Positions 1-64,000 of a DNA stretch of 64,000 nucleotides are shown one piece after another. The stretch spans positions 27,375 to 91,374 of the forward strand of contig JADJZB010000006.1 in the NCBI GenBank assembly GCA_016719485.1. Reading direction: 5' to 3'. A model generated the notes under the pieces. The model ran no database searches. It was given only the letters and a program-made list of their open reading frames with translations, and was not told where the DNA came from. Within the stretch, counting starts at the first letter, position 1. Every line of letters starts with the position of its first letter. Both the position numbers and the translations under genes were made by a program. This DNA is from Holophagales bacterium (GTDB lineage Bacteria; Acidobacteriota; Thermoanaerobaculia; UBA5066).

Positions 1-598
1 CCCTCATGACGAGCTGCATGAGAGGGTCGAAGAGACCTGTCAGGGCGTGGAAACGTAGAGCCGGGATATATGCGGCCCCGCTCGTAGGGTCGCGCTGAAG
101 AACCCGGACGGCGGCGTCGACGCTGACCGGTCGACCGCACGTGAGGCCCTGTTCGCTCTTTGGCATACCTACCTCTCGGATTCCTCCGCCGATACCCTTG
201 GCGGAGCAATGAACTCGAGTTCGGTGAGACCCTGCTCCGCCTTCGCCGTCCTCTGGTCGAGAAGATAGCCCCGGCAGATTAGAGGCGCCTTAGACGAAGG
301 AAGGGAAGCAGCGTCCGCCGTTCGGTTAGCCGATTCGCGTTTCGGGCCGCCCGCGTTCCGACCCAGGGCCGAGGGGCTTGCTGGCTCAGATCCGACCGAA
401 GGTACCCGACGACCGTATGCCTTTCCGTGGAAGGAGCGGCACGCGTTTTAAGGCGCCTCTAATCCACTCGACCCATTCTTGAGGTCAAGAGGCAAACGGG
501 AGCATTCCGAATGCCCCGGATCAAAGTCCTTTCACGCTCGTCCCGAAACGTAGGCCAGCCGGCGAAGCACAGCCCAAGACGATGGCAGGAGGTTCGCG

Positions 599-1021
599 AT
601 GTCCGCAGAGCGTCCCAAGGTAACTCGGCATCTGGCATCCGTCATTCTCGTCGCTTCCGCACTGATCTCGTCCGTCCGACCGGCTGCCGCTAGCCCACAA
701 GTGCCGGCCTCCGCTGCGGCCGAGAGCCGAACCGTGATGAAGGTCGCAGTCACCCCGAAGGACCACCTCGACAGGGCCGTCGAGTATCGAAAGAAGGCCG
801 CCGCCTACCGCGAAGAGGCGAACGTGCATCGCGAGATGATCCTGGCCCTCAAGAAGCGACTGCCGCCCGATACCCGGCCAGGAAACTACGAGCCTCCCGA
901 GCTGGAGAAGCTGCGGAGCCACTGCAACGGCTACATCAAGGACGCAGAGGCACTGGCGGCGAAGGCGGAGAAGCTGGCCGAGTACCACGAAATGCGTGCG
1001 GCCGAGCTGAGCGGCCAGTGA
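599..1021 (+). CDS. hypothetical secreted alpha-helical protein (tandem paralog 1)
   Basis: ORF with N-terminal hydrophobic signal-like segment (HLASVILVASALISSVRPAAAS); shares EYRKKAAAYREEA and HCNGYIKDAEALAAKAEKLAEYHEM-type motifs with the next ORF; no family recognised by eye. Confidence 0.45.
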   Translation: MSAERPKVTRHLASVILVASALISSVRPAAASPQVPASAAAESRTVMKVAVTPKDHLDRAVEYRKKAAAYREEANVHREMILALKKRLPPDTRPGNYEPPELEKLRSHCNGYIKDAEALAAKAEKLAEYHEMRAAELSGQ

Positions 1022-1110
1022 GCCTGTCCAAGTGCGGGTGCGCCGCGTCTGGGCCCGAGGTGCCGACTCCGCTTCGCCTCCCGACATCCCGCCCATGGAA
1101 AGGAGCTGCC

Positions 1111-1515
1111 ATGCTCAACCACGCTGTCCACAAGATCCAGAGCCTCGCCTTTGCCGCCCTGCTCGCAGCGCCACTCACTCTTCTGCCGCTCGTTGCGGAC
1201 GCGCAACAGGAGGGAGGGGCTTACCCGATGTTCGCCGACGAAATCGCGAGGCTCCCGGAGGTTCATCTCGCAAGAGCCGAGGAATACGAAAGGAAGGCGG
1301 CGTCGTACCGCAAGGAAGCCGCCAAACAGCGAAAGCTGCTCGGGGATTCCATCACCGGGAACAGAGAACCGGAGCGGGCGGACACCGATCCGATGATTCT
1401 GGAGATGAGGCGACACTACGAAGCGTATATAGAGAAGGTGGAGGCCGTCGCGCTCGAGGCGGAGCGGTTCTCCACCTTCCATCGGAAGCAGTGGGAAACA
1501 CTGCGGGGAAAGTAG
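1111..1515 (+). CDS. hypothetical secreted alpha-helical protein (tandem paralog 2)
   Basis: ATG at 1111 preceded by aaaggag RBS; signal-like AFAALLAAPLTLLPLVADA; paralogous to 599..1021 (EYERKAASYRKEA / HYEAYIEKVEAVALEAERFSTFH). Confidence 0.5.
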   Translation: MLNHAVHKIQSLAFAALLAAPLTLLPLVADAQQEGGAYPMFADEIARLPEVHLARAEEYERKAASYRKEAAKQRKLLGDSITGNREPERADTDPMILEMRRHYEAYIEKVEAVALEAERFSTFHRKQWETLRGK

Positions 1516-1518
1516 CTG

Positions 1519-2172
1519 TCACGGAAGATCGCAGAGGGGGAAGCCCGCCCGGGCAGACGGAGCGCGGACCCGGGCCGCAGGGGGCCCGGCGCAGCGTTGC
1601 CTTTGGGGCCGGAAGGCGGGTCGAAGAGACCCGTGAGGGCGTGGAATCGGGGCGCGGGCACGAGAGGGCTCCGCCGCGCTCACCGCCTTCCCCCGGCCGA
1701 TGCGGACTCGGGCGTCTTCTCGGACCCTGCGGTGAGCCCGGGCACGGGGACGGACTCCACGCTCCGGCCAGGACGCGACTCGTGAGGGGCGTTCCGCGAG
1801 GCATACCCTGAGCCGGGCCTCCAGGTCCCAGAGGCTCCCTTTCTCGACGACGAGGTCGGCGCCGAGACGGAACGCTTCCTGTCGTACCTCGGTCGTCGAC
1901 GAGCCCGTCCAGACGAAGATCACGGGGCGCGGCTCGAAGCGCGCCGCCGCGGCGACGACTTCCAGGCCGTCTCGCGTGTGCCGTCCCGTGAGGTCGAGGT
2001 CCGTGACGACGGCCGCCCAGCGCCGGGCAGCCAGGAGGACCAGGGCGGAGTCGAGGTCGAGAGCCTTCGCTGCCTCGAAACCTCGCCGCGCGAGGAACTC
2101 GGCAGTACAGAACGCGAACGAGACGTCGTCCTCGACCAGGAGCAGAGTGGCGCGGGGAGAGGTTCGTTCCAT
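1519..2172 (-). CDS. stand-alone response-regulator receiver (CheY-like) domain protein
   Basis: N-terminus LLLVEDDVSFA...AAVVTDLDLTG...VWTGSS...LGADLVVEKG matches receiver fold; C-terminal ~90 aa Arg/Pro-rich tail looks like low-complexity read-through, so true stop uncertain. Confidence 0.55.
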   Translation of the reverse strand: MERTSPRATLLLVEDDVSFAFCTAEFLARRGFEAAKALDLDSALVLLAARRWAAVVTDLDLTGRHTRDGLEVVAAAARFEPRPVIFVWTGSSTTEVRQEAFRLGADLVVEKGSLWDLEARLRVCLAERPSRVASWPERGVRPRARAHRRVREDARVRIGRGKAVSAAEPSRARAPIPRPHGSLRPAFRPQRQRCAGPPAARVRAPSARAGFPLCDLP

Positions 2173-2325
2173 GTCTCAATGTTGGGGACCGGACCTTAGA
2201 ATTCGATGAGAGAGAAGGCATCTCACCCTCTAATGCTGCTCTAAGGTATGGGTCCTATCTTTCCGCCCATACACGGCTGCGGTGCGAGACGCTCGCTCAG
2301 CGGCCGATCGACAGGAGACATCGAC

Positions 2326-2739
2326 ATGCGTAAGGCTCTCTCCGTTCTCGCGGCTCTTGCTCTCGCGCTCTCGGCCGGCGTGGCCTCCGCCCACGACGGG
2401 CACGCCCATGGGAAGGAAGCGATCCTCGGTACTGTCGCGCAGGTCCACGGTGACCACCTCGAGGTGGCGGACCCCGACGGCAAGACGGTCTCCGTCACGC
2501 TCACGAGCGCGACGACCTACCTCAGGGGAGACTCCGAGGCGAAGAAGGCCGACCTGAAGCCCGGTGTGCGCGTCGCCGTGGAGACGGCCGATGGCAAGTC
2601 GGGGCTCGAGGCCAGGATCATCCGGATCGGCGCCGAGGAGAAGGCTGTCTGGACCTGCCCGATGCATCCCGAGGTGAAGAGCGCCGGCCCCGGGAAGTGC
2701 CCGAAGTGCGGCATGTTCCTGGAGAAGAAGAAGGCGTGA
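2326..2739 (+). CDS. periplasmic copper/heavy-metal-binding protein with C-terminal Cys-rich metal-binding domain
   Basis: RBS acaggaga then ATG 2326; signal peptide MRKALSVLAALALALSAGVASA; His-rich HDGHAHGKE; C-terminal TCPMHPEV...PGKCPKCGM resembles the heavy-metal-binding domain seen on CusB/P1B-ATPase termini. Confidence 0.65.
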   Translation: MRKALSVLAALALALSAGVASAHDGHAHGKEAILGTVAQVHGDHLEVADPDGKTVSVTLTSATTYLRGDSEAKKADLKPGVRVAVETADGKSGLEARIIRIGAEEKAVWTCPMHPEVKSAGPGKCPKCGMFLEKKKA

Positions 2740-2767
2740 GGGCCGGTTCGGCCGGAGGGGGTTCGAC

Positions 2768-3385
2768 GTGACGCGCACAGGCCGGGTCCTCCTCGTAGCG
2801 GGAGCCGTCGTCGCCGTCGGCTGCGGGTACGCCCTCGCCGCGGCCGTCCGCCGGGGGTTCAGCGCTCGCGAGGAGCCGACGAAGGCCGAGGAGGTCGTGG
2901 CACGGACCTTCCGGGGGTGGGCGACACCGGAGGCGGCGCGCCGTGTGCCGAACCCCGTCCCCACAGGCCCCGAGGTCCTCGCCCGGGCGCGGGCACACTT
3001 CGCCGACCATTGCGCGAGCTGCCACGGGAACGACGGGAGCGGGCAGACGCCAATGGGCCGCCGCCTCTACCCGCGGGCGCCCGACATGCGTTCCGGCGAG
3101 ACCCAGCTCCTCACCGACGGCGAGCTCTTCTCCATCATCAGGAATGGAATCCGCCTTACCGGCATGCCCGCGTGGGGCAATGGCACGCCGCCGGAAGATG
3201 TCGGCACGTGGGAGCTCGTCCACTTCATCCGCCACCTTCCGAAGCTCACGCCGGCCGAGCTCGCGGAGATGGAGTCCCTCAACCCGAAGAGCCCGGCCGA
3301 GTACGAGAAGGCGAGGCAGATCGAGGCGTTCCTTTCCGGCTCCGGTTCGTCCGACGCGTCCCCGCGAGAACGGAGCGCGCATTGA
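2768..3385 (+). CDS. mono-haem c-type cytochrome
   Basis: CASCHG (CxxCH) haem-binding motif, N-terminal membrane anchor/signal, GTG start 28 nt after previous stop. Confidence 0.7.
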   Translation: MTRTGRVLLVAGAVVAVGCGYALAAAVRRGFSAREEPTKAEEVVARTFRGWATPEAARRVPNPVPTGPEVLARARAHFADHCASCHGNDGSGQTPMGRRLYPRAPDMRSGETQLLTDGELFSIIRNGIRLTGMPAWGNGTPPEDVGTWELVHFIRHLPKLTPAELAEMESLNPKSPAEYEKARQIEAFLSGSGSSDASPRERSAH

Positions 3386-3440
3386 AGCGCGAAGTGCAGC
3401 CTCGTGATGTCGTCCGGCTCGGGCAAGGGATGTAGGGCCG

Positions 3441-3779
3441 ATGCCCATCGTCGAGCTCGTCGCCTTCGACGGCTGCCCGAACCGCGACAGGGCTCGCGCG
3501 AACCTCCGGGCGGCCCTTGCCGAAGCCGGCCTCCCGTCCGTTTGGCACGAGCTCGACGCGAGCGGACCGAACGTTCCCGACCGCGCCCGGAGCTGGGGGT
3601 CTCCGACGATTCTGGTGGACGGCGTCGACGTCTCCGGGGCATCCGCGCCACCGGGCGGCCGCGCGTCCTGTCGCCTGTACGGTTCCGCGGGTGATCACGG
3701 AGCGCCTTCCGTGGCCGTGATCGTCGCAGCGCTTCGGTCCGGATCGGCTCGTCCGGGTGACAGCGGAGCGTCATCGTGA
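3441..3779 (+). CDS. thioredoxin/glutaredoxin-like fold protein (single-Cys GCP motif)
   Basis: MPIVELVAFDGCPNRD...SPTILVDG pattern fits a thioredoxin-fold beta-alpha-beta core; stop overlaps next start (GTGA). Confidence 0.4.
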   Translation: MPIVELVAFDGCPNRDRARANLRAALAEAGLPSVWHELDASGPNVPDRARSWGSPTILVDGVDVSGASAPPGGRASCRLYGSAGDHGAPSVAVIVAALRSGSARPGDSGASS

Positions 3780-4138
3780 CCCCTCCAGCGGCCCGTGCTC
3801 TGAGCAGAACGAGCCTCGTCGCGGCGCTCGTCTCGGCAATCGGCGCCTCCCTCTGCTGTATCGGTCCGCCCGCTGCAGGCATGCTCGGCCTCGCCGGGGC
3901 CGGCTCCTTCGCCCTCTTCCACGAGTACCGGCCGTACCTCGCCATCGGCACGATCGTCCTGCTCTGGGCGTCAGTCGGGCTTACCTACAGGACGAGTTCC
4001 GCGGCCTGCTGCGCGACCGGGACCGATTCGAGGCCATGGAATCCAGACCCGCGCGACCGGCGATGGCGGCGTCTGCTCTGGATCGTCGTCGCCCTCACGC
4101 TTGCCTTCCTGACGATCCCCTGGTGGTTCAGCCCCTAG
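3776..4138 (+). CDS. MerT-like heavy-metal (mercuric-ion type) transport membrane protein
   Basis: Cys-Cys pair in first predicted TM (GASLCCIGP) and HEYRPYLAIGTIVLLWASVGLTYR segment resemble MerT (ASACCLGP / LEPYRPIFIG...); translationally coupled to upstream ORF. Confidence 0.55.
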   Translation: MTPPAARALSRTSLVAALVSAIGASLCCIGPPAAGMLGLAGAGSFALFHEYRPYLAIGTIVLLWASVGLTYRTSSAACCATGTDSRPWNPDPRDRRWRRLLWIVVALTLAFLTIPWWFSP

Positions 4139-4244
4139 CGTTTCAGCTGGCGCGACGCCAGGGCGAAACACGATATGACCATAAGGTGATAGAATGACCC
4201 GTGACGAGCCAAGGCCGTCAACGGTCCGAAACAAGGAGGTTCCT

Positions 4245-5149
4245 ATGCGGTGTCTCAAGTCCATTCTCGGTGCAGCGGCTCTCGTCAGCGCCCTCGTCAC
4301 GTTTCCCGCCACGGCCCAGATGGGCGGCGGTGGGGCGAACGGCGGGCCCGGTGACGGCATGACGAACGGGACAGAGGATCTGGTCATTCCTGCGGGTGTT
4401 CGTGGAGAGGGCCGGTTCAGCTCCTTCTTCGTCACGGATCTCTGGATCAAGGCGACCGGGACCGGAACGGCAACGCTCTACTTCCACGCGGCGGACTCGA
4501 CGTCGACCGCCCCAGCCGCCACGGCGACGGTGAACCTCACCCAGCCGATTACGTACCTGCCCGACGTCCTTCAGGCCAACTTCGGTCTTGCTGCGGGCTT
4601 CGGGGCGATCCGCGTAGCGGCGAGCATCCCGATCTCGGCGACCGTGCGCGTCTACAACCAGACCGGGGCGGGTGCCTATGGCCTGGCGTTCATGGGAATG
4701 CCGAGCCGGATGGGAATGACCTCAATGCCCATGGGCGGCTCTTACGGCATGGACGAATACGCGATGTACATGCTCGGGCTCCTTCCGCAGCCCGGTAACC
4801 GCGTGAACGTAAACGTCGTTGCACGGCCTCGACGGGCGCTACCGGCGTCGTCGAGATCGTCGACGCCGACGGATCGACTCCGACGGGCACGGGCGCCAAG
4901 AGCCTTCCATTCACCCTCGCGGGGTACTCTTCGCACCAGTTCAACGACGTCCTTCTGAACGTCCATTCGAAGTTCCCGACCGGTGACGCCGGCCTCCAGA
5001 TCCGCGTGCGGATGAACCAGGGCGGAACCGGAATGGTGATGGCCTACGCCGTCGTGAACGACAACACGACGAATGACGGCTATGTCGTCATGGGCAGCAT
5101 GATGAACGGCGGCCGTGGCATGGGCGGCGGGATGATGGGCGGGCAGTAG
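4245..5149 (+). pseudogene. secreted Met-rich (MGM/MxM repeat) protein, reading frame interrupted near 4815-4830
   Basis: aaggagg RBS, ATG 4245, signal peptide MRCLKSILGAAALVSALVTFPATA; after ...GNRVNVNVV the annotated frame becomes Arg/Ser junk while the -1 frame continues as TASTGATGVVEIVDADGS...MMNGGRGMGGGMMGGQ to stop at 5147-5149. Confidence 0.5.
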
Positions 5150-5204
5150 CCCGGCGATCGGGCGTCCGAAGCCCCTGCCGTTTCGACGAGACATAGGCAG
5201 CGAT

Positions 5205-5236
5205 GAGGGCCTCCCTTCAAGGGAGGCATTTCTCGA
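5205..5236. terminator. bidirectional rho-independent terminator hairpin between convergent genes
   Basis: gcctccc-ttcaa-gggaggc stem-loop followed by T-rich tttctc, located between stop 5149 (+) and stop 5324 (-). Confidence 0.5.
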
Positions 5237-5323
5237 TCTCGTTCGTTACTGCGGCTCCGCAACGCACGGCGGCAATAGCAGCCCTGCATCGAGGCTGAGG
5301 TCCGGCAGGGCGGCTCCTCCCGT

Positions 5324-6259
5324 TCACGGCTCGACGACGACCATCATCGAAAGCCCGGTCGCGCCCGCCGCGCTGTCTCCCACGTGCTGCAGGTTGTGGC
5401 AGTGGAGCATCCACGTTCCTGGGTTGTCCGCTTCGAGGAGGCCGTCGTAGCGCTCCCCGGCGTTGAGCGGCAGCGTGTCCTTCCGGTAGGGCGACGGCAA
5501 CGGGAAGCCGTCCGTCGCCGTGACCGTCCAGCTCATCCCGTGCAAATGCATCGGGTGGACCATGTTTCCGGTGTTCACCATCCGGAAGAGGACCCTCTCG
5601 CCCTTGCGCACGCGGATGTCGGGGACGTTCGGGCCCGTCTTTCCATTGATGAGGAGCGTCCCCGTCATCATGCCCGACGAGGACATCCCGCCCCCCATTC
5701 CCATTCCTCCGCCCATCCCCATGCCGCCGCCCATCGCGCCGGGCATGGAGCCGAGCTCACCGACGACGAGGGAGACCTCGCGGTCCCATTCCTTAGGCGC
5801 GGAAGCCGGCGGCTCGACGACGAGGAGGCCGTAAAGGCCGCGGGCGATCTGAGCAGCGGAGCTGAAGTGAGGGTGGTACCAGTACGTCCCGGGCTCGGGG
5901 GCCGGGAACTCGTACGTGAACCGCGCACCGCGCGCCACGGCCGGTGCGGTGACTCCCGGGACACCGTCCATTCCGTGGGGAACGGGGACCCCGTGCCAGT
6001 GGATCGTCGTCGCCTCGGGGAGCTGGTTCACGAGCGTGACTCTGACGACGTCTCCGGCGGAGACGCGCAGCTCGGGGCCGGGGAGCGTCTGGTTGTACGT
6101 CCAGGCGACGACCTTCTGCCCGGGCGAGATCTCCCAGGTCGAAGCGGCGGCGGTGAGGGTGAACTCGCGCACCGCGCCGAGGGCGGGGGAGGCGGCGGTC
6201 GCGGCGAGAGCCCCGAGCAGGGGGAGCGCCGCGGTCAGGCGGAGTCGGGCGGTCGTCAT
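5324..6259 (-). CDS. small multicopper oxidase (cupredoxin) with Met/Gly-rich insert
   Basis: ATG 6259 with ggag RBS; signal peptide MTTARLRLTAALPLLGALAATAAS; copper ligand motifs HWHG, HPH, HCHNLQH, MHLHG; insert MGGGMGMGGGMGMGGGM typical of Cu(I)-binding CopA/CueO-like oxidases. Confidence 0.8.
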   Translation of the reverse strand: MTTARLRLTAALPLLGALAATAASPALGAVREFTLTAAASTWEISPGQKVVAWTYNQTLPGPELRVSAGDVVRVTLVNQLPEATTIHWHGVPVPHGMDGVPGVTAPAVARGARFTYEFPAPEPGTYWYHPHFSSAAQIARGLYGLLVVEPPASAPKEWDREVSLVVGELGSMPGAMGGGMGMGGGMGMGGGMSSSGMMTGTLLINGKTGPNVPDIRVRKGERVLFRMVNTGNMVHPMHLHGMSWTVTATDGFPLPSPYRKDTLPLNAGERYDGLLEADNPGTWMLHCHNLQHVGDSAAGATGLSMMVVVEP

Positions 6260-6345
6260 CGGGAGCTCCTTCTTGAGAAGAAGGGCGGCGCGACCTCGGG
6301 GTCGCGCCGCCCGGTGATCGTGGGCAGGGGCGGCTTCGCCGCGGG

Positions 6346-7041
6346 CTACTGATCGAGGGCGACCGTCCAGAGGAGGCGGCCGGTGAGGTCGACGGCGACG
6401 AGGCTCCGCCGCATTCCCTGGAAGCCGGCATCGCCCGGACCCATGTGCCCGGTCGTCGTGCCGCCGGTCGTCGTCGACGTCGGCGTCCCGACGAGGAGGA
6501 CGAGCCGGTCCGAAGCAGCCTCGACGCGCATCGCGACGCCGTCGATGGCGAGCCGCCACGCCTCGGCGCCGGTCGTGGAGCGAAGCGCGACGAGCGCGCC
6601 CGTTCGGGGTGCAGTCCCGGTCGTGCCGTACCCGTGTGGTTCACCGGTGGAGACGACGAGGAGGTCGGCGGCGAGCGTCAGGTCCCTGATGGCGTCCGTC
6701 GACCTCCAGGACCAGGCGTTGGTGCCGTTCGGGCCGATGGCGAGGAGCTCGTCGGCGATCGCGGACGTGCCGGTGCCCGTCAGCTCCCGGGAGACGACGA
6801 ACGTCGTCCCCGCAGGCGAGACGAGGACGCGGCCCATCCCTCCCATGTCGTCGCCCATGCCCCAGCCCATGCCCGAGCCGGAGCCCATCCCGCCGGTCCC
6901 TCGGGGACCCGTCGTCGACCCGCCGTGCCCGCTGCCGTGCCCACCGCTCCCCATGCCTCCGCCCATCATCTGCGCCGCGGCGGCGCCGGACAGGGAGCAG
7001 GCCAGGAACGCGATTGTCGCGATGGTTGCCGTTCGTCTCAT
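6346..7041 (-). CDS. secreted Gly/Met/His-rich protein (putative periplasmic copper-binding)
   Basis: ATG 7041 with gaggtga RBS; signal peptide MRRTATIATIAFLACSLSGAAAA; MMGGGMGSGGHGSGHGG and GMGSGSGMGWGMGDDMGGMG tracts; directly upstream of the multicopper oxidase, same strand. Confidence 0.5.
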   Translation of the reverse strand: MRRTATIATIAFLACSLSGAAAAQMMGGGMGSGGHGSGHGGSTTGPRGTGGMGSGSGMGWGMGDDMGGMGRVLVSPAGTTFVVSRELTGTGTSAIADELLAIGPNGTNAWSWRSTDAIRDLTLAADLLVVSTGEPHGYGTTGTAPRTGALVALRSTTGAEAWRLAIDGVAMRVEAASDRLVLLVGTPTSTTTGGTTTGHMGPGDAGFQGMRRSLVAVDLTGRLLWTVALDQ

Positions 7042-7100
7042 CGATCTCACCTCTTCACGAATTGCCCCGAGCCGAGGCTCGCGGGCTGCTTTCATCAAGC

Positions 7101-7116
7101 GCAACGCCCGTGCCAC
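7101..7116 (-). promoter_or_regulatory. sigma54 (-24/-12) promoter reading toward 6346..7041 and the oxidase gene
   Basis: minus strand reads TGGCACGGGCGTTGCGC = consensus TGGCACG-N4-TTGCW; ~60 nt upstream of ATG 7041. Confidence 0.5.
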
Positions 7117-7251
7117 TTCATGGGCGCTCCTTCCGGCCTCGTTCGGGTCGAAATGCCGCTTTCGGGCTTCGGCGAGGTGCCGGAGAAAGGGGCAAACCGA
7201 CCCTGACCCGATCGGCGGCGCCGACGGCATCTCGCGCGGACCGGCGGGTCC

Positions 7252-7980
7252 TCAATGGCCCTTCGGTCCCATCGGGGTGCTGCCGTGCGAGCCGCCCCCG
7301 TGGCTCTGGGGCATCTTCCCGTCCGGCGCCGCGCCCGGCATCCCGTGCTCGGACCCGGAGGACATGCCCGTACCGCCGTGCATTCCCCAGGAGTGCTCGC
7401 TCATCCCCATCGACCTCATCGGCGTCGATCGCGGCGCCGCCATCGGGCCGAACGTGCAGGCCTCGTCGGCCCGCACGAGGACCGGAGCCGCACCGGCCTT
7501 CGTCGGCCTCACTTCCACCGTCCCCTCGAAAACTGCGAGGAACGAGCGCCCGTCTTTCGCCACCTCCAGCCCGTACCGCGTCCCGCGGACGGCGAGGAGG
7601 GCACCGGGCGCGGCGACCGTCCGCGCTTCGGCCGATCCGTCGGTCAGCGCCTCGAAGAAGGCCTTGAGGCGCCCCCTCTCCACCGTGAGAAGGACGCCCG
7701 GGGCCCCGGCCGCGAGCCGGGCGCGCGTGCTCGAACCGATCTCGAAGCGCGCCTTCCGCTCCGGCACGGAGAGCACCGCCTTTCCCCAGAACCCGGTCCG
7801 GACGAGGTCTCCGGCCGCGGCCACGTCCCCGGCGGCGACCCGCACCTCGGCCGCCTCGTCGCCTCCCGGGGCGCGCAGCACCTTGCTCTTCACCTCGTCG
7901 AAACGGTAGGCCGGCGTCCCGGGCTCGATCGCGGCCAGGATGCCGGCGGCGAGCGCGGCCAGCGGCAGGATGAGCTTCAT
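7252..7980 (-). CDS. periplasmic FecR-domain protein with Met/His-rich C-terminal tail
   Basis: signal peptide MKLILPLAALAAGILAA; FecR-like core DLVRTGFWGKAVLSVPERKARFEIGSSTRARL; tail MRSMGMSEHSWGMHGGTGMSSGSEHGMPG...SHGGGSHG; start overlaps stop of upstream regulator (ATGA). Confidence 0.6.
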   Translation of the reverse strand: MKLILPLAALAAGILAAIEPGTPAYRFDEVKSKVLRAPGGDEAAEVRVAAGDVAAAGDLVRTGFWGKAVLSVPERKARFEIGSSTRARLAAGAPGVLLTVERGRLKAFFEALTDGSAEARTVAAPGALLAVRGTRYGLEVAKDGRSFLAVFEGTVEVRPTKAGAAPVLVRADEACTFGPMAAPRSTPMRSMGMSEHSWGMHGGTGMSSGSEHGMPGAAPDGKMPQSHGGGSHGSTPMGPKGH

Positions 7981-9362
7981 CGTTCCTCTCCTTCGCCTCC
8001 CTCGGCGACCGGGCCTCCCGCGGCCCGCAGCTTCCGGGCGAGCGTCTTCCTCTCGATGCCGAGCAAACGCGCGGCCAGCGTCTGGTTCCCTCCCGCCGAC
8101 GCGAGGACGGAGAGGATGTGGTGCCGCTCGACCTCCTCCAGCGTCGGCGGCGTCGCGGGCAGCGGCTCCCCCCCGATCGGCCTCGACCACGAGGAGGCCG
8201 CCGCGGGGCCGGCGCCCTCCTGGAGCGCGTGCTCGAGGGCTGCGGTGTCGTCGAGCCGCCCGGCGTCGATGAGCGCCCGGCGGACGACGTGGGAGAGCTC
8301 CCGGACGTTTCCCGGCCAGGTATGACCGGCGAGCCTCTCGAGGACGGCGGCCGAGACGGTCGCCACCTCGGGGAGACCGAGCTCTCGCCGCCCGAGGCGC
8401 TCGAAGTGGGTGACGAGCGCCGGCAGGTCGCTCAGCCGCTCTCGGAGCGGCGGGATTCGGATGACGTAGCCGGTAAGCCGGTAGTAGAGGTCCTCCCGGA
8501 AGCGTCCCTCGCCGACCATCCCTTTCACGTCGCGATGCGTCCCCGCCACGACGCGCACGTCGACCGCTTCGCCCGCCTCGGCCCCGACGGGGGTCACGAC
8601 GCGGTCCTCGAGGAACCTCAGGAGCTTGACCTGGAACGCGGCGGACACCTCGCCGATCTCGTCGAGGAAGAGCGTCCCTCCCGCAGCCTGCGACAGCGCG
8701 CCGCGGCGATCCCGCGAGGCGTCGGTGAACGCGCCGCGCCGGTGGCCGAAGAGCTCGCTCTCGAGGAGCGTGTCGGGGATCGCCCCGCAATGGACGGGGA
8801 CGAGGGGGCCGGAGCCGCGGCCGCTGAAGCGGTGGAGAGCGCGGGCGACGAGCTCCTTCCCCGTCCCCGTCTCGCCGAGGACCAGCACGGGCACTCGGAG
8901 GCGCGCGACCCGCGCGACCGCCTTGTAGACCTCGACCACCGCCGGGTGCGACCCGACGATCATGCTCTCCGGGCCGTCCTCGGCGGGCGCGTGACCGGCG
9001 GGCCGCGCGGCGAGGGCGGCCGACACGCGGTCGAGGAGGACCGAGACGTCGAACGGCTTGGCGAGGTAGTCGAAGGCGCCCGTCTCCTCCGCGGCGGCGG
9101 CCGTCTCCACCGAGCCGCGCGCCGTCATCAGGATCACCGGAGGCGGCGCCGGCCGCGCCTGGACCTCGCGAAGCACCGACAGGCCGTCGCCCCCGGGCAT
9201 GTAGATGTCGCAGAGAATCACGTCCGGGCGGGCCGTCTCGAGCTCCCTCCGCGCGTCGCGCGCTCCGCGGGCGCGCGCCACCTCGAACCCGCTCGCCTCG
9301 AGGGTCAGGGCCACCATCTCCCGGATGGCGTCGTCGTCGTCGATGACGAGGGCACGCGGCAT
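7977..9362 (-). CDS. sigma54-dependent response regulator (NtrC family: receiver + AAA+ + HTH)
   Basis: receiver VIDDDDAIREM...ILCDIYMPGGDG; Walker A GETGTGKE, GAFTDA motif, ESELFGH, C-terminal HTH; 461 aa. Confidence 0.85.
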   Translation of the reverse strand: MPRALVIDDDDAIREMVALTLEASGFEVARARGARDARRELETARPDVILCDIYMPGGDGLSVLREVQARPAPPPVILMTARGSVETAAAAEETGAFDYLAKPFDVSVLLDRVSAALAARPAGHAPAEDGPESMIVGSHPAVVEVYKAVARVARLRVPVLVLGETGTGKELVARALHRFSGRGSGPLVPVHCGAIPDTLLESELFGHRRGAFTDASRDRRGALSQAAGGTLFLDEIGEVSAAFQVKLLRFLEDRVVTPVGAEAGEAVDVRVVAGTHRDVKGMVGEGRFREDLYYRLTGYVIRIPPLRERLSDLPALVTHFERLGRRELGLPEVATVSAAVLERLAGHTWPGNVRELSHVVRRALIDAGRLDDTAALEHALQEGAGPAAASSWSRPIGGEPLPATPPTLEEVERHHILSVLASAGGNQTLAARLLGIERKTLARKLRAAGGPVAEGGEGEER

Positions 9363-9382
9363 CTACGTCCTCCTTCGGGGCT

Positions 9383-11196
9383 CTACGCCCCCGCCCGCCG
9401 CGGGAAGCGTGACGCGGAAGAGGCTCCCCCCGAGCCGGGAGCCTCGACGTCGATGCGGCCCCCGTGCCACCTCACGATCTCGGCCACGAGGGCGAGGCCG
9501 AGACCGAGCCCCGGGACGGTCGCCGCGGAGCCCCCGCGGGCGAATCGCCGGAAGATCTCCTCTCGCTCGCCGGGCGGGATTCCCGGCCCCCGGTCGCGGA
9601 CCGTGAGGCAGACCGATTCGCCGCCGGCCGGGCCCACCGCCACGTCGACCGGCTCGCCGGGCGCGAACTTCAGGGCGTTGCCGACGAGGTTGTCGACGAC
9701 GCGGACGAGGAGCGCCGCATCGCCCTGTACGGCGAGCCCGGGCTCGCCCGAGAACCGGATCTCCCGCTCCGCCCCCCGAGGCAAGGAGCGCCGTTCGCTC
9801 CTGGACGAGCTCCGGGAGGTCGACGAGCGAGGAAGACCCTTCGGAAGTCCCTCAGCTTGATCCTCTCGAGGTCCAGGAGCGTCTCCACCATCTCCGCGAG
9901 CCGCGCGCTCTCCCGCGCGACCATCCCGGCGACCGACCGGCGGCGCTCCTCGCTCAGGTCGAACCCGGAGAGGAGCTGCGCGAGCCCCCGCACCGACGTC
10001 AGCGGCGTCTTGAGCTCGTGCGCCAGGACGCGGCGCGCTTCCGCGTCGTCCTTTCGCTCGCTCTCGAGAGTGGCGGCGAGCGCTTCGAGCTCGACGATGC
10101 GCCGGACCGCGACCGCGGCCCGGCGGCGGTCCGCGAGGAGGCGCCACAGCTCGGGGCCCGCCGTCGCGGCGAGGCCGCCGAACGCCGTCGCGAGGAGCGG
10201 CAGCTCCCGCCCGGCCCAGAGGAGCAACACCATCCCGGCCGGAACCGCGAGCAGGGGGACGGCGGCCGCCGCGGGAGCCAGACGAGGCGCGACCCGCCGT
10301 CGCAGAGCCGTCGCACCACCCGTCAGGAGACCGGCGAGTCCCCCGGCAACGAACGGAGGGAGCCGTTCGTACAGGTCTCCCGTCAGGAGCGACTCGGTCG
10401 CCGCCGCCTGCACGAGGACGCCCGGATCGGGCGTTCCGCGCTCCGATAGAGGCGACACGACGCGGTCTCCGACCCCTGCCGCGACCGAGCCGACGAAGCA
10501 GACCCGGCCCCGGAGCGCGCCCTCCGGCAGGCTCCCGCTCAGGACGTCCGCGGCGCTCCAGGTCGGCACCTCGTCCGCGGAACGGAAGCCGGGCCGGATC
10601 GGTGCCCCGACCGGCAAGGGGATCTCCGGCCGCAGGAGCCGGGCCGCCGCGAAAGGCATCGCGCCGAGGGAGAGCCCGTCGAGCTGCCGGGTCGCGAGGA
10701 AGCCGCGAACGACGCCGTCGCGATCGACGGCGAAGCTGACGTGCGCCACCTCTGAGGCCGCGCGCAGGCCGGAAGCGGGGAGAATCCATCGCTTTGTCCC
10801 GTCCGGCGCGGCGGCGAGGACCGACGGTCTCGCCGCGAGCGCGGTAGCGAGGGCCTCGTCGCCCGGGCGTGTCTCCGCGAGGAGGAGGTCGATCGCCACG
10901 GCGGCGGCCCCTGCCGCCCCGATCCGGTCCACGAGGGCGGCCAGGCGCTCCCGCTCCCAAGGCCACGGCCCGACAGCGCCGATCGCCTCCTCGTCGACGA
11001 CGACCGCCGCGACGGATATCGCGGCCGCCCTCGGCCGGGTCCGCAGGAGCGCGTCCCGAACCAGCAGCTCGGCGGAATCGACCCAGCCCGCAGCGGCAAC
11101 GAGCGTCACGAGGAACGCAGCCGCCAGCGGCGGGCCGAGACCTTCAGCCGCCCGAATCCGGGTCGCCTTCACCTCGGGGAGAGTACGTCTGCGCAC
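9383..11196 (-). pseudogene. CHASE2-domain sensor histidine kinase, frame disrupted between HisKA and HATPase regions (~9760-9850)
   Basis: ORF 9670..11196 has TM + CHASE2-like region and H-box VLAHELKTPLTSVRGLAQLL; the HATPase region (VVDNLVGNALKFAPGEP...GLGLGLALV) lies in a different frame (ORF 9383..10966); a third frame gives HK-like LVDLPELVQERTALL between them, implying two indels near homopolymers. Confidence 0.65.
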
Positions 11197-11324
11197 ATTA
11201 GAACCGCCTTAGAGGTACGGGCTCCTCGCGCGGTTCGTGCAGGCGACTGAGCACCTCCGGCGAGGCGCGGTCGAGGCCCGATCCCCCCGCTCGGGTTCGT
11301 CCCTCCCTGCTTCTCCCATCGATC

Positions 11325-13628
11325 TCACGCCTCCACCATCCTCTTCCGGTCGCGGAAGGCGACCCCGCAGACGACGAGGAAGACGACCTCGACGAGGGCG
11401 ACGACGATCATCCACTTCACGATGGGCGAGTCGCCCATGCCGTAGGAATGCATACCCGCGTTCAGGACGTAGTTCACGCCGAGGTACGTCATCAGAATCG
11501 TCTGGAAGGCGAGGATGCTGATTGCCGCCGCGCCGAACGTCCCGATCACCTTGTCGACCTTCAGGTGGAGGATCGCCATGTAGGCGAGGAAGGCGACGAG
11601 CGACCAGACCTCCTTCGGGTCCCAGCCCCAGTAGCGGCCCCACGACGAGGCGGCCCAGACGGAGCCGGTCAGGATCCCCGCGAGGAGAAAGATCGACCCG
11701 ACGTGCATGTACCAGTAGAGGAGCTCGTAGAGCTTCTCGACGAGCGCGCCGCGCCCCCTGCCGAACGCGGCGAAGCCGATCTGCATGTGTGCGACGACGA
11801 CGCCGAGGGCGAGGACGGCGTAGCCGACCATGATGATTGGGACGTGGATCGCGAGCCACGGCGTCCCCGCGAGAACCGGAGCGATCGGATGGATGAAGCG
11901 GTCCATCGGGAGGAGGTCGGTGAGCGCCATCGTGAGCGCGGACATCGCGGCGGCGTTCAGGACCACGGTCCGGTTCCGCATCAGGAGGTAGGCGATCACG
12001 GCGAAGAGGCCGACGCCCCAGCCGAGGAAGAGGAGCGATTCGTACATGTTCGCCGCGGGGATCCGCTCTCCCGCGGCCCAGCGCATCCCGATCCCCCACG
12101 TCATCGCGCCGAAGCCGAGGACGAGGAGGCCGAACGAGGCCCAGTCGAGGGCCTTGCTCGCCTTCCCCGACGCCGCGATCGAGACGACGAGCGAGGCGAG
12201 GAGGACGAGCCAGGCGAGGCGCGAGGGGTTGACCCGGTTGTAGAGGATCTCCCCCTCCACCTTTTCCTTCGTCGGCCAGCCCGGAAGGCGCGGCCCGTTC
12301 GCGAGGGCAAGGAGCGCCGGCGTCGAGACCTCGAGCGGGACGTTCCAGCGGGCCTTCGGGTCGCCCGGGGAAGGGATCGGCCGGACGACGTCCCGCTGGA
12401 GGACGGCATAGAGAGCGTTGAGGCGTTCCTCGAGCTTCTCGGCGTCCTTGAGGACACCGAGACGCGGCTGGTCGTGCTGCGCGGCTTCACCGGCCGACTC
12501 GATGAGCCGCATCACCGTCGGGTTCGAGACGAGCTGGTGGAAGGATGCCTGCCTCGCCGCCGGGTCGAGGCCCGCCGCGGCGGCGAGTTCCTTGCTGACC
12601 TTCACGGCCGGTGCCGCTGACGCGCTTTTCGGGTCGAGGAGCCACCCGATGAACGTCGCCGCCGGGTCCTGGCCGTTCCAGGAGCGGGAGCCCGTCACGT
12701 TCCAGACCGTCTCTCGCGCGAGCGTGTCGAGCGGCATCACGCGTCCGTCGTGCTGCACCGGCAAGCGCTTCAGCGCCTCGACCTCTGCCGGCGTCTGCGC
12801 GCTCGCCGTGCCGGCCAGCCCCGCGAGGGCGAGGACGGCGCCGAGCGCCTTCCCCATCGTCGGAAGGGACATCCCGGCCTGCGCGACCTTCGCCTCGAGC
12901 TCGCTCCGGCTCTTCTCGCGCTCGCGAGCCTGCGAGACGCGCGTCAGGAGGACGAGGATCATCCCGAGGACCAGCGTCGCGTAGCCGGCGAAGACGACGA
13001 GCTGGCCCGGGTCCTTCGAGACTGAGAGCACAGTCGCCTCGCGCCCGCCCTGTTGCTGGTAGCTCGACTGGAAGAGTGACCAGCCGCGGTGATGGAGCGG
13101 GGTGTTCATGAAGATCCGCGTCGGAAAGCTCTTTCCAGTGTCGAGGTCGGTGACGACGACCTGGCTCGCGAAGCCCGAGGGACGCTTGGTGCCCTGGTAG
13201 GTCTCGAGGACGAAGTCGTCGAGCTTCACCGAAAAGGGGAGGTCGTGCTTCGCGAGGACCGTCCCCTTCTCGTCGACGTGCTCGACCGTCGAAGACGCCT
13301 GCCCTTCCCAGAGCCCGAGCTGCCCCTCCGTCTTCCCGAAGTAGGTCAGCGCCGCGCCGACGAAGATGAGGAGAAGAGAAGCGTGCGTCGTGACGAAGCC
13401 GATCCGCTGCTTCCCCCACGGGAAGTGGGTCGCGATCGAGCAGGCGACGTTGACCGCGAAGAGCCCCTGGAGCCCCAGGAACCACCACGAGTAGTAGACG
13501 AGCCGTCCCGCGGTCGCCGCATCCGTGCGGGACTCGAGGATCGTCCCGGCCGAGAGGCCGAGGAGGAGTACCACGAGGAGGACGACGGCGAGCTTGAGGG
13601 ATGCAAGGGTGCCGACGAGCTTGTTCAA
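11325..13628 (-). CDS. cytochrome c biogenesis system II fusion protein CcsBA (ResB-like + CcsA/ResC-like)
   Basis: N-terminal ResB-like membrane/periplasmic region; C-terminal CcsA WWD motif WGRYWGWDPKEVWSLVAFLAYMAILH; 767 aa. Confidence 0.8.
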   Translation of the reverse strand: MNKLVGTLASLKLAVVLLVVLLLGLSAGTILESRTDAATAGRLVYYSWWFLGLQGLFAVNVACSIATHFPWGKQRIGFVTTHASLLLIFVGAALTYFGKTEGQLGLWEGQASSTVEHVDEKGTVLAKHDLPFSVKLDDFVLETYQGTKRPSGFASQVVVTDLDTGKSFPTRIFMNTPLHHRGWSLFQSSYQQQGGREATVLSVSKDPGQLVVFAGYATLVLGMILVLLTRVSQAREREKSRSELEAKVAQAGMSLPTMGKALGAVLALAGLAGTASAQTPAEVEALKRLPVQHDGRVMPLDTLARETVWNVTGSRSWNGQDPAATFIGWLLDPKSASAAPAVKVSKELAAAAGLDPAARQASFHQLVSNPTVMRLIESAGEAAQHDQPRLGVLKDAEKLEERLNALYAVLQRDVVRPIPSPGDPKARWNVPLEVSTPALLALANGPRLPGWPTKEKVEGEILYNRVNPSRLAWLVLLASLVVSIAASGKASKALDWASFGLLVLGFGAMTWGIGMRWAAGERIPAANMYESLLFLGWGVGLFAVIAYLLMRNRTVVLNAAAMSALTMALTDLLPMDRFIHPIAPVLAGTPWLAIHVPIIMVGYAVLALGVVVAHMQIGFAAFGRGRGALVEKLYELLYWYMHVGSIFLLAGILTGSVWAASSWGRYWGWDPKEVWSLVAFLAYMAILHLKVDKVIGTFGAAAISILAFQTILMTYLGVNYVLNAGMHSYGMGDSPIVKWMIVVALVEVVFLVVCGVAFRDRKRMVEA

Positions 13629-13836
13629 GGGTTCAGTCCATTTCTGCGCCGATCGGGCGGCAGAGCCGAAAGGCAGCTGTCGTTCACTTCAGAGGTGGAG
13701 GTGTCGAGGAGGCAGGTGCCGGCGGTGCCCCGGAGCGATCGTTTCAACTTGGCAGACCCGCGCCCTGGCCTCGGAAAACAGGGCCGTGAGCAGACCTGAG
13801 CGCTCGCGGCGCCCGGACTCCCTCCTGTCGCGTCAT

Positions 13837-19234
<5,398 letters not shown>

Positions 19235-19235
19235 C

Positions 19236-20471
19236 TCAGTCCTCCTCCACGAGCGAGGCCTTGGCGAACTCCGACTTCAGGACGAAGCTCCCTTCGGTGG
19301 CGACGACGTCGCCAGCCTTGATGCCGGCGAGAATCTCGGTGAAGCCCTCGAAGCTGTGTCCGACCTCGACGTAGTGCCGTTGGAAGACGCCGGGCTCGAC
19401 CTGAACGAAGACAGTCGAGCGACCCTCCAGCCTCTGGATGGCCGACTGGGGAACGGCCACGATCGGGTGCGCCTCGCTCTGCGGCTTCGGGACATCGACC
19501 TGGGCAGTGACGAAGAGACCCGGGCGGAGCTTCTCCGAACGGTTCTCCACCGTCGCGCGGACCCGGACGCTCCTCGTCTGCGGATCGACGACGCTGCCGA
19601 GGAAATCCACGCGGCCACGGAAGGTCTCCTGGGGATACGCGTCGGTTCTCAGCGTTACAGACAGCCCTTCGTGAAGGAGGGCGAGGTCTTTCTCGTAGGC
19701 ATTGAGGAACACCCAGACGGACCCCAGGTCGGCAATCGTCATGAGCGGCTGCAGCGCCTCGAAGAGGGCGCCGGAGGTCACCTTTCGGTCGATGACGCGG
19801 CCGGCGAAGGGAGCCCGGAGCGTGAGCGTGGCGCCGTCAGCCGCGGAGAGCCTGTGGTCGACAGCGTTGGCTCGCAAACGCGCGATCGTCTCTTCGCTGT
19901 CACCGTAGAGGTGGAGCGTCCTCTCGGCGGAGGCGACGGCGGTCTTCTTCGCCAGGTAGTCGCCTTCCCGAGCCTGGAACTCCCCGGCGCTGATGGCATT
20001 CGCCTCAACGAGCTTCCTGGCTCTCTCGTAGGCGCTGGCCGATACGTTGAAGCTCGACAGCTCCGTCACGAACTCCTCGCGCGTCCGACCGAGGTCGACG
20101 CTCTCGATCACGAGGAGCGGATCGCCGGGCTTTACGCGAGCGCCCAGGTCGACCGGAATCGACGTCACCCGGCCCTTGACGTTCGCGGCGACCAGGAGGA
20201 GGCGGTTCTCGTCGAATCCCACGCTGCCGGTGAGAGAGAGAATGTGTGAGAGGTCGACGATCTGGACCTTCCACGTCGTGATGCCGGCCTCGGCGATCGC
20301 GGCGGCGGTGAGATGGACGCGCTGCGGGGTCGCAGGCTCTTCGACCTTCTCGGCGGTTTTCGCGGGGGCTTCAGGCGCGGGAGCGGCACCGCGGCCCTTG
20401 CCGCAGCCGGCGAGAGCGACGGCGGCGGAAAGGGCGAGGCCGGAAAGGAGGATGGTGGGCTTCCTGTTCAC
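19236..20471 (-). CDS. efflux RND periplasmic adaptor (membrane-fusion) subunit
   Basis: lipoprotein-like signal LALSAAVALAGC; barrel-sandwich/beta-barrel hybrid pattern; stop abuts RND start. Confidence 0.85.
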   Translation of the reverse strand: MNRKPTILLSGLALSAAVALAGCGKGRGAAPAPEAPAKTAEKVEEPATPQRVHLTAAAIAEAGITTWKVQIVDLSHILSLTGSVGFDENRLLLVAANVKGRVTSIPVDLGARVKPGDPLLVIESVDLGRTREEFVTELSSFNVSASAYERARKLVEANAISAGEFQAREGDYLAKKTAVASAERTLHLYGDSEETIARLRANAVDHRLSAADGATLTLRAPFAGRVIDRKVTSGALFEALQPLMTIADLGSVWVFLNAYEKDLALLHEGLSVTLRTDAYPQETFRGRVDFLGSVVDPQTRSVRVRATVENRSEKLRPGLFVTAQVDVPKPQSEAHPIVAVPQSAIQRLEGRSTVFVQVEPGVFQRHYVEVGHSFEGFTEILAGIKAGDVVATEGSFVLKSEFAKASLVEED

Positions 20472-21727
20472 TTGCTATCTCCCGTGGTGTCGTCGTTCGG
20501 GCCGAGGAGCCGCCGAAGCTCCGCGATCGCGGTCGCGAGCTCGAAGCGGGCGCGGATCTCCTCGCGGCGGGCCTCGCGGGCCGTGCGCTGGGCGTCGAGG
20601 AGGTCGAGGAGGGACGTCTCGCCCTCTTCGAAGAGGAGGCGGGCGAGGCGGACGCTCTCGGCGGCGGATGGGAGGAAGTCTCCCTCGAGGGAGGCGACCT
20701 GGACGGCGAGCGTCTCGACGTCCCGGCGGCGTGTCGCGAGGTCGGAGAGGAGCGCGAGCCGCACGCGCTCGGCGTCCGCGGCCCGGAGGCGACTCTCGGC
20801 CTCGGCCCGCGCGACGTCTCCTCGTCGGGCGTTCCAGAGGGGCAGGGTGAGGCCGAGGGCGCCGCCCCATGCCTCGCGATCGAGCTCGTTCTGCCGGAAG
20901 AAGGAGAAGCCGAGGTCCGGGACGCGTCCTCTGCGGGCGCTCGAGAGGAGCGACGAGGCGCGGGCGGCCTCGGCGCGGGCGCGGATCAGCGCCGGGCTTC
21001 GCTCGAGGGCGTCGGGGTGCGCGTCGAGGAGGGCGCGCATGCCGTCGGGGTGCCGTGGAAGCTCGCCCGCGAGGCGAAGCGGGGTGGGGAGAGGCTCTCC
21101 CGCGAGTGTCCTCAGGATGCCCTCCGCGGCGAGCTCCTCCCTGTAGGCGGCGCTCAGCTGACGATCCTGCCGGAGCCACTCGACGCGCGCCTTGATCCGA
21201 TCAACCTCACGCGCCTCGCCGAGCGAGGCACGGCGGGTCATCAGGTCGAGGAGGGAGCGGGCGTCCTCCGCGGAGGCCCGGCCCACCTCGACCTGCGCCC
21301 GCGCGAACAGGAGACGCTCGTACGTGACCTGCGCGTCGAGCTCGAGGCCCCAACGCGTCGCGAGGCCCTCGGCCCGCAGCGCGCGGGCCTCGTGGTCGGC
21401 GGCCTCGATCGACGCCGATCGGGCCGGAAGCCAGGGGATCGACTGCGAGACGGAGAAGCCCTTCTCGGTCTTCGGCGACCCCGAGCCGTCCGCCGCCCGA
21501 CCCTCTCCGAGGCTCAGCTCGAGCGTCGGGTCGGGGAGAAGGCGTGCCGCCTTCGACGCCGCCGCGGCGCTTGCGTCGAGCGCCTGCGCCGACCGCGCGG
21601 ACGGGTGCGACTCCAGGACGAGCCGGACGTAGTCGTCCATCCGGAGCGCGTCCTGCGCGTGTGTTTCGAGGGTGCCGGCCATGGCTGCAAGCGCGAGCAC
21701 CCGGCCGCAATACGATCGAATTCCCAT
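20468..21727 (-). CDS. TolC-family outer-membrane efflux protein (CzcC/CusC-like)
   Basis: signal peptide, two repeated coiled-coil/beta halves typical of OEP family; start overlaps adaptor gene (4 nt). Confidence 0.8.
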   Translation of the reverse strand: MGIRSYCGRVLALAAMAGTLETHAQDALRMDDYVRLVLESHPSARSAQALDASAAAASKAARLLPDPTLELSLGEGRAADGSGSPKTEKGFSVSQSIPWLPARSASIEAADHEARALRAEGLATRWGLELDAQVTYERLLFARAQVEVGRASAEDARSLLDLMTRRASLGEAREVDRIKARVEWLRQDRQLSAAYREELAAEGILRTLAGEPLPTPLRLAGELPRHPDGMRALLDAHPDALERSPALIRARAEAARASSLLSSARRGRVPDLGFSFFRQNELDREAWGGALGLTLPLWNARRGDVARAEAESRLRAADAERVRLALLSDLATRRRDVETLAVQVASLEGDFLPSAAESVRLARLLFEEGETSLLDLLDAQRTAREARREEIRARFELATAIAELRRLLGPNDDTTGDSK

Positions 21728-21955
21728 TCCGTCCTCCTGGAGGCGGCGGGAGAGAGGCGCGCTCCCTGGTCGTGACCGAGGGCCTGGTCCGGAACCGACT
21801 GAATCAGATCCAGACCGCGTGCGTCGTCCCGTCGCGGTGGCGGCGTGCCGGCCGGTATGGCCGACCCGTCAGCGAAGAGGTCCGAGGGGAGTGCCGTCTC
21901 CGGGGCGCGTCGCTTTCTGCGCGACGCTTCCGGAAGGAGCCTCTCTCAGCCGCTG

Positions 21956-22276
21956 CTACGCGAGGGCCGGTTTCGGGACGTGCAGGATATCGCCGACGTG
22001 CCGGGAGGCCGAAGGAACGGACGCCTCGAACGAGGAGCGGCACGGGCGCGAGGCGGGGCTAGCGAGGGCGGGAATCCCCGGCGAGACAGGGTTGACGTGG
22101 GTGCCGCAGGCGCACGTGGCGCACGTCGGCGGGCAGTGGCCGGGACTGGTGTCGTCGGGGCAGGTCTCCACACACTCGGCCCCGAGGAAGAGGGAGCCGA
22201 GGTTCGTCTCCTGGATCAGGAAGACGGCGAAAACCAGAAAGAGGAGTCTTCTCAACACCGGCGCGGAAGATAGCAC
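21956..22276 (-). CDS. small Cys-rich secreted protein (speculative)
   Basis: signal-like VLRRLLFLVFAVFLIQE followed by CVETCPDDTSPGHCPPTCATCACGTH; no RBS verified; lies between czc operon and tRNA-like repeats. Confidence 0.25.
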   Translation of the reverse strand: MLSSAPVLRRLLFLVFAVFLIQETNLGSLFLGAECVETCPDDTSPGHCPPTCATCACGTHVNPVSPGIPALASPASRPCRSSFEASVPSASRHVGDILHVPKPALA

Positions 22277-22347
22277 ACGGTCCGCTCAGTCTTCGAAAGC
22301 GGGAGCCGACGGATCCCGCAGAGCCCTGTTCCGGGCACGCGAGGAAG

Positions 22348-22505
22348 GGTATCTATTTTCGTTGTCCCATGCTATCCGTAGATACCCGCGGAAGTGAAGT
22401 GTGCCAGCGTAAATCTATGGTATATGGCTAGTTGCGGCTGTCCGCAGACGGAGGTGCCGAATGGGGTTCAAGGGGTCGCGAGTTCGAATCTCGCCGTCCC
22501 GACCA
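22348..22505 (+). repeat. tRNA-3'-end-like element, copy a (~158 nt; homologous to 26649..26805)
   Basis: ends with atggggttcaaggggtcgcgagttcgaatctcgccgtcccgacca = T-arm (gcgag/ttcgaat/ctcgc) + 7-nt acceptor 3' strand + ACCA; ~70% identical to copy b over ~110 nt upstream of the core. Confidence 0.6.
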
Positions 22506-22589
22506 TCTTTAAATCACTCACAGGAAATGGTTTACAGGTGTCCACCGATGCTCCGTTCGGTGCTGCTGGTATCCGGTGGCCGGATCAGG

Positions 22590-22680
22590 ATGTCCGTAGC
22601 TGTCTGCGGTTTCGCCGTTTAGATACCCATCTCGGGTGAGGCGATTCAAGGAGTCGCGGGTTCACCTGGTCCGACCGGGT
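22590..22680 (+). repeat. degenerate additional copy of the tRNA-like element
   Basis: gatacccatctcggg...gcgattcaaggagtcgcgggttcacctggtccgaccgggtc resembles the core of copies a/b/c with many substitutions. Confidence 0.35.
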
Positions 22681-22893
22681 CGCACTCCGGGTATATCCAG
22701 GACGTAGAAGCGATCAGCCAGAGTCGCTTTCGACATCGGAGCTGTTCTGCCTGGCTGCCGCTGGCTCCGCGTCCTACGCCCAAGCGCAGGTACGCTGTTG
22801 TCAGAGCCAAGGCGTCTGATCCAACAGCTTCAAGAGGTTCCTGTTGGCCTCGTGAGTCGTCCGGAGGAAGAACAGGTGGCGAGCGAATTCGGC

Positions 22894-23304
22894 CTACCTC
22901 CAGTTGCGGTCCATGAGCCCGTGGTCCTCTACGTCGTCACGCGCGCCCTCGACGCCAGTACCGATAGGCTTCGATCCACTCGGTGCCGCTGGGCGGGCGG
23001 GCAGGCAGGGGCAGGTCGAGGATGGGGATTCTCTGCCGGGGGGGCCCGCGACACAGAGGGCAACGATGCCGTCGTCCGTCAACTCCACTCGCTTGACCGA
23101 AACCGCCACGCCAAGAATTTCCGTCGAGAAGGGGAGGGCGAGGTGATCCTCTATCAGCGTGTAGAGCCCCGACTGCTGCTCGTCGTCGTTGTACGTATCG
23201 ACGGTCGCCTCGGCGACCAGCGCATCGAGCTGTGGGCCTGAGAGACGCACCCGTCGCCCGGCGGGGCGAGCGGGGGCCGGCCGGACCGTCTGGCGACTCT
23301 TCAT
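22894..23304 (-). CDS. hypothetical small protein translationally coupled to the primase-helicase gene
   Basis: ATG 23304 overlaps the upstream stop (ATGA); LSGPQLDALVAEATVDTYNDDEQQSGLYTLIEDHLALPFSTEILGVAVSVKRVELTDDGIVALCV reads as genuine protein; C-terminus crosses a C7 homopolymer so the end is uncertain; antisense ORF 22798..23241 rejected. Confidence 0.4.
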   Translation of the reverse strand: MKSRQTVRPAPARPAGRRVRLSGPQLDALVAEATVDTYNDDEQQSGLYTLIEDHLALPFSTEILGVAVSVKRVELTDDGIVALCVAGPPGRESPSSTCPCLPARPAAPSGSKPIGTGVEGARDDVEDHGLMDRNWR

Positions 23305-25802
23305 GGCGAGGACCCGGCGGGAATCGCCCTGGCACCGATCTCTTCTTCTCCGCGTGTTGAGTCAGGGCCAGAGGTTTCGGCCACTCTGTACCCGATCTCT
23401 CGGTAGCCGCGCATCCTGCGTTCGAACATACGGGCGAGGACCGGAACCTGGCGGTCGACGTAGTCGACGATGCGGGCTTCAGTCTTCCCCGGGAGCGGGC
23501 GGTGGAGCCGACCAGCGTACTGGACGAGCGTGCCCCTCCAGGAAATCGGCATGGCGAGGAACAGCGTGTCGAGCCGCGCGTCGTCGAAGCCTTCGCCGAC
23601 GTAACGGCCGGTCGCCATGAGGAGACGCGGTTCATCCGGCGGAATGGCGCGAAGCCTTGCCATCGACTCTCGCCGTTGCTTTGCCCCGGTTCCACCGCGG
23701 AGTACGACGACGTGCGGGCAGGCCGCGGCAAGGCGGGCGGCGAGAAGGTCCAGATGATCTCGGCGTTCCGTGAGGACGAGTGGTGTGCGTCCCTCGCCGA
23801 GCGCGAGCGTCACGTCGCGAACGATGGCGTCGTTTCTCGCTTCGTCCCGGGCCAGCGCACCGTAGAGGCTCTGGATGGAAGGATCGGTGTCCTGTGCGGA
23901 AGAAGTGAACGACGTTTCGCGAACGACCAGGGTCTTCGTCAGTGAGTCCGCCGACTCAGCCGGCTTGCGGCCCACGTCGAACCGGACGGGCCCGATCTGC
24001 ATGTGGAGGATCGGCTGGTGGCCGTCCCGACGCTTGGCCGTGGCCGTCAGCCCCACGACGAACTTCGCCCGGATTCCCGAGAGCACTCGTTCGAACGAGA
24101 CGGCCGGGATGTGGTGACACTCGTCCACGATGACGTGGCCGTAGCCGCCGACGATCTCGTCGATCTCGTCGCCCCGGACGAGGCTCTGGATCATGGCGAC
24201 GTCCAGGTGCCCGTTCGGCTTTCGGACGCCCCCTCCGACTCGACCGATCTCTCTCGGATCGACGCCGAGGTGCAGGGACAGCTGCTCCACCCACTGGTCC
24301 AGGAGCGGCTGGCGGTGGACGAGTACGACCGCCGAGCGGGCCCGGGCGGCGATCAGGTACGAGCCGACGACCGTCTTCCCCGATCCCGGCGGGGCCACGA
24401 AGACTCCGGTGTCGTGGGCCAGCAGCATCTGGGCTGCCTCCTCCTGCCGGGGAGTGAGGCTGCTGGCGAACGACACGTCGAGCATCGGCCCTTGGTGGCG
24501 CTCGTCCTCGAGGTCCAGCCTCACGGCGTGCCCGCCGAGAAGGGGGCGGAGGTCATCGAGGCAGCCTCTCGGCAGCGAGACGTGGCGAGGGTGATCCTCC
24601 GCACAGCTGATCACACGAGGCGTGAGTGCCGTCGAGAGGCGCAGTCCCTGCTTCTTGAAGAACTCCGGATTCTGGAAAGCGGCAAGACGCTTGATCTGGT
24701 TGAGCAGCGGGGAGGGGAGCCCCTCCTTCGCGACGAAGAGCCGGTTTGCGAGGACGGCGCGAACTTCAGTCGGGAGCGGTCCGAGGAGAAGGCGAGCGGT
24801 CGATCGCCGGGACGGCGTCTGGCGCCACGGCCGAGCGGCATCCTCATCCTCCCCGTCCTCGGTGGTCCGGACTCCGACGACCAGCCCTTTCCTCGCGGCC
24901 TCCGAGGCAATCGTCTCCACGTAGTCCCGGCTCATCCGATTGACCCCGAGGAGGTATGCCCACTGGTCCGGGTGGGGCTCGAGGTTCGCGTCGAGAAAGA
25001 CTGTGTTTCCCTGAGTGCGGGGATGGCGCTGGAGCGGAAGGGCGATCAGGTTGCCGAATCCGCCCCGGGGCATCGTGTCCTGGCTCGGGAAGAGGCGGTC
25101 GTACGACGCCATGCTCAGCTCGTGCCTGCGGGACATCGTCTCGGTGATCAGGAACGAGGCCATCCGCCGGGCTGCGGAGGCGGGGACGGGCGCAGAGAAG
25201 AAGAGCCAGGCATGGGCCCCGTTGCCGGACCGCGACCGTTCGACGGCAATCGGAACTCCCAGCTCTCCGCACGTGGCGGCGAAGGCCGAAACATCGGCAG
25301 CCCATTCGGCCTCGTCGAAATCGGCGGCGACAAACCAGCAGGTCTCGTCGGCGAGCAGGGGATAGCAGCCGATCACGTGACGACCCTGGAGGTGATCGAG
25401 GAGCACCTGGTCGGACATCGGGAGAAAGGCCTGGCTCGGGCAGTCGCCACAACGGACGCGCGGCTTCTCGCAGACTCCTCGCACCCAGTCGTTCCGGCAA
25501 GTTGGGGAGTACCCCTTCTTGCCCGTCTTCGGGCTGACCCAGAGCTTGGGGAACACGTCCTCCCGGCCACGGAAGAGACTCCGGAAGAGGCCAACCTTCT
25601 CTTGCGCGTTCAGCCGACCGGCGGGAGCCGGCGTCGCGACGATGGTGCGGCCTTCGCTGTCATCCTCTGCGCGAAGGGCGTTCCGGAGGTCCTCGACTTG
25701 CTTCTCGAGTGCGTCCCGGCGTCTGCCGAGGTCGGCGATCTCCGCTTCTGCGGCCTCGATGGCAATGGTGAGAGCTGCCCGTCGGTGACCGCGGGCGTTC
25801 AT
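23301..25802 (-). CDS. archaeo-eukaryotic primase-polymerase (Prim-Pol) domain fused to SF2 DExH helicase
   Basis: real start MNARGHRRAAL at 25802 overlapping upstream stop; N-terminal Cys cluster CRNDWVRGVCEKPRVRCGDC, AEP motifs VAADFDEAE and RSRSGNGAHAWLFF; helicase Walker A APPGSGKT, DECH box VIVDECHH, TAT GLTATAKRRDG, motif VI VQYAGRLHR. Confidence 0.75.
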   Translation of the reverse strand: MNARGHRRAALTIAIEAAEAEIADLGRRRDALEKQVEDLRNALRAEDDSEGRTIVATPAPAGRLNAQEKVGLFRSLFRGREDVFPKLWVSPKTGKKGYSPTCRNDWVRGVCEKPRVRCGDCPSQAFLPMSDQVLLDHLQGRHVIGCYPLLADETCWFVAADFDEAEWAADVSAFAATCGELGVPIAVERSRSGNGAHAWLFFSAPVPASAARRMASFLITETMSRRHELSMASYDRLFPSQDTMPRGGFGNLIALPLQRHPRTQGNTVFLDANLEPHPDQWAYLLGVNRMSRDYVETIASEAARKGLVVGVRTTEDGEDEDAARPWRQTPSRRSTARLLLGPLPTEVRAVLANRLFVAKEGLPSPLLNQIKRLAAFQNPEFFKKQGLRLSTALTPRVISCAEDHPRHVSLPRGCLDDLRPLLGGHAVRLDLEDERHQGPMLDVSFASSLTPRQEEAAQMLLAHDTGVFVAPPGSGKTVVGSYLIAARARSAVVLVHRQPLLDQWVEQLSLHLGVDPREIGRVGGGVRKPNGHLDVAMIQSLVRGDEIDEIVGGYGHVIVDECHHIPAVSFERVLSGIRAKFVVGLTATAKRRDGHQPILHMQIGPVRFDVGRKPAESADSLTKTLVVRETSFTSSAQDTDPSIQSLYGALARDEARNDAIVRDVTLALGEGRTPLVLTERRDHLDLLAARLAAACPHVVVLRGGTGAKQRRESMARLRAIPPDEPRLLMATGRYVGEGFDDARLDTLFLAMPISWRGTLVQYAGRLHRPLPGKTEARIVDYVDRQVPVLARMFERRMRGYREIGYRVAETSGPDSTRGEEEIGARAIPAGSSP

Positions 25803-26293
25803 CCGGCGACGTCTTCTCCCGCCAGTGAGAGGACGCGTTTTCGAATGTCGGGCGACATCCACATCCCGGAGGCAGCGAGAAGGTCCACGAGCGGAGCTAC
25901 GGAAGGGACGAGGCGAGCCTTCTTGGCCTCGAGCAGGACACGGAGGGTGCCCCAGGTGGTCAGGCCGGCGGCGCGGGCCGTCCGCCGCGCGAGCGCATCG
26001 TCGAGAAGGAGGATTCGCTGAGGGTTTTCGAGGGCGAGCGCCATCGCGGCGAGCTCTCCGGCTCCGAGATCGAGAGTCAGCCACTCGGAGGGGGTCGATT
26101 TCGGGTCGACGGTCTCCAGCCAGGCCAGGTTGTCCGTGTCTGGCACCTCGAACCCGAGTGCCCGCCCTTCGCCGAGCTCCCTCAGGACCGCCGACGGAAC
26201 CCAGACCGACCCGAAGAGCTGGTCAAGCCAGCCGAGAGCTCCGATCCGACCCAGGTAGAGAAGGGGAGAGGTGTTAGTGATCGAGCCTGGCAT
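25799..26293 (-). CDS. DUF3368-type PIN-like nuclease domain protein (putative toxin)
   Basis: MPGSITNTSPLLYLGRIGALGWLDQLFGSVWVPSAVLRELG pattern typical of DUF3368; overlaps upstream ORF by 20 nt and the downstream primase-helicase by ATGA. Confidence 0.55.
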   Translation of the reverse strand: MPGSITNTSPLLYLGRIGALGWLDQLFGSVWVPSAVLRELGEGRALGFEVPDTDNLAWLETVDPKSTPSEWLTLDLGAGELAAMALALENPQRILLLDDALARRTARAAGLTTWGTLRVLLEAKKARLVPSVAPLVDLLAASGMWMSPDIRKRVLSLAGEDVAG

Positions 26294-26534
26294 CGCCTTC
26301 GAGCTCGGTAAGCTCGGCTTCCAGCGGGAACGTCTTGTAGCGCTTCAGCTCGTAGAGGAACTCGACCCGGCCCATTCCAGCGAGCTCTGCCGCTCGGCCC
26401 GAGGAGAGCCTGCCCAGTTCATAGAGCTTGACCGCCGCGAGGACCTGCAGCTCCCTCGCGAAAGACACCTCGTCGGTCTTCTCGGATAGAAGGACCTTTT
26501 CCGGAACCGCGACAACTACCGACCGTGACGCCAT
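26274..26534 (-). CDS. UPF0175-family antitoxin-like protein
   Basis: 86 aa, SFARELQVLAAVKLYELGRLSSGRAAELAGMGRVEFLYELKRY typical of UPF0175 partners of DUF3368. Confidence 0.5.
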   Translation of the reverse strand: MASRSVVVAVPEKVLLSEKTDEVSFARELQVLAAVKLYELGRLSSGRAAELAGMGRVEFLYELKRYKTFPLEAELTELEGDARLDH

Positions 26535-26648
26535 CTCTTTGGACTCCCATGGCGATTGTCTCTCAAGAGCGCTGCCCGATCCTGTCGGATCCTTCCCGCG
26601 GGGGGCCGAACGCAGGTTTCAGAAGCGTCGTTCATTGAGAGCCTCAAG

Positions 26649-26805
26649 GTATCTACTTTCGTTGTCCGATGCCGTCTGCGGATAGTCCGGGCGGCATCTC
26701 ACCCAAGCGTAAATTCATGATATATGGCCAGTTACAGCTGTCAGTGGACGGAGGTGTCGCATGGGGTTCAAGGGGTCGCGAGTTCGAATCTCGCCGTCCC
26801 GACCA
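26649..26805 (+). ncRNA. tRNA-3'-end-like structured RNA element, copy b (followed by intrinsic terminator)
   Basis: same 45-nt T-arm/acceptor/ACCA core as copy a plus ~110 nt of homologous upstream sequence; followed by gccgccggg-aa-cggcggc + TTTTT; canonical 5' acceptor strand not found by eye. Confidence 0.45.
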
Positions 26806-26825
26806 TTGATTCCAAAGGATTTAGA

Positions 26826-26851
26826 CGCCGCCGGGAACGGCGGCGTTTTTG
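26826..26851 (+). terminator. rho-independent terminator after tRNA-like element b
   Basis: gccgccggGAAcggcggc hairpin followed by gttttt. Confidence 0.6.
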
Positions 26852-26858
26852 CGCCTGT

Positions 26859-27560
26859 CTACTTCTCTCTGACCGACCTCGTCACCTGACCCGTCCCTGC
26901 GAGGGCGCGAAGTCGCTGAAGCAGGATCGGCACCCGCGCCTGGCTTCCGCTATCCGACGGGAGATGACCCGGAAGCGCCGAGAGGAAACGCTCCTCGGTC
27001 AAGAACCTCCCGAGTTCGATGCCGAGAAACGAGCGAAGGTCATCGGACGAGGCCGAGACCTCCTCCACGATCCCGTCGCGGCCGTCGACGACGCTGACGA
27101 AGTCCTCGAGGTCGTGGCTGGAGGCGTAGTCGCCTCGCCCCCTTCCCAGGAACGCCTCCAGCTTGGTGGCCAGGAAGGCCGGCGGCGAGACCACCGCGAT
27201 CTCGACGCCGCTCGGAAGCCGGACGGTCCGCTGCGTTCGCAGCGCTTCCGGGTACCAGCGGTTTGCGAAGCCGAGCACCGAAGGATCGATCGGCATGACG
27301 TCGAGGAGAGTCTCGCCGAAGGTCCATCGGCAGATCGGAGCCCCAGCGCTCTGATCGTGGCGGAATCCGCGCTCCGTCATCTCCCTCTCGAGCGCGAAGT
27401 ACGCGGACCGGTCTGGTGTCTCGACGATCACGTCGACGTCCCGCGTAGCTCGGATCGGCGCGGCGGCAGGATCCGTGATCAGGAGTCCCGTGGCACACCC
27501 CCCGAGGAAGACCATGCTGTGGCGCAGGGGCCCGAGGGCCTCGGCGATACGCTCGAGCAT
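26859..27560 (-). CDS. nucleotidyltransferase-fold protein (AbiEii/DUF1814-like putative toxin)
   Basis: real start MLERIAEALGP at 27560 (upstream ORF part is GC junk); FLGGCATGLL, DVDVIVETPD motifs of minimal nucleotidyltransferase; preceded by wHTH gene. Confidence 0.5.
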   Translation of the reverse strand: MLERIAEALGPLRHSMVFLGGCATGLLITDPAAAPIRATRDVDVIVETPDRSAYFALEREMTERGFRHDQSAGAPICRWTFGETLLDVMPIDPSVLGFANRWYPEALRTQRTVRLPSGVEIAVVSPPAFLATKLEAFLGRGRGDYASSHDLEDFVSVVDGRDGIVEEVSASSDDLRSFLGIELGRFLTEERFLSALPGHLPSDSGSQARVPILLQRLRALAGTGQVTRSVREK

Positions 27561-27580
27561 GGCGAGGTTGGGGTCCGGGG

Positions 27581-28093
27581 TCACCTCAGCCGCTCCTCGA
27601 GGAGTCGCGTGGCCATCTCGCGCTCGCGAGCACGTCCTGCCCGCAGGGCATCGAACAGAGCGAGAAGCTCGTACAAGGCGGGGTCTTCCAGCGCGGCGCC
27701 CGGTGCGGAAGGAATGAGCGGCGCGAGGCTCGGTCCACGCGCGGTGCCGTTCGGGTGAGGCCAGACGGGAGGCGGTTCGGAGGCGTCCGCGAGGAGTTCC
27801 TTCAGCGGCGAGGCGGCGTGCGCGGTCGGGATTCCCCTCGCCAACTCGCCCCGAAACGCCGGGAAGGAGTACTTCGCTCCGTGGACGAGAAACTCCCGGA
27901 GCGCCTCGGCCCGGGGTCTGACGCGCAGTCCTCCTGGCGGCAGCAGGCCGGCCGCGACCGCCCGCTTCACCGCGCCGTGAGCCTCCGACACGCTCATCCC
28001 CAGGGACCGGGCGAGGAGCGGGTAGGTCCAAGCCTGGTCGCGTCCGACCCAGAGCTTGAGAGCGACGAGGAGATCCTGCGGTTTCAGGGCCAT
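27581..28093 (-). CDS. winged-HTH transcriptional regulator (AbiEi-like putative antitoxin)
   Basis: MALKPQDLLVALKLWVGRDQAWTYPLLARSLGMSVSEAHGAVKRAVAAGLL wHTH; immediately upstream of nucleotidyltransferase gene. Confidence 0.4.
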   Translation of the reverse strand: MALKPQDLLVALKLWVGRDQAWTYPLLARSLGMSVSEAHGAVKRAVAAGLLPPGGLRVRPRAEALREFLVHGAKYSFPAFRGELARGIPTAHAASPLKELLADASEPPPVWPHPNGTARGPSLAPLIPSAPGAALEDPALYELLALFDALRAGRAREREMATRLLEERLR

Positions 28094-28452
28094 GGAGGGA
28101 GTGTATTCGTGATTCGCGAAACGCGAAAGGGCGAGAACTCGAACCGGTTCTATTGGCCCGTCGCGAGGCCGCGTCTCGCAGGAACCCGATGCGATCCTCA
28201 CGACCCTCGCCGCCAGTGTCGATACGCCTCAATCCACACCGCCCCGCCGGGAGGAAGATCGGGGAGACTCGGTGAGCCTTGTGTACGAAACGTCGGGGAT
28301 CGCAGGCGGAAGTCAACAGTTTGTTCTTCGCCGGGAACCACCCGAGAACGAACGGCGAATCGGAGGTGCTGCGAGGCGAGGAGGTGTCCACACTACTGTC
28401 CAAAACGGCCGGACCCATCGGGCTCCCGGCGTCGAAAGCGCTCCTTTTCCCC

Positions 28453-28497
28453 ATGGGGTTCAAGGGGTCGCGGGTTCGAATCTCGCCGTCCCGACCA
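28453..28497 (+). repeat. tRNA-3'-end-like core, copy c (one substitution: gcggg instead of gcgag in T-stem)
   Basis: atggggttcaaggggtcgcgggttcgaatctcgccgtcccgacca; no upstream homology to copies a/b. Confidence 0.55.
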
Positions 28498-28608
28498 CTC
28501 TGATCGCCGAGACGGAAGCCGCGGACGACCTCCACGGCGTCGAGCTTTTCGCGCGTCGACCAAGCCTCGTCTTGACGAAGCCGTTGGCCGCGCCGACCGG
28601 TTGAGGCG

Positions 28609-28953
28609 TCAGTCGAGGGAGTCGCGAAGCCGACGAAGTCGCGACGCGAGAACGGGCAGGTCGCTGACGACGATCATCCAGACGAGCTCGAGGTCCACCG
28701 CGAAGTACCCGTGGACGACCCGGTTCCTGAGGCCGACGACCCGCGGCCATTCCAGGTCCGGTGTGCTTGCCCTGAACTCATCCGGCACGTGAGCGGCTGC
28801 TTCTCCGAGAATCTCGAGGTTCCTCACGACGGCGTCGGAGGTCTTCTCGTCGGCGAGGAATGCGGGCTGGTCCATTCTCGCGACATACCGCTCGATCCGC
28901 TCCGTCGCCTCGAGCATGTCGTCGAGCAGGAGGCGGACGGAGCGTCTAGACAT
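28609..28953 (-). CDS. hepT: HepT-like (DUF86/HEPN) RNase toxin
   Basis: HEPN Rx4-6H-type motif region RNRVVHGYF, DUF86 pattern VRNLEILGEAA; overlaps mntA by 8 nt. Confidence 0.65.
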   Translation of the reverse strand: MSRRSVRLLLDDMLEATERIERYVARMDQPAFLADEKTSDAVVRNLEILGEAAAHVPDEFRASTPDLEWPRVVGLRNRVVHGYFAVDLELVWMIVVSDLPVLASRLRRLRDSLD

Positions 28954-29239
28954 GAAGAGCTTCGAGCCGGATAGCGTCCATGTGACGTGGACGCAGCGCC
29001 CGCGTTGAGATGAGGTCGACCGGTCGGCCGAGGGCCTCTTCGAGCTTGTCGGCGAGCGTGACGAAATCGAGTCCGATCGCGGGATCTACTTCGACGAGGA
29101 TGTCGATGTCGCTTCGGTCGGTCTCGTCGCCCCGCGCGAACGAGCCGAAGAGGGCCAGGTCGCGCACGCCGAAGCGACGTCCGAGGTCGGGCTTCATTGC
29201 CCGGAGGGTCGAGATGATCTCCTCGCGGGATCGAACCAT
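28946..29239 (-). CDS. mntA: MntA-type minimal nucleotidyltransferase antitoxin
   Basis: LALFGSFARGDETDRSDIDILVEV (GSxxRGxxxxxSDxD) nucleotidyltransferase motif; 97 aa. Confidence 0.65.
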   Translation of the reverse strand: MVRSREEIISTLRAMKPDLGRRFGVRDLALFGSFARGDETDRSDIDILVEVDPAIGLDFVTLADKLEEALGRPVDLISTRALRPRHMDAIRLEALHV

Positions 29240-29255
29240 GGCGAGGCGAGTCTAG

Positions 29256-29393
29256 CCGGAAGCCGGGAAACGGGGTCGAAGCCAGTGTTGCGAGAGGCAC
29301 TCTCGTCTGACCGTGGCGTTGAAGGACTCGGCGAAGGCGTTGTCCACCGGCTTGCCAGGCCGTCGCGGAAGGCGGCGGACGAGAGGCCCGCCC
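29256..29393 (-). mobile_element. IS3-family transposase (rve/OrfB) C-terminal remnant
   Basis: minus-strand translation ...PGKPVDNAFAESFNATVRRECLSQHWLRPRF... matches the conserved GKPxDNAxxESFNgtLKrEcl motif of IS3 OrfB; no start, truncated after ~45 aa. Confidence 0.55.
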
Positions 29394-29425
29394 GCCCGTT
29401 CGGGACGGCCGTCGCGTGAGCGAGC

Positions 29426-30343
29426 TCAGCCGAGGAGCAGCCGGACGAGGTGGTAGTAGACGGGCGCCGACAGGAGGAGCGAGTCGACCCGGTCGAGCAT
29501 CCCGCCGTGCCCGGGCAGGAGCGCGCTCCAGTCCTTGAGGCCCAGGTCTCTCTTCACGGACGAGAGGAGGAGGCCGCCCGCAACCCCGAGGAGGTAGACC
29601 ACCAGTGCGAGCGCCGCACCCTGGCGCCAGGTGAAGGGAGTCGAGCCGTGGAGCAGCACGCCGAGGCCGACGGCGAAGAGAAGCCCTCCTGCGAAACCTT
29701 CCCACGTCTTGGACGGAGAGCGGGCGGAGAGCGGGTGCCGGCCCAGGAGGCGGCCGGAGACGTACTGGGCCACGTCGCTCGACTGGACCACAAGAAGCAG
29801 GAAGCCGGCGAGGAGCGGGCCCGAGGCGGGAGCGGCCTGCGGCCGGAGGTACCAGAGCGCGGCGACGTGGGGAAGGCCCCAGAGAGTGCCCAGCAGCGCG
29901 AGGTGAAAGTGCAAAGCGCGCCGTCTCGCGTCGCCCGGCGGCGAGGATGCCCACGCCGCCAGGACGAGGCCGAGGCCGGCGAGTCCGATGACCGGCGAGA
30001 CGAGCCAGTAGCCGGAATACGGCACGAGCGCGAACAAGAGAGGCAGTGCCCCGTAGAAAAGGACGGACATCGAGGTGTAATCCCGGACACTCGAGATTCC
30101 CCGCCTCGAGAGGAGTTCCCGGAGACCTTGCGCGGCAACCACGGCGAAAAGGAAGAGGGCGCCGGGCGGTCCCGCGAAGTAGGCCGCAGCGAGGACGCCG
30201 AGGATCCAGGCCCAGCCGACGGCCCGGTCCACGAGGTTGCGGCCCGTGGCGTTCCCGGGCCCGAGCCGTCGGCGGATCAGGAGCACGACGGCGGTGCCGA
30301 GCGCCAGCGCGCCGGCGACCCACGTCCAGAGGCGCCAGACCTC
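29426..30343 (-). CDS. cdsA: phosphatidate cytidylyltransferase (CDP-diacylglycerol synthase)
   Basis: C-terminal signature KTWEGFAGG...GHGGMLDRVDS; 8-9 TM; start uncertain (no ATG/GTG near first TM; may use CTG or overlap plsC-like stop at 30346). Confidence 0.65.
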   Translation of the reverse strand, partial: EVWRLWTWVAGALALGTAVVLLIRRRLGPGNATGRNLVDRAVGWAWILGVLAAAYFAGPPGALFLFAVVAAQGLRELLSRRGISSVRDYTSMSVLFYGALPLLFALVPYSGYWLVSPVIGLAGLGLVLAAWASSPPGDARRRALHFHLALLGTLWGLPHVAALWYLRPQAAPASGPLLAGFLLLVVQSSDVAQYVSGRLLGRHPLSARSPSKTWEGFAGGLLFAVGLGVLLHGSTPFTWRQGAALALVVYLLGVAGGLLLSSVKRDLGLKDWSALLPGHGGMLDRVDSLLLSAPVYYHLVRLLLG

Positions 30344-30345
30344 GG

Positions 30346-30933
30346 TCAGGCCCGGCCTCCGGACGGGGACGAGGGTCGGAGGGCCAGGAGAGCTGCCCGG
30401 GCGCGTTCGAGGAAGTCCTCCTGGCTCTCTCCCGCAGCCGTCGCGAGGAGGGGACCGAAGAAGGCGCGGCAAAGAAGGGGTATCGGTAGGTACGCCCCTT
30501 TCGGCAGGCCCCGTCCCGGGTTCTCCAGCCAGACCGGCTGTATCTCGGCCCACGGGCACCGCCTGACGATGTGGTAGAGGCCGGGCCGGAACGGGAGAAG
30601 GCCGTTCCCGAGGTTCCGGGTCCCCTCCGGGAAGAGGAGCAGCGAGTCGCCGTTTCGAAGGGCGGCCTCCATGCGCTCCACCGCGTCCCCCGGCCCCCCG
30701 TTCGTCTGGCGTTCGACCAGGACCGCGTGGAAGACCCGTTTGGCGAGGTATCGCCGGACGGGGCCTGCCGTCCAGTAGTCGGCGGCGGCGACGGGTCGGA
30801 GCCTGGGTCTCTCCCGCGCTGGAATCGAGGACCAGACGAGCGCCGAGTCGGCGTGGCTGGCGTGGTTCACGTAGAAGACGCGCGGGCGGGCCGGGTCCCA
30901 GGGCACGCTCCAGGCGGTCTCCAGCGAGGTCAT
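30346..30933 (-). CDS. lysophospholipid (1-acyl-sn-glycerol-3-phosphate) acyltransferase family protein
   Basis: HX4D motif NHASHAD, FPEGTR block; ATG 30933 gives short N-terminus, gene may start further upstream on non-ATG codon. Confidence 0.6.
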   Translation of the reverse strand: MTSLETAWSVPWDPARPRVFYVNHASHADSALVWSSIPARERPRLRPVAAADYWTAGPVRRYLAKRVFHAVLVERQTNGGPGDAVERMEAALRNGDSLLLFPEGTRNLGNGLLPFRPGLYHIVRRCPWAEIQPVWLENPGRGLPKGAYLPIPLLCRAFFGPLLATAAGESQEDFLERARAALLALRPSSPSGGRA

Positions 30934-31025
30934 CGCCTTGCAGAACCCGGCCAGCGCGTGACCGCAGAGGCGGTCGAGGAGTGGGGGGCGGATCCCGGGA
31001 ATCGATCCTTCAGGAAAGGGAGGAC

Positions 31026-32306
31026 TCAAGAAGTCTCCCCGATCCCGAGGAGAGCGAGCTGGGAGGGCTTCGCGCGGGCCTGCGGCCGAGCCTCGCGGGC
31101 TCTCTCCCAGGCCGCAGCCGGCTCGATCCCGCTCCGCGCCAGGACCGCGCTGGCCACGAGGACGCTCCGCTGGAGGCCCATGGCGCAGTGGATCAGAACG
31201 GGTCCTGCCGACCAGGCTGCCGAGGCTGCCGCGACGGCCCGATCCCACTCGTCGGGCGACGGAGTGGCGAGGTCGAGGAGCGGGGCTCGGACCCGGACGA
31301 CTCCTTCGCCCGGACCGGGAGCCAGGATCTCCGGGGCGAGGTTCACCACGGTCTTCACGCCCAGTTCCGCCGCCTCGCGTGCGCGGGGTGCGCGTCCGAC
31401 CGAGAGCCCCGGAGCGAGCTCGGCGAAGGCGGGAAGGCCCCGCGTCTGCAGCCGTGCGGAAAGGGTTGCCGCGAGCCGCACGGGGAGCATGAGGGCGCGC
31501 CAGTGCCACGGCGCTTCCGTCGGGCCGAAGACCCCCGGCCCGAAGCCGAGGTATCCGGCCGCCACCAGCGTCAGGGCGAGCCCGGGCCAGGCCAGGAGCC
31601 ACCCGAAGCCTCCCTGCCACGCCGCGATGACGAAGGCGGCGAGGCCCCCGAGCAGGTAGGAGAGGCCGATGACGGACTCTCGCCGGTCGGGCCTCAGGAT
31701 CCGGAGCCGCAGCGGTATCGCGCAGAGGCAGACGACGCCGGCCGCGACGCCGGTCACCACGTCCACCGCGTGGTGCTGCCAGGTGGTGAGGACCGAGAGG
31801 CCGACGAGGAGACTCCAGCCGTGAACCGCCCACCGCCACGGTCCGTGGACCTTCCCCGCGTAGAAGGTCCAGAGAACGAGGAGCAGCGAGACGTGCAGCG
31901 ACGGGGCCTGGTTGAACGGCAGGTCGAAGGACGAGAGCAGGGCGAAGAGGGCCCCGGGCAGGCCGTCCGCGGCCGGCCTCTCGAAGCTGAAACGGAGCGG
32001 AAAGGCGAGAAAGCCGGCCAGGGAGACGACTGAGGCAAGGACGAGGCGCGCGACGTGGACGCGGAGCTCGCGCCGGGTCGCGCACAGGAGGACGGACGCG
32101 GCGTAGGCGAGGTCGATGCTCCAGTACGGGACGATGGTCCAGGGCAGGAACGGGATGTGGCGCTCCCAGGCCCAGACCACGATTCCCACGTCCGTCCGGG
32201 TCGCCGTGAAGGCGTTGGCCCAGCCGTAGGTCCCGAAGAAGAAGACCCCGAGGAACGCGAGCCACAGTGCGGCCTCTACCCGGGGGCGGCGTTCGGCTCC
32301 CGTCAT
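31026..32306 (-). CDS. PAP2 (type-2 phosphatidic acid phosphatase) membrane domain fused to dual-specificity/tyrosine-phosphatase-like domain
   Basis: PAP2 motifs KxxxxxxRP-like, PSLHVS, HHAVDV in multi-TM N-half; C-half VLIHCAMGLQRS = CX5R P-loop; ATG 32306 overlaps upstream stop (ATGA). Confidence 0.7.
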   Translation of the reverse strand: MTGAERRPRVEAALWLAFLGVFFFGTYGWANAFTATRTDVGIVVWAWERHIPFLPWTIVPYWSIDLAYAASVLLCATRRELRVHVARLVLASVVSLAGFLAFPLRFSFERPAADGLPGALFALLSSFDLPFNQAPSLHVSLLLVLWTFYAGKVHGPWRWAVHGWSLLVGLSVLTTWQHHAVDVVTGVAAGVVCLCAIPLRLRILRPDRRESVIGLSYLLGGLAAFVIAAWQGGFGWLLAWPGLALTLVAAGYLGFGPGVFGPTEAPWHWRALMLPVRLAATLSARLQTRGLPAFAELAPGLSVGRAPRAREAAELGVKTVVNLAPEILAPGPGEGVVRVRAPLLDLATPSPDEWDRAVAAASAAWSAGPVLIHCAMGLQRSVLVASAVLARSGIEPAAAWERAREARPQARAKPSQLALLGIGETS

Positions 32307-34075
32307 GCGGCGCGCCGGGCGAGGGAGACGGTGAAGAGGCCCGCCTCGTCGACCCGCTGGTCCGCCTTCTCGAAGCCGGCTTCCTCCACCAGCTGGTCCA
32401 TCTCCCGCTGCGAGCGGCAGCGCATCACCCACGGTGCGCCGCCCCGGTGGCTCGTCAGGAGGCGCGCGATCATCTCGAGCTGGGGATGCCACGGCTGGTT
32501 CGTGTAGACGAGCCACCCGCCTGGCGCCATCGCGGCGGCGAGGCCGGAGAGGCTCCGGCGCACCCCGTCGTTTTCGGGGAACAGCTCGAAGAGGCCCGAG
32601 ACGACGGCCACGTCGGGGCGCGGCCTCACGTCGGCGAGAGAGTCGGGGTCAAAAGCGTCGCCCTGCTCGAACCTCACGCGGCCGTCGAGCCCTCGTTCGC
32701 GGATCCGCGCGCTTCCTTCCCGGACGTTCTCGGGAAGCAGGTCCCGGAGGAGCGCCGTCGCCTCGGGCACGCTCTCGAGGACGTCCAGCAGGTATCGCCC
32801 GTGTCCCGCGGCCGGGTCGAGGAGGTGCGGCGCCCGGCCCGTGGCCGCCACCCGCTCGCACGCGAGGCGGATCAGCTCGCCGAGCTGGCGCCTCCTCACC
32901 CGGACGCCGCGCCACCCGGGAGCGTCGAGGTAGACGCGGTCCACGAGCCGCCCCACGCCGATCCGCCCGGCGGCCTCGTCACCGTAGACGTGGTCGAGGC
33001 TCGCGCCCGAGTCGAAGCCGGTCCGGCAGCCGAGGTCGATCCCGTGCGACAGGCGGCCCAGCGTCCGGAGCCCGACGCGCTGCGCGTTCCAGAGGAAGCC
33101 CATCGGGGAAAGCGACGGCAGGGGGCGCGACAGCCGGCGCCAGGTCTCGAAGGAGGGCCCCGACCGGTCCTCCGCGGTCCGGTCAGGGTCCTCGAGCGGC
33201 GCCTGGAAGATCCGGTCGAGGAAGCCCCGCAAAGGGGTCAGGGCACGGGAGCGTTCCTTCTCGCCCAGCGTGTCGTGAAAGAAGTCCCGCAGGACGATGC
33301 ATTCCTTCGTCGCCGCGCCGAGCCGCTCGAAGAAGCGGAGCTGCGGCGCGCGGCGCACGACCCAGTCCTTGCCGGAGACGAGGAGCAGCGTCGGGGTGCG
33401 GATCGCCTGGGCGTCTGCCACGAGCCGGTCGCCCGCCTCGAGGAGGCCGAGGAGGATGTCCCCCGAGATGACGCGGGAGACGAGCGGGTCCGTTTCGTAC
33501 GAGGCGACCCGCTCCGGGTCGTGCGTGAGGACGTTCCCTTTGACGTAGGACGTCACGGCGAAGTTGCCCCTGAGGCGCCGCAGGAGCGAGAGCCCCGGTC
33601 GTGCGAACGGGACGTAGAGCTTCACCGAGAAGGCCGGCGTCGCCAGGACGAGGCCGCGGATGCGGGGGGCGTAGTCGTGCACCCACGCGGCCGCGAGGAC
33701 GGCGCCGACGCTCTGGGCCACGAGGGCGACGTCCTCTCGCCCGTGCGCGTGCCGGGCGCAGAGGTGGTCGACGAAGGTCCCCACGTCGCGGATCGAGGTG
33801 CCGAAGCTCGGGCTGTGTCCCCGCTCGCCGGGCGACAGGCCGTGCCCGCGCGCGTCCCAGGCGTAGACGTCCACGCCGGGGAGCTCGAGCTCGTCCACGA
33901 GGTGCTGCAGGCGGCCCGAGTGCTCGTGACCGCGGTGAAGGAGCACGAGGGCGGGCCGGGCGGGCCAGCCCTCGGGGGCCGATCCGCGCGCGGGCCAGTG
34001 CCGGTAGACAAGCTCGACGCCGTCGTGGGTGGGAAAGGTCAGGAGCGCGGCGTCCCGCGTCACGGACCACCCCAC
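32303..34075 (-). CDS. bifunctional alpha/beta hydrolase (lysophospholipase-like) / class I SAM-dependent methyltransferase
   Basis: N-half HRGHEHSGR...AQSVGAVLAAAW (GxSxG nucleophile elbow) alpha/beta hydrolase; C-half LLDPAAGHGRYLLDV (motif I) ...VVSGLFELF methyltransferase fold. Confidence 0.75.
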   Translation of the reverse strand: MGWSVTRDAALLTFPTHDGVELVYRHWPARGSAPEGWPARPALVLLHRGHEHSGRLQHLVDELELPGVDVYAWDARGHGLSPGERGHSPSFGTSIRDVGTFVDHLCARHAHGREDVALVAQSVGAVLAAAWVHDYAPRIRGLVLATPAFSVKLYVPFARPGLSLLRRLRGNFAVTSYVKGNVLTHDPERVASYETDPLVSRVISGDILLGLLEAGDRLVADAQAIRTPTLLLVSGKDWVVRRAPQLRFFERLGAATKECIVLRDFFHDTLGEKERSRALTPLRGFLDRIFQAPLEDPDRTAEDRSGPSFETWRRLSRPLPSLSPMGFLWNAQRVGLRTLGRLSHGIDLGCRTGFDSGASLDHVYGDEAAGRIGVGRLVDRVYLDAPGWRGVRVRRRQLGELIRLACERVAATGRAPHLLDPAAGHGRYLLDVLESVPEATALLRDLLPENVREGSARIRERGLDGRVRFEQGDAFDPDSLADVRPRPDVAVVSGLFELFPENDGVRRSLSGLAAAMAPGGWLVYTNQPWHPQLEMIARLLTSHRGGAPWVMRCRSQREMDQLVEEAGFEKADQRVDEAGLFTVSLARRAA

Positions 34076-34202
34076 GGAGCAATGTCATGCATGAAAGCGA
34101 GGCATTGTAGCGTCCGATCGCCGGACGCCGCCGGCTTCCTTGACGGTCCCCCCTCGCCGCTCGAAAATCCGGCTGCTGCCCACGACACGAAAGGATGTCC
34201 TC

Positions 34203-34616
34203 ATGAGCTACACGGACCTCGTCCAGATGTACTTCGAGCGGTCCAACGGCCTGCAGTGGCTCTGGACGCTCTACGTCGTCATCGCCGGCGGCCTCCTGGC
34301 CTTCTCGTCGATGCGCAAGCAGCGGGACGTCGCCACCACGTCGCTCATCACCGTCCTGTTCTGCATCTTCGCGTACAAGAACCTCGGCGGCCTGAAGGAC
34401 ATCACGATGCAGCGGTTCGCGGTCCTCGACGCGTTGAAGGCCGTTGCCGCCGACTCCGGAGCGAGCGGCGCCGCGCGGCTCATCGAGCCCACCCTGGTTC
34501 CACCCCCCTGGGAAGAGGGGCGGAACACCCACGTCGTCAGCGACGTCCTCCTCGTCGCGGCCCTCTGGGCCATGGAGCTGCGGAGGAAGAGGCAGTCCAT
34601 GGAGACCTCGTCGTAG
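34203..34616 (+). CDS. hypothetical small membrane protein
   Basis: MSYTDLVQMYFERSNGLQWLWTLYVVIAGGLLAFSSM... two predicted TM helices; divergent from lipid operon. Confidence 0.35.
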   Translation: MSYTDLVQMYFERSNGLQWLWTLYVVIAGGLLAFSSMRKQRDVATTSLITVLFCIFAYKNLGGLKDITMQRFAVLDALKAVAADSGASGAARLIEPTLVPPPWEEGRNTHVVSDVLLVAALWAMELRRKRQSMETSS

Positions 34617-34774
34617 GACCGGCGCCCAGCCCTTGGCGGCGTCGTAGGGAGACCTCGAGCGCACCGAGCCTGCGGCGCCCGCCGGTCAGGGAGGGCAGGG
34701 GACCCTGGGTGGAGGTGCTGCCGGCAGAGGGCTGCGCTCCTGTGGCGGCCCTGTCTCGAGTCCCGCTGCGCCGA

Positions 34775-35545
<771 letters not shown>

Positions 35546-35574
35546 TCACTTCATCCCTGCTCGCAGCCGTGATG

Positions 35575-36693
35575 TCACTTCAGGTTCGTGCCGAAGAACA
35601 CTGTGATCTTGTCGAACGGAATCACGTCCATCCGGTCGTAGAGATCAGTGTGGCTGGCGTCCGGGATGATCATGAGCTCCTTCGGCTCCGCCGCAGCCGC
35701 GTAGGCGGTTTCGCTGAAATAGCGCGAGTGGGCCTTTTCGCCGTGGATGAACAGAACCGGGCGCGGCGAAATCTCCGCGATGTAGGTCAAGAGCGGCATG
35801 TTCATGAACGACAGCGGGGTCGTGAGCGTCCACGAGCCGTGCGAGTTCACCGCCCGCGGATGGAAGCCCCGCGGCGTCCTGTAGTAGTCGTGATAGTCCA
35901 CCAGGAACTGCGCTTCGCCGCCTTTCAGCTCGTTGGAGACCGGGCCATACGCCGGAGCTCCCTTTTCCGCATCCTGCCAACGCTGCCGGCCCAGCTGCTC
36001 CAGTGCTTGCGTGCGCTGTTCGAGGGTCACACTGTCGTTGTAGCCCCTGGACATGACGCGCGTCATGTCGTACATGGTGCTGACCACGACCGCCTTCACG
36101 CGCTTGTCCACGGCGGCTGCATTCAATGCCATGCCACCCCAGCCGCAAATGCCGATGATGCCAATGCGCCCGCGGTCCACATTGGGTTGCAGGCCGAGAA
36201 AGTCCACGGCGGCACTGAAATCCTCCGTGTTGATGTCTGGTGAGGCCACATTCCGCGGTTCACCACCACTTTCCCCCGTGTAGGACGGATCGAAAGCCAG
36301 CGTGACGAATCCGCGTTCCGCCATGGTCTGCGCATAAAGGCCCGACGACTGTTCCTTGACCGCGCCGAAGGGGCCACCAACGGCAATCGCTGCAAGCTTG
36401 CCGCTGGTACTTTTCGGCTGGTACAGGTCAGCCGATAGGGTGATGCCGTAGCGGGTCTTGAAAGTGACTCTCTGATGGTCCACCTTCTCGTTTCTTGAAA
36501 AGGTCTTGTCCCACGTTGCGACTCGTGGCATGGCGGCCTCCTTGTTCGCGGCGTGGAGTGCCTGCCCCGAACCCGACTGGCAGGCCGCCAGCACTGTTGT
36601 GAAAGCGAGAGCCACGCTCAAAGCAAATCTGCCGCTCGGCAAGCTTCCTGGCGAAGCGTCCATCTGCGCGGCTTCTGGAATGGGTCGGTTCAT
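35575..36693 (-). CDS. alpha/beta hydrolase-fold lipoprotein (dienelactone hydrolase/CocE-like)
   Basis: lipobox LAAC after signal peptide; GICGWGG nucleophile elbow; region is visibly lower GC than flanks. Confidence 0.6.
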   Translation of the reverse strand: MNRPIPEAAQMDASPGSLPSGRFALSVALAFTTVLAACQSGSGQALHAANKEAAMPRVATWDKTFSRNEKVDHQRVTFKTRYGITLSADLYQPKSTSGKLAAIAVGGPFGAVKEQSSGLYAQTMAERGFVTLAFDPSYTGESGGEPRNVASPDINTEDFSAAVDFLGLQPNVDRGRIGIIGICGWGGMALNAAAVDKRVKAVVVSTMYDMTRVMSRGYNDSVTLEQRTQALEQLGRQRWQDAEKGAPAYGPVSNELKGGEAQFLVDYHDYYRTPRGFHPRAVNSHGSWTLTTPLSFMNMPLLTYIAEISPRPVLFIHGEKAHSRYFSETAYAAAAEPKELMIIPDASHTDLYDRMDVIPFDKITVFFGTNLK

Positions 36694-36727
36694 GGTCGGC
36701 TCCTTCTGTTCGATGCTCGGGTTCGAC

Positions 36728-37117
36728 TCATCTCAGCCTTCGGCGGACCGGCGACCTGCCGGTCTCCTCCTCGACGGGTTCGATCGTCACTCTCAGCGGC
36801 CCGGGGCGGTTCAGAACCTCGAGGCCGGAGTCGATTCGTCCCAGCTTGATCAGCCCGGCCGAATGGCGGAAGTCCTCGTAGAAGATGGCCAGATTCCCCC
36901 AGGGCGAGTAGTAGGTGAGATCCCCCACGACGGGATCGATGCCCGGGGGAGCACCTTCCGTGCTCAGCCTCCTGGGCAGATCGCTGATCTTCTCCGTGGC
37001 GGCATAGTCCGTGAGCGTCAGCTCGAGCGGGAGCTGGGAGGCGAAGTCCCGGGCCGTGTCGTTGTCGGCGAGGGTGGCCGCGATCGACCCGCCTTCGATG
37101 CTCATGCGGATCCTCAC
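36728..37117 (-). CDS. cyclophilin-like fold (DUF3830-type) protein
   Basis: ~125 aa, ATLADNDTARDFASQLPLELTLTDYAATEKI... pattern of cyclophilin-like small proteins. Confidence 0.45.
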   Translation of the reverse strand: MRIRMSIEGGSIAATLADNDTARDFASQLPLELTLTDYAATEKISDLPRRLSTEGAPPGIDPVVGDLTYYSPWGNLAIFYEDFRHSAGLIKLGRIDSGLEVLNRPGPLRVTIEPVEEETGRSPVRRRLR

Positions 37118-37132
37118 GGTCGTCGCGGGGCG

Positions 37133-38356
37133 TCAGGCCTTTGCCGACGCCAGGTCGATGACGAAGCGGTACCGCACGTCCTTCCGGACGACGCGATCGA
37201 AGGCCTGGCTGACCTGGTCGGGGCGGACGAGCTCGACGTCGGCCTTGATACCGCGGGCGGCGCAGTAGTCGATGACCTCCTGCGTCTCGGCGATCCCGCC
37301 GATCATCGATCCGGCGATGCTCTTGCGCGCGTACACGAGCTGGATCCCGCTGACACCCTGGATCTGCTCCATGGCCCCGACGTTGACGAGCGTGGCGTCG
37401 GCCTTGAGGAGGTCGACGAACGGCTGCATCGGGTAGGCCTTCGGCACGGTGGAGATGAGGAGGTCGAAGGTGTTCGCGAGCCGCTTCATCGCCGCCGCGT
37501 CGCTCCAGAGGACGGCCTGCCGGGCGCCCAGCCGCTCGGCGTCCCCCAGCTTGCCGGGGGTGGTGGTGAAAACGGTGACCTCGGCGTTGCGCGCGGCCGC
37601 GAGCTTCACCGCCATGTGACCCAGCCCGCCGAGCCCGATCACCCCCACGCGCTGCCCGCCGCCGAGCCTCCAGTGCTGCATCGGGGAGAAGGTGGTGATC
37701 CCGGCGCAGAGGAGCGGGGCCGTCGCCGCAAGGTCCGCGCCGGGCGGGATCCGGATGACGAAGTGCTCGGTGACGACGATCCTGTCGGAGTAGCCGCCGT
37801 AGGTGACCGGCGCAGCGCCGTGCGCGTCGGGCGAGTTGTAGGTGAAGGTGGCCGACCGGGCGCAGTTCTGCTCGCGGTCGGCGCGGCAGCCGTCGCACGT
37901 GCGGCAGGAATCGACGAGGCATCCGACGCCGCCGATGTCGCCCACCTTGAACTTCGTGACCTTCTTCCCGACGGCGCCGACCCGGCCGATGACCTCGTGG
38001 CCGGGGACGCACGGGTAGACCGTCGGCCCCCATTCGTGCCACTCGTCGCGCGCCTGGTGGATGTCGGAGTGACAGATGCCGCAATAGAGGACGTCGAGAA
38101 GCACGTCGTGCGGCCCGAGGGCGCGCCGGGCGATCTGCAGAGGCGCGATGGGGCTCGTGGCGCTCGTCGCACCCCAGGCCCGCGCGGAGGCGGGCCGATC
38201 GCCGGTGGGCGCTCCCGGCTGCGCAGCATCCAGCTTGCCGGCCACGCTTCCGACGAGGGGCGCCGCGACCAGGGCCGCACCCGCCTTCAGGACCTCGCGC
38301 CGGTCGTAGGCGCCGGCGCCCGCCTCATGGCTCGAATCTCCGCATCGATCGCACAT
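37133..38356 (-). CDS. zinc-dependent NAD(P) alcohol dehydrogenase (CAD/YahK-like) with twin-arginine signal peptide
   Basis: aaggag RBS + ATG 38356; TAT motif RREVLKAGAALVAAPLV; Zn ligands CGICHSD, GHEVIGRV, CxxCxxC (CRTCDGCRADREQNC), Rossmann GLGGLGHMAV. Confidence 0.8.
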   Translation of the reverse strand: MCDRCGDSSHEAGAGAYDRREVLKAGAALVAAPLVGSVAGKLDAAQPGAPTGDRPASARAWGATSATSPIAPLQIARRALGPHDVLLDVLYCGICHSDIHQARDEWHEWGPTVYPCVPGHEVIGRVGAVGKKVTKFKVGDIGGVGCLVDSCRTCDGCRADREQNCARSATFTYNSPDAHGAAPVTYGGYSDRIVVTEHFVIRIPPGADLAATAPLLCAGITTFSPMQHWRLGGGQRVGVIGLGGLGHMAVKLAAARNAEVTVFTTTPGKLGDAERLGARQAVLWSDAAAMKRLANTFDLLISTVPKAYPMQPFVDLLKADATLVNVGAMEQIQGVSGIQLVYARKSIAGSMIGGIAETQEVIDYCAARGIKADVELVRPDQVSQAFDRVVRKDVRYRFVIDLASAKA

Positions 38357-38443
38357 CTGAAGCTCCTTTCTGCTTTCCACGGGAAAAGGATAGGAACGTC
38401 GCGAGCGGTCGACAAGACGGCAAAGGCGGCATAGGCTGGTGAA

Positions 38444-39346
38444 GTGAGTGCACCAATAGCCCGTGACGAGCTCGCGGTCCTCGCCGCCTTCGCGGTGGTG
38501 GCCGAGGAGCTCAGCTTCACGAAGGCGGCCCACCGGCTCGGTCTCAGCCGGTCGGCCGTGAGCCACGCGATTCGGTCCCTCGAGGAGCGACTGGGCCTGA
38601 GACTCCTCGCCCGGACGACGCGCACGGTCGCGCCCACGGAGGCGGGCGAGCGTTTGCTGGCGCACGTGCGCCCCGCGCTCGAAGAGATCGAGGCCGCGCT
38701 CGCCGAGGCCGGCCGGCTGCGTGCGAGGCGGGCCGGCGTCGTCCGGCTGGTCGCGCCGCCGATGGCGATCGCGATGGCCCTCTGGCCGAAGGTCGCGAAG
38801 TTCGTTCGAGACAACCCCGAGGTGGTCCTCGACATCACGACCGAAGGAGAGAACCGCCCCGACCTCGTCGCAGGGCGTTTCGACGCCGGCATCCACCTCG
38901 GGGAGTTCGTCCAGAGGGACATGGTCGCCGTCCGGATCAGCGGGGAGCAGCGCGCGGCCGTCGTCGGCGCGCCGGCGTACTTCGACTCGCATCCCCGGCC
39001 GAAGACGCCGCGCGACCTGACGGCGCACAGCTGCATCTCCCACCGCCTGGGGGTCAGCGGCCCCGTCTACCGGTGGGAGTTCGAGAAGCGCGGCCGGCCC
39101 GTCGTCGTCTCCGTTTCAGGACCTCTCGTCGTCACCGACCCCGTGTTCACCCTGCGCGCCGCGCTCGACGGCCTGGGACTGGCCTACCTGCTCGAGGAGG
39201 ACGCCGCCGACCTCCTCGGGCGGGGCGACCTCGTGCGCGTGCTCGAGGACTGGTGTCCGCCGTTCGACGGTTACTTCCTCTACTACCCGAGCCGGCGCCA
39301 TCAGCCTCCGGCCCTTCAGGCGCTCGTCGAGGCGCTCCGCGTCTGA
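38444..39346 (+). CDS. LysR-family transcriptional regulator
   Basis: N-terminal HTH FAVVAEELSFTKAAHRLGLSRSAVSHAIRSLEERLG; LysR substrate-binding C-domain; divergent from ADH gene. Confidence 0.85.
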   Translation: MSAPIARDELAVLAAFAVVAEELSFTKAAHRLGLSRSAVSHAIRSLEERLGLRLLARTTRTVAPTEAGERLLAHVRPALEEIEAALAEAGRLRARRAGVVRLVAPPMAIAMALWPKVAKFVRDNPEVVLDITTEGENRPDLVAGRFDAGIHLGEFVQRDMVAVRISGEQRAAVVGAPAYFDSHPRPKTPRDLTAHSCISHRLGVSGPVYRWEFEKRGRPVVVSVSGPLVVTDPVFTLRAALDGLGLAYLLEEDAADLLGRGDLVRVLEDWCPPFDGYFLYYPSRRHQPPALQALVEALRV

Positions 39347-39379
39347 CCGGGACGGCCGACGTCTCGACCTGCCGCTTCG

Positions 39380-40339
39380 TCAGCGCGCCCGTCGTTCGTC
39401 GGAGAATGGAACGGGATCGCGGACCACCCGCTCCTTCGCCCGGAGGACGAGCACGGTGCCGCCGAGGACGAGGAGCATGCCGGCGACGGGCGCCGCCGAC
39501 CAGCGGTATCCCTCGAACGCGGTGGACGCCAGCATCGCGATCAGCGGAATCACGGCGGCGGTGTAGCCGGACCGCCCCGCGCCGATCCGCTTGAGGAGCG
39601 TGAGGAAGGCCATGAAGGCGACGACCGACCCGAAGAGCGCGAGGTAGGCGAGGGAGAGGACGTATCCAGGCCTCGCGTCAAACGCGAAGGGGATACCGGT
39701 CACCGCGCACCAGGCCAATACCGAGAGGGAGGCGTAGCCCATCGCGAACGCGATCGACGGGGCGACGGCCAGGCCGGTTGCGAAGAGCCGCTGCGAGTAG
39801 AGGTTCCCGGCCGAGGCGAAGAAGGTCGCGACGAGGGCGAGCCAGAGTCCGCCCGCCTGACCGGCGCCCCCACGGAGGCTCGTCACCTCCGGCCAGAAGA
39901 GGAGCGCGACGCCTGCCACGCCGATCACTGCGCCGAGGGCGACGGCCGGCGGCGTCGGCGTTCCGAAGAAGAGCCGGGCGCCGATCAGGTTCCAGAAGAC
40001 GAGGAAGGAGAAGACGACCGCCACGAGTCCGGAGGCGAGGTGCTGCTCGGCGCGGTAGACGAGGACGTAGTTCAGCCCGAAGAGGAGGAACCCGAGGAGC
40101 GCGAGGCGGGCGTGGTCGCGCGCCGTGAACCGGAGCGAGACGCCGCGCAGGAGGCACCACCCGACGAGGAGGAGAGAGGCGAGGGCGAACCGCCACGCCA
40201 CGGAGACCTCGGGAGCCACGACGCCAAGCTGGAACTTGATGGCGAGCCAGGTCGTTCCCCAGATGAACGAGGCGAGGAAGAAGAGGAAGACGTTGGACGA
40301 GGCGTCTGGCTTCGCCGGCGTCGCGGAGGGGTGGTCCAT
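39380..40339 (-). CDS. EamA/DMT-superfamily transporter
   Basis: 10 predicted TM helices in two EamA repeats. Confidence 0.7.
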   Translation of the reverse strand: MDHPSATPAKPDASSNVFLFFLASFIWGTTWLAIKFQLGVVAPEVSVAWRFALASLLLVGWCLLRGVSLRFTARDHARLALLGFLLFGLNYVLVYRAEQHLASGLVAVVFSFLVFWNLIGARLFFGTPTPPAVALGAVIGVAGVALLFWPEVTSLRGGAGQAGGLWLALVATFFASAGNLYSQRLFATGLAVAPSIAFAMGYASLSVLAWCAVTGIPFAFDARPGYVLSLAYLALFGSVVAFMAFLTLLKRIGAGRSGYTAAVIPLIAMLASTAFEGYRWSAAPVAGMLLVLGGTVLVLRAKERVVRDPVPFSDERRAR

Positions 40340-40383
40340 CCGTCGATTCTGCACCGCGCGGCGGTGGGGAACCGCGAGCAACG

Positions 40384-41448
40384 TTACGCCCGAGGACGCG
40401 ATCTATCCGCCGCTGGATCGTCGCGGACGTTTCGTTCGAATGCGTCTCGCCAGGCGACCGAGACGGTCATCGTGGGTGGCGCGGCGCGACGAAGGGCTTT
40501 CGCGCCGAGGAGCTCGGCGACGGCGGGGGAGGGCTCGCGCGAGAGGCGGAGCCGGACGAGAGACGCCGGGTCGAGGCGCGAGAGCGCGGCACGGAGGCGA
40601 GCCTCGAACGACGCGGCGTCGTCGTCCGGGTCGAGCTCGAGGTCGACCATCGGCCGGACCGGGAGCTCGCGAAACTCCCAGGTCGCGGTACCGCCACGGC
40701 CATCTCGTTCGAGCTCGAGGAGAAGCGTTCCCTTCGGCTCGTTCCGCTCGGCGAAGGAGGTCCGGTCCGTCGACCCGGCGAAGAGGACGGGCGAGGCGAG
40801 AGGGCGCGCTGCGAGGTCGTGGGTGAGGACCTGCGCGCGGTGGATGTGCCCGGAGAGGACGGCCGCAAAGCCCGCCGGGACGTCCCGGCCGCGAACGACG
40901 TCGGCCCCGTTGCGAAAGGTGAATCCGACCGGCCCGACCTTTGCCCCTTCGACGGCCTGGTGGAAGCAGAGGAGGCGGACGTCGGCCACGGCGTCCGCGT
41001 GCCCCGTAGCCGCGAGGAGTGCGGGAAAGCTCGTCCGCACGTCGGGAGCGAAAGGGAAACCGGAGAGCGCGAGGTCGAGGCCGTCCCGCCGGACGACGAA
41101 CGTCCTGGGGCGGTCGAAGGCGCGGATCCGCGGATGCGTCAGGAGCAGGCCGCGCGGCACTCCGGACCGCTCGTGGTTCCCGGGGACCCAGAAGACGTCC
41201 AACCCGAGATCGGCGAGCTGGGCGAGCCGCGAGAAGACTCTCTCCGCGAGCCAGGCCGGAATCCGGCTCCGGTAGAAGAGGTCGCCGCCGTGGACGACGA
41301 TGCCGGCCTCGCCGCTCAATGCCGGTGCGAGCGCCCGCTCGAAGCTCTCGAAGAGGTCGTCGCCGCGGCGGCGCCTTTCGACACGGGGCCGCGACGGAAG
41401 GTCGAGGCCGAGGTGCGTGTCGGAGAGGAAAAGGACCCGGACCGGCAT
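40384..41448 (-). CDS. calcineurin-like metallophosphoesterase (SbcD/Mre11-type DNA repair exonuclease-like)
   Basis: motifs LFLSDTHLG, VVHGGDLF, GNHE, GHIH typical of MPE superfamily. Confidence 0.7.
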   Translation of the reverse strand: MPVRVLFLSDTHLGLDLPSRPRVERRRRGDDLFESFERALAPALSGEAGIVVHGGDLFYRSRIPAWLAERVFSRLAQLADLGLDVFWVPGNHERSGVPRGLLLTHPRIRAFDRPRTFVVRRDGLDLALSGFPFAPDVRTSFPALLAATGHADAVADVRLLCFHQAVEGAKVGPVGFTFRNGADVVRGRDVPAGFAAVLSGHIHRAQVLTHDLAARPLASPVLFAGSTDRTSFAERNEPKGTLLLELERDGRGGTATWEFRELPVRPMVDLELDPDDDAASFEARLRAALSRLDPASLVRLRLSREPSPAVAELLGAKALRRAAPPTMTVSVAWRDAFERNVRDDPAADRSRPRA

Positions 41449-41500
41449 CGCGCCCGAGGCTACAGGACCCGCCTCGCCCGCGGGGCAGCGCGGGTCCGGA

Positions 41501-42154
41501 TCAGCCCTGGATTCTCTCGCGGGGAGGGTGCTTCTGCCCCGGCAGGAGCCCCTGTGCGAAGGCGACCGGCTCCACGCGGCGAAGGCCTCTCGCCTGGGAG
41601 GGCGTGACGAGAGGCCGGACGGCGTGGAGGCCGATCCACTCGCTGACGCCCCAGATGTCCTCCTCGCTGCGCTCCCAGTTCCGCCCGTCCACGCGCGAGA
41701 GGTCGATCGGGCGCGAGATCGCGCGGAGGGTCTTCTCCGCGTCGTCGTTGTAATAGCTCTCGAAGTAGCTCATCGCGAGCTCGCGAGGCGTGCGGTAGAC
41801 CGGGTCGCGGAAGCGCAGGCCGACGAACTTCGATTTGCCGACGGCCCCCCACGCGCCGCCGTCCTTCTTCTCCCGGAAGAGCGCGAGGAGGTGGTGCTCG
41901 TCGCGGACCGCGGCGAGGAGGAGTACGAGCGGCCGCCGCCCCTGGAACCGGAAAACGGCGGCCGCGAAGACGGCCGCCTCGAAGCACTGGGCCGTCTGGT
42001 CCCGCAGGACGCGGCGCGGCGATCGGCACGTCTCGCCGCCGTCCTCCCTGTTGTAGGGAAGCTCATCGACGAAGCGCTGGACGTCCTCGGGGCGGCGGAG
42101 CGTCCGGAGGACGTCCCGCTCCTCCACGCTCCACGTGCGATGTCGGCTGCTCAT
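41501..42154 (-). CDS. transglutaminase-like cysteine peptidase-fold protein (tentative)
   Basis: Cys TAQCFEAAVFAAAVFRFQG, His DEHHLLALF, Asp YYNDD in order expected for transglutaminase-like catalytic triad. Confidence 0.45.
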   Translation of the reverse strand: MSSRHRTWSVEERDVLRTLRRPEDVQRFVDELPYNREDGGETCRSPRRVLRDQTAQCFEAAVFAAAVFRFQGRRPLVLLLAAVRDEHHLLALFREKKDGGAWGAVGKSKFVGLRFRDPVYRTPRELAMSYFESYYNDDAEKTLRAISRPIDLSRVDGRNWERSEEDIWGVSEWIGLHAVRPLVTPSQARGLRRVEPVAFAQGLLPGQKHPPRERIQG

Positions 42155-42260
42155 GCCCGCGCAGGTTACCGTGGACGCAGGCAACCGCCGGCCTCGACCT
42201 GCCGGCGTGGAAGCGGAGCCAGGCGCCCGATGAGCCCGGGGAGTCACCGCTACGCCGGGC

Positions 42261-42926
42261 TCACCCCTGCCGCCGCACCATCTCGTTGATCCAGATCGGG
42301 GCGAAGGGTGAGGTACAGCCCTTGGAGACCGGATAGTCGCGGTAGATTCCCAGGGTTTCGCCGATCGCGATGGCGCGTTTGCGGAGCGCGGGAAAGTGAA
42401 TCCCTATCGCCGCCAGGGTGGCGTTCATCGTCCACTGGACTTCCGAAGCGGCGCCTCCCATCTCGGACTCGATGCGCGCCAGGAGGGCCGGCACGTCGAG
42501 CCCTTCCGGACTCCTGGCGATGCGTCCGGCGGTCAGTCCCCATCCGGCGCGGGCGGCCCAGGGATCGTCGTCGGCCATCCACGCCTGGCGCAAGGCCTCC
42601 TTCTCGGGATGCTCCTTGAGGACATAGGAGCTGAGCCAGTCTGCCAGCTGCGCGAACCCGACGGACCGCACCATCCGATCCATCTCGCCGCCAGACAGCT
42701 TCCGTGGCTCGATCACGAGGGTGGCCAGGAGCCGGGCGTCGATGTTTCCCGTCTCCCAGAGCGCGAGGGCCAGCGCGTGATCGGTCTTGATCGCGGCGGC
42801 GAGCTTTCGGATATCACCGAGCAGAACGCCGAACTGACTCTCGCCGGCGCCCCTCTTCCTGTTCTGCGCTCGCATCTTTTCGCTGCCGAGCGCCTCGAGC
42901 TTGCCGAGCGCTTCGTCGAGGGTCAT
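42261..42926 (-). CDS. DNA alkylation repair protein (AlkD/AlkC HEAT-like repeat family)
   Basis: 221 aa with HEAT-like repeats and WxxxD/ETG-type motifs; ATG 42926 overlaps upstream stop (ATGA). Confidence 0.7.
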   Translation of the reverse strand: MTLDEALGKLEALGSEKMRAQNRKRGAGESQFGVLLGDIRKLAAAIKTDHALALALWETGNIDARLLATLVIEPRKLSGGEMDRMVRSVGFAQLADWLSSYVLKEHPEKEALRQAWMADDDPWAARAGWGLTAGRIARSPEGLDVPALLARIESEMGGAASEVQWTMNATLAAIGIHFPALRKRAIAIGETLGIYRDYPVSKGCTSPFAPIWINEMVRRQG

Positions 42927-43281
42927 GGTCGCTGGCCCATGCACGCCGCGGGTGGATCGACGAGCGCGATGGAAGCCGTCCCTCCGGCGGGGATCGACGC
43001 CAGCGGATCGAGCGCGCCGACGGCGCTGGCTGCGAAGACGTCGTTCCCTGCGGAGTGAGGGGGGGCCGGGGTCAGGAGAGGACCTGGGGGGGCGAGGGGC
43101 GGGTCGTTTGGGTCCGTCGGCACGGACCACCACACTGCCATCGAGATGGCACCGGGTGACGGTGATCTTCAGGGTGGTGCGAGCCCGTGACGTCGCGTCC
43201 GGCTCGGTGGGCGAGGAGCCACACGAGGCAAGCGACGACGCAACCGGCAGGGCCACGGCGAGGAGAAGGGCACGCTTCATG
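42923..43281 (-). pseudogene. small lipoprotein, apparent frameshift near 43130-43141
   Basis: gcaaggag RBS + ATG 43281, lipobox LASC; frame after ...TVTRCHLDG runs into the downstream gene without stop, whereas adjacent frame (ORF 42923..43141) ends at a stop overlapping the alkD-like ATG; C7/G7 homopolymers nearby. Confidence 0.35.
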
Positions 43282-43377
43282 ACGGGCTCCTTGCGGCTGC
43301 GAGAAAGTATAGGCGAAGGACCCCGACGGGCCCGAGCTGCCGAGCTCCGATTGACGGGATCGACCTCTCCGGATATG

Positions 43378-43400
43378 TTCCTACTTGCGGCTAATCCGCA
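43378..43400. promoter_or_regulatory. palindromic operator candidate upstream of fur-like gene
   Basis: cctacTTGCGGcTAATcCGCAActagg imperfect 11-bp inverted repeat 10 nt before the fur-like ATG. Confidence 0.4.
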
Positions 43401-43410
43401 ACTAGGAAGT

Positions 43411-46104
<2,694 letters not shown>

Positions 46105-46135
46105 TCGTCGCGGTGGCGGCAGGGGATCGAGCCGT

Positions 46136-47668
46136 TCAGAGCTCCAGCTCGATCCCCTGCGCCAGCTCGATCCGGCCGCTGAAGTTCAGGGCGTTCGTCT
46201 GGCGGCGCATGTAGGCCTTCCAGGCGTCGGAGCCGCTCTCGCGCCCGCCCCCGGTCTCCTTCTCGCCCCCGAACGCCCCGCCGATCTCGGCGCCGCTCGT
46301 TCCGGTGTTGACGTTCGCGATCCCGCAGTCGCTCCCCTCGACGGAAAGGAAGATCTCGCTCTCGACGAAGTCGTTCGTGATGATGGCGCTGGAGAGGCCC
46401 TGGGGCACCCCGTTCTGCAGCGCGATCGCCTCCTCCAGGGTCCGGTACGGCATGACGTAGACCACAGGGGCGAAGGTCTCCTCCTGGACGATGGGCAGGT
46501 TGCCCGCCACCTCCACCAGGCACGGCGTCACGTAGCAGCCACCGGGGAGGTCCAGCCTCTCGCCGCCGCAGGCCACGCGCGCGCCCTGGCCCTTCGCCGT
46601 CTCGATGGCCTGCAGCATGGTCACCACGGCCGAGCCGTCCACCAGGGGCCCCATGAGGTGCTCGTCGTCGAGCGGGTCGCCGATCGTCGTCGCCTCGTAG
46701 AGCGCCTTCAGGCGCTCCACGAAGGTCTCGTAGATCGACGCGTGCACGATGACCCGCCGCGTCGACGTGCAGCGCTGGCCGGATGTTCCGATGGCGCCGA
46801 AGTAGATGGCCTTGAGGGCGATCTCGAGGTCGCCCTTCTCGCTCACGATCACCGCGTTGTTGCCGCCCAGCTCGAGGATCAGGCGGCCGAAGCGTTCCTG
46901 CACGAGCTTGCCCACGTGACGGCCGCCGGGCACGGAGCCGGTGTAGGAGACGAGCGCCACCCGGGGGTCGGTGTTGATCAGGTCGCCGATGTCGCTCCCC
47001 CTCCCGATCGCCAGGCTGCAGATGGCCGGGTCGAAGCCGTGCCGCTCGAGCACGCGCTGCGCGAGGTGCGTGACGGCGAGGGCGGTGAGGGGTGTCTTGC
47101 TGGAGGGCTTCCAGAGCACGGTGTCGCCGCAGACGAGCGCGAGCGCGGCGTTCCAGCTCCAGACGGCGACGGGGAAGTTGAACGCGGTGATGACGCCGAC
47201 GACGCCCAGCGGGTGCCACTGCTCCTGGAGCCGGTGCCGGCGCCGCTCGCTGGGCATGGTCAGCCCGTAGAGCTGCCGGCTGAGGCCGACGGCGAAGTCG
47301 CAGATGTCGATCATCTCCTGGACCTCGCCGAGGCCCTCGCGGAGCGTCTTGCCCATCTCGAGGGAGACGAGCCGGGCGAGGGCGTCCTTGTGGAGCCGCA
47401 GCTCGTCGCCGATCGCCTTGACCACCTCGCCCCGCTTGGGAGCCGGGACCGTCCGCCAGCCGGCGAAGGCACCGTGGCAGCGGGCGAGAATCGTGTCGAA
47501 CTCGTCCTTCGTGACGTTCACCACCGTGGCCAGGAGCTCGCCGTCCACCGGGGAGACCACCGCCTGGGCCTTGCCGCTGCCGATCCACTCGCCCGCGAAG
47601 CCGCCGAGGTTCCGCTCTTCGATTCCCAGTCCGGAAAGGATGCTCGCCGTCTTCTGCGTCGTGGCCAT
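46136..47668 (-). CDS. aldehyde dehydrogenase, ALDH7/antiquitin-like (aminoadipate/piperideine-6-carboxylate semialdehyde dehydrogenase type)
   Basis: ggaggt RBS + ATG 47668; LVSLEMGKTLREGLGEVQEMIDICDFAVGLSR, ITAFNFPVAVWSWN, catalytic ELGGNNAVIV...GTSGQRCTS. Confidence 0.85.
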   Translation of the reverse strand: MATTQKTASILSGLGIEERNLGGFAGEWIGSGKAQAVVSPVDGELLATVVNVTKDEFDTILARCHGAFAGWRTVPAPKRGEVVKAIGDELRLHKDALARLVSLEMGKTLREGLGEVQEMIDICDFAVGLSRQLYGLTMPSERRRHRLQEQWHPLGVVGVITAFNFPVAVWSWNAALALVCGDTVLWKPSSKTPLTALAVTHLAQRVLERHGFDPAICSLAIGRGSDIGDLINTDPRVALVSYTGSVPGGRHVGKLVQERFGRLILELGGNNAVIVSEKGDLEIALKAIYFGAIGTSGQRCTSTRRVIVHASIYETFVERLKALYEATTIGDPLDDEHLMGPLVDGSAVVTMLQAIETAKGQGARVACGGERLDLPGGCYVTPCLVEVAGNLPIVQEETFAPVVYVMPYRTLEEAIALQNGVPQGLSSAIITNDFVESEIFLSVEGSDCGIANVNTGTSGAEIGGAFGGEKETGGGRESGSDAWKAYMRRQTNALNFSGRIELAQGIELEL

Positions 47669-47770
47669 GTCCCGTACCTCCAGGGCGCCCGTTATAGAGG
47701 GTCGTGAGCTATTCACATAGCTCATTGTTTTCATCCATTGAATGACTACGAGTCATGAGGCGCCGCGGGC

Positions 47771-48529
47771 TCAGACGAGGCCGAGATCCTCGGCGAGGAG
47801 CGCGTAGTCGACCGCGCCCCGCGCGGAGGGGTCGAGCTCGTAGATCGTCTTTCCCGTCCGGGGTGCTTCGGCGAGCGCCGCGTTGATCCGGATGGGGGAC
47901 AGGATCTTCGTGAATCTCTCGCGGATCGCGTCGAGCGTCTCGTCCGACACGCGGGTCCTCAGGTCGTAGAAGGTCGGCAGGACGCCGTCGATCCGCAGCG
48001 GCTTCGGCCGGTCCGCGTCGATTGCCGCCACGAACCGCTTCGTGCGCTCGAGGGCGGGCAGCGAGAGCGGCTCGAGCTTGGCAGGCAGGATGAGCTCGTG
48101 GGCGGCGAACCAGGCGTTCTCGAGGAGGAGCGAGGCGGAGGGAGGGCAGTCGAGGAGGACGACGTCGTAGTCCTCCCCGTCGAGGTCCCCGAGGCGCCGC
48201 TCGAGCCTGTGACGCCGCTTTTCCTTCCCCTTCTCGCGCAGCTGGTCCTCCGCGGCCAGGAGCCGGGCTCCCGCCACGACCACGTCGAGGTTCGGCCGGT
48301 TCTCTCGCGCGACGACGTCCTCGAACGCCGCCTCACCGACGAGCCAGGCGTCGAGGCCCACGTCGCCGCCGAGCCCGATCGAAGAGCCCACGCACCCCTG
48401 CGGGTCGACGTCCACGAGCAGTACCCTGCGCCCGGCCCGCGCGCAGGCGGCCGCCAGGTTGACGGCCGTGGTCGTCTTTCCCACGCCGCCCTTGAGGGCG
48501 GAGATCGCGAGGAGCCGTCTTTTTCGCAT
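47771..48529 (-). CDS. ParA/MinD-family ATPase (no parB partner in window)
   Basis: deviant Walker A KGGVGKTTTAVNLAAA; 252 aa. Confidence 0.7.
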   Translation of the reverse strand: MRKRRLLAISALKGGVGKTTTAVNLAAACARAGRRVLLVDVDPQGCVGSSIGLGGDVGLDAWLVGEAAFEDVVARENRPNLDVVVAGARLLAAEDQLREKGKEKRRHRLERRLGDLDGEDYDVVLLDCPPSASLLLENAWFAAHELILPAKLEPLSLPALERTKRFVAAIDADRPKPLRIDGVLPTFYDLRTRVSDETLDAIRERFTKILSPIRINAALAEAPRTGKTIYELDPSARGAVDYALLAEDLGLV

Positions 48530-48593
48530 CGGAGACCGCCGGAATTCTGACACGGTGACGTCCGCCGGCTCGAACCGGCGCGCCGGCGGGCTG

Positions 48594-49607
<1,014 letters not shown>

Positions 49608-49621
49608 CTATGGAGTGGGGC

Positions 49622-50278
49622 TCACCAGGGGGACCCGTAGAGCCCCTTGACGAGGATCCAGGCGGAAAGCCCGATGAGAAGGCCCCCGCTCACCAGTCTC
49701 ACGAGCAGGGGTCGGGTGCGCAGGAAAGAGGTCTTCTCCCGAAAGGCCTGGGAGGCGTACGCCGCGACGAGCATCGGCAGCGCGAACCCGAGGCTGTAGA
49801 AGCCGAGGAGTGCCATGCCTTCGCCCAGCTGGGCCCTGGCCGCGACCATGCCGAGGATCGCGCTGAGGAACGGGCCGACGCAGGGGATCCAGACGAGCCC
49901 GAGAGACGCGCCCAGGACTGCGCCCGACCAGAGACCTTTCGTGCGATTCGCGGAGATGCCGACCTGCAAGCGTTTGAACGGGTTGACGTCCGCCAGGACG
50001 AGGATGCCGATGACGCCGATGAGGACGGCGACCGGCTTCTCCAGTCGCACGAGGAGCGGCCCGACCACGGCGCCGAAGAGCGACGAGAGGGCCCCCATGA
50101 GAACGAATGCGGACATCAGCCCGGTCACGATCGCGAGCGGGCGGAACCGGTGCTCTCCCGGCTGGCCCGCCATCACGATCGGCAGAACCGGAAGGACGCA
50201 CGGGGAGACGATGCTGGCGAGGCCCGCTCCGATGGCGAAGACGGCGTTGGCCAGGCTGAACCCGGCGGGCGAATCCAC
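49622..50278 (-). CDS. ccdA: cytochrome c biogenesis/thiol-disulfide electron transporter CcdA (DsbD beta-domain homolog)
   Basis: SPCVLPVLP and IPCVGPFL Cys motifs in TM1/TM4, 6 TM. Confidence 0.75.
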   Translation of the reverse strand: MDSPAGFSLANAVFAIGAGLASIVSPCVLPVLPIVMAGQPGEHRFRPLAIVTGLMSAFVLMGALSSLFGAVVGPLLVRLEKPVAVLIGVIGILVLADVNPFKRLQVGISANRTKGLWSGAVLGASLGLVWIPCVGPFLSAILGMVAARAQLGEGMALLGFYSLGFALPMLVAAYASQAFREKTSFLRTRPLLVRLVSGGLLIGLSAWILVKGLYGSPW

Positions 50279-50293
50279 TCCGGCGCCCCCGAC

Positions 50294-50707
50294 TCAGCGG
50301 CCCGACTTCTCGCGGATGCCCGACAGGATGGTCTCGGCCGACTGGATACCGGGGGAGTAGCGGTGAACCTCCCTGCCGTCGGCACCGACGAGGATCAGGT
50401 TCGGGAGGGAGCGGACGCCGAACCTGTAGAAGGCCTCGCGGTCGGCGGGGACGTCCGTGCGGACGTAGCGAAGGGCCGCGAGCGGCTCCCACCGGGCCCG
50501 GCTCGCCACGAGGATCTCGTCCTGGGTGCGGCACGGGCTGCCGCCCGGATTCATGAAGAAGTAGAGGGTCGGCTTGGGTGCGCTCGGCGTCGACGGCTTC
50601 GTCCCGGAAGGCGGGGCCGGCGCAGCGCCAAGGGGGACCGACACGACGGCCGCGAGGAGAACGAGCAGGAAACGGCCGGGGGTGAAGGGTCTCCGTGTAG
50701 AGGTCAT
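50294..50707 (-). CDS. thioredoxin-fold periplasmic protein (TlpA/ResA-like, single Cys SPC)
   Basis: signal peptide; NPGGSPC in place of CxxC; adjacent to ccdA. Confidence 0.5.
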   Translation of the reverse strand: MTSTRRPFTPGRFLLVLLAAVVSVPLGAAPAPPSGTKPSTPSAPKPTLYFFMNPGGSPCRTQDEILVASRARWEPLAALRYVRTDVPADREAFYRFGVRSLPNLILVGADGREVHRYSPGIQSAETILSGIREKSGR

Positions 50708-50760
50708 GTCGCCCCCCCCGGGGGGGGCCGGGGGAGAGGGGGGGGCCCCCGCCGCCCCCG
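50706..50760. repeat. G/C homopolymer-block low-complexity tract
   Basis: gccccccccggggggggccgggggagaggggggggcccccgccgcccccg: runs C8 G8 .. G5 .. G8 C5 .. C5 in a 55-nt intergenic gap. Confidence 0.6.
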
Positions 50761-50768
50761 TCAGGGCG

Positions 50769-51164
50769 TCAGACCGCGACGGTGTGGATCGCCGGCGCTT
50801 CCACCAGGTGCCTCTTCACGGCGCACTGGTCGGCGGCGCGGACGACGGCGGTCCGGTACTTCTCGGGAAAGCCGGGGGGAAGGGAGATCTGGATCCTGAT
50901 GTCGGAAATGAGCTTCGTGTCGGGGTTGCGCTCCCAGGCCATCGAGACGGACATCCCCTCGGTGGGGATCTCCCTTTCCTGGCAGAACCGCAGCGCGTAG
51001 AACCCGGCGCAGGTGCCGATCGAGGCCAGGAAGAGCTCGAAGGGGGCGGGTGCCGTTCCGCCGCCTCCGTGGCGCACGGGCTGGTCGGTCCTGATCGTGG
51101 TCCCCTCGAAGTGAGCCTCGACGGCGACGCCTCCCGGGAAAGTGATCTCCATGTTGCTGGCCAT
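50769..51164 (-). CDS. OsmC/Ohr-family peroxiredoxin
   Basis: two-Cys pattern ASIGTCAGF ... AADQCAVK, ~130 aa. Confidence 0.75.
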   Translation of the reverse strand: MASNMEITFPGGVAVEAHFEGTTIRTDQPVRHGGGGTAPAPFELFLASIGTCAGFYALRFCQEREIPTEGMSVSMAWERNPDTKLISDIRIQISLPPGFPEKYRTAVVRAADQCAVKRHLVEAPAIHTVAV

Positions 51165-51233
51165 CGGTTCCGTTCCCCTTCTCGATGTGGGTGCTGGCGG
51201 CAGGTCCGCCCCGGGAAGCATAGCACTAAATGG

Positions 51234-53021
51234 TTATATAGTTATGTCGACGGGGCCGTACATGGCGTCGATGGTGTCGCCGTAGTGCTGCTCGACCACG
51301 CGCCGCCGGACCTTGAGGGTGGGCGTGAGCTCCCCGGCGTCCTGCGTCAGCTCCCGCGGCAGCACCTTGAAGCGCTTGATCTGCTCGTAGCCGGCGAGCT
51401 CGCTCGAGCGCTCGAGAAGGACTTGCCTGTAGATGGCCTCGACCTCGGGACGGTTCGCCAGCTCCTCGCGCGAGGAGAAGGGGATCCCGTCCTTCCTCGC
51501 GCGCTCCTCGAGCGCCGGGAAGTTCGGCACGATGAGGGCGCTGAGGAAGCTCCGCCGGTCGCCGATGACGACGACCTGCTCGAGCAGGGGGTGCCCGGCG
51601 AGCATCCCTTCGACGCGCTGGGGCGCGACGTTCTTGCCCTGCGAGGTGATGATGAGGTCCTTGATGCGATCCGTGATGCGCAGGTAGCCGTCCGGCTCGA
51701 GCACGCCGACGTCGCCGGTCTTGAACCACCCGTCCTGGAACGCCGCGGCGGTCTCGGCGGGCTTGCCCCAGTAGCCCTTCATCACGTTGTCGCCACGCAC
51801 CTGCACCTCGCCCGCGTCGCCGATCCGCACCTCGCAGCCCGGGATGGGGCGGCCGACGGTGCCGAAGCGGAAGGCGCCGGGTGCGTTGCAGGTGACCATG
51901 GGCGAGGTCTCGGTGAGGCCGTAGCCCTGGCAGACGAGGAGGCCCACCGAAAGGAAGAACTCTTCGATCTCCTTGCTCAGCGGCGCGCCGCCGGCCGAGA
52001 AGAACCTCTTGTCGCCGCCCACGGCCTCCCTGATCTTCGAGAGGACCAGCTTGTCGGCGAGCGCGTGCCGCACCCTGAGCGCAGGGCTCACCCGCTGGCC
52101 GGTGCGGCTCGCGTGCTCGAAAGCCGAGCCCACGCCGAGCGCCCAGCGGAACAGGCGCCTGCGCAGGGGCGAGCTCTTCGAGACGCGGTCCTGTATGGCG
52201 GCGAAGACCTTCTCGTAGAGCCGCGGGACGCTCACCATCGCGGTGGGCCGGACCTCGGGCATGGCCGTGACGGCGTCCTTGGGGTCACGCACGTACACGT
52301 TGGCCGCGCCGCTGCGAAATACGAAGTACGACCAGGCGCGCTCGTAGACGTGGCTCAGCGGCAGGAAGCAGAGGCTGCGGTCCTCGGGGCCGAACTCGAA
52401 ACGCTCGTCGAGAGCGCGGAACTGCGAAGCGAAGTTGGCATGGGTGAGCATGGCGCCCTTGCGGTCGCCCGTGGTCCCCGAGGTGTAGATGATGGTGGCG
52501 AGGTCCTCGAGCCTCGCCGCGGCCAGGCGGGTCTCGACCTGGGCGGCGCTCTCGGGCGTGGCGCGGGCGAGGAAGTCGGCGAGCGACGAGGAGCGTGGAC
52601 CGGAAAGGCGCGTCGCCGGGTCGAACGCGACGAGCGCGGGCGCGCCCGACTCGAACGCCATCACCTTGTCGTGCTGCTCTTGTCCGCCGACGAAGACGAG
52701 CTTCGCGCCGGAGTCGAGGAAGACCTGCTCCGCCTGCTTGCTCGTGTCCGTCGCGTAGATGGGCACGCCGACGGCGCCGGCCATCAGCACACCGAAGTCG
52801 GCGATGGCCCAGTCGGGTCCGTTCGGCGCGAAGATCGCCACCCGGTCTCCGGCTGCGATGCCGGCGCTGACCAGGGCGCGCGCCATGGCCTCGACGCGCG
52901 TTGCGAGCTCGGCGTAGGTGATGGAGCGCCAGCCCTGGGGGTCGCGGGTGCGCATCGCCTCACGCGGGCCGAAACGAGCCGCCGATTCCCGGATCAGGCG
53001 TGACAGATGGACCAGAGCCAT
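51234..53021 (-). CDS. long-chain-fatty-acid--CoA ligase (AMP-binding, FadD-like)
   Basis: gggagga RBS + ATG 53021; AMP-binding IIYTSGTTGDRKGAML, GYGLTET, ...GDVG..DGYL..DRIKD. Confidence 0.85.
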   Translation of the reverse strand: MALVHLSRLIRESAARFGPREAMRTRDPQGWRSITYAELATRVEAMARALVSAGIAAGDRVAIFAPNGPDWAIADFGVLMAGAVGVPIYATDTSKQAEQVFLDSGAKLVFVGGQEQHDKVMAFESGAPALVAFDPATRLSGPRSSSLADFLARATPESAAQVETRLAAARLEDLATIIYTSGTTGDRKGAMLTHANFASQFRALDERFEFGPEDRSLCFLPLSHVYERAWSYFVFRSGAANVYVRDPKDAVTAMPEVRPTAMVSVPRLYEKVFAAIQDRVSKSSPLRRRLFRWALGVGSAFEHASRTGQRVSPALRVRHALADKLVLSKIREAVGGDKRFFSAGGAPLSKEIEEFFLSVGLLVCQGYGLTETSPMVTCNAPGAFRFGTVGRPIPGCEVRIGDAGEVQVRGDNVMKGYWGKPAETAAAFQDGWFKTGDVGVLEPDGYLRITDRIKDLIITSQGKNVAPQRVEGMLAGHPLLEQVVVIGDRRSFLSALIVPNFPALEERARKDGIPFSSREELANRPEVEAIYRQVLLERSSELAGYEQIKRFKVLPRELTQDAGELTPTLKVRRRVVEQHYGDTIDAMYGPVDITI

Positions 53022-53071
53022 GGTGCTCCTCCCTTCGGTTGTGACGGGGTGCTCCCCGAGGTCGGCAGCCG

Positions 53072-55174
53072 TCATGGCCGCTTTCTCCGGGCCGGGGCCC
53101 GTCCCGCCCGGGTGGCCGCCTTCGGCGGCATCCGCGACGCCGCGGCCCGCGCCCGCGCGGCGAGCGCGAGCTCGCGCACGCGATCGATGTCCGCGTCGGA
53201 GTAGGGGCCGTTGACCCCGGAAATGGCGGCGAGCTGCATCCCGTGCTTGAGGCCGAGTCGGTAGATCTCGCGGACCTTCTCCCACTCGATGTCGCGGCCG
53301 ACCGTGTAGCTCTCGAACTTTCCCTCGAGCGCGAGGACGATCGTCTCGGCGAGGCAGGCGTAGGCGACGTTCTCCGGCAGGCCGATGTTCTTCATCTTCA
53401 CGTCGCCGGGAAGGTGGATCTCGCCCGACTCGATCACGAGGACGTCCGGGCGCTTTGCGACCTCGCTCGGCGGCAGGTCGAGCGGGCGCGCCACGTCGGT
53501 GATCACGCAACCGGGCTTGACCTTCATGATGTCGAGGATCTTCTTGCCGGCCCCCGAGGTCGCGGTGACGATCACGTCCATGTCGGCGATGTCCTTGTCG
53601 GCGCGCGACGAGAGGAAGAGCTTCGCGTCGGGTGTCTCCCTGAGGATCGACTCCTTGACCGAGAGGAGCTTGGCCGTCTCGGGCGACACCATGTAGACCT
53701 CGTCCGCGGCCATCGCCAGCAGGCGGGCGCAGACCGAGCCGATGGCCCCGGTGGCTCCCACGACCATCGCCTTCATCGCGATCTTCCCGTCGGGTTTCGG
53801 CGCGGGGAGGAGCCGGAGGCGCAGGAGCGCGTCGCGCGCCGCCCAGAGCGCGCCGGAGGCGCTGTAGCTGTTGCCGGTCGTGATCGGCAGGGGCGCCTGC
53901 CTCGCGACCGTGGCGCCCGCGTCGCCCACGACCTTCGTGAAGGCGCCCAGGCCCATGATCTGCGCGCCGAGCTGCTTGGCGATCTTCGCGGCGTCCAGCA
54001 GGCGGCGGTACGTGAACTCCGGGTCGTGGCTCATGATCTCCCTCGGCGTTCCCCCGACGGAGATGAGCCAGCCTTCGGCCTCCACGCCGGTGGGGGACCG
54101 GATGCCGGTCACCTTCGAGTAGACGAAGGGCGGCATGTAGGCCATCGCCTTCTCGAGGGTGTCCATGAAGACCGGCGGCGACACCTGGGAGAGCAGCTCG
54201 ATCGGCTTGACCTTCTTGAAGTACTCCTGCGAGAGCGGGTGGATGACGAAGGCGAAGCGGTTGACGCGCTTGAAGCCGTTGGGGTAGAGGACCCGCGGCT
54301 CGACCTCCAGCCGGGTGAGGATCTCCAGGTAGTCGTCCTCGAGGAGCTCCCCGGGCCGCTTGCCCGTCGCCGCGATGATCATGGCGTCCAGGAGACTCGG
54401 CGCGATCACGTGGTCGAACAGGAACGGCGACCCGTCGACCACCATCGCGACGCCCTTGTCCCTCAGCTTCGCGAGGCGCTCGTCGCCGACGGTGGAGGTG
54501 ACGACGGTCTTGCCGGCGAGGTCATCCCGGTCGAAGTCGTCGAGGTCGTGTACGGGGGCCACGACGACCGTGGCCCCGTGGATCGCCTTTCGCAGCAGGA
54601 AGCGGCTCCACTCCTTCATCAGGTCCGACGACATCACCCCGGGCAATGCCCAGTCGAGCACGTGGTGGGCGCCGGCGGAGTAGAGCCGGAGCGCGTCCAG
54701 CGAGGTCAGGAGCTTGGGGATGCCGAGCTGGAGCAGCGGATCGGCGAAACTGACGTTCTGCGTGTACTCGTGCACGGTCTGCGCGAGCTTGAGGTTCGAC
54801 ATTCCCGAGAAGAAGAGGACGTTGGCGTTCGTGAAGTAGGAGCCGAGCGTGTTCTGGACGTGGCGCACGGCCCATTCCTGGAGGATGTCGGCGAGGCGCG
54901 ATCCCGAGGTGACGGGGACGCGCGTCACGGCGCTCGTCAGCTGCGCGATGTCCTTCTCCTGGTAGCGCCGCGAGGGAAGCGTGTACCTGTCGTTCACGAC
55001 GCCGATGCCGATCGCGTCGGCGGTCCGCTCCCAGCTCTTCAACAAAGCCACGGTCTTGGTCATGCTGGCGTCCGTCCCGAGCCGCCACACCTTGAGACGC
55101 CGGCCCAGAAAGTCCGTCTCGAGCTCGAAGTTGTGCTCGCCCGAGCCCAGGCTGACGCCAACGGCTGTCTTCAT
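53072..55174 (-). CDS. large two-part protein with C-terminal NAD(P)-binding Rossmann domain; N-part of unknown fold
   Basis: gggagga RBS + ATG 55174; MVVGATGAIGSV Rossmann glycine motif near residue 470; N-terminal ~450 aa not recognised (vaguely AroM-like); 700 aa. Confidence 0.45.
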   Translation of the reverse strand: MKTAVGVSLGSGEHNFELETDFLGRRLKVWRLGTDASMTKTVALLKSWERTADAIGIGVVNDRYTLPSRRYQEKDIAQLTSAVTRVPVTSGSRLADILQEWAVRHVQNTLGSYFTNANVLFFSGMSNLKLAQTVHEYTQNVSFADPLLQLGIPKLLTSLDALRLYSAGAHHVLDWALPGVMSSDLMKEWSRFLLRKAIHGATVVVAPVHDLDDFDRDDLAGKTVVTSTVGDERLAKLRDKGVAMVVDGSPFLFDHVIAPSLLDAMIIAATGKRPGELLEDDYLEILTRLEVEPRVLYPNGFKRVNRFAFVIHPLSQEYFKKVKPIELLSQVSPPVFMDTLEKAMAYMPPFVYSKVTGIRSPTGVEAEGWLISVGGTPREIMSHDPEFTYRRLLDAAKIAKQLGAQIMGLGAFTKVVGDAGATVARQAPLPITTGNSYSASGALWAARDALLRLRLLPAPKPDGKIAMKAMVVGATGAIGSVCARLLAMAADEVYMVSPETAKLLSVKESILRETPDAKLFLSSRADKDIADMDVIVTATSGAGKKILDIMKVKPGCVITDVARPLDLPPSEVAKRPDVLVIESGEIHLPGDVKMKNIGLPENVAYACLAETIVLALEGKFESYTVGRDIEWEKVREIYRLGLKHGMQLAAISGVNGPYSDADIDRVRELALAARARAAASRMPPKAATRAGRAPARRKRP

Positions 55175-55347
55175 CTCGTCCTCCCGCCGGGGCCCGTCTT
55201 CGGGGGTGGGCACGTCGAACCGGCGCTTCGCCCGAGCGGACCGGGTGCCCTCGGAATCGTAGCGCGTGTCGTTGCCGTTGCGTGCGTTCGCGGAGATAAC
55301 ATCGACCCGGGGGCTCGGGCACGAGACGGCCTCGAGGAGCGCGCGGG

Positions 55348-56400
55348 ATGAAGACTCTGGCTCTCCTGGGTACCACGCTGGGGCTCAGCTTCACGGCGGG
55401 ACTGAACCTCTACGCCACCGTCCTGATGACGGGCCTGGCGGTCCGGATGGGCTGGGTTCGCCTGCCGCCCGGGCTCGAGGGGCTCTCGGCGCTCGCGCAC
55501 CCGGTCGTCCTGGGAGTCGCCGGGCTGCTCTACGTCATCGAGTTCCTGGCCGACAAGATCCCCGCGGTGGACCATGTCTGGGATGCCGTCCACACGTTCG
55601 TCAGGCCGCTCGGAGCCGTCCTGATCACGTGGACCGCTGTCTCCGGGGCGAACATGCCGCAGGCTCTGGAGGTCCCGCTCCTCCTCCTCGCGGGCGGCGT
55701 GTCCCTCTCGACGCACGCCGGGAAAGCCGGGACACGCCTCGCGAGCGCCGGCACCGGAGCGCACGCGGTGGGCGGTGGCATCGGCCTCAGCCTGCTGGAG
55801 GACGTCGCGGCGTTCACGATTGCACCCCTCGCGCTCGCATACCCCGAGGCCACGCTGGTCGTGGTCGTCGTCGGACTGGCGCTCCTGGCTGTCGTCGCGC
55901 CCCTCGGCTGGAGGCTGCTCCGGTCCCGCATGGCGGCGATCGTCTACCTCCTGCAGCACAAGGTCGTCGACCGGCAGCTGCCCGGCCTCGACACCTCCCA
56001 CCTGCCCGAGTCCGTGACCCTCGCCTTTGCCGAGAACGGCGTCCTCACCGGAGAGGAGGGCCTCATCCTCCCCGCGTACGTGAGCTCGCTGCCCGGCATC
56101 CCGCGCTGGACTCCCGGCTTCTTGGCGGTGGTCCCGGGCGGCGCCGTTTTCGCCTGCCGCGCCTGGTTCCGCACCCGGCTGGCGCGGGTCTCCTGGGCCG
56201 ACGGGAGGCCGGTGCTCGCCCCGCGCCTCACCGGCTATGTGCTTCACGCCAGAACCCCGAAGGGACGTGCGACCTTCACCTTCTTCCCGCTGACTGCGCC
56301 CATGGGAAGGGCCCTGGAACGGACGGTGGCACGAGAGGGCGAGGGGTTCTCCAGGGACGTCCGGAGCCCCGAGGATCTCTCCCGGGCGTTTAGAGCGCGA
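55348..56400 (+). CDS. DUF4126-family membrane protein (3' end uncertain)
   Basis: MKTLALLGTTLGLSFTAGLNLYATVLMTGLAVRMGWVRLPPGLEGLSALAHPVVL... typical DUF4126; no stop in frame before the DUF3300 gene start at 56581, end set approximately. Confidence 0.5.
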
Positions 56401-56580
56401 GGACGGCGGGCACCCTCCGCTTCGCCCGACCTCCCGCCTGCGAGGGTCTCCACGAAGGGACATTCACTCTGGCGCGGGTCTTGCGCTATCCCCGCCGGGT
56501 CCATGGGGAGCGGCGAGCCCGGCCGAGTCCTCATGGCGGCGTCTGGTCACGAGAAAGTCACGGACAGGGCTGGAGGTCAC

Positions 56581-58275
56581 ATGGAAAACAGGATGTTGCG
56601 GCGAATCTGCTTCGTGGTGGCGATCTCGGGGATCCCTGCGCTTTCGATGGCGCAGGGGCAGGTGTCTCCTGCCGAGGTCGGCAACCGGGCCCTGAGCCAG
56701 GTCCCGAGCCTGACGATGGCCCAGCTCTCCGACCTCGTGGCCCCCATCGCCCTCTATCCCGACGCCCTGCTCAGCCAGGTCCTCGTCGCGAGCACTTATC
56801 CGCTGGAGGTCGTGCAGGCGCAGCAGTGGCTGCGGAGAAACGAGCTCCTGCAGGGTCAGAAGCTGATGGACGCGGCCAGGCAGCAACCCTGGGACGCCAG
56901 TGTCCAGGGTCTGGTGGCCTTTCCGGACGCCCTCTCGACGCTGAGCCAGGACGTCCAGTGGACCACGGAACTGGGTAACGCCTTCCTTGCGCAGGAGTCG
57001 GACGTCATGGTCGCGGTGCAGCGGTTGCGCACGCAGGCCCAGGCGGCGGGCAGGCTCGCATCCGACGAGCAGCAGACGGTCTCGGCCGTGGCCGAGGAAG
57101 GACGGACCGTCATCGAGATCGTGCCGGCCAATCCGGAAGTGATCTACGTGCCGCAGTACGACCCGTACTACGTCTGGGGATCGCCGGCGTGGGGCGGCTA
57201 TCCGTCGCTCGCGTACGGCTATGGCTACGGCTACGGCCCGGGAATCAACGTCGGATTCTGGTTCGGCGGCTGGTCCTGGGGCCTGGGCTGGGGTTGGGGT
57301 CCGAACTGGTACGGGGGATCCGTCTACGTCAACAACGCGTTCTTCCGGCACTGCGGCTACAACTACGGTCGCCACGGCAGCTACTACGGCGGCCACGACG
57401 GCGGATACAACGGAGGCCACAACGGAGGCCACAACGGCGGGAAGCAGGCCGGAGGACATGGCGGCCGGGAGAACTGGCAGCACGACGGGGGCCACCGCAA
57501 GGGAGTCCCTTACGCGGGCGGTGGGCGCGGCGGTCAGAATCGCGGCGGCTCGCAGACTTCACGGTCGACGATGACGAACTCCGGGACCTCGGGACGGTCG
57601 GGAAACCTGGCGGCGTCGCCGTCCGGGAGCCGAACGATGACTTCGGGTTCTCGAAGCGGCGGAACGGACGAGGGTTGGCGATCCGGGAACCGGACGGAAG
57701 CGTCGGGACTTCGGCGCGGCGGAACGGATCAGGGTTGGCGCGCCGGGAACCGGACGGAGAATCCGGGCTCTCGCAGTGCCGCTCCCGATCAAGGGTTGCG
57801 TGCCGGAAACCGGACGACAGCGTCGGTCCCGCGCACCAGTGGGGCGGATCGAGGGTGGAGCTCGACGGGAGAACAGCGGCGCAGCCCGCAGGGCCTGTCC
57901 CAGGGCCAGCGCTCGGCGGCAAGATATTCGGCACCCGCGCCCCGCAGCTCGGCCTCATCTCCGCGCTACACGGCGTCGTCGCCCCGCAGCTCGGCCTCGT
58001 CGCCGCGTTACCCGGAGTCCTCGCCCCGGTACTCGGCTTCGTCACCGAGCCATTCGGCTCCCTCCCGGAGCTACTCGGCTGCGCCGCGTTCGTCTTCGTC
58101 CTCGGCTCCGTCGCGCGGTTTCCAGACGGCGCCGCGTATGTCCACGTCCAGCGGCTCGGGGCGAAGCTCCGGAGGCGGGATGTCGCAGAGGTCCGGCGGT
58201 AGCGGTAGCTCGCGCGGATCGTCCGGTGGCCGCAGCTCGGGTGGAAGCTCGTCCGGTGGAGGCCGCCGCCACTGA
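56581..58275 (+). CDS. DUF3300-family secreted protein with Gly/Tyr/Trp-rich and Ser/Arg-rich low-complexity C-terminus
   Basis: ggaggtcac RBS + ATG 56581; signal peptide MLRRICFVVAISGIPALSMAQG; DUF3300 core LVAPIALYPDALLSQVLVASTYPLEVVQAQQW; GWxxGNRTE repeats x4 and SSPRY-type repeats. Confidence 0.65.
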   Translation: MENRMLRRICFVVAISGIPALSMAQGQVSPAEVGNRALSQVPSLTMAQLSDLVAPIALYPDALLSQVLVASTYPLEVVQAQQWLRRNELLQGQKLMDAARQQPWDASVQGLVAFPDALSTLSQDVQWTTELGNAFLAQESDVMVAVQRLRTQAQAAGRLASDEQQTVSAVAEEGRTVIEIVPANPEVIYVPQYDPYYVWGSPAWGGYPSLAYGYGYGYGPGINVGFWFGGWSWGLGWGWGPNWYGGSVYVNNAFFRHCGYNYGRHGSYYGGHDGGYNGGHNGGHNGGKQAGGHGGRENWQHDGGHRKGVPYAGGGRGGQNRGGSQTSRSTMTNSGTSGRSGNLAASPSGSRTMTSGSRSGGTDEGWRSGNRTEASGLRRGGTDQGWRAGNRTENPGSRSAAPDQGLRAGNRTTASVPRTSGADRGWSSTGEQRRSPQGLSQGQRSAARYSAPAPRSSASSPRYTASSPRSSASSPRYPESSPRYSASSPSHSAPSRSYSAAPRSSSSSAPSRGFQTAPRMSTSSGSGRSSGGGMSQRSGGSGSSRGSSGGRSSGGSSSGGGRRH

Positions 58276-58407
58276 CCTGTTCCCGCGGCCTGGCCGCCGC
58301 GGGGCGAATCGATCGGGGAGCCTCGGGAGCGCTCGGGGGCGGGGCGATTCGTCGCCCCGCCCTTCTGCGGGTTCTCTCAGGCGCCCCGCGAAGGGTCGCC
58401 CTGGTCG

Positions 58408-60549
58408 CTACCAGTCCTTGACCTTCAGACTCCGGTAGCAGCGGTACCCGGGACCACGCACGTCCCGGCAGAAGCCACGGTAGGGGTAGGCCAGGTCCGG
58501 ATCCCCACGGCCGAGAGCGGTGTTGACGAGGGTCCGGCGGCGGCCCCAATCCCCCTGGATGAACATGAGGCACGACCGGGCCACGTCTTCCTGCCCCCTG
58601 GGCGGGGACTCGTGGTCGGTCGTGCCGACGACGTGCCCTACTTCGTGCAGGAAGACCGCCGTCTGTAGCTTGCCGGCAACCCGCTTCCGCAGGTCGGGGT
58701 TCGCGAGGAGGGACCAGGCTCGATCTGCGTCCTCCAAGGGAATGCTCGCCGCCGGGCCTTCGTTCCTCAGCTCCCGCCCTTCGGCCGAGTCGGGCTGGAG
58801 GATGGCCCTGTCGAGCCACCGGTAGTCCTCCTCGATGCGGAGCTGGAACCGTGACGGATCCACGTAGACCGCCTCCGCGTTCCGGATGCACCAGGGCAGT
58901 CCGTCGAGCGAGAGGACGGCACAGGCCGGATTGGGGCCGCATTCCCCGGGAACAGGTCCGACCTTGATCATCAGGGCGTAGAAGGGGTGCGTTCCCCGGT
59001 CATCGGCGTTGAAGTTCACGAGGGGGCTTTCCCCCGGTCCGGGATTCCCGGCGGGATCGACGAGAGAGTCGTTCAGGCGGTAGGCGCGGATCGCCGTGAT
59101 CGCTTCCCACTTCGCCATCGGAAAGGCGTTGCCCGAATCGAGGAGGAACATCTCTTTCGTGCCGGGCTCGAGACGCCGGAACGTGTGTCCGCTCTTGCCC
59201 TCGGGGAACGCGAGCCCCCGGTACTCGTTGAAGAGGGTGATTCCGTCACCCTTGAAGTCCTGGCCCGAGACCTCGTCGCCGTCCCATTCCCCGGGCCGGT
59301 TCTCCTTCAGGATCCCCTTCTCCTCCTCCCAGGCGTCCGCCACGTGGTTGTCGTTGTCGTCCTTCGGCACGAGGAGCTCCTGGCGCGCTGTCTCGGGCTC
59401 CTCGGCCGTCAGCCGCAGCTCCTTGCAGACGGCCTGGACGCCTCCCCAGGCGCCGCCGTCCTCCGAGGCGACCATCACGACGGCCTCGCTGACCTTCTCC
59501 GTCGTGAAGGCGTGCTGCCCGTCCGGGTCGACCTGGATGCCCTCGGGCTGCTCCGCGGCGAAGCGCAGGTCCGGTTTCTCCGAGGGGCTCCGGGGGAAGT
59601 TCCCGCACTCGCCCCGCTGCCGGCTCACGTTGCGAAGGGTGAAGTCGATGCGGCCGGAGGGCTTCGAATCGTCGGGCTTCGCGGCGTGCAGCTCCGCCTT
59701 CACGCCGACCGTCTCGCTCCCGGACGTGCGATCGAAGAGGGGAGAGGGGACCCACTTCTCGTACGCGGCCCGATCGAGAGGAACGATGGTCATCCTCTTC
59801 CTGCGCCTCGGCTCGTCGGGAGGAGGCGGACCGAGGGTGACGGTGTAGTCGACGGTGAACGTCCCGCTCGTGAAACCGTCGCCCAGTCCCCGGAGGTCGG
59901 CGCTGCCGTGACCCGAGACCTGCCGGGGGTTTCCCTGCGCCGGGAGGGTGAAGTCGAGCTGGCGGCGCATGGGTGTGACGACGGTGGGACTGCCGGAGTG
60001 GAGCGCCTCGTCGCGTCCATTCTTCGCGAGCCCGAAGGCGCGCATCGCCACCTGGTCCCAGGGTTCCTCCGCCTTGACCGTGGCTCTTGCACCGAAGGCG
60101 AAATCCTCGACGTTCACGCTGCCGTGGAGGCCGTCCCTGCTCAGGGTCAAGCTGCCGCGCGCGCTCGTCGGCTGGGTGCCGGGCCCGTAGGTCCACGTGA
60201 CCGTGGGGAGGTCGCCCCCCCAGACTTGTGTGCCGCCGCCTTCCACCGTGACGTGGTTCCGCCAGGAGACGAGGTCCAGGTCGACGCGGTCGGACGAGCC
60301 TGTAATGCGGAACACGGCGGTTTCGGTGAAGGTGACCAGGATCGAGTCCTGCTCGGAGCTCCCCCCATCGGAGTGCTTCGACCGGGCCGCGGACGTCGCC
60401 CTTACCGAGAGCGTGACGAGGTCCTTACCGGCTGGCGCCCGAGAGGAACCCCCGGCCTGGTTCGGCGTGGAATCCGCCGGCGCCACGAGGGGCCAGGCCA
60501 CGAAGAGAACCGCAAGGCCGCCGAGCCGCGAAGCACGCCTGTGGGCCAT
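58408..60549 (-). CDS. large secreted protein with C-terminal HExxH zinc-metallopeptidase-like motif
   Basis: signal peptide MAHRRASRLGGLAVLFVAWPLVAPADS; FLHEVGHVVGTTDHE near C-terminus; ~710 aa, no other family recognised. Confidence 0.5.
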   Translation of the reverse strand: MAHRRASRLGGLAVLFVAWPLVAPADSTPNQAGGSSRAPAGKDLVTLSVRATSAARSKHSDGGSSEQDSILVTFTETAVFRITGSSDRVDLDLVSWRNHVTVEGGGTQVWGGDLPTVTWTYGPGTQPTSARGSLTLSRDGLHGSVNVEDFAFGARATVKAEEPWDQVAMRAFGLAKNGRDEALHSGSPTVVTPMRRQLDFTLPAQGNPRQVSGHGSADLRGLGDGFTSGTFTVDYTVTLGPPPPDEPRRRKRMTIVPLDRAAYEKWVPSPLFDRTSGSETVGVKAELHAAKPDDSKPSGRIDFTLRNVSRQRGECGNFPRSPSEKPDLRFAAEQPEGIQVDPDGQHAFTTEKVSEAVVMVASEDGGAWGGVQAVCKELRLTAEEPETARQELLVPKDDNDNHVADAWEEEKGILKENRPGEWDGDEVSGQDFKGDGITLFNEYRGLAFPEGKSGHTFRRLEPGTKEMFLLDSGNAFPMAKWEAITAIRAYRLNDSLVDPAGNPGPGESPLVNFNADDRGTHPFYALMIKVGPVPGECGPNPACAVLSLDGLPWCIRNAEAVYVDPSRFQLRIEEDYRWLDRAILQPDSAEGRELRNEGPAASIPLEDADRAWSLLANPDLRKRVAGKLQTAVFLHEVGHVVGTTDHESPPRGQEDVARSCLMFIQGDWGRRRTLVNTALGRGDPDLAYPYRGFCRDVRGPGYRCYRSLKVKDW

Positions 60550-60601
60550 CAGCTTCCTCCTGGCATCTCGAGGCCAACGAAGCACTTTGGACCGAGAGTA
60601 T

Positions 60602-61369
60602 CTACCCGCGCACGAAGTAGACGATCGAGATGGCGACGCCGACCGTGACGACGACCCAGCGGAGGGTGGAGGGCCTTACGCGCCCCGCGAGCTTTCCGCC
60701 GAGCGTTCCACCGAGGAGGGCGCCGGCGGCCATCACGACCGCCATGGGCCAGACGACCTGGCCCGAAAAGAGGAAGAAGACGGCCGCCGCCACGTTGACC
60801 GCGAACGCGACCGCCTGCTTCAGCGCGTTCAGGCGCGTGAGGGAGTCGTGCACGGTGAGGCCCAGCGACGACAGGACGATGACGCTCAGGCCCGCGCCGA
60901 AGTAGCCGCCGTAGACGGAGGCCAGCCCCACGGGGAGCCACGTCCACTTCTCGAGGCCCGCGTGGGAGTGGTCGTCGCCCATCCGGCGCAGCAGCCAGGC
61001 GCGGACCGGGTCCTGGATCGCGAGGAGGCCCGAGGCAAGGAGGATGAGCCACGGGACGAGGCTCCGGAAGAGCTTCTCGCCGGTGTGCAGGAGGAGGATC
61101 CCGCCCAGGACGCCGCCGACGATGCTGGCCGGGAGGATGAGCCAGAGCCGACGCTTCTGCCCTCGCAGGTCGTTCCTCTGGGCGATCGTCCCGCCGAGGT
61201 AGCCCGGGCAGAGCGCGACCGTGTTCGTCACGTTCGCGCCGACGGCCGGCACGCCCAGCGCGATCAGCATCGGGAAGGTGATCAACGTGCCGCCGCCCGC
61301 CAGGGCGTTGACGGCCCCGGCGCCGACGGCGGCCACCGCGGCGAGGGCGAGCTGCAGCGTCGTGAACAT
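60602..61369 (-). CDS. TauE/SafE-family sulfite/anion exporter
   Basis: 8 TM, duplicated 4-TM halves with Gly-rich motifs. Confidence 0.7.
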
Positions 61370-61499
61370 CGTGGATCCGCGAGGATAGGGAGCCTGGTGA
61401 GGACTGGCAAACGTCGTCGTCGTCGGCCTCGCCCTGAAATCCGGAGGGCCCCGGACGCCTGAGGGCGGCCGGGGCCGGGAAACGGGAGGGCGGGGAGGT

Positions 61500-62180
61500 T
61501 CAGGCGATCGGGGTCTGGGCGGGGGCGTTGACGAACTCGCGGGAGAAGGTGTCCCAGGAGGCGTCGTCGAGGCTGGCGGCCGAGCCCTTGCCGGGGAGTC
61601 CGCCGTCGGCCATGACGGGGACGTGGGCCATGGTGCGGGAGGGGACCATGAAGTCGGCGAGGCGGTGGAGCTCTTCGCGCAGGAAGTGGGTGGCGGCGGC
61701 GCCGATGCGCAGGGGGGCGATGGCGGCGTGGTGGTCGCGGGTCCAGATGGAGGCGACCCAGCCGGAGCCGTAGGGGTCGCGGACGACGGCGGAGGGGTCG
61801 CGCATGGCCTTGTCGTTGGCCGACATGACGGTGCCGGAGGCGGGGGAGGGGATGACGAGCTTGCGGCCCTTGACGGTGAGGGTGAAGAGGGGGCTGCCGC
61901 GCTCGATGGTGGTTCCCTGGGCGGGGACGTCGACCTTGTCGATCTGGCCGACGGCCTCGGCGAGGAAGTCGTCGATGCCGACGCGCAGGCGGCCGTCGGA
62001 GGTGATGCGCAGCCAGGTGTGGGCGGCGTCGAGGAAGACACCCTGGGGAGGCTGGGGCACCTTCATCGCCACGATCGGCTGGAGCGCTTCGACGCTGGCG
62101 GTCCGGCGCTGGCGCGCGAGGACGAAGCTGTCGACGGCGAGCGCGAGGACGATGGTGAGGATGACGAGCAGTGCGACCAT
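61500..62180 (-). CDS. membrane-anchored glycine-cleavage-H-like (lipoyl/biotinyl-domain fold) protein
   Basis: aggagg RBS + ATG 62180; N-terminal [18 protein letters not shown]; GcvH-like [20 protein letters not shown]...TLTVKGRKL...[11 protein letters not shown]. Confidence 0.5.
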
Positions 62181-62525
62181 GTTGTGCCTCCTGCGGGGTG
62201 CGTCCGATGTCTCTCGGCCCCGTTTCACCACGAGATATCGCAAGGTCGCTGCCAGTTGCTGTGCGATGCCGATAAAGCTACGAGGGTCAGTCGTTTACGT
62301 CTGTACGCCCTCCGTCCTGCAGCTTGGCCGGTGGTGAACTCCTCAACGCCCGGCATACGTGGGGAAACGCACCCAAGCTTCTCCTTCCCAGCAACTTGCG
62401 CGTAGAACGGGACCGGCTGCAGGGGGTGTCGGCGCTGCTGAGATTCGCAACGTCTCGCGGTTCCCGGCACGCTAAGCTCCGCCGGGCGAGCTCGCGGCAG
62501 GGCAAGACCGCGAGAGGAGAGCAGG

Positions 62526-63827
62526 ATGGAAGACACGCTGGCGTTCGTCATGGCAGGTGGACAGGGGGAGCGTCTGAAGCCGCTCACCGACGTGCGGGCG
62601 AAACCGGCGGTTCCCTTCGGGGGCATCTTCCGGATCATCGACTTCACCCTGTCCAACTGCGTCAACTCGGGCCTCCGGCGGATCTTCGTCCTCACGCAGT
62701 ACAAGTCGTATTCCCTCTCCAACCACCTCAAGACGGGCTGGAACATGTTCAGCTCGCGCCTCGACCAGTTCATCGACGAGGTGCCGGCCCAGCAGCAGCG
62801 CGGAAGCAGCTGGTACCAGGGAACGGCCGACGCCATCCGGCAGAACGCGAACTTCCTCGAGAACAAGCGCCCGCGGCTGGCGCTCATCCTCTCGGGCGAT
62901 CACGTCTACAAGATGGACTACCGGCTCCTCAGGGCCCTCCACGACGAGAAGCACGCCGGTCTCACGGTCGCCTGCGTCCGGCTCCCGGCGGAAGAGGCTG
63001 CGGGGAACTTCGGCGTGATGGAGGTGGACGGGGAGGGGCGGATCGTCGGGTTCGAGGAGAAGCCGGCGGAGCCGAAGACGATACCCGGCACGTCCGACTG
63101 CCTCGCCTCTATGGGGATCTACCTCTTCGAGGCGGACTGCCTCCGGGAGGCCCTCGACAACGACACCCTCGATTTCGGCAAGGACGTCATTCCCATGCTC
63201 ATCCGGCAGGGGACCCCGGTCTTCGCGTACGACTTCACGCGGCGCAACGCGATCCCCGAGTGGGAGTTCGTCAAGGCCGACGGCCTGCGCCGCAAGGAGC
63301 TCGTACCGAGGTCCAGCGACTCCGACTACTGGCGCGACGTCGGGACGCTCGAGCAGTACTGGCTCGCCAACCTCGACCTCGTTCAGCCGCACCCGAGGTT
63401 CAACGTCTACGGCGAGCACTTCCCTCTCTTCTCGGCTCCCGGGCATTTCCCGCCCGCGAAGTTCGTCCACGAGATGCCCGACCGGACGGGGGTGGCGGTC
63501 AACTCGATCGTCGCCGACGGCGTCATCGTGAGCGGTGCCACGGTGCGCGAATCGGTGCTCGGCAGCGGGGTGTACGTCCACAGCTGGGCGATGATCGAGA
63601 AATCGGTCCTCCTCGGCGGGTCCATCCGCGGCGGCATCCTCACCGAGACGAGCATTGGCCGGCACTGCCGGGTCCGCAACGCCATCATCGACAAGAACGT
63701 CCACCTCTCGGAGAACACGTCGATCGGCTACGACCGCGCCGCGGACGAAGGGCGCGGGCTGAAGACGGTTTCGATGACGGGGAGCAGCGACTACATCGTC
63801 GTCGTGCCGAAGGACTACTCCCTGTAG
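62526..63827 (+). CDS. glgC: glucose-1-phosphate adenylyltransferase
   Basis: AFVMAGGQGERLKPLT, FRIIDFTLSNCVNSGLRRIFVLTQYKS, 433 aa. Confidence 0.9.
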   Translation: MEDTLAFVMAGGQGERLKPLTDVRAKPAVPFGGIFRIIDFTLSNCVNSGLRRIFVLTQYKSYSLSNHLKTGWNMFSSRLDQFIDEVPAQQQRGSSWYQGTADAIRQNANFLENKRPRLALILSGDHVYKMDYRLLRALHDEKHAGLTVACVRLPAEEAAGNFGVMEVDGEGRIVGFEEKPAEPKTIPGTSDCLASMGIYLFEADCLREALDNDTLDFGKDVIPMLIRQGTPVFAYDFTRRNAIPEWEFVKADGLRRKELVPRSSDSDYWRDVGTLEQYWLANLDLVQPHPRFNVYGEHFPLFSAPGHFPPAKFVHEMPDRTGVAVNSIVADGVIVSGATVRESVLGSGVYVHSWAMIEKSVLLGGSIRGGILTETSIGRHCRVRNAIIDKNVHLSENTSIGYDRAADEGRGLKTVSMTGSSDYIVVVPKDYSL

Positions 63828-63871
63828 CGCTCTTTCGAAGCCATGTCTCGATCTGAACGACGGGCGCGCCT

Positions 63872-64000
63872 GTGAGCCTCAGGCCGGGAACCCGCCTCGG
63901 GCCGTACCTTGTTCTCGCCCCGCTCGGCGTCGGGGGAATGGGCGAGGTCTGGAGGGCGCGCGACACGCGGCTCGACCGCGAAGTCGCAGTGAAGGTCCTC
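63872..64000 (+). CDS. serine/threonine protein kinase, N-terminal fragment (runs off window end)
   Basis: GTG 63872; [14 protein letters not shown]...VAVKVL = glycine loop + VAIK lysine. Confidence 0.45.

Follow-up and report, generated by a model that had tools for sequence, protein, structure and literature searches.

Gene content of the island and comparison loci

The window, by which we mean the whole 64-kb stretch of DNA analyzed here, comes from an uncultured acidobacterium and contains a copper island. Its relevant genes are listed below, together with the repeat (box s1, s2, s3, s3b or s4, described in the next section) for those that are predicted targets.

1 to 167, minus strand: class I SAM-dependent methyltransferase, cut by the window edge (249 amino acids [aa] in the related locus L001; box s1)
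599 to 1021 and 1111 to 1515, plus strand: pair of secreted paralogues, 140 and 134 aa (box s2)
1519 to 2172, minus strand: receiver-only response regulator, a 217-aa open reading frame (box s3b)
2326 to 2739, plus strand: HMBD/DUF5666 protein (HMBD, heavy-metal-binding domain; box s3)
2768 to 3385, plus strand: cytochrome c, followed by more small genes on the same strand (box s3)
6259 to 5324, minus strand: multicopper oxidase
7042 to 6346, minus strand: Met/Gly-rich protein
7100 to 7115, minus strand: putative sigma-54 promoter TGGCACGGGCGTTGCG, upstream of the genes for the Met/Gly-rich protein and the multicopper oxidase
9362 to 7977, minus strand: sigma-54-dependent response regulator (box s4, with the CHASE2 kinase)
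11172 to about 9364, minus strand: CHASE2 histidine kinase (box s4)

For comparison we used 360 kb of related Holophagales/Thermoanaerobaculia loci, labeled with L numbers. At the DNA level, the methyltransferase region is 94.7% identical to L001 and L002. The CHASE2 kinase gene of the window contains frameshifts when compared with L163, where the protein is intact (602 aa). The secreted-protein pair gave no family match, an exact-sequence lookup of the window's HMBD protein and 140-aa secreted protein returned no record, and ARAGORN detected no tRNA gene in the window.

A direct repeat is clustered in three intergenic patches

The original prediction had described a recurring TTAGA-N6-TTAGA direct repeat near regulatory and metal genes, with half-sites 11 bp apart in promoter regions, and these features were borne out. 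Exact copies were present in the 64-kb window at 279 to 294 (plus strand), 2229 to 2244 (minus strand) and 11198 to 11213 (plus strand), against 0.01 expected by chance. Allowing at most one mismatch added 447 to 462 (minus strand) and 2196 to 2211 (plus strand), giving a total of five sites versus 0.13 expected and confirming that the motif is real. All five sites are confined to three intergenic patches of the copper island. They contain 4/4 ATTAGA hexamers, 4/4 CTTAGA hexamers and 8 of the 11 TTAGA pentamers of the window, the pentamer itself not being overrepresented there (11 versus 15 expected). With a weight matrix, the five sites scored 19.6 to 33.1 bits and the next best match in the window 9.3 bits; unrelated high-GC loci totaling 578 kb gave no match with the same matrix.

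Several details of the prediction needed adjustment. The motif copies ATTAGAGGCGCCTTAGA and ATTAGAACCGCCTTAGAGG are present, 1 to 2 nt from where they had been placed, at 278 to 294 and 11197 to 11215. Of the supposed inverted pair at 279 and 447, 15 nt (ATTAGAGGCGCCTTA) are indeed identical, but the copy at 447 to 464 is an imperfect reverse complement, with TTAAA for TTAGA. The TTAGAA half-site placed at 2198 exists, but it lies at 2196 and belongs to the fifth full site, the other half of which is TGAGA. The description of the patches as AT-richer holds for two of them and not for the third (G+C contents of 0.62, 0.56 and 0.68, versus 0.69 for the window).

Read on the other strand, every window site conforms to YTCTAAK-N4-YTCTAAK; i.e., two 7-bp direct repeats with a TCTAA core, one helical turn (11 bp) apart. 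All sites are intergenic, and each is oriented toward a gene start 22 to 135 nt away. The 38 distinct sites of the related loci share this direct-repeat form with the five in the window. We refer to it as the box and list the five boxes, each followed by its -10-like hexamer.

278 to 294, minus strand: box s1, TCTAAGGCGCCTCTAAT, 25.5 bits, facing the methyltransferase gene (ATG at 167)
262 to 267, minus strand: hexamer TATCTT, 10 nt downstream of s1
447 to 463, plus strand: box s2, TTTAAGGCGCCTCTAAT, 19.6 bits, with a degenerate upstream half, facing the secreted-protein pair
474 to 479, plus strand: hexamer CATTCT, 10 nt downstream of s2
2195 to 2211, minus strand: box s3b, TCTCATCGAATTCTAAG, 25.7 bits, facing the receiver-only response regulator gene (ATG at 2172)
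2179 to 2184, minus strand: hexamer CAACAT of s3b, its end 6 nt before the ATG at 2172
2229 to 2245, plus strand: box s3, TCTAATGCTGCTCTAAG, 33.1 bits, facing the HMBD protein/cytochrome c operon (ATG at 2326)
2256 to 2261, plus strand: hexamer TATCTT, 10 nt downstream of s3
11197 to 11213, minus strand: box s4, TCTAAGGCGGTTCTAAT, 29.9 bits, facing the CHASE2 histidine kinase/sigma-54 activator operon
11180 to 11185, minus strand: hexamer TACTCT, 11 nt downstream of s4

Boxes lie at a fixed distance from a -10-like hexamer

A -10-like hexamer of the form [T/C]AnnnT, typically TATCTT, follows the box after 10 to 11 nt. It begins exactly 10 nt past the 17-mer in 11 of 12 promoter groups and 11 nt past it in the twelfth, which, at a background frequency of 0.8%, corresponds to a binomial P of about 1e-22, some of the 12 groups being paralogous. 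Since the related loci are often close relatives or paralogues, the promoter groups are not fully independent. Among the 38 distinct promoter strings of the 360 kb of related loci, the spacing was 10 nt in 36 and 11 nt in 2. In a footprint alignment of eight loci at the s3 promoter, both half-sites and the -10 hexamer were invariant and the spacers variable, and this invariance held upstream of HMBD orthologues and paralogues with 65 to 93% protein identity. The conserved part consists of the 5- to 6-nt cores only. A -35 hexamer would have to lie within the variable spacer, and none could be read from the sequence at these sites.

The individual boxes were also retained in relatives. Box s1 is identical in L001, L002, L004, L006, L007, L163 and L171, and sequence conservation toward the gene begins exactly at the box. 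Box s3b is kept in L001, L002, L003, L006, L008, L160, L163 and L166, and an orthologous box to s4 lies upstream of the intact kinase gene in L163 and L164. The degenerate s2 has a paralogous counterpart in the promoter L008:7887, where the box is complete (TCTAAGGCGACTCTAAT). The more distant relative L009 possesses the kinase and sigma-54 activator genes, and the weight matrix detected no box there. Likewise, the box was sought and not found upstream of the window's own cusCBA operon (21868 to 16130).

From the hexamer positions, transcription is predicted to start near 255 for s1, giving a leader of about 88 nt, near 486 for s2 and near 2268 for s3. In the methyltransferase unit, this predicted leader (about 90 nt) shows stronger conservation than the coding sequence; a search against Rfam (E ≤ 1, positions 1 to 12000 of the window) gave no match for it or for the sites. 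With 6 nt between the s3b hexamer and the ATG at 2172, a leaderless mRNA is predicted; for s4, the distance from the hexamer to the GTG at 11172 is 7 nt, and the mRNA is expected to be leaderless or nearly so. Both predicted leaderless starts match independently called gene starts in L163: that at 17611 is the ATG 6 nt past an s3b-type hexamer, and that of the kinase at 877 is the GTG corresponding to 11172. A further GTG at 11196 is unlikely as the kinase start because it lies inside the s4 promoter.

A CusR/CopR-like regulator accompanies the box in related loci

No OmpR-type or other winged-helix regulator is encoded in the 64-kb window, and the regulators that are encoded there are unlikely binders of the boxes. 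We rejected the receiver protein (1519 to 2172), which lacks a DNA-binding domain; its Arg-rich tail is not conserved, and its orthologues in L001 and L008 have 163 aa. Sigma-54 activators work from distant sites on -24/-12 promoters, and the activator encoded at 7977 to 9362 was rejected since the boxes abut -10 hexamers and are not of the distant, -24/-12 type. The gel shift suggested in the original prediction, which was to use the regulators of the locus, would therefore probably be negative.

In related loci, an OmpR-family regulator and a HAMP kinase are encoded in the same island (L004, L007, L008, L160 and L161, equivalent to four or five contigs; the regulator gene is at 5767 to 6441 in L008). 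The best NCBIfam family of the regulator is the heavy-metal family TIGR01387 (260.9 bits, just missing the cutoff of 279.2; PhoB, 191), and that of the kinase is the heavy-metal family TIGR01386 (283.5 bits, just missing the cutoff of 292.55; PhoR, 141). The regulator is about 47% identical to Escherichia coli CusR. About 40 nt upstream of its gene, the relatives carry a box of 24.6 to 32.5 bits, which faces a divergent gene for a Cys-rich membrane protein and then cusC-type (cusCBA) efflux genes. Because this box points away from the regulator gene, autoregulation would need a bidirectional effect. Homologues of the regulator (47 to 56% identity, on other high-GC contigs) have repeats of 11-bp period, TCTCAT, TCTCAG or TCTAAT, beside their own genes, and such repeats explain all three "control" matches of at least 19 bits. 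A metagenome scan with the regulator protein yielded one close relative, an incomplete protein (L080), so that the co-occurrence of box and regulator rests on few genomes. Judging from relatives at about 95% DNA identity, we infer that the regulator is present in the source genome; by the closest relative (a contig common to L002 and L008), the likely binder would be encoded beyond the left end of the window, at a distance of about 15 kb.

These observations point to the motif being the box of an OmpR/PhoB-family winged-helix regulator from a copper/silver two-component system like CusRS or CopRS, and we consider this reading probable. A winged-helix-type site had been among the original suggestions; the 11-bp direct repeats, the fixed distance to the -10 hexamer and the conserved half-sites all support it, and the CusR/CopR-like gene with its adjacent box in the relatives' island backs it further.

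Alternative explanations

The box might instead be read by a different protein, either another OmpR-family regulator such as the organism's PhoB or an uncharacterized DNA-binding protein encoded elsewhere. The lack of a winged-helix gene in the window leaves room for such a binder, as does the finding of the CusR-like gene in only four or five related contigs, and there is a likeness to the pho box in both sequence (CTCTAAT compared with CTGTCAT) and geometry. Yet the targets are all metal related and include no phosphate gene, the neighboring regulator and kinase fit heavy-metal families better than PhoB and PhoR (by the scores given above), and homologues of the CusR-like regulator have related repeats beside their own genes. 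On the same family scores and targets we rejected a Pho regulon, and we regard a different binder in general as unlikely.

Much less probable still is an alternative sigma factor (ECF type or other) that reads the repeat directly and dispenses with an activator. The fixed distance to a -10-like hexamer and the lack of a canonical -35 would agree with it. Sigma-70-family factors, however, use a spacing of 16 to 19 nt, and here the distances from the repeat ends to the -10 hexamer are 10 and 21 nt, neither of which is suitable; moreover, a 7-mer duplicated in tandem at an interval of one helical turn is the hallmark of binding by a dimeric protein, and neither the window nor the loci examined yielded a sigma factor gene. 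The -24/-12 pattern of sigma-54 is likewise absent at the sites: the only good match to GG-N10-GC and TGGCAC-N5-TTGC is the promoter at 7100 to 7115 (minus strand).

Finally, a mobile-DNA repeat family (miniature-element inverted ends or recombination sites, with the 279/447 pair as ends) is scarcely credible: 278 to 294 and 447 to 463 do form an inverted pair about 150 nt apart and a tRNA-like fragment and genes of mobile elements adjoin the island, but the s1-s2 interior ranges from about 150 nt to 2.9 kb, with IS21 (IstA/IstB) inserted in L001 and about 140 nt extra in L002 while both boxes stay intact, s4 stands singly, conservation runs outward from the sites to the genes and not inward, and only the cores are kept, at a constant distance to the -10 hexamer and with unconserved spacers, which leaves the originally suggested small repeat family marking the metal island unsupported.

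Proposed mechanism

Under the CusR/CopR-like reading, periplasmic metal would activate the sensor kinase, and the phosphorylated regulator would occupy the two repeats head to tail. The box would cover roughly -40 to -24, ending 10 nt (once 11 nt) upstream of the -10 hexamer, and the bound regulator would recruit RNA polymerase where a -10 is present and a -35 is lacking, by class II activation like that of PhoB at pho boxes. We infer binding by this regulator, activation and not repression, the start sites and the metal signal from sequence features. Five units would be switched on: the methyltransferase, the secreted pair, the receiver-only regulator, the HMBD/cytochrome c operon and the CHASE2 kinase/sigma-54 activator operon. 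The last pair, in turn, would probably drive the sigma-54 promoter of the multicopper oxidase operon, so that the promoter at 7100 to 7115 possibly represents a second regulatory tier. Together with the relatives' loci, the predicted targets comprise the HMBD protein, cytochrome c and cusCBA-type operons, in an island that also has the multicopper oxidase and a P-type ATPase.

A more far-reaching version, which we put forward tentatively and consider doubtful, is that of a portable, lineage-specific copper regulon in uncultured Thermoanaerobaculia/Holophagales with one CusR-like regulator atop a three-tier circuit. Each module of the shuffled, duplicated and partly mobile island would then have its own cassette of box and -10 without -35, and the CusR-like regulator would directly turn on the CHASE2/sigma-54 pair driving the multicopper oxidase operon. 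The leaderless receiver-only protein could act as a phosphate sink, and the methyltransferase leader may be an undescribed cis-regulatory RNA.

Significance and comparison with known systems

Most likely, the boxes represent an ordinary kind of switch, a pho-box-like activator site replacing the -35, and general principles of gene regulation are unchanged by the result. Literature searches for an acidobacterial copper-regulator motif returned nothing relevant, and the YTCTAAK-N4-YTCTAAK consensus was in no paper found. For Acidobacteriota of a group that has been seen only in metagenomes, the analysis supplies a concrete predicted regulon, with a consensus box, five predicted promoters with starts, two predicted leaderless mRNAs and a candidate regulator. 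It places the secreted pair, the HMBD/DUF5666 protein and the methyltransferase in a probable copper/silver response and suggests a cascade from an OmpR-type to a sigma-54 system. The CusR/CopR-like subfamily may thus use pho-box-like direct repeats and not the inverted copper box of Proteobacteria, a point of importance when metal regulons of environmental genomes are annotated by motif.

The pho box of E. coli sits 10 bp upstream of the -10 hexamer. It is bound by PhoB and is built from two directly repeated copies of the 7-bp unit CTGTCAT, 4 bp apart (PMC4447250, PMC2648988). The boxes described here have the same repeat length, spacer length, 11-bp period and orientation relative to the gene, likewise take the place of a -35, with about 10 bp between their end and the -10, and have a similar unit (CTCTAAT or CTCTCAT). 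In contrast to the pho box, their spacer is G+C rich and variable and not A/T rich, their predicted targets serve metal resistance and not phosphate acquisition, they are associated with a CusR/CopR-like regulator, and the host is an uncultured acidobacterium. PhoP of Mycobacterium tuberculosis and other OmpR-family regulators also recognize direct repeats of 7 bp that are separated by 4 bp (PMC4832192). This 7-4-7 geometry for a head-to-tail dimer is shared with our sites, whereas sequence, signal and regulon differ from those of PhoP.

Closer in function is the CopR box of Corynebacterium glutamicum, TGAAGATTTnnTGAAGATTT (PMC3140484). In both cases, direct repeats of 11-bp period are tied to a copper-responsive OmpR-family regulator (a tie that is predicted here), the regulator operon and a divergent copper resistance operon have a box between them, and a multicopper oxidase and an ATPase are found in the island. 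The repeat sequences differ, however, and C. glutamicum has one genomic site, far from one of its two start sites, whereas here at least five boxes occur in about 11 kb, each at a constant promoter-proximal position. The divergent layout is also known from E. coli cusRS/cusCFBA, where CusR binds the spacer between the two operons, and from C. glutamicum copR/cg3286 (PMC8249747, PMC3140484).

The well-studied proteobacterial regulators CopR, PcoR, CusR and AgrR recognize a copper box that is an inverted repeat, ATKACANNNNTGTMAT, and not a direct repeat (PMC7380067). We rejected this box as an explanation for the sites, which are TCTAA direct repeats with no dyad symmetry; the inverted proteobacterial repeat has a 6-4-6 arrangement, and the half-site sequences are unrelated. 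The divergent regulator/efflux layout and the proposed type II activation are nevertheless common to both, and the heavy-metal subfamily is the best NCBIfam match of the regulator here, at a score just under the curated cutoff; compared with the proteobacterial copper box systems, this island has many more predicted target promoters.

A direct-repeat box at five promoters of the metal island

Three exact copies of TTAGA-N6-TTAGA were present in the 64-kb window (279-294, +; 2229-2244, −; 11198-11213, +) against a chance expectation of 0.01, and allowing one mismatch added two more (447-462, −; 2196-2211, +), giving five sites versus 0.13 expected. The pentamer TTAGA itself was not over-represented (11 observed versus 15 expected); 8 of its 11 copies fell within the five sites, as did every ATTAGA and every CTTAGA hexamer in the window (four each). 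G+C contents of the three site-bearing intergenic patches were 62%, 56%, and 68% (window, 69%). The original prediction of a repeated motif was thus borne out except in details: its coordinates marked the right sites but were shifted by 1 to 2 nt, the copy at 447 is inverted relative to the first without being its perfect reverse complement, and the "half-site at 2198" turned out to belong to a further complete site, the fifth, in which one half is degenerate. The two inverted pairs it had noticed correspond to back-to-back divergent promoters. Pfam assignments placed the metal island in the first 22 kb of the window.

Features of the metal island (window coordinates, strand)
1-167, −: SAM-dependent methyltransferase, truncated at the start of the window
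599-1021 and 1111-1515, +: pair of secreted proteins, family unknown
1519-2172, −: receiver-only response regulator
2326-2739, +: heavy-metal-binding-domain (HMBD) protein
2768-3385, +: cytochrome c
5324-6259, −: multicopper oxidase
7100-7115, −: near-consensus sigma-54 promoter TGGCACGGGCGTTGCG
7977-9362, −: sigma-54-dependent response regulator
ending at 11172, −: CHASE2 histidine kinase
downstream, −: ResB/CcsA fusion, P-type ATPase, and cusCBA

On the opposite strand the sites read TCTAA-N6-TCTAA, each directed at a gene start 22 to 135 nt away. The consensus of the box is YTCTAAK-N4-YTCTAAK; the positions listed below are those of a 17-mer.

Boxes, the genes they point at, and their −10-like hexamers
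278-294, −: s1, methyltransferase; TATCTT
447-463, +: s2, secreted-protein pair; CATTCT
2195-2211, −: s3b, receiver gene; CAACAT
2229-2245, +: s3, HMBD operon; TATCTT
11197-11213, −: s4, kinase and sigma-54-activator operon; TACTCT

The hexamer lay 10 nt past the 17-mer in s1, s2, s3b, and s3 and 11 nt past it in s4. A −35 element would be expected 16 to 18 nt upstream of the hexamer, a position taken up by the variable spacer that separates the two repeats; the promoters thus lack a −35. At s3b and s4, the hexamer was separated from the start codon by only 6 to 7 nt, and leaderless mRNAs are therefore predicted for their targets.

Conservation in related loci

An HMBD-protein scan with one genome per species yielded nine full-length relatives, all from metagenome assemblies of Acidobacteriota that carry the label Holophagales, Thermoanaerobaculia, or Acidobacteria. 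Extra loci were gathered via methyltransferase homologues; the comparative set was a small number of related metagenome bins, in which modules are duplicated. L001 and L002 shared 94 to 97% DNA identity with the window. The motif was found upstream of the HMBD gene throughout L001 to L008, loci across which protein identity was as low as 65%, with half-sites and −10 invariant and spacers variable. In L163 and L164 the s4 orthologue preceded a kinase gene that is intact (602 aa), and in L163 the predicted leaderless codons coincide exactly with independently called gene starts (kinase, 877; receiver, 17611).

Among 38 distinct box-plus-promoter strings in 360 kb of related loci, [T/C]AnnnT was located exactly 10 nt downstream of the box in 36 and 11 nt downstream in 2. 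It occupied offset 10 in 11 of 12 promoter groups (background, 0.8%; binomial P of ∼1e-22, in which independence is overstated since the groups are partly paralogous). A weight matrix split real sites (≥19 bits) from noise (≤13 bits), and when run on unrelated high-GC loci (927 kb) it produced three matches, all adjoining homologues of the candidate regulator described below. The s1 spacer, the palindrome GGCGCC, was invariant in every genome examined (window 278-294 and orthologues), whereas those of the other boxes varied freely.

Candidate binding protein

A winged-helix-type regulator site had been suggested, which fits the repeat architecture and the CusR-like regulator of the relatives; the regulator gene itself was not in the window, whose 64 kb lack any coding sequence for a winged-helix (Trans_reg_C) domain. 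In five related loci (L004, L007, L008, L160, and L161), an OmpR-family regulator and a HAMP kinase were found within the same island; their best NCBIfam families were heavy-metal regulator and kinase subfamilies, both slightly under the curated cut-offs. Identity of the regulator was ∼47% with Escherichia coli CusR and 37% with PhoB. Each of these regulator genes had a box of 24.6 to 32.5 bits ∼40 nt upstream, facing a divergent Cys-rich membrane protein and then cusC-type efflux genes. Regulator homologues on other high-GC contigs (47 to 56% identity) carried related 11-bp-period repeats (TCTCAT, TCTCAG, and TCTAAT) beside their own genes. Judging by synteny with the contig holding L002 and L008, the regulator of the source genome should lie ∼15 kb left of the window.

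On these sequence grounds, we argue for a CusR-like OmpR-family protein (orthologue of L008:5767-6441) as the likely binder. A metal-responsive regulator of this kind would bind the box and activate the −35-less promoters from their predicted transcription starts by a PhoB-type class II mechanism. Binding by a different regulator seems unlikely; the target genes and the neighbouring two-component system favour a CusR-like protein over PhoB. Direct reading of the box by an alternative sigma factor is very improbable, as it fits neither the repeat-to-−10 spacings of 10 and 21 nt nor the tandem duplication. Least credible is a mobile-element repeat, the small repeat family of the original prediction: in L001 an IS21-family insertion (IstA-like transposase and IstB ATPase; L001:5340-7576) separates s1 and s2, divergent boxes only ∼150 nt apart in the window, the s1-s2 interior is variable, conservation extends outward from the sites, and single sites occur.

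The Cys-rich, membrane-anchored small protein was an uncalled gene (L160:18603-19195, −; L008:5186-5677, −) located between box and cusC and divergent from the gene for the CusR-like regulator. The L160 gene table lacks it, and it comes first among the genes downstream of that box.

A possible sigma-54 tier and the methyltransferase leader

The sigma-54 promoter, which is conserved in L002 and closely follows the gene for the sigma-54 activator, precedes genes for a Met/Gly-rich secreted protein (7042-6346, −) and the multicopper oxidase (6259-5324, −). Its conservation and placement before the oxidase, together with box s4 at the kinase/activator operon, suggest a cascade from the OmpR-type regulator via CHASE2 kinase and sigma-54 activator to the oxidase operon.

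The methyltransferase had a 5′ leader of ∼90 to 100 nt (window 168-262, −), with counterparts at L001:5068-5170, L004:15774-15876, L006:8165-8277, L163:9915-10008, and L171:2896-3008. Over its first ∼50 nt, the window did not differ from L001, L004, or L006 (in L006 the aligned methyltransferase region shows only 77% DNA identity), and L163 and L171 showed few differences. The leader contains GGCGGAG twice and CTCCGCC once, so that alternative hairpins are possible, and a possible stem that would mask the ribosome-binding site. Three one-sided changes leave the predicted 5′ hairpin standing, and a compensatory change is seen at one pair; the z-score for folding was only −1.7, and Rfam returned no match. 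From its sequence, the leader is a candidate riboswitch or attenuator.

Rearrangements and island boundary

Relative to the intact L163 orthologue (602 aa), the CHASE2 kinase gene (9364-11172, −) showed several frame changes between ∼9838 and 9366, which are either assembly indel errors or signs of a pseudogene; frame shifts seem to be present in the assembly of the window itself. In the region 1519-1810 (−), the receiver open reading frame (217 aa versus 163 aa in relatives) extends into a nonconserved Arg-rich tail that overlies a remnant of a methyltransferase 5′ end (1618-1658 resembles 24-64). Because the receiver and a methyltransferase form a single operon in L160 and L166, the arrangement in the window looks like a rearranged copy. 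Just past cusC (about 22440-22510) lay a stretch resembling the 3′ part (one half) of a tRNA gene, at which ARAGORN called no tRNA gene; genes for a TOTE-type archaeo-eukaryotic primase-helicase, a UPF0175 protein, and a HepT-like RNase follow at 22894-29085. An integrated element adjoining the metal island probably has its boundary here.

Comparison with known systems

Neither this consensus nor copper regulation in these Acidobacteriota was found described in the searchable literature. The proposed mechanism would itself be a known one, PhoB-type class II activation. The pho box ends 10 bp upstream of the −10, replacing the −35, and the boxes described here are likewise direct repeats one helical turn apart that end 10 bp before the −10 in place of a −35. 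The pho box consists of two CTGTCAT units with a 4-bp spacer (PMC4447250, PMC2648988); the unit here, CTCTAAT (CTCTCAT in s3b), differs from it at one or two positions. Membership in the proteobacterial "copper box" family was ruled out, as that family is an inverted repeat (PMC7380067). The layout of regulator and divergent efflux genes is that of E. coli cusRS/cusCFBA and Corynebacterium glutamicum copR/cg3286 (PMC8249747, PMC3140484), and the C. glutamicum CopR direct repeat is the closest copper-specific precedent. Somewhat unusual are how many promoters a single island contains, the presence of two predicted leaderless targets, and what appears to be control over a second regulatory tier, that of sigma-54.

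Follow-up and report, generated by a model that had tools for sequence, protein, structure and literature searches.

Two genes on the minus strand, one for a Gly/Met/His-rich secreted protein and one for a multicopper oxidase, lie next to genes for a CHASE2 sensor kinase, a sigma-54-dependent regulator and a FecR-like protein in a stretch of Holophagales DNA (the window: the whole 64,000 nucleotides analysed). Do these genes form a single circuit from the periplasm to a promoter, which gene does that circuit primarily serve, and is copper the signal? A sequence-only reading had proposed a dedicated two-component circuit that drives sigma-54-dependent expression of a copper-handling module. Our analysis indicates that the genes probably constitute a self-contained periplasm-to-promoter circuit, working in five steps, within a heavy-metal resistance island of a Thermoanaerobaculia-type acidobacterium. 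New here are the conserved dyads, the beta-propeller protein as invariant target, the association of the oxidase with Met-rich tails, the kinase frame breaks and a hairpin between the two target genes.

Table 1. Features of the locus, in window coordinates
Feature	Position	Strand	Basis or detail
Convergent 300-aa Met-rich secreted protein, no known family	4245..5149	+	Frame broken near 4824 (indel)
Two-domain multicopper oxidase, 311 aa	5324..6259	-	Pfam; four copper-ligand motifs
13-bp GC-rich hairpin followed by UUCUUCUC	6283..6312	-	Between the target genes; possible role as partial terminator or in RNA stability
First target gene, 231-aa secreted Gly/Met/His-rich protein	6346..7041	-	Signal peptide and partial PQQ/BamB-type beta-propeller
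Sigma-54 promoter element TGGCACGGGCGTTGC	7101..7115	-	Exact TGGCAC-N5-TTGC; -24 GG 7114-7113, -12 GC 7102-7101
Proximal enhancer-like dyad GCGGCATTTCGACCC	7145..7159	-	2 mismatches; centre 38 bp upstream of the -24 GG
Distal enhancer-like dyad GGGTCGGTTTGCCCC	7189..7203	-	1 mismatch to GGGTC-N5-GACCC; centre 82 bp upstream of the -24 GG
Secreted FecR-fold protein, 242 aa	7252..7980	-	Signal peptide; core ~25-187; Met/His-rich disordered tail ~188-242
NtrC-type sigma-54-dependent response regulator (REC, AAA+, HTH_8), GAFTDA loop	7977..9362	-	Pfam
CHASE2 sensor histidine kinase gene (CHASE2, TM segments, HisKA, HATPase_c)	9363..11196	-	Pfam; three reading frames

The promoter element and its upstream dyads

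A scan for sigma-54 promoters returned a single exact match to TGGCAC-N5-TTGC in the 64 kb, at 7115..7101 on the minus strand, where shuffled sequence gives an expectation of 0.06; the GG and GC dinucleotides are exactly 10 bp apart on the coding strand. The sequence-only reading had placed a near-consensus -24/-12 element at 7101-7116, about 60 nt before the Met-rich gene, and the spacing from the C of the -12 GC to the ATG at 7041 is indeed 60 nt, with a ribosome-binding site (GAAGAGGTGAG) ahead of that ATG. The position of the element predicts a transcription start near 7090. The core of the element is conserved: in one clade of related loci (L004/L007) it is kept as TGGCAG-N5-TTGC with a changed spacer, between clades whose target proteins are 52% identical the core bases are retained while spacer and flanks are altered, and GGCAC-N5-TTG[CAT] occurs at the equivalent position in most related loci. 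No rpoN gene was found within the 64-kb window.

One or more exact matches turn up in six out of 100 shuffled windows; sigma-70 promoters of acidobacteria are not well defined, and the promoter scan yielded none of these. It is nevertheless extremely improbable that the match is due to chance and that transcription of the target genes starts from a sigma-70-type promoter that escaped recognition: The element is on the correct strand, inside a 210-nt gap and adjoining the only sigma-54 activator gene of the window, and different clades have kept it along with phased dyads. Among sigma-54-like sites in the 64 kb, it is the only one that has dyads at canonical offsets.

Looking for UAS-type palindromes upstream of the promoter, we found tandem dyads at fixed positions that are conserved across lineages. 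The two copies, 43-44 bp apart, precede the inferred start by ~106 and ~62 bp and face roughly the same side of the helix. A dyad with at most one mismatch occurs at -81/-82 in seven lineages and at -38/-39 in eight lineages besides the window (background rate, 1.8e-4 per position), and the two-dyad layout recurs in at least eight diverged lineages among more than 90 related acidobacterial loci. The proximal dyad also forms a conserved block in the alignment of two clades that show no alignment otherwise. Exact matches to GGGTC-N5-GACCC number 29 in 864 kb, and most of the matches listed fall in the short stretch 3′ of the FecR-like gene or 5′ of a relocated oxidase gene. We identify the sites by this cross-lineage conservation and infer that they are bound by the regulator. 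The window's own copies are imperfect (one and two mismatches), and the proximal dyad, at about -62 from the inferred start, is nearer than classical NtrC enhancers; both observations count against the assignment.

Sensor, FecR-fold and regulator genes

The sigma-54-dependent response regulator that had been recognised upstream and co-directional matches full-length Sigma54_activat (PF00158, 1.4e-62), Response_reg (PF00072, 2.2e-28) and HTH_8 (PF02954, 2.5e-14). Its sigma-54-contact loop reads GAFTDA, a sequence shared by almost all orthologues from the cassettes (GSFTGA in the divergent L026). GAFTDA is listed as an activity-retaining variant of GAFTGA, e.g., in DVU2106 (PMC4641369). The protein falls short of the NCBIfam equivalog cut-offs for NtrC (392.6 vs. 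558.6 bits) and AtoC (361.9 vs. 714) and, at 324 bits against a cut-off of 760, is not ZraR either. By these scores the regulator belongs to the NtrC-type family but is none of the three. Its stop codon overlaps the start of the FecR gene, as had been read: TGA and ATG share ATGA.

For the periplasmic FecR-domain protein, the PF04773 score is 22.8 bits, just under the 24-bit cut-off, and the assignment comes from structure prediction and fold search; for many homologues a PF04773 match is precomputed. The AF2 model has a beta-sandwich core (pLDDT >90) and a tail below 50, and the top Foldseek matches are the PupR C-terminal domain (6ovk) and the anti-sigma protein BDI_1681 (4m0h), both with E ~4e-6 and probability 1.0 (rmsd 3.2-3.7 A over 133 columns). 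The modelled structure thus confirms a predicted FecR/PupR periplasmic-signalling fold. The tail carries a conserved motif, PMRSMGMSExSWG. We rejected a FecR-type anti-sigma factor: Only a signal peptide precedes the fold, and the adjacent genes encode a kinase and a sigma-54 activator, with no ECF sigma or TonB-dependent transducer gene among them.

The CHASE2 kinase is present upstream and co-directional, as claimed, although it is not a single open reading frame as assembled. CHASE2 (PF05226, 1.1e-39) and HisKA (PF00512, 1.1e-12; H-box HELKTPL) are followed by HATPase_c (8.5e-24) in another frame. By comparison with intact orthologues (L012, L014, L001 and L028) and three-frame translation, we placed single-base indels at ~9839 (+1), ~9769 (+1) and ~9429 (-1); the first two put HATPase_c out of frame, and the C-terminus shifts again at the third. 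One orthologue, of 603 aa, has all three domains in one frame. The periplasmic CHASE2 domain is Met-poor.

The three breaks of the kinase frame all fall within 410 nt, so the circuit may no longer work in this strain. It would then be a relic: the kinase a true pseudogene, the regulator therefore orphaned, and the promoter either silent or activated through cross-talk. In favour of this reading, the genes for the ATPase, CcsBA, the regulator, the FecR-like and propeller proteins and the oxidase are all intact over ~15 kb. We regard this as a possibility of minor weight. All three indels are in or next to short runs of G, as is typical of read errors, and the neighbouring convergent Met-rich gene has a single-base indel as well. 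Substitution divergence in the kinase is not above that of its neighbours (97.8% vs. 96.9% identity to L012), and the kinase is intact (~556-603 aa) in every relative from which the full gene was recovered.

Target genes, cassette and signal

The secreted protein encoded downstream of the sigma-54 element has the signal peptide and rich segment expected of it: a disordered Gly/Met/His-rich stretch of ~45 residues, followed by a partial beta-propeller of ~160 residues. AF2 models residues 1-68 as disordered and residues 70-231 as beta strands; Foldseek matches are beta-propellers, and the sequence profile matches PQQ-repeat and BamB chains. All homologues come from Thermoanaerobaculia-type MAGs, some of them with a PF13360 match.

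The oxidase follows on the same strand, as had been read, and matches Cu-oxidase_3 (1e-41), Cu-oxidase_2 (6e-30) and Cu-oxidase. Its motifs HWHG, WYHPH, HPMHLH and HCHNLQH are at residues 87, 127, 235 and 286, and a 31-residue insert holds nine Met. The NCBIfam copper_res_A subfamily matches at 3e-51, below its cut-off; scores are likewise under the CopA and CueO family cut-offs, and PDB relatives include the two-domain laccases 2zwn and 3g5w. With its Met-rich insert, the protein is a candidate cuprous oxidase. The convergent Met-rich gene, whose product has no Pfam match, lies outside the sigma-54 transcript in the window. It follows the oxidase gene on the same strand in L020, L022, L024, L025, L036 and L044, and its product is likely an oxidase accessory.

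The earlier description of the two target genes as an operon holds for gene order and strand, but co-transcription of the oxidase is not assured, because a terminator-like hairpin separates them. With its 13-bp GC stem followed by UUCUUCUC, it is the sole terminator-like match in 7.6 kb (fold z-score -4.3), and it is conserved in the window's clade. It is unlikely that the hairpin at 6312..6283 ends the sigma-54 transcript and leaves the oxidase to be expressed separately or hardly at all. The ~24 nt from hairpin to oxidase start leave no room for a promoter, and the run of U residues is not continuous. In the L004/L007 clade, the two genes are likewise paired, but the gap of 47 nt between them lacks a hairpin, and in other lineages the oxidase stands directly behind a sigma-54 element. 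Read-through into the oxidase gene remains our preferred reading.

We found the cassette conserved across 16 genome loci and 77 metagenome loci. Genes for the kinase, the sigma-54 regulator and the FecR-like protein travel together in more than 90 related loci, and the five-gene block is found with differing flanks in two clades. The four-gene core of kinase, regulator, FecR-like and propeller genes occurs widely in Acidobacteriota. FecR-like tails are Met/His-rich in the window's branch and His/Pro- or Gly/Pro-rich in others, and the Met fraction of the tail correlates with that of the target's N-terminal segment (rho = 0.87, n = 14, Spearman's correlation, kinship ignored). The oxidase is present in six out of 10 lineages with Met-rich tails and in none of 15 with Met-poor tails (P = 0.0012, Fisher's test on hand-grouped lineages, kinship ignored); in the latter 15, tail and target are both Gly/Pro/His-rich and the cassette has no oxidase. 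When encoded elsewhere (L020/L022) or directly behind the FecR-like gene (L024/L025), the oxidase has its own sigma-54-like element, accompanied in L020 by an exact dyad.

The oxidase is an addition confined to Met-rich lineages, and these patterns suggest that the window's branch became Met-rich and recruited it. The primary target, conserved across the lineages, is the small PQQ/BamB-like propeller protein rather than the oxidase. Of the proposal that sigma-54 drives a copper module, the predicted control of the Met-rich propeller gene is supported and the oxidase as main target is not.

Copper as the signal is suggested by Met/His richness and by the gene neighbourhood: The window also encodes a P1B ATPase, a CusCBA-like RND pump, an HMBD protein and a cbb3-III-like cytochrome c, and on a Geothrix contig the cassette adjoins CusB/CusC genes. 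For the dedicated circuit of the sequence-only reading, the wiring is supported by the more than 90 loci, the promoter and the dyads, and the copper signal is drawn from composition and neighbourhood. Because 15 Met-poor lineages lack the oxidase, the ancestral signal may not have been copper. The same wiring might then serve a general envelope, redox or other-metal sensor, with the propeller protein as the real output and the oxidase and Met richness secondary. This would suit the near-universal propeller target and the Met-poor, Gly/Pro/His-rich tails, and full-text literature searches turned up no CHASE2 ligand. We consider it unlikely for the present branch, in which Met-rich segments occur in three proteins of the unit as well as in the convergent neighbour, the oxidase goes with Met-rich tails and the neighbours are copper or heavy-metal exporters.

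In the mechanism that we favour, the secreted FecR-fold protein would assist the CHASE2 kinase as a co-sensor, with Cu(I), or Ag(I), bound by the conserved Met/His-rich tail. The kinase would phosphorylate the NtrC-type regulator, as the domain architecture suggests. The regulator would bind the two GGGTC-N5-GACCC palindromes and use ATP to open the sigma-54 holoenzyme at TGGCAC-N5-TTGC. The transcript would yield a secreted protein with a disordered Met/Gly/His-rich arm on a partial beta-propeller, which likely buffers or chaperones copper in the periplasm and possibly feeds back on the sensor in the way that ZraP does on ZraS. Read-through of the hairpin would also yield the two-domain oxidase with its Met-rich insert, likely a cuprous oxidase.

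A broader and tentative suggestion, about as doubtful as the loss of the circuit in this strain, is that the FecR-fold partner is the ligand-specificity module of this CHASE2 kinase: Its variable disordered tail would capture the periplasmic signal and hand it on to CHASE2, and a propeller arm of matching composition would compete for ligand or sensor, giving negative feedback. If true, a CHASE2 sensor would for the first time have a physiological signal assigned to it, Cu(I)/Ag(I), and CHASE2-FecR pairs would in general follow a "swappable tail" logic. The cassette provides an initial clue, open to experiment, to the signal detected by the orphan CHASE2 domain.

Comparison with known systems

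The link between a CHASE2 kinase, a FecR-domain protein and metals had been called unusual. The pairing itself has been described: in the Burkholderia "BiofilmReg" operon and a P. aeruginosa PA4035-like pair (PMC5192318), and in Campylobacterota, where a CHASE2 adenylate cyclase cluster includes a FecR-domain protein (PMC9239204). As in the window, a membrane CHASE2 sensor is encoded beside a secreted FecR-domain protein, which implies that the two act together. However, those pairs have OmpR/CreB-type regulators or cAMP output where the window has sigma-54, and their FecR proteins have LysM domains or are in the outer membrane, where that of the window has a Met/His tail. Neither sigma-54 nor a Met/His tail nor any metal gene has been reported in connection with those pairs (PMC5192318, PMC9239204). 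Our full-text searches found no paper tying CHASE2 to copper, and the tie to metals therefore looks new.

The oxidase shares two cupredoxin domains and four copper-ligand motifs with other two-domain oxidases (mgLAC, 2zwn; Nitrosomonas, 3g5w). It shares a Met-rich insert with CueO and PcoA, which have three domains rather than two; in the literature examined, we found no description of such an insert between the domains of a two-domain oxidase, or of sigma-54 control of one. CusRS, CopRS and PcoRS detect copper or silver in the periplasm; under their control are Met-rich periplasmic proteins, efflux pumps and oxidases such as PcoA. Their regulators are of the OmpR family, acting at sigma-70 promoters, and the periplasmic domain of the kinase binds the metal directly. 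In the window, by contrast, that domain is Met-poor and the predicted output is sigma-54-dependent.

The closest analogues are E. coli ZraPSR and M. xanthus CorSR/curA. In ZraPSR (E. coli and Salmonella), a metal-responsive kinase and a sigma-54 activator have as their main target a small periplasmic metal-binding protein that modulates the sensor. The window likewise aims a kinase and a sigma-54 activator at a small periplasmic protein, whose metal binding is predicted. ZraP is all-helical, whereas the window's target is a propeller; ZraPSR has no oxidase, and ZraS has a periplasmic sensor of another type.

CorSR exerts sigma-54-dependent two-component control of a copper cluster, curA, that contains an oxidase (PMC3707914). 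Its sensor, CorS, is of the HAMP type, with neither CHASE2 nor a FecR-domain partner, the gene order is unlike that of the window, and CorSR is experimentally proven, whereas the window's locus is known from sequence. The curA cluster has four predicted sigma-54 promoters and an input from the ECF sigma factor CorE, and comprises the CuoA oxidase, a His-rich periplasmic protein, a PQQ_2 lipoprotein, a P1B ATPase and a cbb3-subunit-III-like cytochrome c (PMC3707914). Both systems are two-component pairs whose regulator is of the sigma-54-dependent NtrC type, and the island in the window has a counterpart of each member of the cluster.

Genomic setting and conservation of the sensor cassette

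Judged by its closest relatives, the source of the window (G+C ~70%) is an uncultured acidobacterium of the Thermoanaerobaculia/Holophagales type. The stretch from 1 to 22 kb is a metal-resistance island, its part list like that of Myxococcus xanthus curA. Within it lie genes for a CHASE2 histidine kinase, an NtrC-type activator and a FecR-like secreted protein (the cassette), followed by genes for a Gly/Met/His-rich secreted protein (the propeller protein) and a multicopper oxidase. The ATG of the FecR-like gene shares an ATGA overlap with the activator TGA.

Features of the metal-resistance island, in window coordinates
Feature	Position	Strand	Remark
CusCBA-like RND efflux operon	16133-21727	-	OEP, CusB-type adaptor, AcrB-family pump
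P1B heavy-metal ATPase	13837-16164	-	
Fused CcsB/CcsA cytochrome c biogenesis protein	11325-13628	-	
CHASE2 histidine kinase	9363-11196	-	frame broken
NtrC-type sigma-54 activator	7977-9362	-	
FecR-like secreted protein	7252-7980	-	
Gap between FecR-like gene and propeller gene		-	210 nt
Distal dyad GGGTCGGTTTGCCCC	7203..7189	-	one mismatch
Proximal dyad GCGGCATTTCGACCC	7159..7145	-	two mismatches
Gly/Met/His-rich secreted (propeller) protein	6346-7041	-	231 aa
GC hairpin, 13-bp stem	6312..6283	-	between propeller gene and oxidase gene, then UUCUUCUC
Two-domain multicopper oxidase	5324-6259	-	311 aa
Met-rich secreted protein	4245-5149	+	300 aa; Met/Gly-rich N- and C-terminal ends
HMBD protein, cbb3-subunit-III-like cytochrome c, 112-aa protein, MerT-like protein (cluster)	2326-4140	+	MerT-like label from Pfam match of L001 orthologue

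The ATPase ORF carries an N-terminal P-II-like domain in frame (PF00543, 3e-10), and the ATPase is annotated as 640 aa in relatives; the ORF may be an unusual fusion or may join two genes that no stop codon separates. The 300-aa Met-rich protein matches no Pfam family. Its gene is convergent to the oxidase gene in the window and lies directly 3′ of it, on the same strand, in six other lineages (L020, L022, L024, L025, L036, and L044); the protein is likely an uncharacterised partner of the oxidase. Adjoining the island is a defence/conflict gene (23304-26084, minus strand), whose 927-aa product combines a TOTE conflict-system archaeo-eukaryotic primase domain (9.6e-96) with a ResIII/DEAD helicase.

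Homologues of the propeller protein were confined, in a homologue search, to related metagenome-assembled genomes. Close relatives (L001-L003) share all five genes and their order; in the L004-L008 clade, where the propeller protein is 52-53% identical, the five genes are kept and the flanking genes differ on both sides. Scanning one genome per species gave 16 cassette loci, all in Acidobacteriota and with two copies in several genomes, and a metagenome scan added 77. At nearly every locus, the three cassette genes are direct neighbors read in one direction. One group (L026, L038, L049, L054, L055, L057, and L064) has the kinase-activator pair and the FecR-like gene transcribed divergently. 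Two loci from Holophagae, L104 (Geothrix sp. contig JARLGO010000129) and L105, have the same cassette with a Met-rich FecR-like tail; behind it, proteins of 143 aa and 260 aa and a DUF5666 protein take the place of the propeller protein and oxidase, and the L104 cassette is divergent from CusB(HMBD)/CusC genes. Since cultured species of Geothrix exist, this genus could supply a cultivable test organism. In L004/L007, a trypsin/DegP-like serine protease gene (~2834-3890) lies 54 nt upstream of the kinase gene. By analogy with FecR/RseA, its product was considered as a proteolytic signalling partner and rejected, being confined to the L004/L007 clade.

In the window, the kinase gene is split between reading frames: one holds CHASE2, the membrane segments, and HisKA; a short stretch (VDLPELVQERTALLAS...) lies in a second, HATPase_c in a third, and the last ~20 codons are back in the second. 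Relative to intact orthologues, there is one extra base near 9839, another near 9769, and one base missing near 9429. The convergent Met-rich gene also has a one-base deletion, near 4824, giving a total of four frame-breaking single-base indels relative to sequences 92-98% identical, three of them in the kinase gene. The kinase is whole (~556-603 aa) in every relative with gene calls returned, and both halves align in the other loci covering it. In the window, the ATPase, CcsBA, activator, FecR-like, propeller, and oxidase genes have whole frames across ~15 kb. The indels may be homopolymer read errors or may mark recent gene decay; all three in the kinase gene lie in or beside G runs. Decay would make the kinase a pseudogene, a reading we consider unlikely.

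The sigma-54 element and its upstream dyads

The sequence-only reading had placed a near-consensus -24/-12 element upstream of the propeller gene. This observation is borne out, with coordinates shifted by one or two bases: TGGCACGGGCGTTGC lies at 7115..7101 on the coding (minus) strand, 60 nt ahead of the ATG at 7041. It is the single exact match to TGGCAC-N5-TTGC in 64 kb, where shuffled sequences lead one to expect 0.06 (six of 100 shuffles contain one). The gap between the FecR-like and propeller genes can be aligned between the two five-gene clades in three blocks only, comprising the -24/-12 element (TGGCAC-GGGCG-TTGC in one clade versus TGGCAG-GCCGC-TTGC in the other) and two blocks upstream of it, which more distant loci make clear are GGGTC-N5-GACCC palindromes. 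The search for upstream enhancer sites that had been proposed was thus positive, with two candidate dyads in the window that recur at fixed offsets across lineages.

Dyads with no more than one mismatch are centered 38-39 bp upstream of the first -24 G in L009, L017, L018, L019, L021, L056, L060, and L066, and 81-82 bp upstream in the window, L009, L017, L019, L021, L035, and L056, against a background of 1.8e-4 such matches per position in all fetched DNA. Among the matches listed, most exact dyads fall in the short stretch 3′ of the FecR-like gene or 5′ of a relocated oxidase gene. Loci of a soil branch have a related single site, GCGTCATTCTGACCC, at -41. Because the spacing is 43-44 bp, both dyads lie on about the same helical face. 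The element at 7115..7101 is the sole sigma-54-like site in the whole window with dyads at these offsets, and it adjoins the sole activator gene in the window; the regulator is a candidate to bind the dyads.

Other sites in the window were set aside. An exact palindrome, GGGTCGAAGAGACCC at 1618-1632, was rejected as a second regulator site, since it lies between convergent gene ends with no sigma-54 element nearby; one of these genes encodes a receiver-only regulator (1522-2172), the other is on the plus strand and ends near 1446, and the palindrome is more probably a terminator stem acting in both directions. A dyad-like site at 3768 lies within overlapping coding sequence, and the one-mismatch sigma-54-like sites (2898, 56470, and 62240) lack dyads at the canonical offsets. 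A sigma-70 consensus scan of 4000-11600 found no promoter.

The regulator has a receiver domain, a full-length sigma-54 interaction domain (1.4e-62), and a Fis-type HTH. Its contact loop reads GAFTDA, not GAFTGA, a variant shared by almost all orthologues in the cassettes, with GSFTGA in the divergent L026. In a survey of Desulfovibrio, GAFTDA is listed among the function-keeping variants, with DVU2106 as an example (PMC4641369), and to judge from its domains the regulator can work with sigma-54. It scores under the equivalog cut-offs of NtrC, AtoC, and ZraR and is a member of the family distinct from these three; an exact-sequence look-up found no match on record. A motif search of the 64-kb window detected no rpoN, and no activator besides the cassette regulator. 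The conserved -24/-12 elements suggest, indirectly, that the cassette organisms use sigma-54.

Sensor and output proteins and their transcript

In its AlphaFold model, the FecR-like protein is confident over residues ~25-187 (pLDDT >90) and disordered from ~200. A sequence search against the PDB gave no match, and the structural relation to FecR came from a fold search, in which the best matches are the periplasmic signalling domains of the FecR-type regulators PupR (6ovk) and BDI_1681 (4m0h; E ~4e-6). True FecR proteins have a cytoplasmic anti-sigma domain and a membrane helix, both absent here, and no ECF sigma gene is nearby; the protein has the FecR fold but is no anti-sigma factor of the FecR type. 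The disordered tail opens with the conserved motif PM-x-S-MGMSE-x-SWG and is variable beyond it. Tails of the window branch have seven to 11 Met and two to six His per ~65 residues; those of other branches are Gly/Pro-rich or His/Pro-rich with few Met. The possibility that a Met-rich CHASE2 domain senses the metal directly was rejected, as the periplasmic domain of the kinase is Met-poor (zero to three Met in the oxidase-associated lineages).

The model of the propeller protein shows residues 1-68, signal peptide included, as a disordered N-terminal arm and is confident for a beta domain that matches PQQ/BamB-type beta-propellers; since this domain comprises ~160 residues, it is a partial propeller at most. 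The oxidase, whose PDB relatives include two-domain laccases, has four copper-ligand motifs and, between its two cupredoxin domains, a 31-residue insert with nine Met.

In almost every lineage, the sigma-54 element is directly followed by the gene of the small propeller protein, whose arm is Met-rich in some branches and GHGGPGGPGG-like in others. The oxidase is present in some lineages only: behind the propeller gene in the window clade, the L004 clade, L036, and L070; directly behind the FecR-like gene in L024, L025, and L044; and upstream of the kinase gene with its own sigma-54-like element in L020 and L022, in L020 with an exact dyad too. With loci that have enough flanking DNA grouped at 85% identity of the FecR core, the oxidase occurs in six of 10 lineages with at least seven tail Met but in none of 15 with five or fewer (P = 0.0012, Fisher's test, kinship ignored). 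Met-rich lineages without the oxidase have other metal genes close by, either a P1B ATPase (L022, L043/L048, and L067) or CusB/CusC (the Geothrix locus, L104). The Met fractions of tail and arm are correlated (Spearman 0.87, n = 14, kinship ignored). In the soil acidobacterial loci L086, L089, L077, L078/L079, and L094, the tail combines six to eight His and abundant Pro with almost no Met, and the arm is of the GHGGPGGPGG type; this composition may reflect a different ligand specificity.

The hairpin between the propeller and oxidase genes is the single terminator-like match in the 7.6 kb scanned, and its region forms a much more stable fold than shuffled sequence does (z = -4.3). The window clade retains the hairpin; the L004/L007 clade, with a 47-nt gap, has none. 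The hairpin may stop transcription fully before the oxidase gene. The oxidase start lies only ~24 nt beyond it, too close for a separate oxidase promoter to fit between. Most likely, the hairpin attenuates or stabilises the transcript, leaving more propeller protein than oxidase. The U-rich tail (UUCUUCU, 6262-6282 region) can pair with the oxidase Shine-Dalgarno sequence (AGAAGGA), which hints at translational besides transcriptional control. Just downstream of the sigma-54 element, in the inferred 5′UTR, there is a further conserved stem (GCCCGCGAGCC / GGCUCGGGGC, ~7058-7083, minus strand), whose flanking GCCCG/CGGGC arms are retained in the L004/L007 clade (gap alignment A1). An Rfam scan of 4000-11600 (E ≤ 1) gave no match, so no known riboswitch or sRNA accounts for the 5′UTR or the hairpin.

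A proposed metal-response circuit and its known counterparts

At the level of sequence and comparison, the gene set, promoter, phased dyads, folds, and co-variation are established. We propose that the Met/His tail of the FecR-fold protein would capture periplasmic Cu(I) or Ag(I), and that this protein would modulate the CHASE2 kinase. Phosphorylated activator would then assemble on the two dyads and open the sigma-54 complex. The propeller protein, through its Met-rich arm, would buffer or chaperone copper and may feed back on the sensor, and the oxidase would turn Cu(I) into Cu(II). The earlier regulatory reading, of a periplasm-sensing circuit driving a copper module from a sigma-54 promoter, is largely right in its wiring, in which we have high confidence; copper as the signal is held with moderate confidence.

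In logic the circuit resembles ZraPSR, where the output depends on sigma-54 and the target, a periplasmic protein that binds metal, feeds back on the sensor. Among bacterial sensor domains CHASE2 is widespread, and its frequent pairing with FecR-domain proteins is known from gene context only. The acidobacterial cassette family offers a concrete and cheap test system for CHASE2-FecR signalling, comprising a defined promoter, two defined candidate activator sites, and a three-protein sensor/transducer set, with copper or silver as a plausible ligand suggested by the Met-rich tails that track the presence of the copper oxidase. It also provides a defined regulon in a phylum that is poorly studied and has few experimental data on regulation, and the small partial beta-propeller protein is a candidate for a conserved, uncharacterised periplasmic stress output. 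CHASE2-FecR gene pairs have been described in Burkholderia/Pseudomonas (PMC5192318) and in Campylobacterota (PMC9239204), where the outputs differ and the signals are unknown. Full-text literature searches returned no paper connecting CHASE2 with copper and none giving a CHASE2 ligand.

The closest proven system is CorSR/curA of M. xanthus, in which a sigma-54-dependent two-component system controls a copper-induced cluster of similar parts: the oxidase CuoA, a His-rich protein, a PQQ_2 lipoprotein, the ATPase CopA, and a cbb3-III-like cytochrome c (PMC3707914). With the present locus, copper control through sigma-54, which had been shown in Myxococcus, would reach Acidobacteriota as well. However, CorS is a HAMP sensor with neither CHASE2 nor a FecR partner, whereas the window has a CHASE2 kinase together with a FecR-like protein: we read the locus as a metal-response circuit dependent on sigma-54 whose sensor pair is a different one and, to date, an orphan.

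Follow-up and report, generated by a model that had tools for sequence, protein, structure and literature searches.

The gene at positions 7252 to 7980 of the window (the whole 64,000-nucleotide stretch of DNA that was analyzed, to which all coordinates refer) codes for a secreted-looking FecR-fold protein with a disordered, Met/His-rich tail. Together with genes for a sensor kinase and a sigma54-dependent response regulator, it forms a signaling cassette that is conserved across many Acidobacteria. Tail composition varies from locus to locus in step with that of neighboring genes, and a sigma54 promoter lies just beyond the gene. We tentatively favor, with a confidence that stops a little short of even, a reading in which the FecR-fold protein is the periplasmic co-sensor of a cassette running from a CHASE2 kinase to a sigma54 regulator, and in which its Met/His tail binds Cu(I) or Ag(I), switching the downstream genes.

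The protein and its parts are arranged as follows:

7252 to 7980, minus strand: the focal gene, coding for a secreted-looking, stand-alone FecR-fold protein of 242 amino acids plus stop (translation, Pfam, AF2, Foldseek, more than 287 homologs)
7921 to 7980, minus strand: residues 1 to 20, a signal-peptide-like N terminus (hydrophobicity, pLDDT below 50)
7384 to 7920, minus strand: residues 21 to 199, the all-beta FecR-fold core (pLDDT above 90, invariant columns, structural matches)
7255 to 7383, minus strand: residues 200 to 242, the disordered Gly/Met/His-rich C-terminal tail MHGGTGMSSGSEHGMPGAAPDGKMPQSHGGGSHGSTPMGPKGH (pLDDT below 50, composition)

Translation of the minus strand at 7252 to 7980 is identical to the protein quoted in the earlier note, which described a signal peptide and a FecR-like core, and this description is borne out by a hydrophobic N terminus, a confidently modeled core, and structural matches. 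The N terminus (MKLILPLAALAAGILAAIEPG) is Cys-free with a mean Kyte-Doolittle hydropathy of 2.45 across residues 3 to 17, as would suit a Sec signal peptide; no second hydrophobic segment follows, the best later 19-residue window averaging 0.77. The PF04773 FecR profile matches residues 78 to 156 (E = 1.3e-4) with 22.8 bits, slightly lower than the gathering score of 24, and a PF04773 match is precomputed for many orthologs. The AF2 model, computed from a 30-sequence alignment, is all-beta with pLDDT above 90 at about residues 21 to 200 and below 50 from about residue 201 onward. Its only significant Foldseek matches in the PDB are FecR-domain structures (4m0h, 4m0n, and 6ovk; E of about 5e-6, probability 1.0, TM 0.43 to 0.52), with an rmsd of 2.6 to 3.4 Å across about 130 columns and 13 to 15% identity. 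Three core segments are invariant in the 30-sequence alignment (YRFDEVK, AVRGTRYG, and P..PM..GMSE.SWG); the last belongs to the FecR fold, and the low-complexity tail begins after it in every family member. No LysM domain is matched by Pfam, and the core starts right behind the signal peptide. In NCBIfam, the protein has only a weak, sub-threshold match to the Leptospira adhesin Lsa19.

The Met/His-rich tail that the earlier note had described is present and is disordered in the model. Residues 183 to 242 carry 8 Met and 6 His in 60 (binomial p = 4e-9), and the disordered residues 200 to 242 carry 5 Met and 5 His in 43 (p = 7e-7), against a background of 1.6% Met and 1.6% His in nine neighboring proteins. 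A DNA tandem-repeat artifact was considered and rejected: TRF reports repeats for two sequences described below, the oxidase insert and the tract of the half-propeller protein, and none for the focal tail. Among relatives of 65 to 98% identity, the tail Met positions are conserved at 0.68, similar to Gly and Pro, with those of residues 200 to 242 at 76 to 79%, and Ser is conserved at 0.25. The His positions are conserved at 0.37 overall, with H212 and H227 at 10%, and the histidines of the SEHG and SHGGGSHG motifs are found in the closest relatives only. A low-complexity tail is common to all subfamily members, although its composition is very diverse, the Met count running from 0 to 10 among family members. 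Met/His-rich segments that bind Cu(I) or Ag(I) occur in periplasmic CusF, PcoC/CopC, CueO, and PcoA/CopA inserts. The focal tail is like these tracts in that Met and His are clustered in Gly-rich flexible sequence, and an oxidase with such an insert is encoded two genes away. It is unlike them in being joined to a signaling-type FecR fold and not to an enzyme, chaperone, or pump, and its copper binding is putative.

The two signaling genes lie immediately upstream:

7977 to 9362, minus strand: NtrC-type sigma54-dependent response regulator with REC, AAA+ sigma54 activator, and HTH_8 domains (Pfam; ntrC/AtoC/ZraR-like in NCBIfam)
9383 to 11196, minus strand: CHASE2-HisKA-HATPase_c sensor kinase, in three frames (Pfam on two open reading frame [ORF] pieces; blastn against orthologs)

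The ATG of the focal gene at 7980 overlaps the TGA of the regulator gene (ATGA), with AAGGAG a few bases upstream, and the same 4-nucleotide overlap is kept in loci L003, L068, L069, and L070, in agreement with the translational coupling to the sigma54 activator proposed previously. A protein search yields more than 287 homologs of 230 to 270 amino acids, and the organisms named are all Acidobacteriota (Holophagales, Thermoanaerobaculia, and Geothrix). With each species represented by a single genome, a scan turned up 63 loci, likewise confined to Acidobacteriota, and tblastn with the window proteins places the kinase, regulator, and FecR-like genes together in essentially all of these that have enough flank. 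The co-occurrence of FecR-domain proteins with CHASE2 kinases, put forward earlier as a check, thus extends to essentially every related locus with sufficient flanking sequence (about 60 loci). The usual order is kinase-regulator-FecR, except in one clade, where the FecR-like gene is transcribed divergently from the kinase and regulator genes. HMMER searches against 1.84 billion cluster representatives return only 68 at E < 1e-10, and the protein therefore belongs to a narrow subfamily of the FecR-domain superfamily. The cassette can be found beside housekeeping genes, including those for acetate kinase/Pta and leucine biosynthesis in L003 and the mraZ-mur genes in L068. There is no second triad within the 64-kb window. 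The CHASE2 periplasmic region of the kinase has almost no Met or His and no obvious metal ligands.

Downstream of the focal gene are a promoter and several genes for secreted or copper-type proteins:

7101 to 7115, minus strand: sigma54 (-24/-12) promoter TGGCACGGGCGTTGC, the only exact match in 64 kb
6346 to 7041, minus strand: secreted protein with a Gly/Met/His tract (residues 24 to 70) and a four-blade PQQ/BamB-like half-propeller (AF2, Foldseek)
6283 to 6312, minus strand: GC-rich hairpin and T-rich run between the half-propeller and oxidase genes, which may be a terminator or attenuator
5324 to 6259, minus strand: two-domain multicopper oxidase with a GGGMGMGGGMGMGGGM insert (Pfam Cu-oxidase_3/_2; NCBIfam copper_res_A / CueO)
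4245 to 5149, plus strand: secreted Met-rich protein without a Pfam family, frameshifted (the intact L009 ortholog has about 300 amino acids)

The consensus TGGCAC-N5-TTGC has one exact match in the 64 kb (7115 to 7101, minus strand), where 0.06 are expected, and this lies about 60 nucleotides ahead of the next ATG, at 7041, and 137 nucleotides past the stop of the focal gene, with a predicted start of transcription near 7089. In 1 Mb of related loci there are just five exact matches, all at the same offset, in L005 to L009, and in L010 a site with one mismatch is kept, the remainder of the intergenic region having diverged. Sites with up to two mismatches, counted only if the GG and GC dinucleotides are retained, are present within 300 nucleotides after the FecR-like stop codon in 20 of 68 loci, compared with 4.4 expected; there is no recognizable site after the FecR-like gene in Geothrix-type loci. 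With up to three mismatches allowed, none is found before the 4245 gene or the HMBD, cytochrome c, kinase, ResB/CcsA, ATPase, and oxidase genes, except for a poorly placed one at 583. Only the half-propeller/oxidase unit can therefore be assigned to the regulator. A sigma70 promoter scan of positions 5200 to 11400 found nothing.

The half-propeller protein is predicted to be a direct target of the regulator. Its four-blade fold is modeled confidently by AF2 and its Gly/Met/His tract is disordered. In about 22 loci, iterated HMM searches find a member of this family right behind the FecR-like gene, and the conserved unit therefore comprises four genes. Co-transcription of the oxidase gene with the half-propeller gene is likely but not certain, since the strong hairpin at 6283 to 6312 precedes the oxidase gene and leaves its control by the sigma54 promoter in doubt. 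The oxidase insert consists of a GGGMGM repeat, encoded by an 18-nucleotide DNA repeat.

The window is rich in genes of copper type, including the multicopper oxidase, an HMBD protein, a MerT-like protein, a P1B ATPase, and an RND pump, and genes for cytochrome c and cytochrome biogenesis adjoin them. Segments with at least 6 Met in 40 amino acids are confined, within the 64 kb, to four adjacent genes at 4.2 to 8.0 kb and one dubious ORF at 36 kb, which accords with the earlier remark that the tract style of the focal tail recurs in three neighboring secreted proteins. Homologs of the 4245 protein co-occur with triads whose tails are Met-rich, and the multicopper oxidase and a 4245-type protein are found together in the window clade and in three other clades. 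In L070, a CusCBA pump with an HMBD-CusB adjoins a triad with a Met-rich tail. Geothrix-type loci code for secreted proteins of 150 amino acids with about 20% Met, as well as for Met-rich DUF5666 proteins; neither the 4245 gene product nor the 150-residue Met-rich protein belongs to a family in Pfam.

Across loci, the Met count of the tail correlates with that of the Met-richest neighboring ORF, scored as its Met-densest 40-residue window (Spearman 0.75, n = 51 loci, kinship ignored). Of the 31 loci whose tail has 4 or more Met, 25 have a Met-rich neighbor, compared with 1 of the 15 whose tail has 2 or fewer (Fisher p = 2e-6, again ignoring kinship). Tail Met also correlates with the Met of the half-propeller N-terminal tract (Spearman 0.76, n = 19, kinship ignored), and in the Met-poor loci L003, L014, and L067 a GPG-type tail is paired with a GPG-type half-propeller tract. 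That the composition of a disordered segment in a sensor accessory covaries with that in its predicted target was unexpected. Six metagenome-assembled genomes carry two triads (L009/L059, L005/L044, L006/L028, L010/L014, L007/L016, and L008/L019), and in these the copper-island copy has 3 to 7 Met and 3 to 5 His in its tail and the other copy 0 to 2 Met, so that a genome-wide compositional bias is excluded. In a neighbor-joining tree of the cores, the Met-rich clade of the window sits within Met-poor clades, and parsimony on this tree suggests about 10 changes of tail state and about 9 of neighbor state, mostly coincident. Five loci (L020, L025, L042, L060, and L064) have a Met-rich tail and no Met-rich neighbor within about 8 kb.

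The tail is dispensable for the cassette as such. A homolog in L003 (P0043) has a Gly/Pro-rich tail with 1 Met and no His in an unchanged kinase-regulator-FecR operon, 4-nucleotide overlap included, and a second Met-poor tail in an intact operon is found in L001 (P0062). Relatives of just this kind had been named beforehand as refuting the earlier proposal; since Met-poor relatives keep the operon, the Met/His tail neither defines the cassette nor is needed for it. Around the Met-poor copies there are neither copper genes nor Met-rich neighbors. The Met/His tail looks instead like a specificity element, and it is plausible, as the covariation of tail and locus suggests, that it tunes the focal copy to a ligand that is bound by Met, Cu(I) for instance.

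In the reading that we favor, the FecR core would be the generic part, docking on the CHASE2 domain of the kinase by analogy with FecR/PupR domains, which act via periplasmic protein-protein contacts. The disordered tail would be the exchangeable, locus-specific part, and in the window copy its thioether and imidazole groups would most likely serve as ligands to Cu(I) or Ag(I). Metal loading would alter the action of the accessory protein on the kinase, and the phosphorylated regulator would presumably activate the downstream sigma54 promoter. This promoter would express the half-propeller protein with its Gly/Met tract and, through putative read-through, the Met-rich multicopper oxidase. Copper sensing by the focal protein is no more than plausible. 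A broader version, in which the FecR fold and CHASE2 make up a modular sensor whose tail sets the cue (here Cu(I)) and evolves in composition together with the half-propeller protein's disordered tract (GMG with GMG, GPG with GPG), is possible but rather unlikely; such co-evolution, if it occurs, implies either that the two disordered segments recognize each other or that a shared ligand provides feedback between sensor and product.

Feedback also figures in an alternative that we consider improbable, in which the protein is a buffering accessory like ZraP or CpxP that holds off or modulates the kinase until its tail is titrated by metal or by the similarly composed Gly/Met tract of the induced half-propeller protein, with the signal itself sensed by the kinase or via envelope damage. 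Precedent comes from ZraPSR, a sigma54 two-component system in which a periplasmic metal-binding accessory represses the kinase (PMC4987338, PMC8836040), and the likeness of tail and target tract extends to the Met-poor GPG/GPG loci, so that a shared metal ligand alone is no explanation for it. However, zraP lies behind its sigma54 promoter, whereas the FecR-like gene is placed ahead of the one here, inside the kinase-regulator operon, and neither Pfam nor Foldseek shows the protein to be related to ZraP or CpxP in sequence or fold. Membership of the ZraP/CpxP/Spy group is likewise not indicated by Pfam or NCBIfam, and the model is all-beta and not of the helical LTXXQ type. We are similarly doubtful that the tail is a neutral, low-complexity spacer shaped by drift or local mutation, the cassette sensing a nonmetal cue such as the state of the envelope or cell surface, a role proposed for other modules with CHASE2 and FecR domains, and the copper genes being mere island neighbors. 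The presence of some low-complexity tail in every subfamily member with very varied composition, the poor conservation of the tail His, and the housekeeping surroundings of the cassette in L003 and L068 are all in keeping with a spacer. Set against this are tail Met positions that are conserved as well as Gly and Pro, the paralog contrast within six genomes, the repeated and apparently coincident gains and losses with Met-rich neighbors, and a sigma54 promoter that links the cassette to the adjoining Met-rich gene and the oxidase gene.

Two further explanations carry less weight. Methionine-based oxidant sensing is exemplified by the E. coli HprSR/MsrPQ system, and a Met-rich tail could in the same way sense HOCl or reactive oxygen, by reversible methionine oxidation and not by metal binding. 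The tail and its neighbors are Met-rich and periplasmic, and cytochrome c and cytochrome-biogenesis genes adjoin, but no methionine sulfoxide reductase genes are seen near the triads, the recurrent neighbors are of copper type (multicopper oxidase, HMBD-CusB/RND, and P1B ATPase), and Met is joined by His in the copper-island clade; we regard oxidant sensing as very unlikely. A classical FecR anti-sigma regulator is scarcely credible in spite of the FecR-domain similarity in sequence and fold. The beta-rich fold is indeed like that of the FecR/PupR periplasmic domain (6ovk) and the BDI_1681 anti-sigma factor (4m0h/4m0n), yet at 242 amino acids the focal protein has neither a cytoplasmic N-terminal anti-sigma domain nor a transmembrane helix past its signal peptide to serve as an anchor. 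Neither an ECF sigma factor nor a TonB-dependent receptor is encoded nearby to act as partner or transducer, and in all loci the genes that adjoin are those of the CHASE2 kinase and the sigma54 regulator.

The adjacency of a FecR-domain gene to that of a CHASE2 receptor is already reported from other phyla (PMC5192318, PMC9239204). The "BiofilmReg" operon of Burkholderia and Pseudomonas codes for a response regulator, a LysM-FecR protein (COG4254), a CHASE2 kinase, and a DUF4136 protein (PMC5192318), and a Campylobacterota cluster codes for a CHASE2 adenylate cyclase, a FecR-domain protein, and a TPR protein (PMC9239204); in Sinorhizobium, a CHASE2-cyclase/Clr pathway targets a FecR-domain protein (PMC5498481). 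The role of the FecR domain is inferred in these reports, from gene linkage where its association with CHASE2 is concerned (PMC5192318, PMC9239204), and the cues for CHASE2 are not known (PMC5192318). The acidobacterial cassette is like the first two systems (PMC5192318, PMC9239204) in that a secreted FecR-domain protein and a CHASE2 sensor share an operon, their function being linkage-inferred in both cases. In contrast to those systems, its regulator is of the sigma54 NtrC type and not an OmpR/CreB type or a cyclase, it is without LysM, its order is kinase-regulator-FecR, and its lineage is Acidobacteriota. It further differs in having a disordered tail that tracks the neighboring genes and a defined sigma54 target promoter after the gene.

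The closest functional parallel is ZraPSR (PMC4987338), which similarly combines a membrane kinase, a sigma54 regulator, and a small periplasmic accessory (metal-binding in ZraP, putatively so in the focal protein) with an adjoining sigma54 promoter. The folds of the two accessories are nonetheless unrelated, and ZraP is a sigma54 target whereas the FecR-like gene is part of the kinase-regulator operon; moreover, ZraS is without CHASE2, and the metal of ZraPSR is Zn. A literature search for CHASE2 together with copper found no paper linking the two. New here are the unique sigma54 promoter ahead of the half-propeller and oxidase genes, the tracking of neighbors by the tail, the confinement of the Met/His tail, in the six genomes with two copies, to the copper-island copy, and the conserved tail Met.

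Sensor domains of the CHASE2 type are extracytoplasmic and widespread, and the cassette provides a compact and testable case for their signals. It offers a candidate ligand in Cu(I)/Ag(I), a candidate ligand-capturing tail of 43 to 60 residues, Met-poor paralogs in the same genomes for tail swaps, and a clean sigma54 promoter as a read-out. If the tail does respond to Cu(I), a cue would for the first time be defined for a CHASE2 receptor, the specificity of a generic FecR-CHASE2 unit would be seen to come from a disordered appendage, and the cassette would represent a new type of acidobacterial copper regulator that differs from those of the CusRS, CopRS, and CueR types. If the copper reading is false, the genes still make up a well-delimited four-gene module for annotating poorly studied acidobacterial genomes.

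We note that two genes in the window are frameshifted. The kinase gene has two 1-nucleotide insertions, near 9839 and 9770 (the latter in a G-run), as judged by blastn against orthologs, and the gene given earlier as 4245 to 5149 is interrupted as well, near 4950. If the kinase frameshifts were real, the window copy would be inactive and the system decaying; the likeliest explanation for the frameshifts in both genes, however, is assembly indels. The kinase orthologs in L005 to L009 are intact, at 614 amino acids.

The cassette of a CHASE2 histidine kinase, a sigma54 NtrC-type response regulator, and a secreted FecR-like protein is present more than once in some genomes, with three copies in the JAMPYE01 MAG (L056, L060, and L062) and two more distant copies in the JAJPHC01 MAG (L050 and L066). 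The tail compositions of the FecR-like proteins differ among the copies within each of these MAGs, and so, within genomes, the cassette has undergone repeated diversification. The half-propeller family varies in step with the tails. In every member, including the window protein (6346..7041, minus strand), a Gly-x-Gly low-complexity tract lies at the N terminus. Its variable residue depends on the locus (GMG, GPG, GNG, or GTG) and agrees in flavor with the adjoining FecR-like tail. A short His-containing C terminus (...KGH, ...GGH, ...RHGG, or ...PMHH; window position 7255..7266) is present in most FecR-like subfamily members, Met-rich and Met-poor alike, and is a conserved terminal feature of the subfamily.

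Two DNA elements are associated with the presumed sigma54 transcription unit:

6283..6312, minus strand: GC-rich 13-bp hairpin with a T-rich run after it, located between the half-propeller and multicopper oxidase genes
~7137..7165, minus strand: block GAAAGCGGCATTTCGACCCGAACGAGG, ~25 to 50 nt upstream of the sigma54 promoter

The hairpin may act as an attenuator or terminator within the unit. The upstream block is nearly invariant in the related loci L005 to L009, is mostly retained in the diverged L010, and is a candidate binding site for a regulator or IHF.

Two window genes have broken reading frames. The CHASE2 kinase gene (9383..11196, minus strand) is split among three frames by single-base insertions near 9839 and 9770, as judged against the intact 614-aa orthologs of L005 to L009; one of the two falls within a G homopolymer. 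Either the assembly is in error here or the gene is a pseudogene. The secreted Met-rich protein gene (4245..5149, plus strand), for which a Pfam search returned no family, has a frameshift near 4950; its L009 ortholog is an uninterrupted ORF of ~300 aa ending in ...GGRGMGGGMMGGQ.

Geothrix-type loci code for secreted proteins of ~150 aa with ~20% methionine (30 to 33 Met):

L070:8858-9319, without Pfam matches
L068:13068-13502
L021, L023, L024, L029, L030, L032, L034, and L045: similar ORFs

Their neighbors code for an outer-membrane barrel of the Phenol_MetA_deg-like kind and for DUF5666 proteins (470 to 500 aa) that are Met-rich.

Other metal-related genes and a pair of paralogs are also present in the window:

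13837..16164, minus strand: P1B-type ATPase in which a P-II (PF00543)-like domain occupies the N terminus instead of the usual HMA metal-binding domain
599..1021 and 1018..1515: paralogous secreted proteins (140 to 165 aa; no family), upstream of the following run
2248..4138, plus strand: row of small metal-related genes

The row comprises an HMBD and DUF5666 protein, a cytochrome c, and a thioredoxin-like 112-aa ORF that overlaps a MerT-like transporter gene by 4 nt.

Follow-up and report, generated by a model that had tools for sequence, protein, structure and literature searches.

Tyrosine-integrase islands whose crossover lies in the anticodon loop typically leave displaced 3′ fragments of tRNA genes behind. 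In CIMEs and in ICE accretion, as described for the ICESt1/ICESt3 family of Streptococcus thermophilus, a small element with complete att sites and no recombination module is the tandem neighbour of a larger one that belongs to its att family. P4-/PICI-like satellites combine an integrase with a primase on small tRNA-gene islands and carry capsid-redirecting or regulatory genes, the P4 alpha primase being of the DnaG/Toprim type. Integrons, by their IntI, attI, Pc and attC hairpins, form another class of array, and defence islands cluster candidate defence and toxin-antitoxin modules at mobile-element hotspots. In the Islander collection, the ‘A’ sublocation (anticodon loop) accounts for 2083 of 3919 islands, and tandems of two or more number 125, just 4 of which comprise three or more; an integrase is required in each unit (PMC4383910, where the sublocation classes are cited from Williams 2002). 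The TOTE conflict system, as outlined where PMC12458937 cites Aravind et al. 2022, consists of TPR, OB, TBP and effector components.

The 64-kb stretch of DNA analysed here (the window) carries a 45-nt string three times in direct orientation, as the initial annotation had reported. Specifically, its R-degenerate pattern matches the + strand with 0 mismatches at 22461–22505 (copy a), 26761–26805 (copy b) and 28453–28497 (copy c), and it is not expected by chance, the mean over 100 dinucleotide-preserving shuffles being 0.00 and the maximum 0. Copies a and b are identical, and copy c departs from them at a single base, with G in place of A in the 5′ strand of the T stem, which makes this stem a GCGGG/CTCGC hybrid. 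As read from the assembled sequence, the array appears to run X (at least 22 kb), copy a, Y (4.3 kb), copy b, Z (1.7 kb), copy c. We propose, with a probability of about 0.82, that the repeats are displaced 3′ fragments of tRNA-Pro(GGG) lying where integrative elements stacked head to tail adjoin one another. Repeat identity, arm conservation, discrete unit boundaries and presence/absence polymorphism, on which this reading draws, are all direct observations.

The 45-mer is positions 32–76 of a canonical tRNA-Pro(GGG), beginning in the anticodon loop and ending with CCA. In copy a these positions comprise the anticodon loop, the 3′ strand of the anticodon stem, the variable loop, the T arm, the acceptor 3′ strand and ACCA, and the final 47 nt of this copy are identical to an intact tRNA-Pro gene in L082. 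The 31-nt 3′ part of the repeat is present in the genomes of at least 120 species; of 120 loci, 106 have it at the 3′ terminus of a gene whose 5′ terminus is a tRNA-Pro acceptor strand, and among 33 of those loci sampled for ARAGORN, 29 gave a tRNA-Pro(GGG) call at the match. Fragments of tRNA-Pro occupy 11 of the 120 loci and in most of them start at the anticodon loop, which is also where identity begins in copies a, b and c (ATGGGGT). The 5′ acceptor strand that had been expected from the repeat, [C/U]GGG[A/G][C/U]G, is that of intact tRNA-Pro(GGG) genes in other genomes (CGGGACG or CGGGGCG), and a tRNA-Pro 5′ half of this type is absent from the whole window. Intact tRNA and tmRNA genes are likewise absent from the 64 kb (ARAGORN, 0 genes; Rfam, 0 matches at the gathering threshold). 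With neither an intact tRNA nor a tRNA-Pro 5′ half in the window, all three copies are displaced 3′ fragments, which is also why ARAGORN and Rfam are silent there. In a walk from the left end for the intact gene, exact-protein look-ups with four left-end ORFs returned no match, and L144, the one homologous contig recovered, is not collinear with the window and holds no tRNA. L075, on the other hand, contains an intact tRNA-Pro followed, 1.8 kb downstream and in direct orientation, by a decaying copy of the longer element to which copies a and b belong.

In particular, copies a and b extend upstream to homologous 158-nt elements (22348–22505 and 26648–26805) that are identical in 128 of 159 aligned columns, and in 83 of 114 when the upstream 113 nt are taken alone; the upstream flank of copy c is unrelated to either. 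The 113 nt upstream of a and b are a conserved attachment-site arm, not an RNA gene. The P arm of copy a (22348–22460, + strand) starts with GGTATCTA (GGGTATCTA with the preceding G, 22347), holds an inverted TAGATACCC and is identical to the arm in L134. The 113-nt arm occurs in 17 metagenome contigs with a single sharp 5′ boundary at GGGTATCTA and differing flanks, the boundary being sharp in at least 14 loci. The corresponding P arm of copy b, at the right end of Y (26648–26760, + strand), contains GGAGGTGTCGCATGGGG, the flank of copy a contains ACCATCTTTAAATCACTCACAGG, and the same order of PIN/UPF0175 genes, arm and core recurs in L143.

On the other side of copy a, the left end of Y begins with a P′ arm (22506–22690, + strand), which consists of a hairpin, TAGATACCC at 22619–22627 and a core-like block d at 22641–22676 with the sequence GCGATTCAAGGAGTCGCGGGTTCACC. 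The initial annotation was right that a degenerate copy of the repeat lies here, but the block is not mere decay: it is part of a conserved arm that lies across the core from the P arm and is shared by the window, L131, L127, L135 and L139, and GCGATTCAAGGAGTCGCGGGTTC within it keeps its position in four other loci. The first ~30 nt of the P′ arm are similar to the flank that separates tRNA-Pro from the integrase in L019, L116 and L035. Copy a is flanked on both sides by mobile-element arms, which makes it an attP-like junction between tandem units. The upstream arm of copy c (28266–28452, + strand) is of a second family, unrelated to the first, in which TGTCCA motifs are repeated; it shares homology with the arm of a tRNA-Pro fragment beside an AbiE pair in L094 and in part with L142. 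A terminator-like hairpin and T-run (26826–26850, + strand) follows copy b only, as annotated; this ‘AAAGGAYTTAG + hairpin’ flank is recurrent, similar flanks lying 3′ of the core in L129, L130, L132, L134, L138, L142 and L094. The right flank of copy c has no terminator flank of the kind present in L132.

The motif GTATCTA bounds the 158-nt element, and four of its five occurrences in the window fall inside arms, with ~1.4 occurrences expected in 64 kb; two GTATCTA repeats also lie in the integrase-side flank of L116, L035 and L019. The GTATCTA motifs and the arm motifs GGTATCTA/TAGATACC are candidate binding sites for an integrase. A promoter in the arm that drives cassette genes was considered, and a single sigma-70-like match was found, on the − strand in the arm of b; as the orientation of arm-adjacent genes is inconsistent in other loci, we do not claim a promoter role for the arm. 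The arm–core junction pattern has no match in IMG/VR.

The right-hand part of X is a metal-resistance cluster (13837–22276, − strand) encoding a P-type ATPase, an RND pump, a membrane-fusion protein, an outer-membrane factor and a 106-aa protein (Pfam). This cluster abuts the first arm, copper/metal genes extend to the left to about position 600, and the same gene order lies directly beside the 158-nt element in L128, L132, L133, L134, L136 and L142 at 75–99% aa identity. Between crossover points, Y measures exactly 4300 bp and Z 1692 bp, and the earlier view that these segments hold defence- or toxin-type genes is borne out by the PIN/UPF0175 pair of Y and the PDC-M21 pair of Z. All genes of Y lie on the − strand. 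Its small 136-aa ORF (22894–23304; 117 aa as called in L123) matches no significant family and has homologues that adjoin a helicase gene in L127 and L131. Next to it, an 832-aa fusion of a PrimPol (AEP) to an SF2 helicase (23304–25802, gene call from L123) matches PF22548 AEP-TOTE (9.6e-96), ResIII (1.3e-19), PADLOC PrimPol (1.5e-88) and PHROG helicase and primase families. This protein is likely the replication protein of Y, and distant relatives of it on IMG/VR contigs lie 2–3 kb from tyrosine integrases. L123 itself starts within copy b and ends within block d. The remaining two genes encode a PIN-like toxin (DUF3368; 25799–26293; PF11848, 1.9e-11; PADLOC PDC-S70, 1.8e-43) and a UPF0175 antitoxin (26274–26534; PF03683, 8.1e-22), the exact antitoxin protein being present on 17 metagenome contigs.

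Z carries two candidate defence genes, PDC-M21B (gene 2, 241 aa; 26859–27584, − strand; PADLOC, 3.3e-64; gene call in L121) and PDC-M21A (gene 1, 170 aa; 27581–28093, − strand; PADLOC, 1.1e-38), the latter 91–95% identical in aa to its counterparts in L094 and L142. The two genes are adjacent and co-oriented on the − strand with a 4-nt overlap, as members of PDC-M21 are. Immediately to the right of the array lies a HepT/MNT toxin-antitoxin pair (28609–29239, − strand; Pfam; PADLOC PDC-S09), which in L132 directly follows a single core copy. Membership in PDC-M21, PDC-S70 and PDC-S09 is assigned by profile match only, and these are candidate systems.

The enzyme expected of such a family is found next to intact target genes elsewhere. 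In L116, L035 and L019, a tyrosine integrase of 424–437 aa (PF00589, about 1e-33) follows an intact tRNA-Pro, the flank between the two is 87–88% identical to the flank of copy a over 76 nt, and L134 has an integrase at the homologous position. In the window, tblastn with three integrases gave a best E of 0.46 and no remnant, and no integrase was detected by Pfam among the ORFs scanned in X (the part within the window), Y or Z. Y has a core copy at each end, the P′ arm on the left, the P arm on the right and no integrase, as a cis-mobilizable element does, and it would be mobile only with an integrase supplied in trans.

By analogy with established tyrosine-integrase biology, the attP of such an element would carry a copied portion of the tRNA, with the anticodon loop at one end and CCA at the other. 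Recombination, probably in the anticodon loop, would then let the element's copy rebuild the gene at the left end, while the host's original 3′ part would be displaced to the right end, behind the P arm of the element. Repeated rounds would yield the series tRNA-Pro, X, a, Y, b, Z, c, which is the probable order of events. In this series X would end on the right in the 113-nt P arm, the left end of X, the integrase that belongs to it and the intact tRNA would lie beyond the left edge of the window, Z would end in an arm of a different att family, and Y or Z may still be mobile.

In line with this, the units are present or absent between related contigs with breakpoints at the repeat, as is characteristic of islands. 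L142 contains X, the 158-nt element and Z without Y; L132 contains X, mer genes, the 158-nt element and HepT/MNT without Y or Z; and in L134, which is of the same species and has an X 98% identical, X is followed by the 158-nt element, the terminator and an integrase. Additionally, a Y-like left end follows a core copy in three separate contigs (the window, L131 and L127), the sequences upstream of this core differ between the window and L131 (the two that are comparable), and a Y-like right end precedes the core in L143; such ends beside a core are indirect evidence that a neighbour's integrase may mobilise Y. The order b, Z, c occurs in two independent assemblies at 99.3% identity. For Z, L094 has a c-type arm and core upstream and L142 has part of the arm downstream without a core; these two contigs give no exact reconstruction of the history of Z and copy c. 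Taken together, the tRNA-Pro match, the breakpoints at the repeat and the integrase after intact tRNA-Pro uphold, as the best-supported reading, the original proposal that the 3′ end of a tRNA gene received site-specific insertions one after another; their target is a canonical tRNA-Pro(GGG) and not a tmRNA-like or non-canonical RNA.

Compared with the described systems, the array resembles Islander tandems (PMC4383910) in its displaced 3′ tRNA fragments in direct orientation, in their start at the recognised ‘A’ sublocation and in having several units per tRNA gene. It differs from them in that Y and Z have no integrase, whereas one is required per unit there, and in that the window contains no intact (regenerated) tRNA gene. 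Like CIMEs, Y is small, has complete att sites and no recombination module, and is the tandem neighbour of a larger element that shares its att family; unlike the ICESt1/ICESt3 case, there was no sign of a helper integrase, of a conjugation module or of excision products, and the host is an uncultured Holophagales-like acidobacterium. We know of no described CIME with a PrimPol–helicase such as Y carries. Y shares with P4-/PICI-like elements a primase–helicase on a small tRNA-gene island, but it has no integrase, capsid-redirecting or regulatory genes, and its primase is of the AEP (PrimPol) rather than the DnaG/Toprim type. Set against the TOTE composition as outlined in PMC12458937, Y matches the AEP-TOTE domain only, and its neighbours are the 136-aa protein and PIN/UPF0175 instead of TPR-OB/TBP partners. 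The clustering of candidate defence and toxin-antitoxin modules (PDC-M21, PDC-S70, PDC-S09) at a mobile-element hotspot is as in defence islands.

A different reading of the same arms takes the 158-nt module as a portable recombination site, at which cassettes without an integrase of their own, with cargo as different as copper efflux, mercury resistance and PrimPol plus toxin-antitoxin, are stacked and exchanged at tRNA-Pro(GGG) by an integrase acting in trans. We consider this rather unlikely; if true, it would mean an integron-like array on a tRNA-derived site in uncultured Acidobacteriota, with a functional core-like block in the P′ arm. Distinctly unlikely is its form as an integron-like platform, in which the module ends many integrase-less cassettes, one trans-acting integrase stacks and shuffles them, and the first module is a resident landing pad. 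One arm (72–92% identity, blastn) does end very different cargo, namely X, mer (L132, L133), Y and unrelated genes (L127, L137, L139), but variable attR-side cargo is usual for ordinary island families. Similarly, Y and Z are small and without integrase, yet integrases do adjoin intact tRNA-Pro with related flanks, and neither a dedicated integrase nor a common promoter was found for the cassettes. The mer segment in L132 and L133 has a truncated arm on one side and a complete 158-nt element on the other, as a cassette would, and the P′ arm retains a second core-like block; the truncated arms, however, resemble decay, and gene orientation on the arm side is mixed, with MerR (L132) and an 872-aa gene (L137) pointing towards the arm. 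In contrast to an integron, moreover, the window has no integrase, its repeats are tRNA-derived and changes in the inverted repeat of the arm go uncompensated.

The order of the units might instead be partly an assembly artefact, with strain variants joined at the shared tRNA fragment and fewer real tandem insertions per chromosome, which we regard as very improbable. The X–a–Y junction on one molecule comes from this assembly only, and strain variants could be joined at the shared 38–47 nt. Consistent with such joining, L134, with its near-identical X and identical arm, runs into a different island past the core, and public contigs of this population, such as L123 (copy b to block d), end at repeats. 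Sequencing runs in which this population occurs include ERR712372/ERR712377 and SRR24032800. Against it, two independent assemblies agree on b, Z, c at 99.3%, the X–arm–core type of junction recurs in six contigs and the arm–core–P′–Y type again in L131, and a chimeric join at copy a would leave the nature of the repeats unchanged.

Finally, it is scarcely credible that the 158-nt elements are self-standing genes for structured RNAs (a tRNA-like sRNA, a piece of tmRNA, or a split-tRNA 3′ exon with part of an intron): their perfect T arm, ACCA end, strong conservation between contigs and the terminator 3′ of copy b would fit, as would weak, sub-threshold Rfam tmRNA matches (12.0 and 12.6 bits, where the gathering cutoffs are 47), but ARAGORN and Rfam at its gathering threshold return zero matches, they have no 5′ acceptor strand or D arm, they fold no better than shuffled sequence (z = -0.08 and -0.47), the RNAalifold covariation term is only -0.74 kcal/mol, the GGGTATCTA/TAGATACCC inverted repeat varies without compensation, the copy in L075 has both its anticodon and its variable loop mutated, and those in L132 and L133 are cut off at arbitrary points. 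Compensatory changes occur only in the T stem, which stems from the tRNA, and at a single further pair, which changes on both sides in three related sequences. A tmRNA had been considered on account of short strings common by eye to the 3′ part and E. coli tmRNA; ARAGORN found nothing, the Rfam tmRNA and permuted-tmRNA models scored 10–13 bits against a threshold of 47, and the idea was abandoned because the 31-mer is the end of tRNA-Pro(GGG). A group I intron or split tRNA, with the 113 nt as the 3′-terminal part of an anticodon-loop intron, was likewise set aside, the 5′ exon being absent within 64 kb, with nothing at Rfam gathering scores in the window and no covariation. The possibility raised at the outset, that these elements might prove to be RNA genes at unrelated loci, therefore leaves the attachment-site interpretation standing.

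The displaced-fragment reading explains an apparently orphan ‘tRNA-like’ repeat as an ordinary, well-understood footprint, and the locus is accordingly not one to pursue as a new RNA. It also defines an att site, with its core, both arms and the candidate arm motif GTATCTA, for a tRNA-Pro(GGG)-targeting island family of Holophagales-like Acidobacteriota from wastewater and soil metagenomes, and it delimits a compact, integrase-less 4.3-kb element with a PrimPol–helicase. The locus is a well-known kind of integration hotspot that now holds defence and metal-resistance genes, and the candidate defence systems PDC-M21 and PDC-S70 are thereby placed in a hotspot with visible strain-to-strain turnover.

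The 45-mer ATGGGGTTCAAGGGGTCGCG(A/G)GTTCGAATCTCGCCGTCCCGACCA occurs in three direct copies on the + strand of the window, designated a (22461-22505), b (26761-26805) and c (28453-28497), with no match in 100 dinucleotide-preserving shuffles. Copies a and b form the 3' ends of homologous elements of 158 nt (22348-22505 and 26648-26805), which agree at 128 of 159 aligned columns and each consist of a 113-nt arm and the 45-nt core. The upstream flank of copy c is unrelated to those of a and b, and a terminator-like hairpin with a T-run (26826-26850) follows b only. The three copies, the extension of two of them and the terminator had been claimed in the initial annotation from the sequence by eye, and all are borne out here.

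The same annotation placed the repeats at the 3' end of a tRNA- or tmRNA-like gene that had received serial insertions. A tmRNA is rejected, as ARAGORN detects no tRNA or tmRNA gene in the 64-kb window and in permissive Rfam scans only the T arm aligned with tmRNA models, scoring 10-13 bits where 47 are required; at the gathering threshold, the window contains no Rfam match. A scan with the last 31 nt of the repeat, using one genome per species, returned at least 120 loci. At 29 of 33 sampled loci, ARAGORN predicts a GGG-anticodon tRNA-Pro whose 3' end coincides with that of the 31-nt match, and in a sequence pattern test a gene beginning with the tRNA-Pro 5' acceptor strand ends at the match in 106 of the 120 loci among the matches listed, the remainder being 11 fragments, one intact gene with a one-base insertion and two loci cut by the locus end. 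Specifically, the last 47 nt of one intact gene (locus L082; CGGGACGTGGCGCAGCCTGGTAGCGCACTTGA-ATGGGGT-TCAAG-GGGTC-GCGAG-TTCGAAT-CTCGC-CGTCCCG-A-CCA) are identical to copy a, which identifies the 45-mer, by sequence, as tRNA-Pro(GGG) positions 32-76, comprising the anticodon loop, the 3' strand of the anticodon stem, the variable loop, the T arm, the 3' acceptor strand, the discriminator and CCA. The 5' acceptor strand predicted earlier matches the real one (CGGGACG or CGGGGCG) but is absent from the window, where the 32-nt tRNA-Pro 5' half finds no match with up to three mismatches. Copies a, b and c are all displaced 3' fragments of tRNA-Pro. The displaced fragments among the 120 species' genomes listed (L010, L011, L021, L028, L030, L046, L063, L077, L080, L081 and L094) mostly begin at the anticodon loop, and because their hosts spread over Pseudomonadota, Actinomycetota and Acidobacteriota, tRNA-Pro(GGG) is a widely used integration target.

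The 113-nt arm recurs in an Acidobacteriota genome (L075) and, by a junction-pattern search, in 17 metagenome contigs, in all of which homology starts sharply at GGGTATCTA and ends at CCA between variable flanks. In L075, an intact tRNA-Pro lies 1.8 kb upstream of the arm in the same orientation; between it and the 158-nt element lies a single gene, for a sodium:alanine symporter encoded on the opposite strand (4399-5814 of L075), and this interval has no integrase. A tRNA-like RNA gene spanning the 158 nt is rejected. In a 14-sequence alignment, compensatory changes fall only in the tRNA-derived T stem and, for three related sequences, in a single further pair, giving a covariation term of -0.74 kcal/mol. 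Single sequences fold no more stably than their shuffles (z = -0.08 and -0.47), and the inverted repeat GGGTATCTA/TAGATACCC carries one-sided, uncompensated changes. Copies also decay: the anticodon and variable loop are mutated in L075, one arm in contig L133 is kept only as far as AATGG of the anticodon loop, and one in contig L132 retains only about its first 45 nt.

The 113 nt instead read as the P arm of an attP. The window contains five copies of the motif GTATCTA/TAGATAC (about 1.4 expected for 64 kb), four of them inside arms (22349, 22379, 22620 and 26649). In three other loci (L116, L035 and L019), a tandem pair of GTATCTA motifs separates an intact tRNA-Pro from a tyrosine integrase (424-437 aa; PF00589, ~1e-33). 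The first ~30 nt following the tRNA-Pro there are homologous to those following copy a, with 87-88% identity over 76 nt when the core is included. GTATCTA is a candidate arm-type site at which an integrase would bind. Within the arm of b, a sigma-70-like promoter match (26717-26744, - strand; CTGACA-16 nt-TATCAT, 10/12) is directed into the UPF0175/PIN/PrimPol genes; the match falls in one of the most conserved portions of the arm, which is also similar to an IHF site.

The 190 nt downstream of copy a have conserved counterparts in L131, L127 (after its second tRNA fragment), L135 and L139, with a hairpin, TAGATACCC and the block GCGATTCAAGGAGTCGCGGGTTC among the shared features. The degenerate copy previously noted near 22641-22676 is present, and by this conservation it is a maintained part of a P' arm and not a random relic; the core-like block may either serve as a core-type site or be inherited passively from an old duplication. 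Since a P arm also lies upstream, copy a is flanked on either side by arms derived from elements, as would be expected where two tandem elements of one att family meet.

Comparison with related contigs places the unit boundaries at the core and reveals presence/absence polymorphism of the units left of a (X), between a and b (Y) and between b and c (Z). L142 carries a single 158-nt element whose left side aligns with the window up to a and whose right side aligns from b onward, giving the order X, element, Z without Y. In L132, X is followed by a segment for mercury resistance (MerA, MerR) and then by a single full element that directly adjoins HepT/MNT; Y and Z are both missing. In both L132 (5046-8469) and L133 (reverse strand, two arm copies), such a segment has a truncated arm on one side and a complete 158-nt element on the other, and the first arm of L133 breaks exactly within the anticodon loop. 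In the window, L131 and L127, a Y-like left end comes after a tRNA-Pro fragment; the sequences upstream of that core are unrelated between the window and L131, the two compared. In L143, a Y-like right end (PIN, UPF0175, arm, core) is followed by a different flank. The stretch from b through Z to c, together with neighbouring genes, recurs over 5.9 kb with 99.3% identity in L121 and L122, which are independent assemblies. Across X, L134 matches the window at 98% identity, and its arm is identical; after the core it carries a different island, with a terminator flank and a tyrosine integrase of 413 aa that is encoded on the opposite strand and accompanied by a direct-repeat pair of its own. That integrase (162-1403 of L134) reads towards the core, and the intervening direct repeat, ACGCGCAACCT twice, probably represents arm sites of another integrase family. 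Because such strain variants exist, a chimeric join at the shared core is a possible origin of the X-a-Y junction.

X is at least 22 kb long, its left end lying outside the window; exact-protein look-ups with four left-end genes gave no match for a leftward extension, and a homologue's contig was not collinear. It holds a metal-resistance cluster encoding a heavy-metal-binding protein, cytochrome c, multicopper oxidase, a sigma-54 two-component system, ResB/CcsA, a P-type ATPase, an RND pump, a membrane-fusion protein, an outer-membrane factor and a 106-aa protein. The order from the ATPase through RND pump, fusion protein, outer-membrane factor and 106-aa protein to the 158-nt element is kept in six contigs (L128, L132, L133, L134, L136 and L142; 75-99% protein identity), and thus the arm is the stable right end of X. 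At its N terminus, where such ATPases usually have a heavy-metal-binding domain, the ATPase (13837-16164, - strand) matches the P-II nitrogen-regulator fold (PF00543, residues 14-94, 3.1e-10).

Between the crossover points in a and b, Y measures exactly 4300 bp, and all its genes lie on the - strand: a small protein of no named family, an 832-aa PrimPol-helicase (AEP-TOTE 9.6e-96, ResIII 1.3e-19, PADLOC PrimPol 1.5e-88) and a PIN/DUF3368 toxin with a UPF0175 antitoxin (PADLOC candidate PDC-S70). Distant relatives of the PrimPol-helicase in IMG/VR have tyrosine integrases 2-3 kb away, which fits Y as a derivative of an integrase-plus-replicase element. A TOTE system is rejected, as the TPR, OB and TBP partners that its published definition calls for (PMC12458937) are absent here.

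Z (1692 bp, b to c) contains two overlapping genes with matches to the PADLOC candidates PDC-M21A (1.1e-38) and PDC-M21B (3.3e-64); HepT/MNT and then a CdsA-like gene lie right of c. The ~190 nt upstream of c belong to another arm family. A Holophagales genome (L094) is 94.6% identical across Z, and there the c-type arm lies next to an AbiEi/AbiEii pair and is followed by a tRNA-Pro fragment that is itself upstream of Z; in L142, part of the c-type arm lies downstream of Z with no core attached to it. The history of Z and c involves rearrangement or deletion. The T stem of c (GCGGG/CTCGC, one G-T pair) is a hybrid of the intact-gene variants GCGGG/CCCGC and GCGAG/CTCGC, which, speculatively, could reflect crossover or conversion inside the core. 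Further right, at 34775-36728, an aldo/keto reductase ORF matches only profile positions 143-290 of 291 and looks N-terminally truncated, and it is followed by ~1.2 kb of lower G+C (0.62-0.65) that has no confident ORF.

Islands whose tyrosine integrases target tRNA genes bring a copy of the gene's 3' part in their attP; on integration, an intact gene is rebuilt at one end of the island and a displaced fragment is left at the opposite end, with the anticodon loop as the most frequent crossover sublocation (PMC4383910). With three displaced fragments in succession, the locus is consistent with this mechanism. Crossover would fall in the anticodon loop, and successive insertions, whose order we infer, would have built the array; the intact tRNA-Pro and a cognate integrase were not found in the window. 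Y, whose arms are complete and which encodes a replicase, may remain mobilizable by an integrase provided in trans. Among 3919 islands, Islander tandem arrays number 125 with at least two units and four with at least three (PMC4383910).

Taken together, the locus is not an integron but a tandem island array at a tRNA gene, a known kind, which differs from the strict Islander definition in that both small units are without an integrase, none being detected in Y, Z or the visible part of X. In this respect it presumably resembles the accretion of integrase-less cis-mobilizable elements. The novelty is confined to an att family in poorly studied Acidobacteriota, a compact PrimPol-helicase element and the placement of candidate defence systems in a turnover hotspot.
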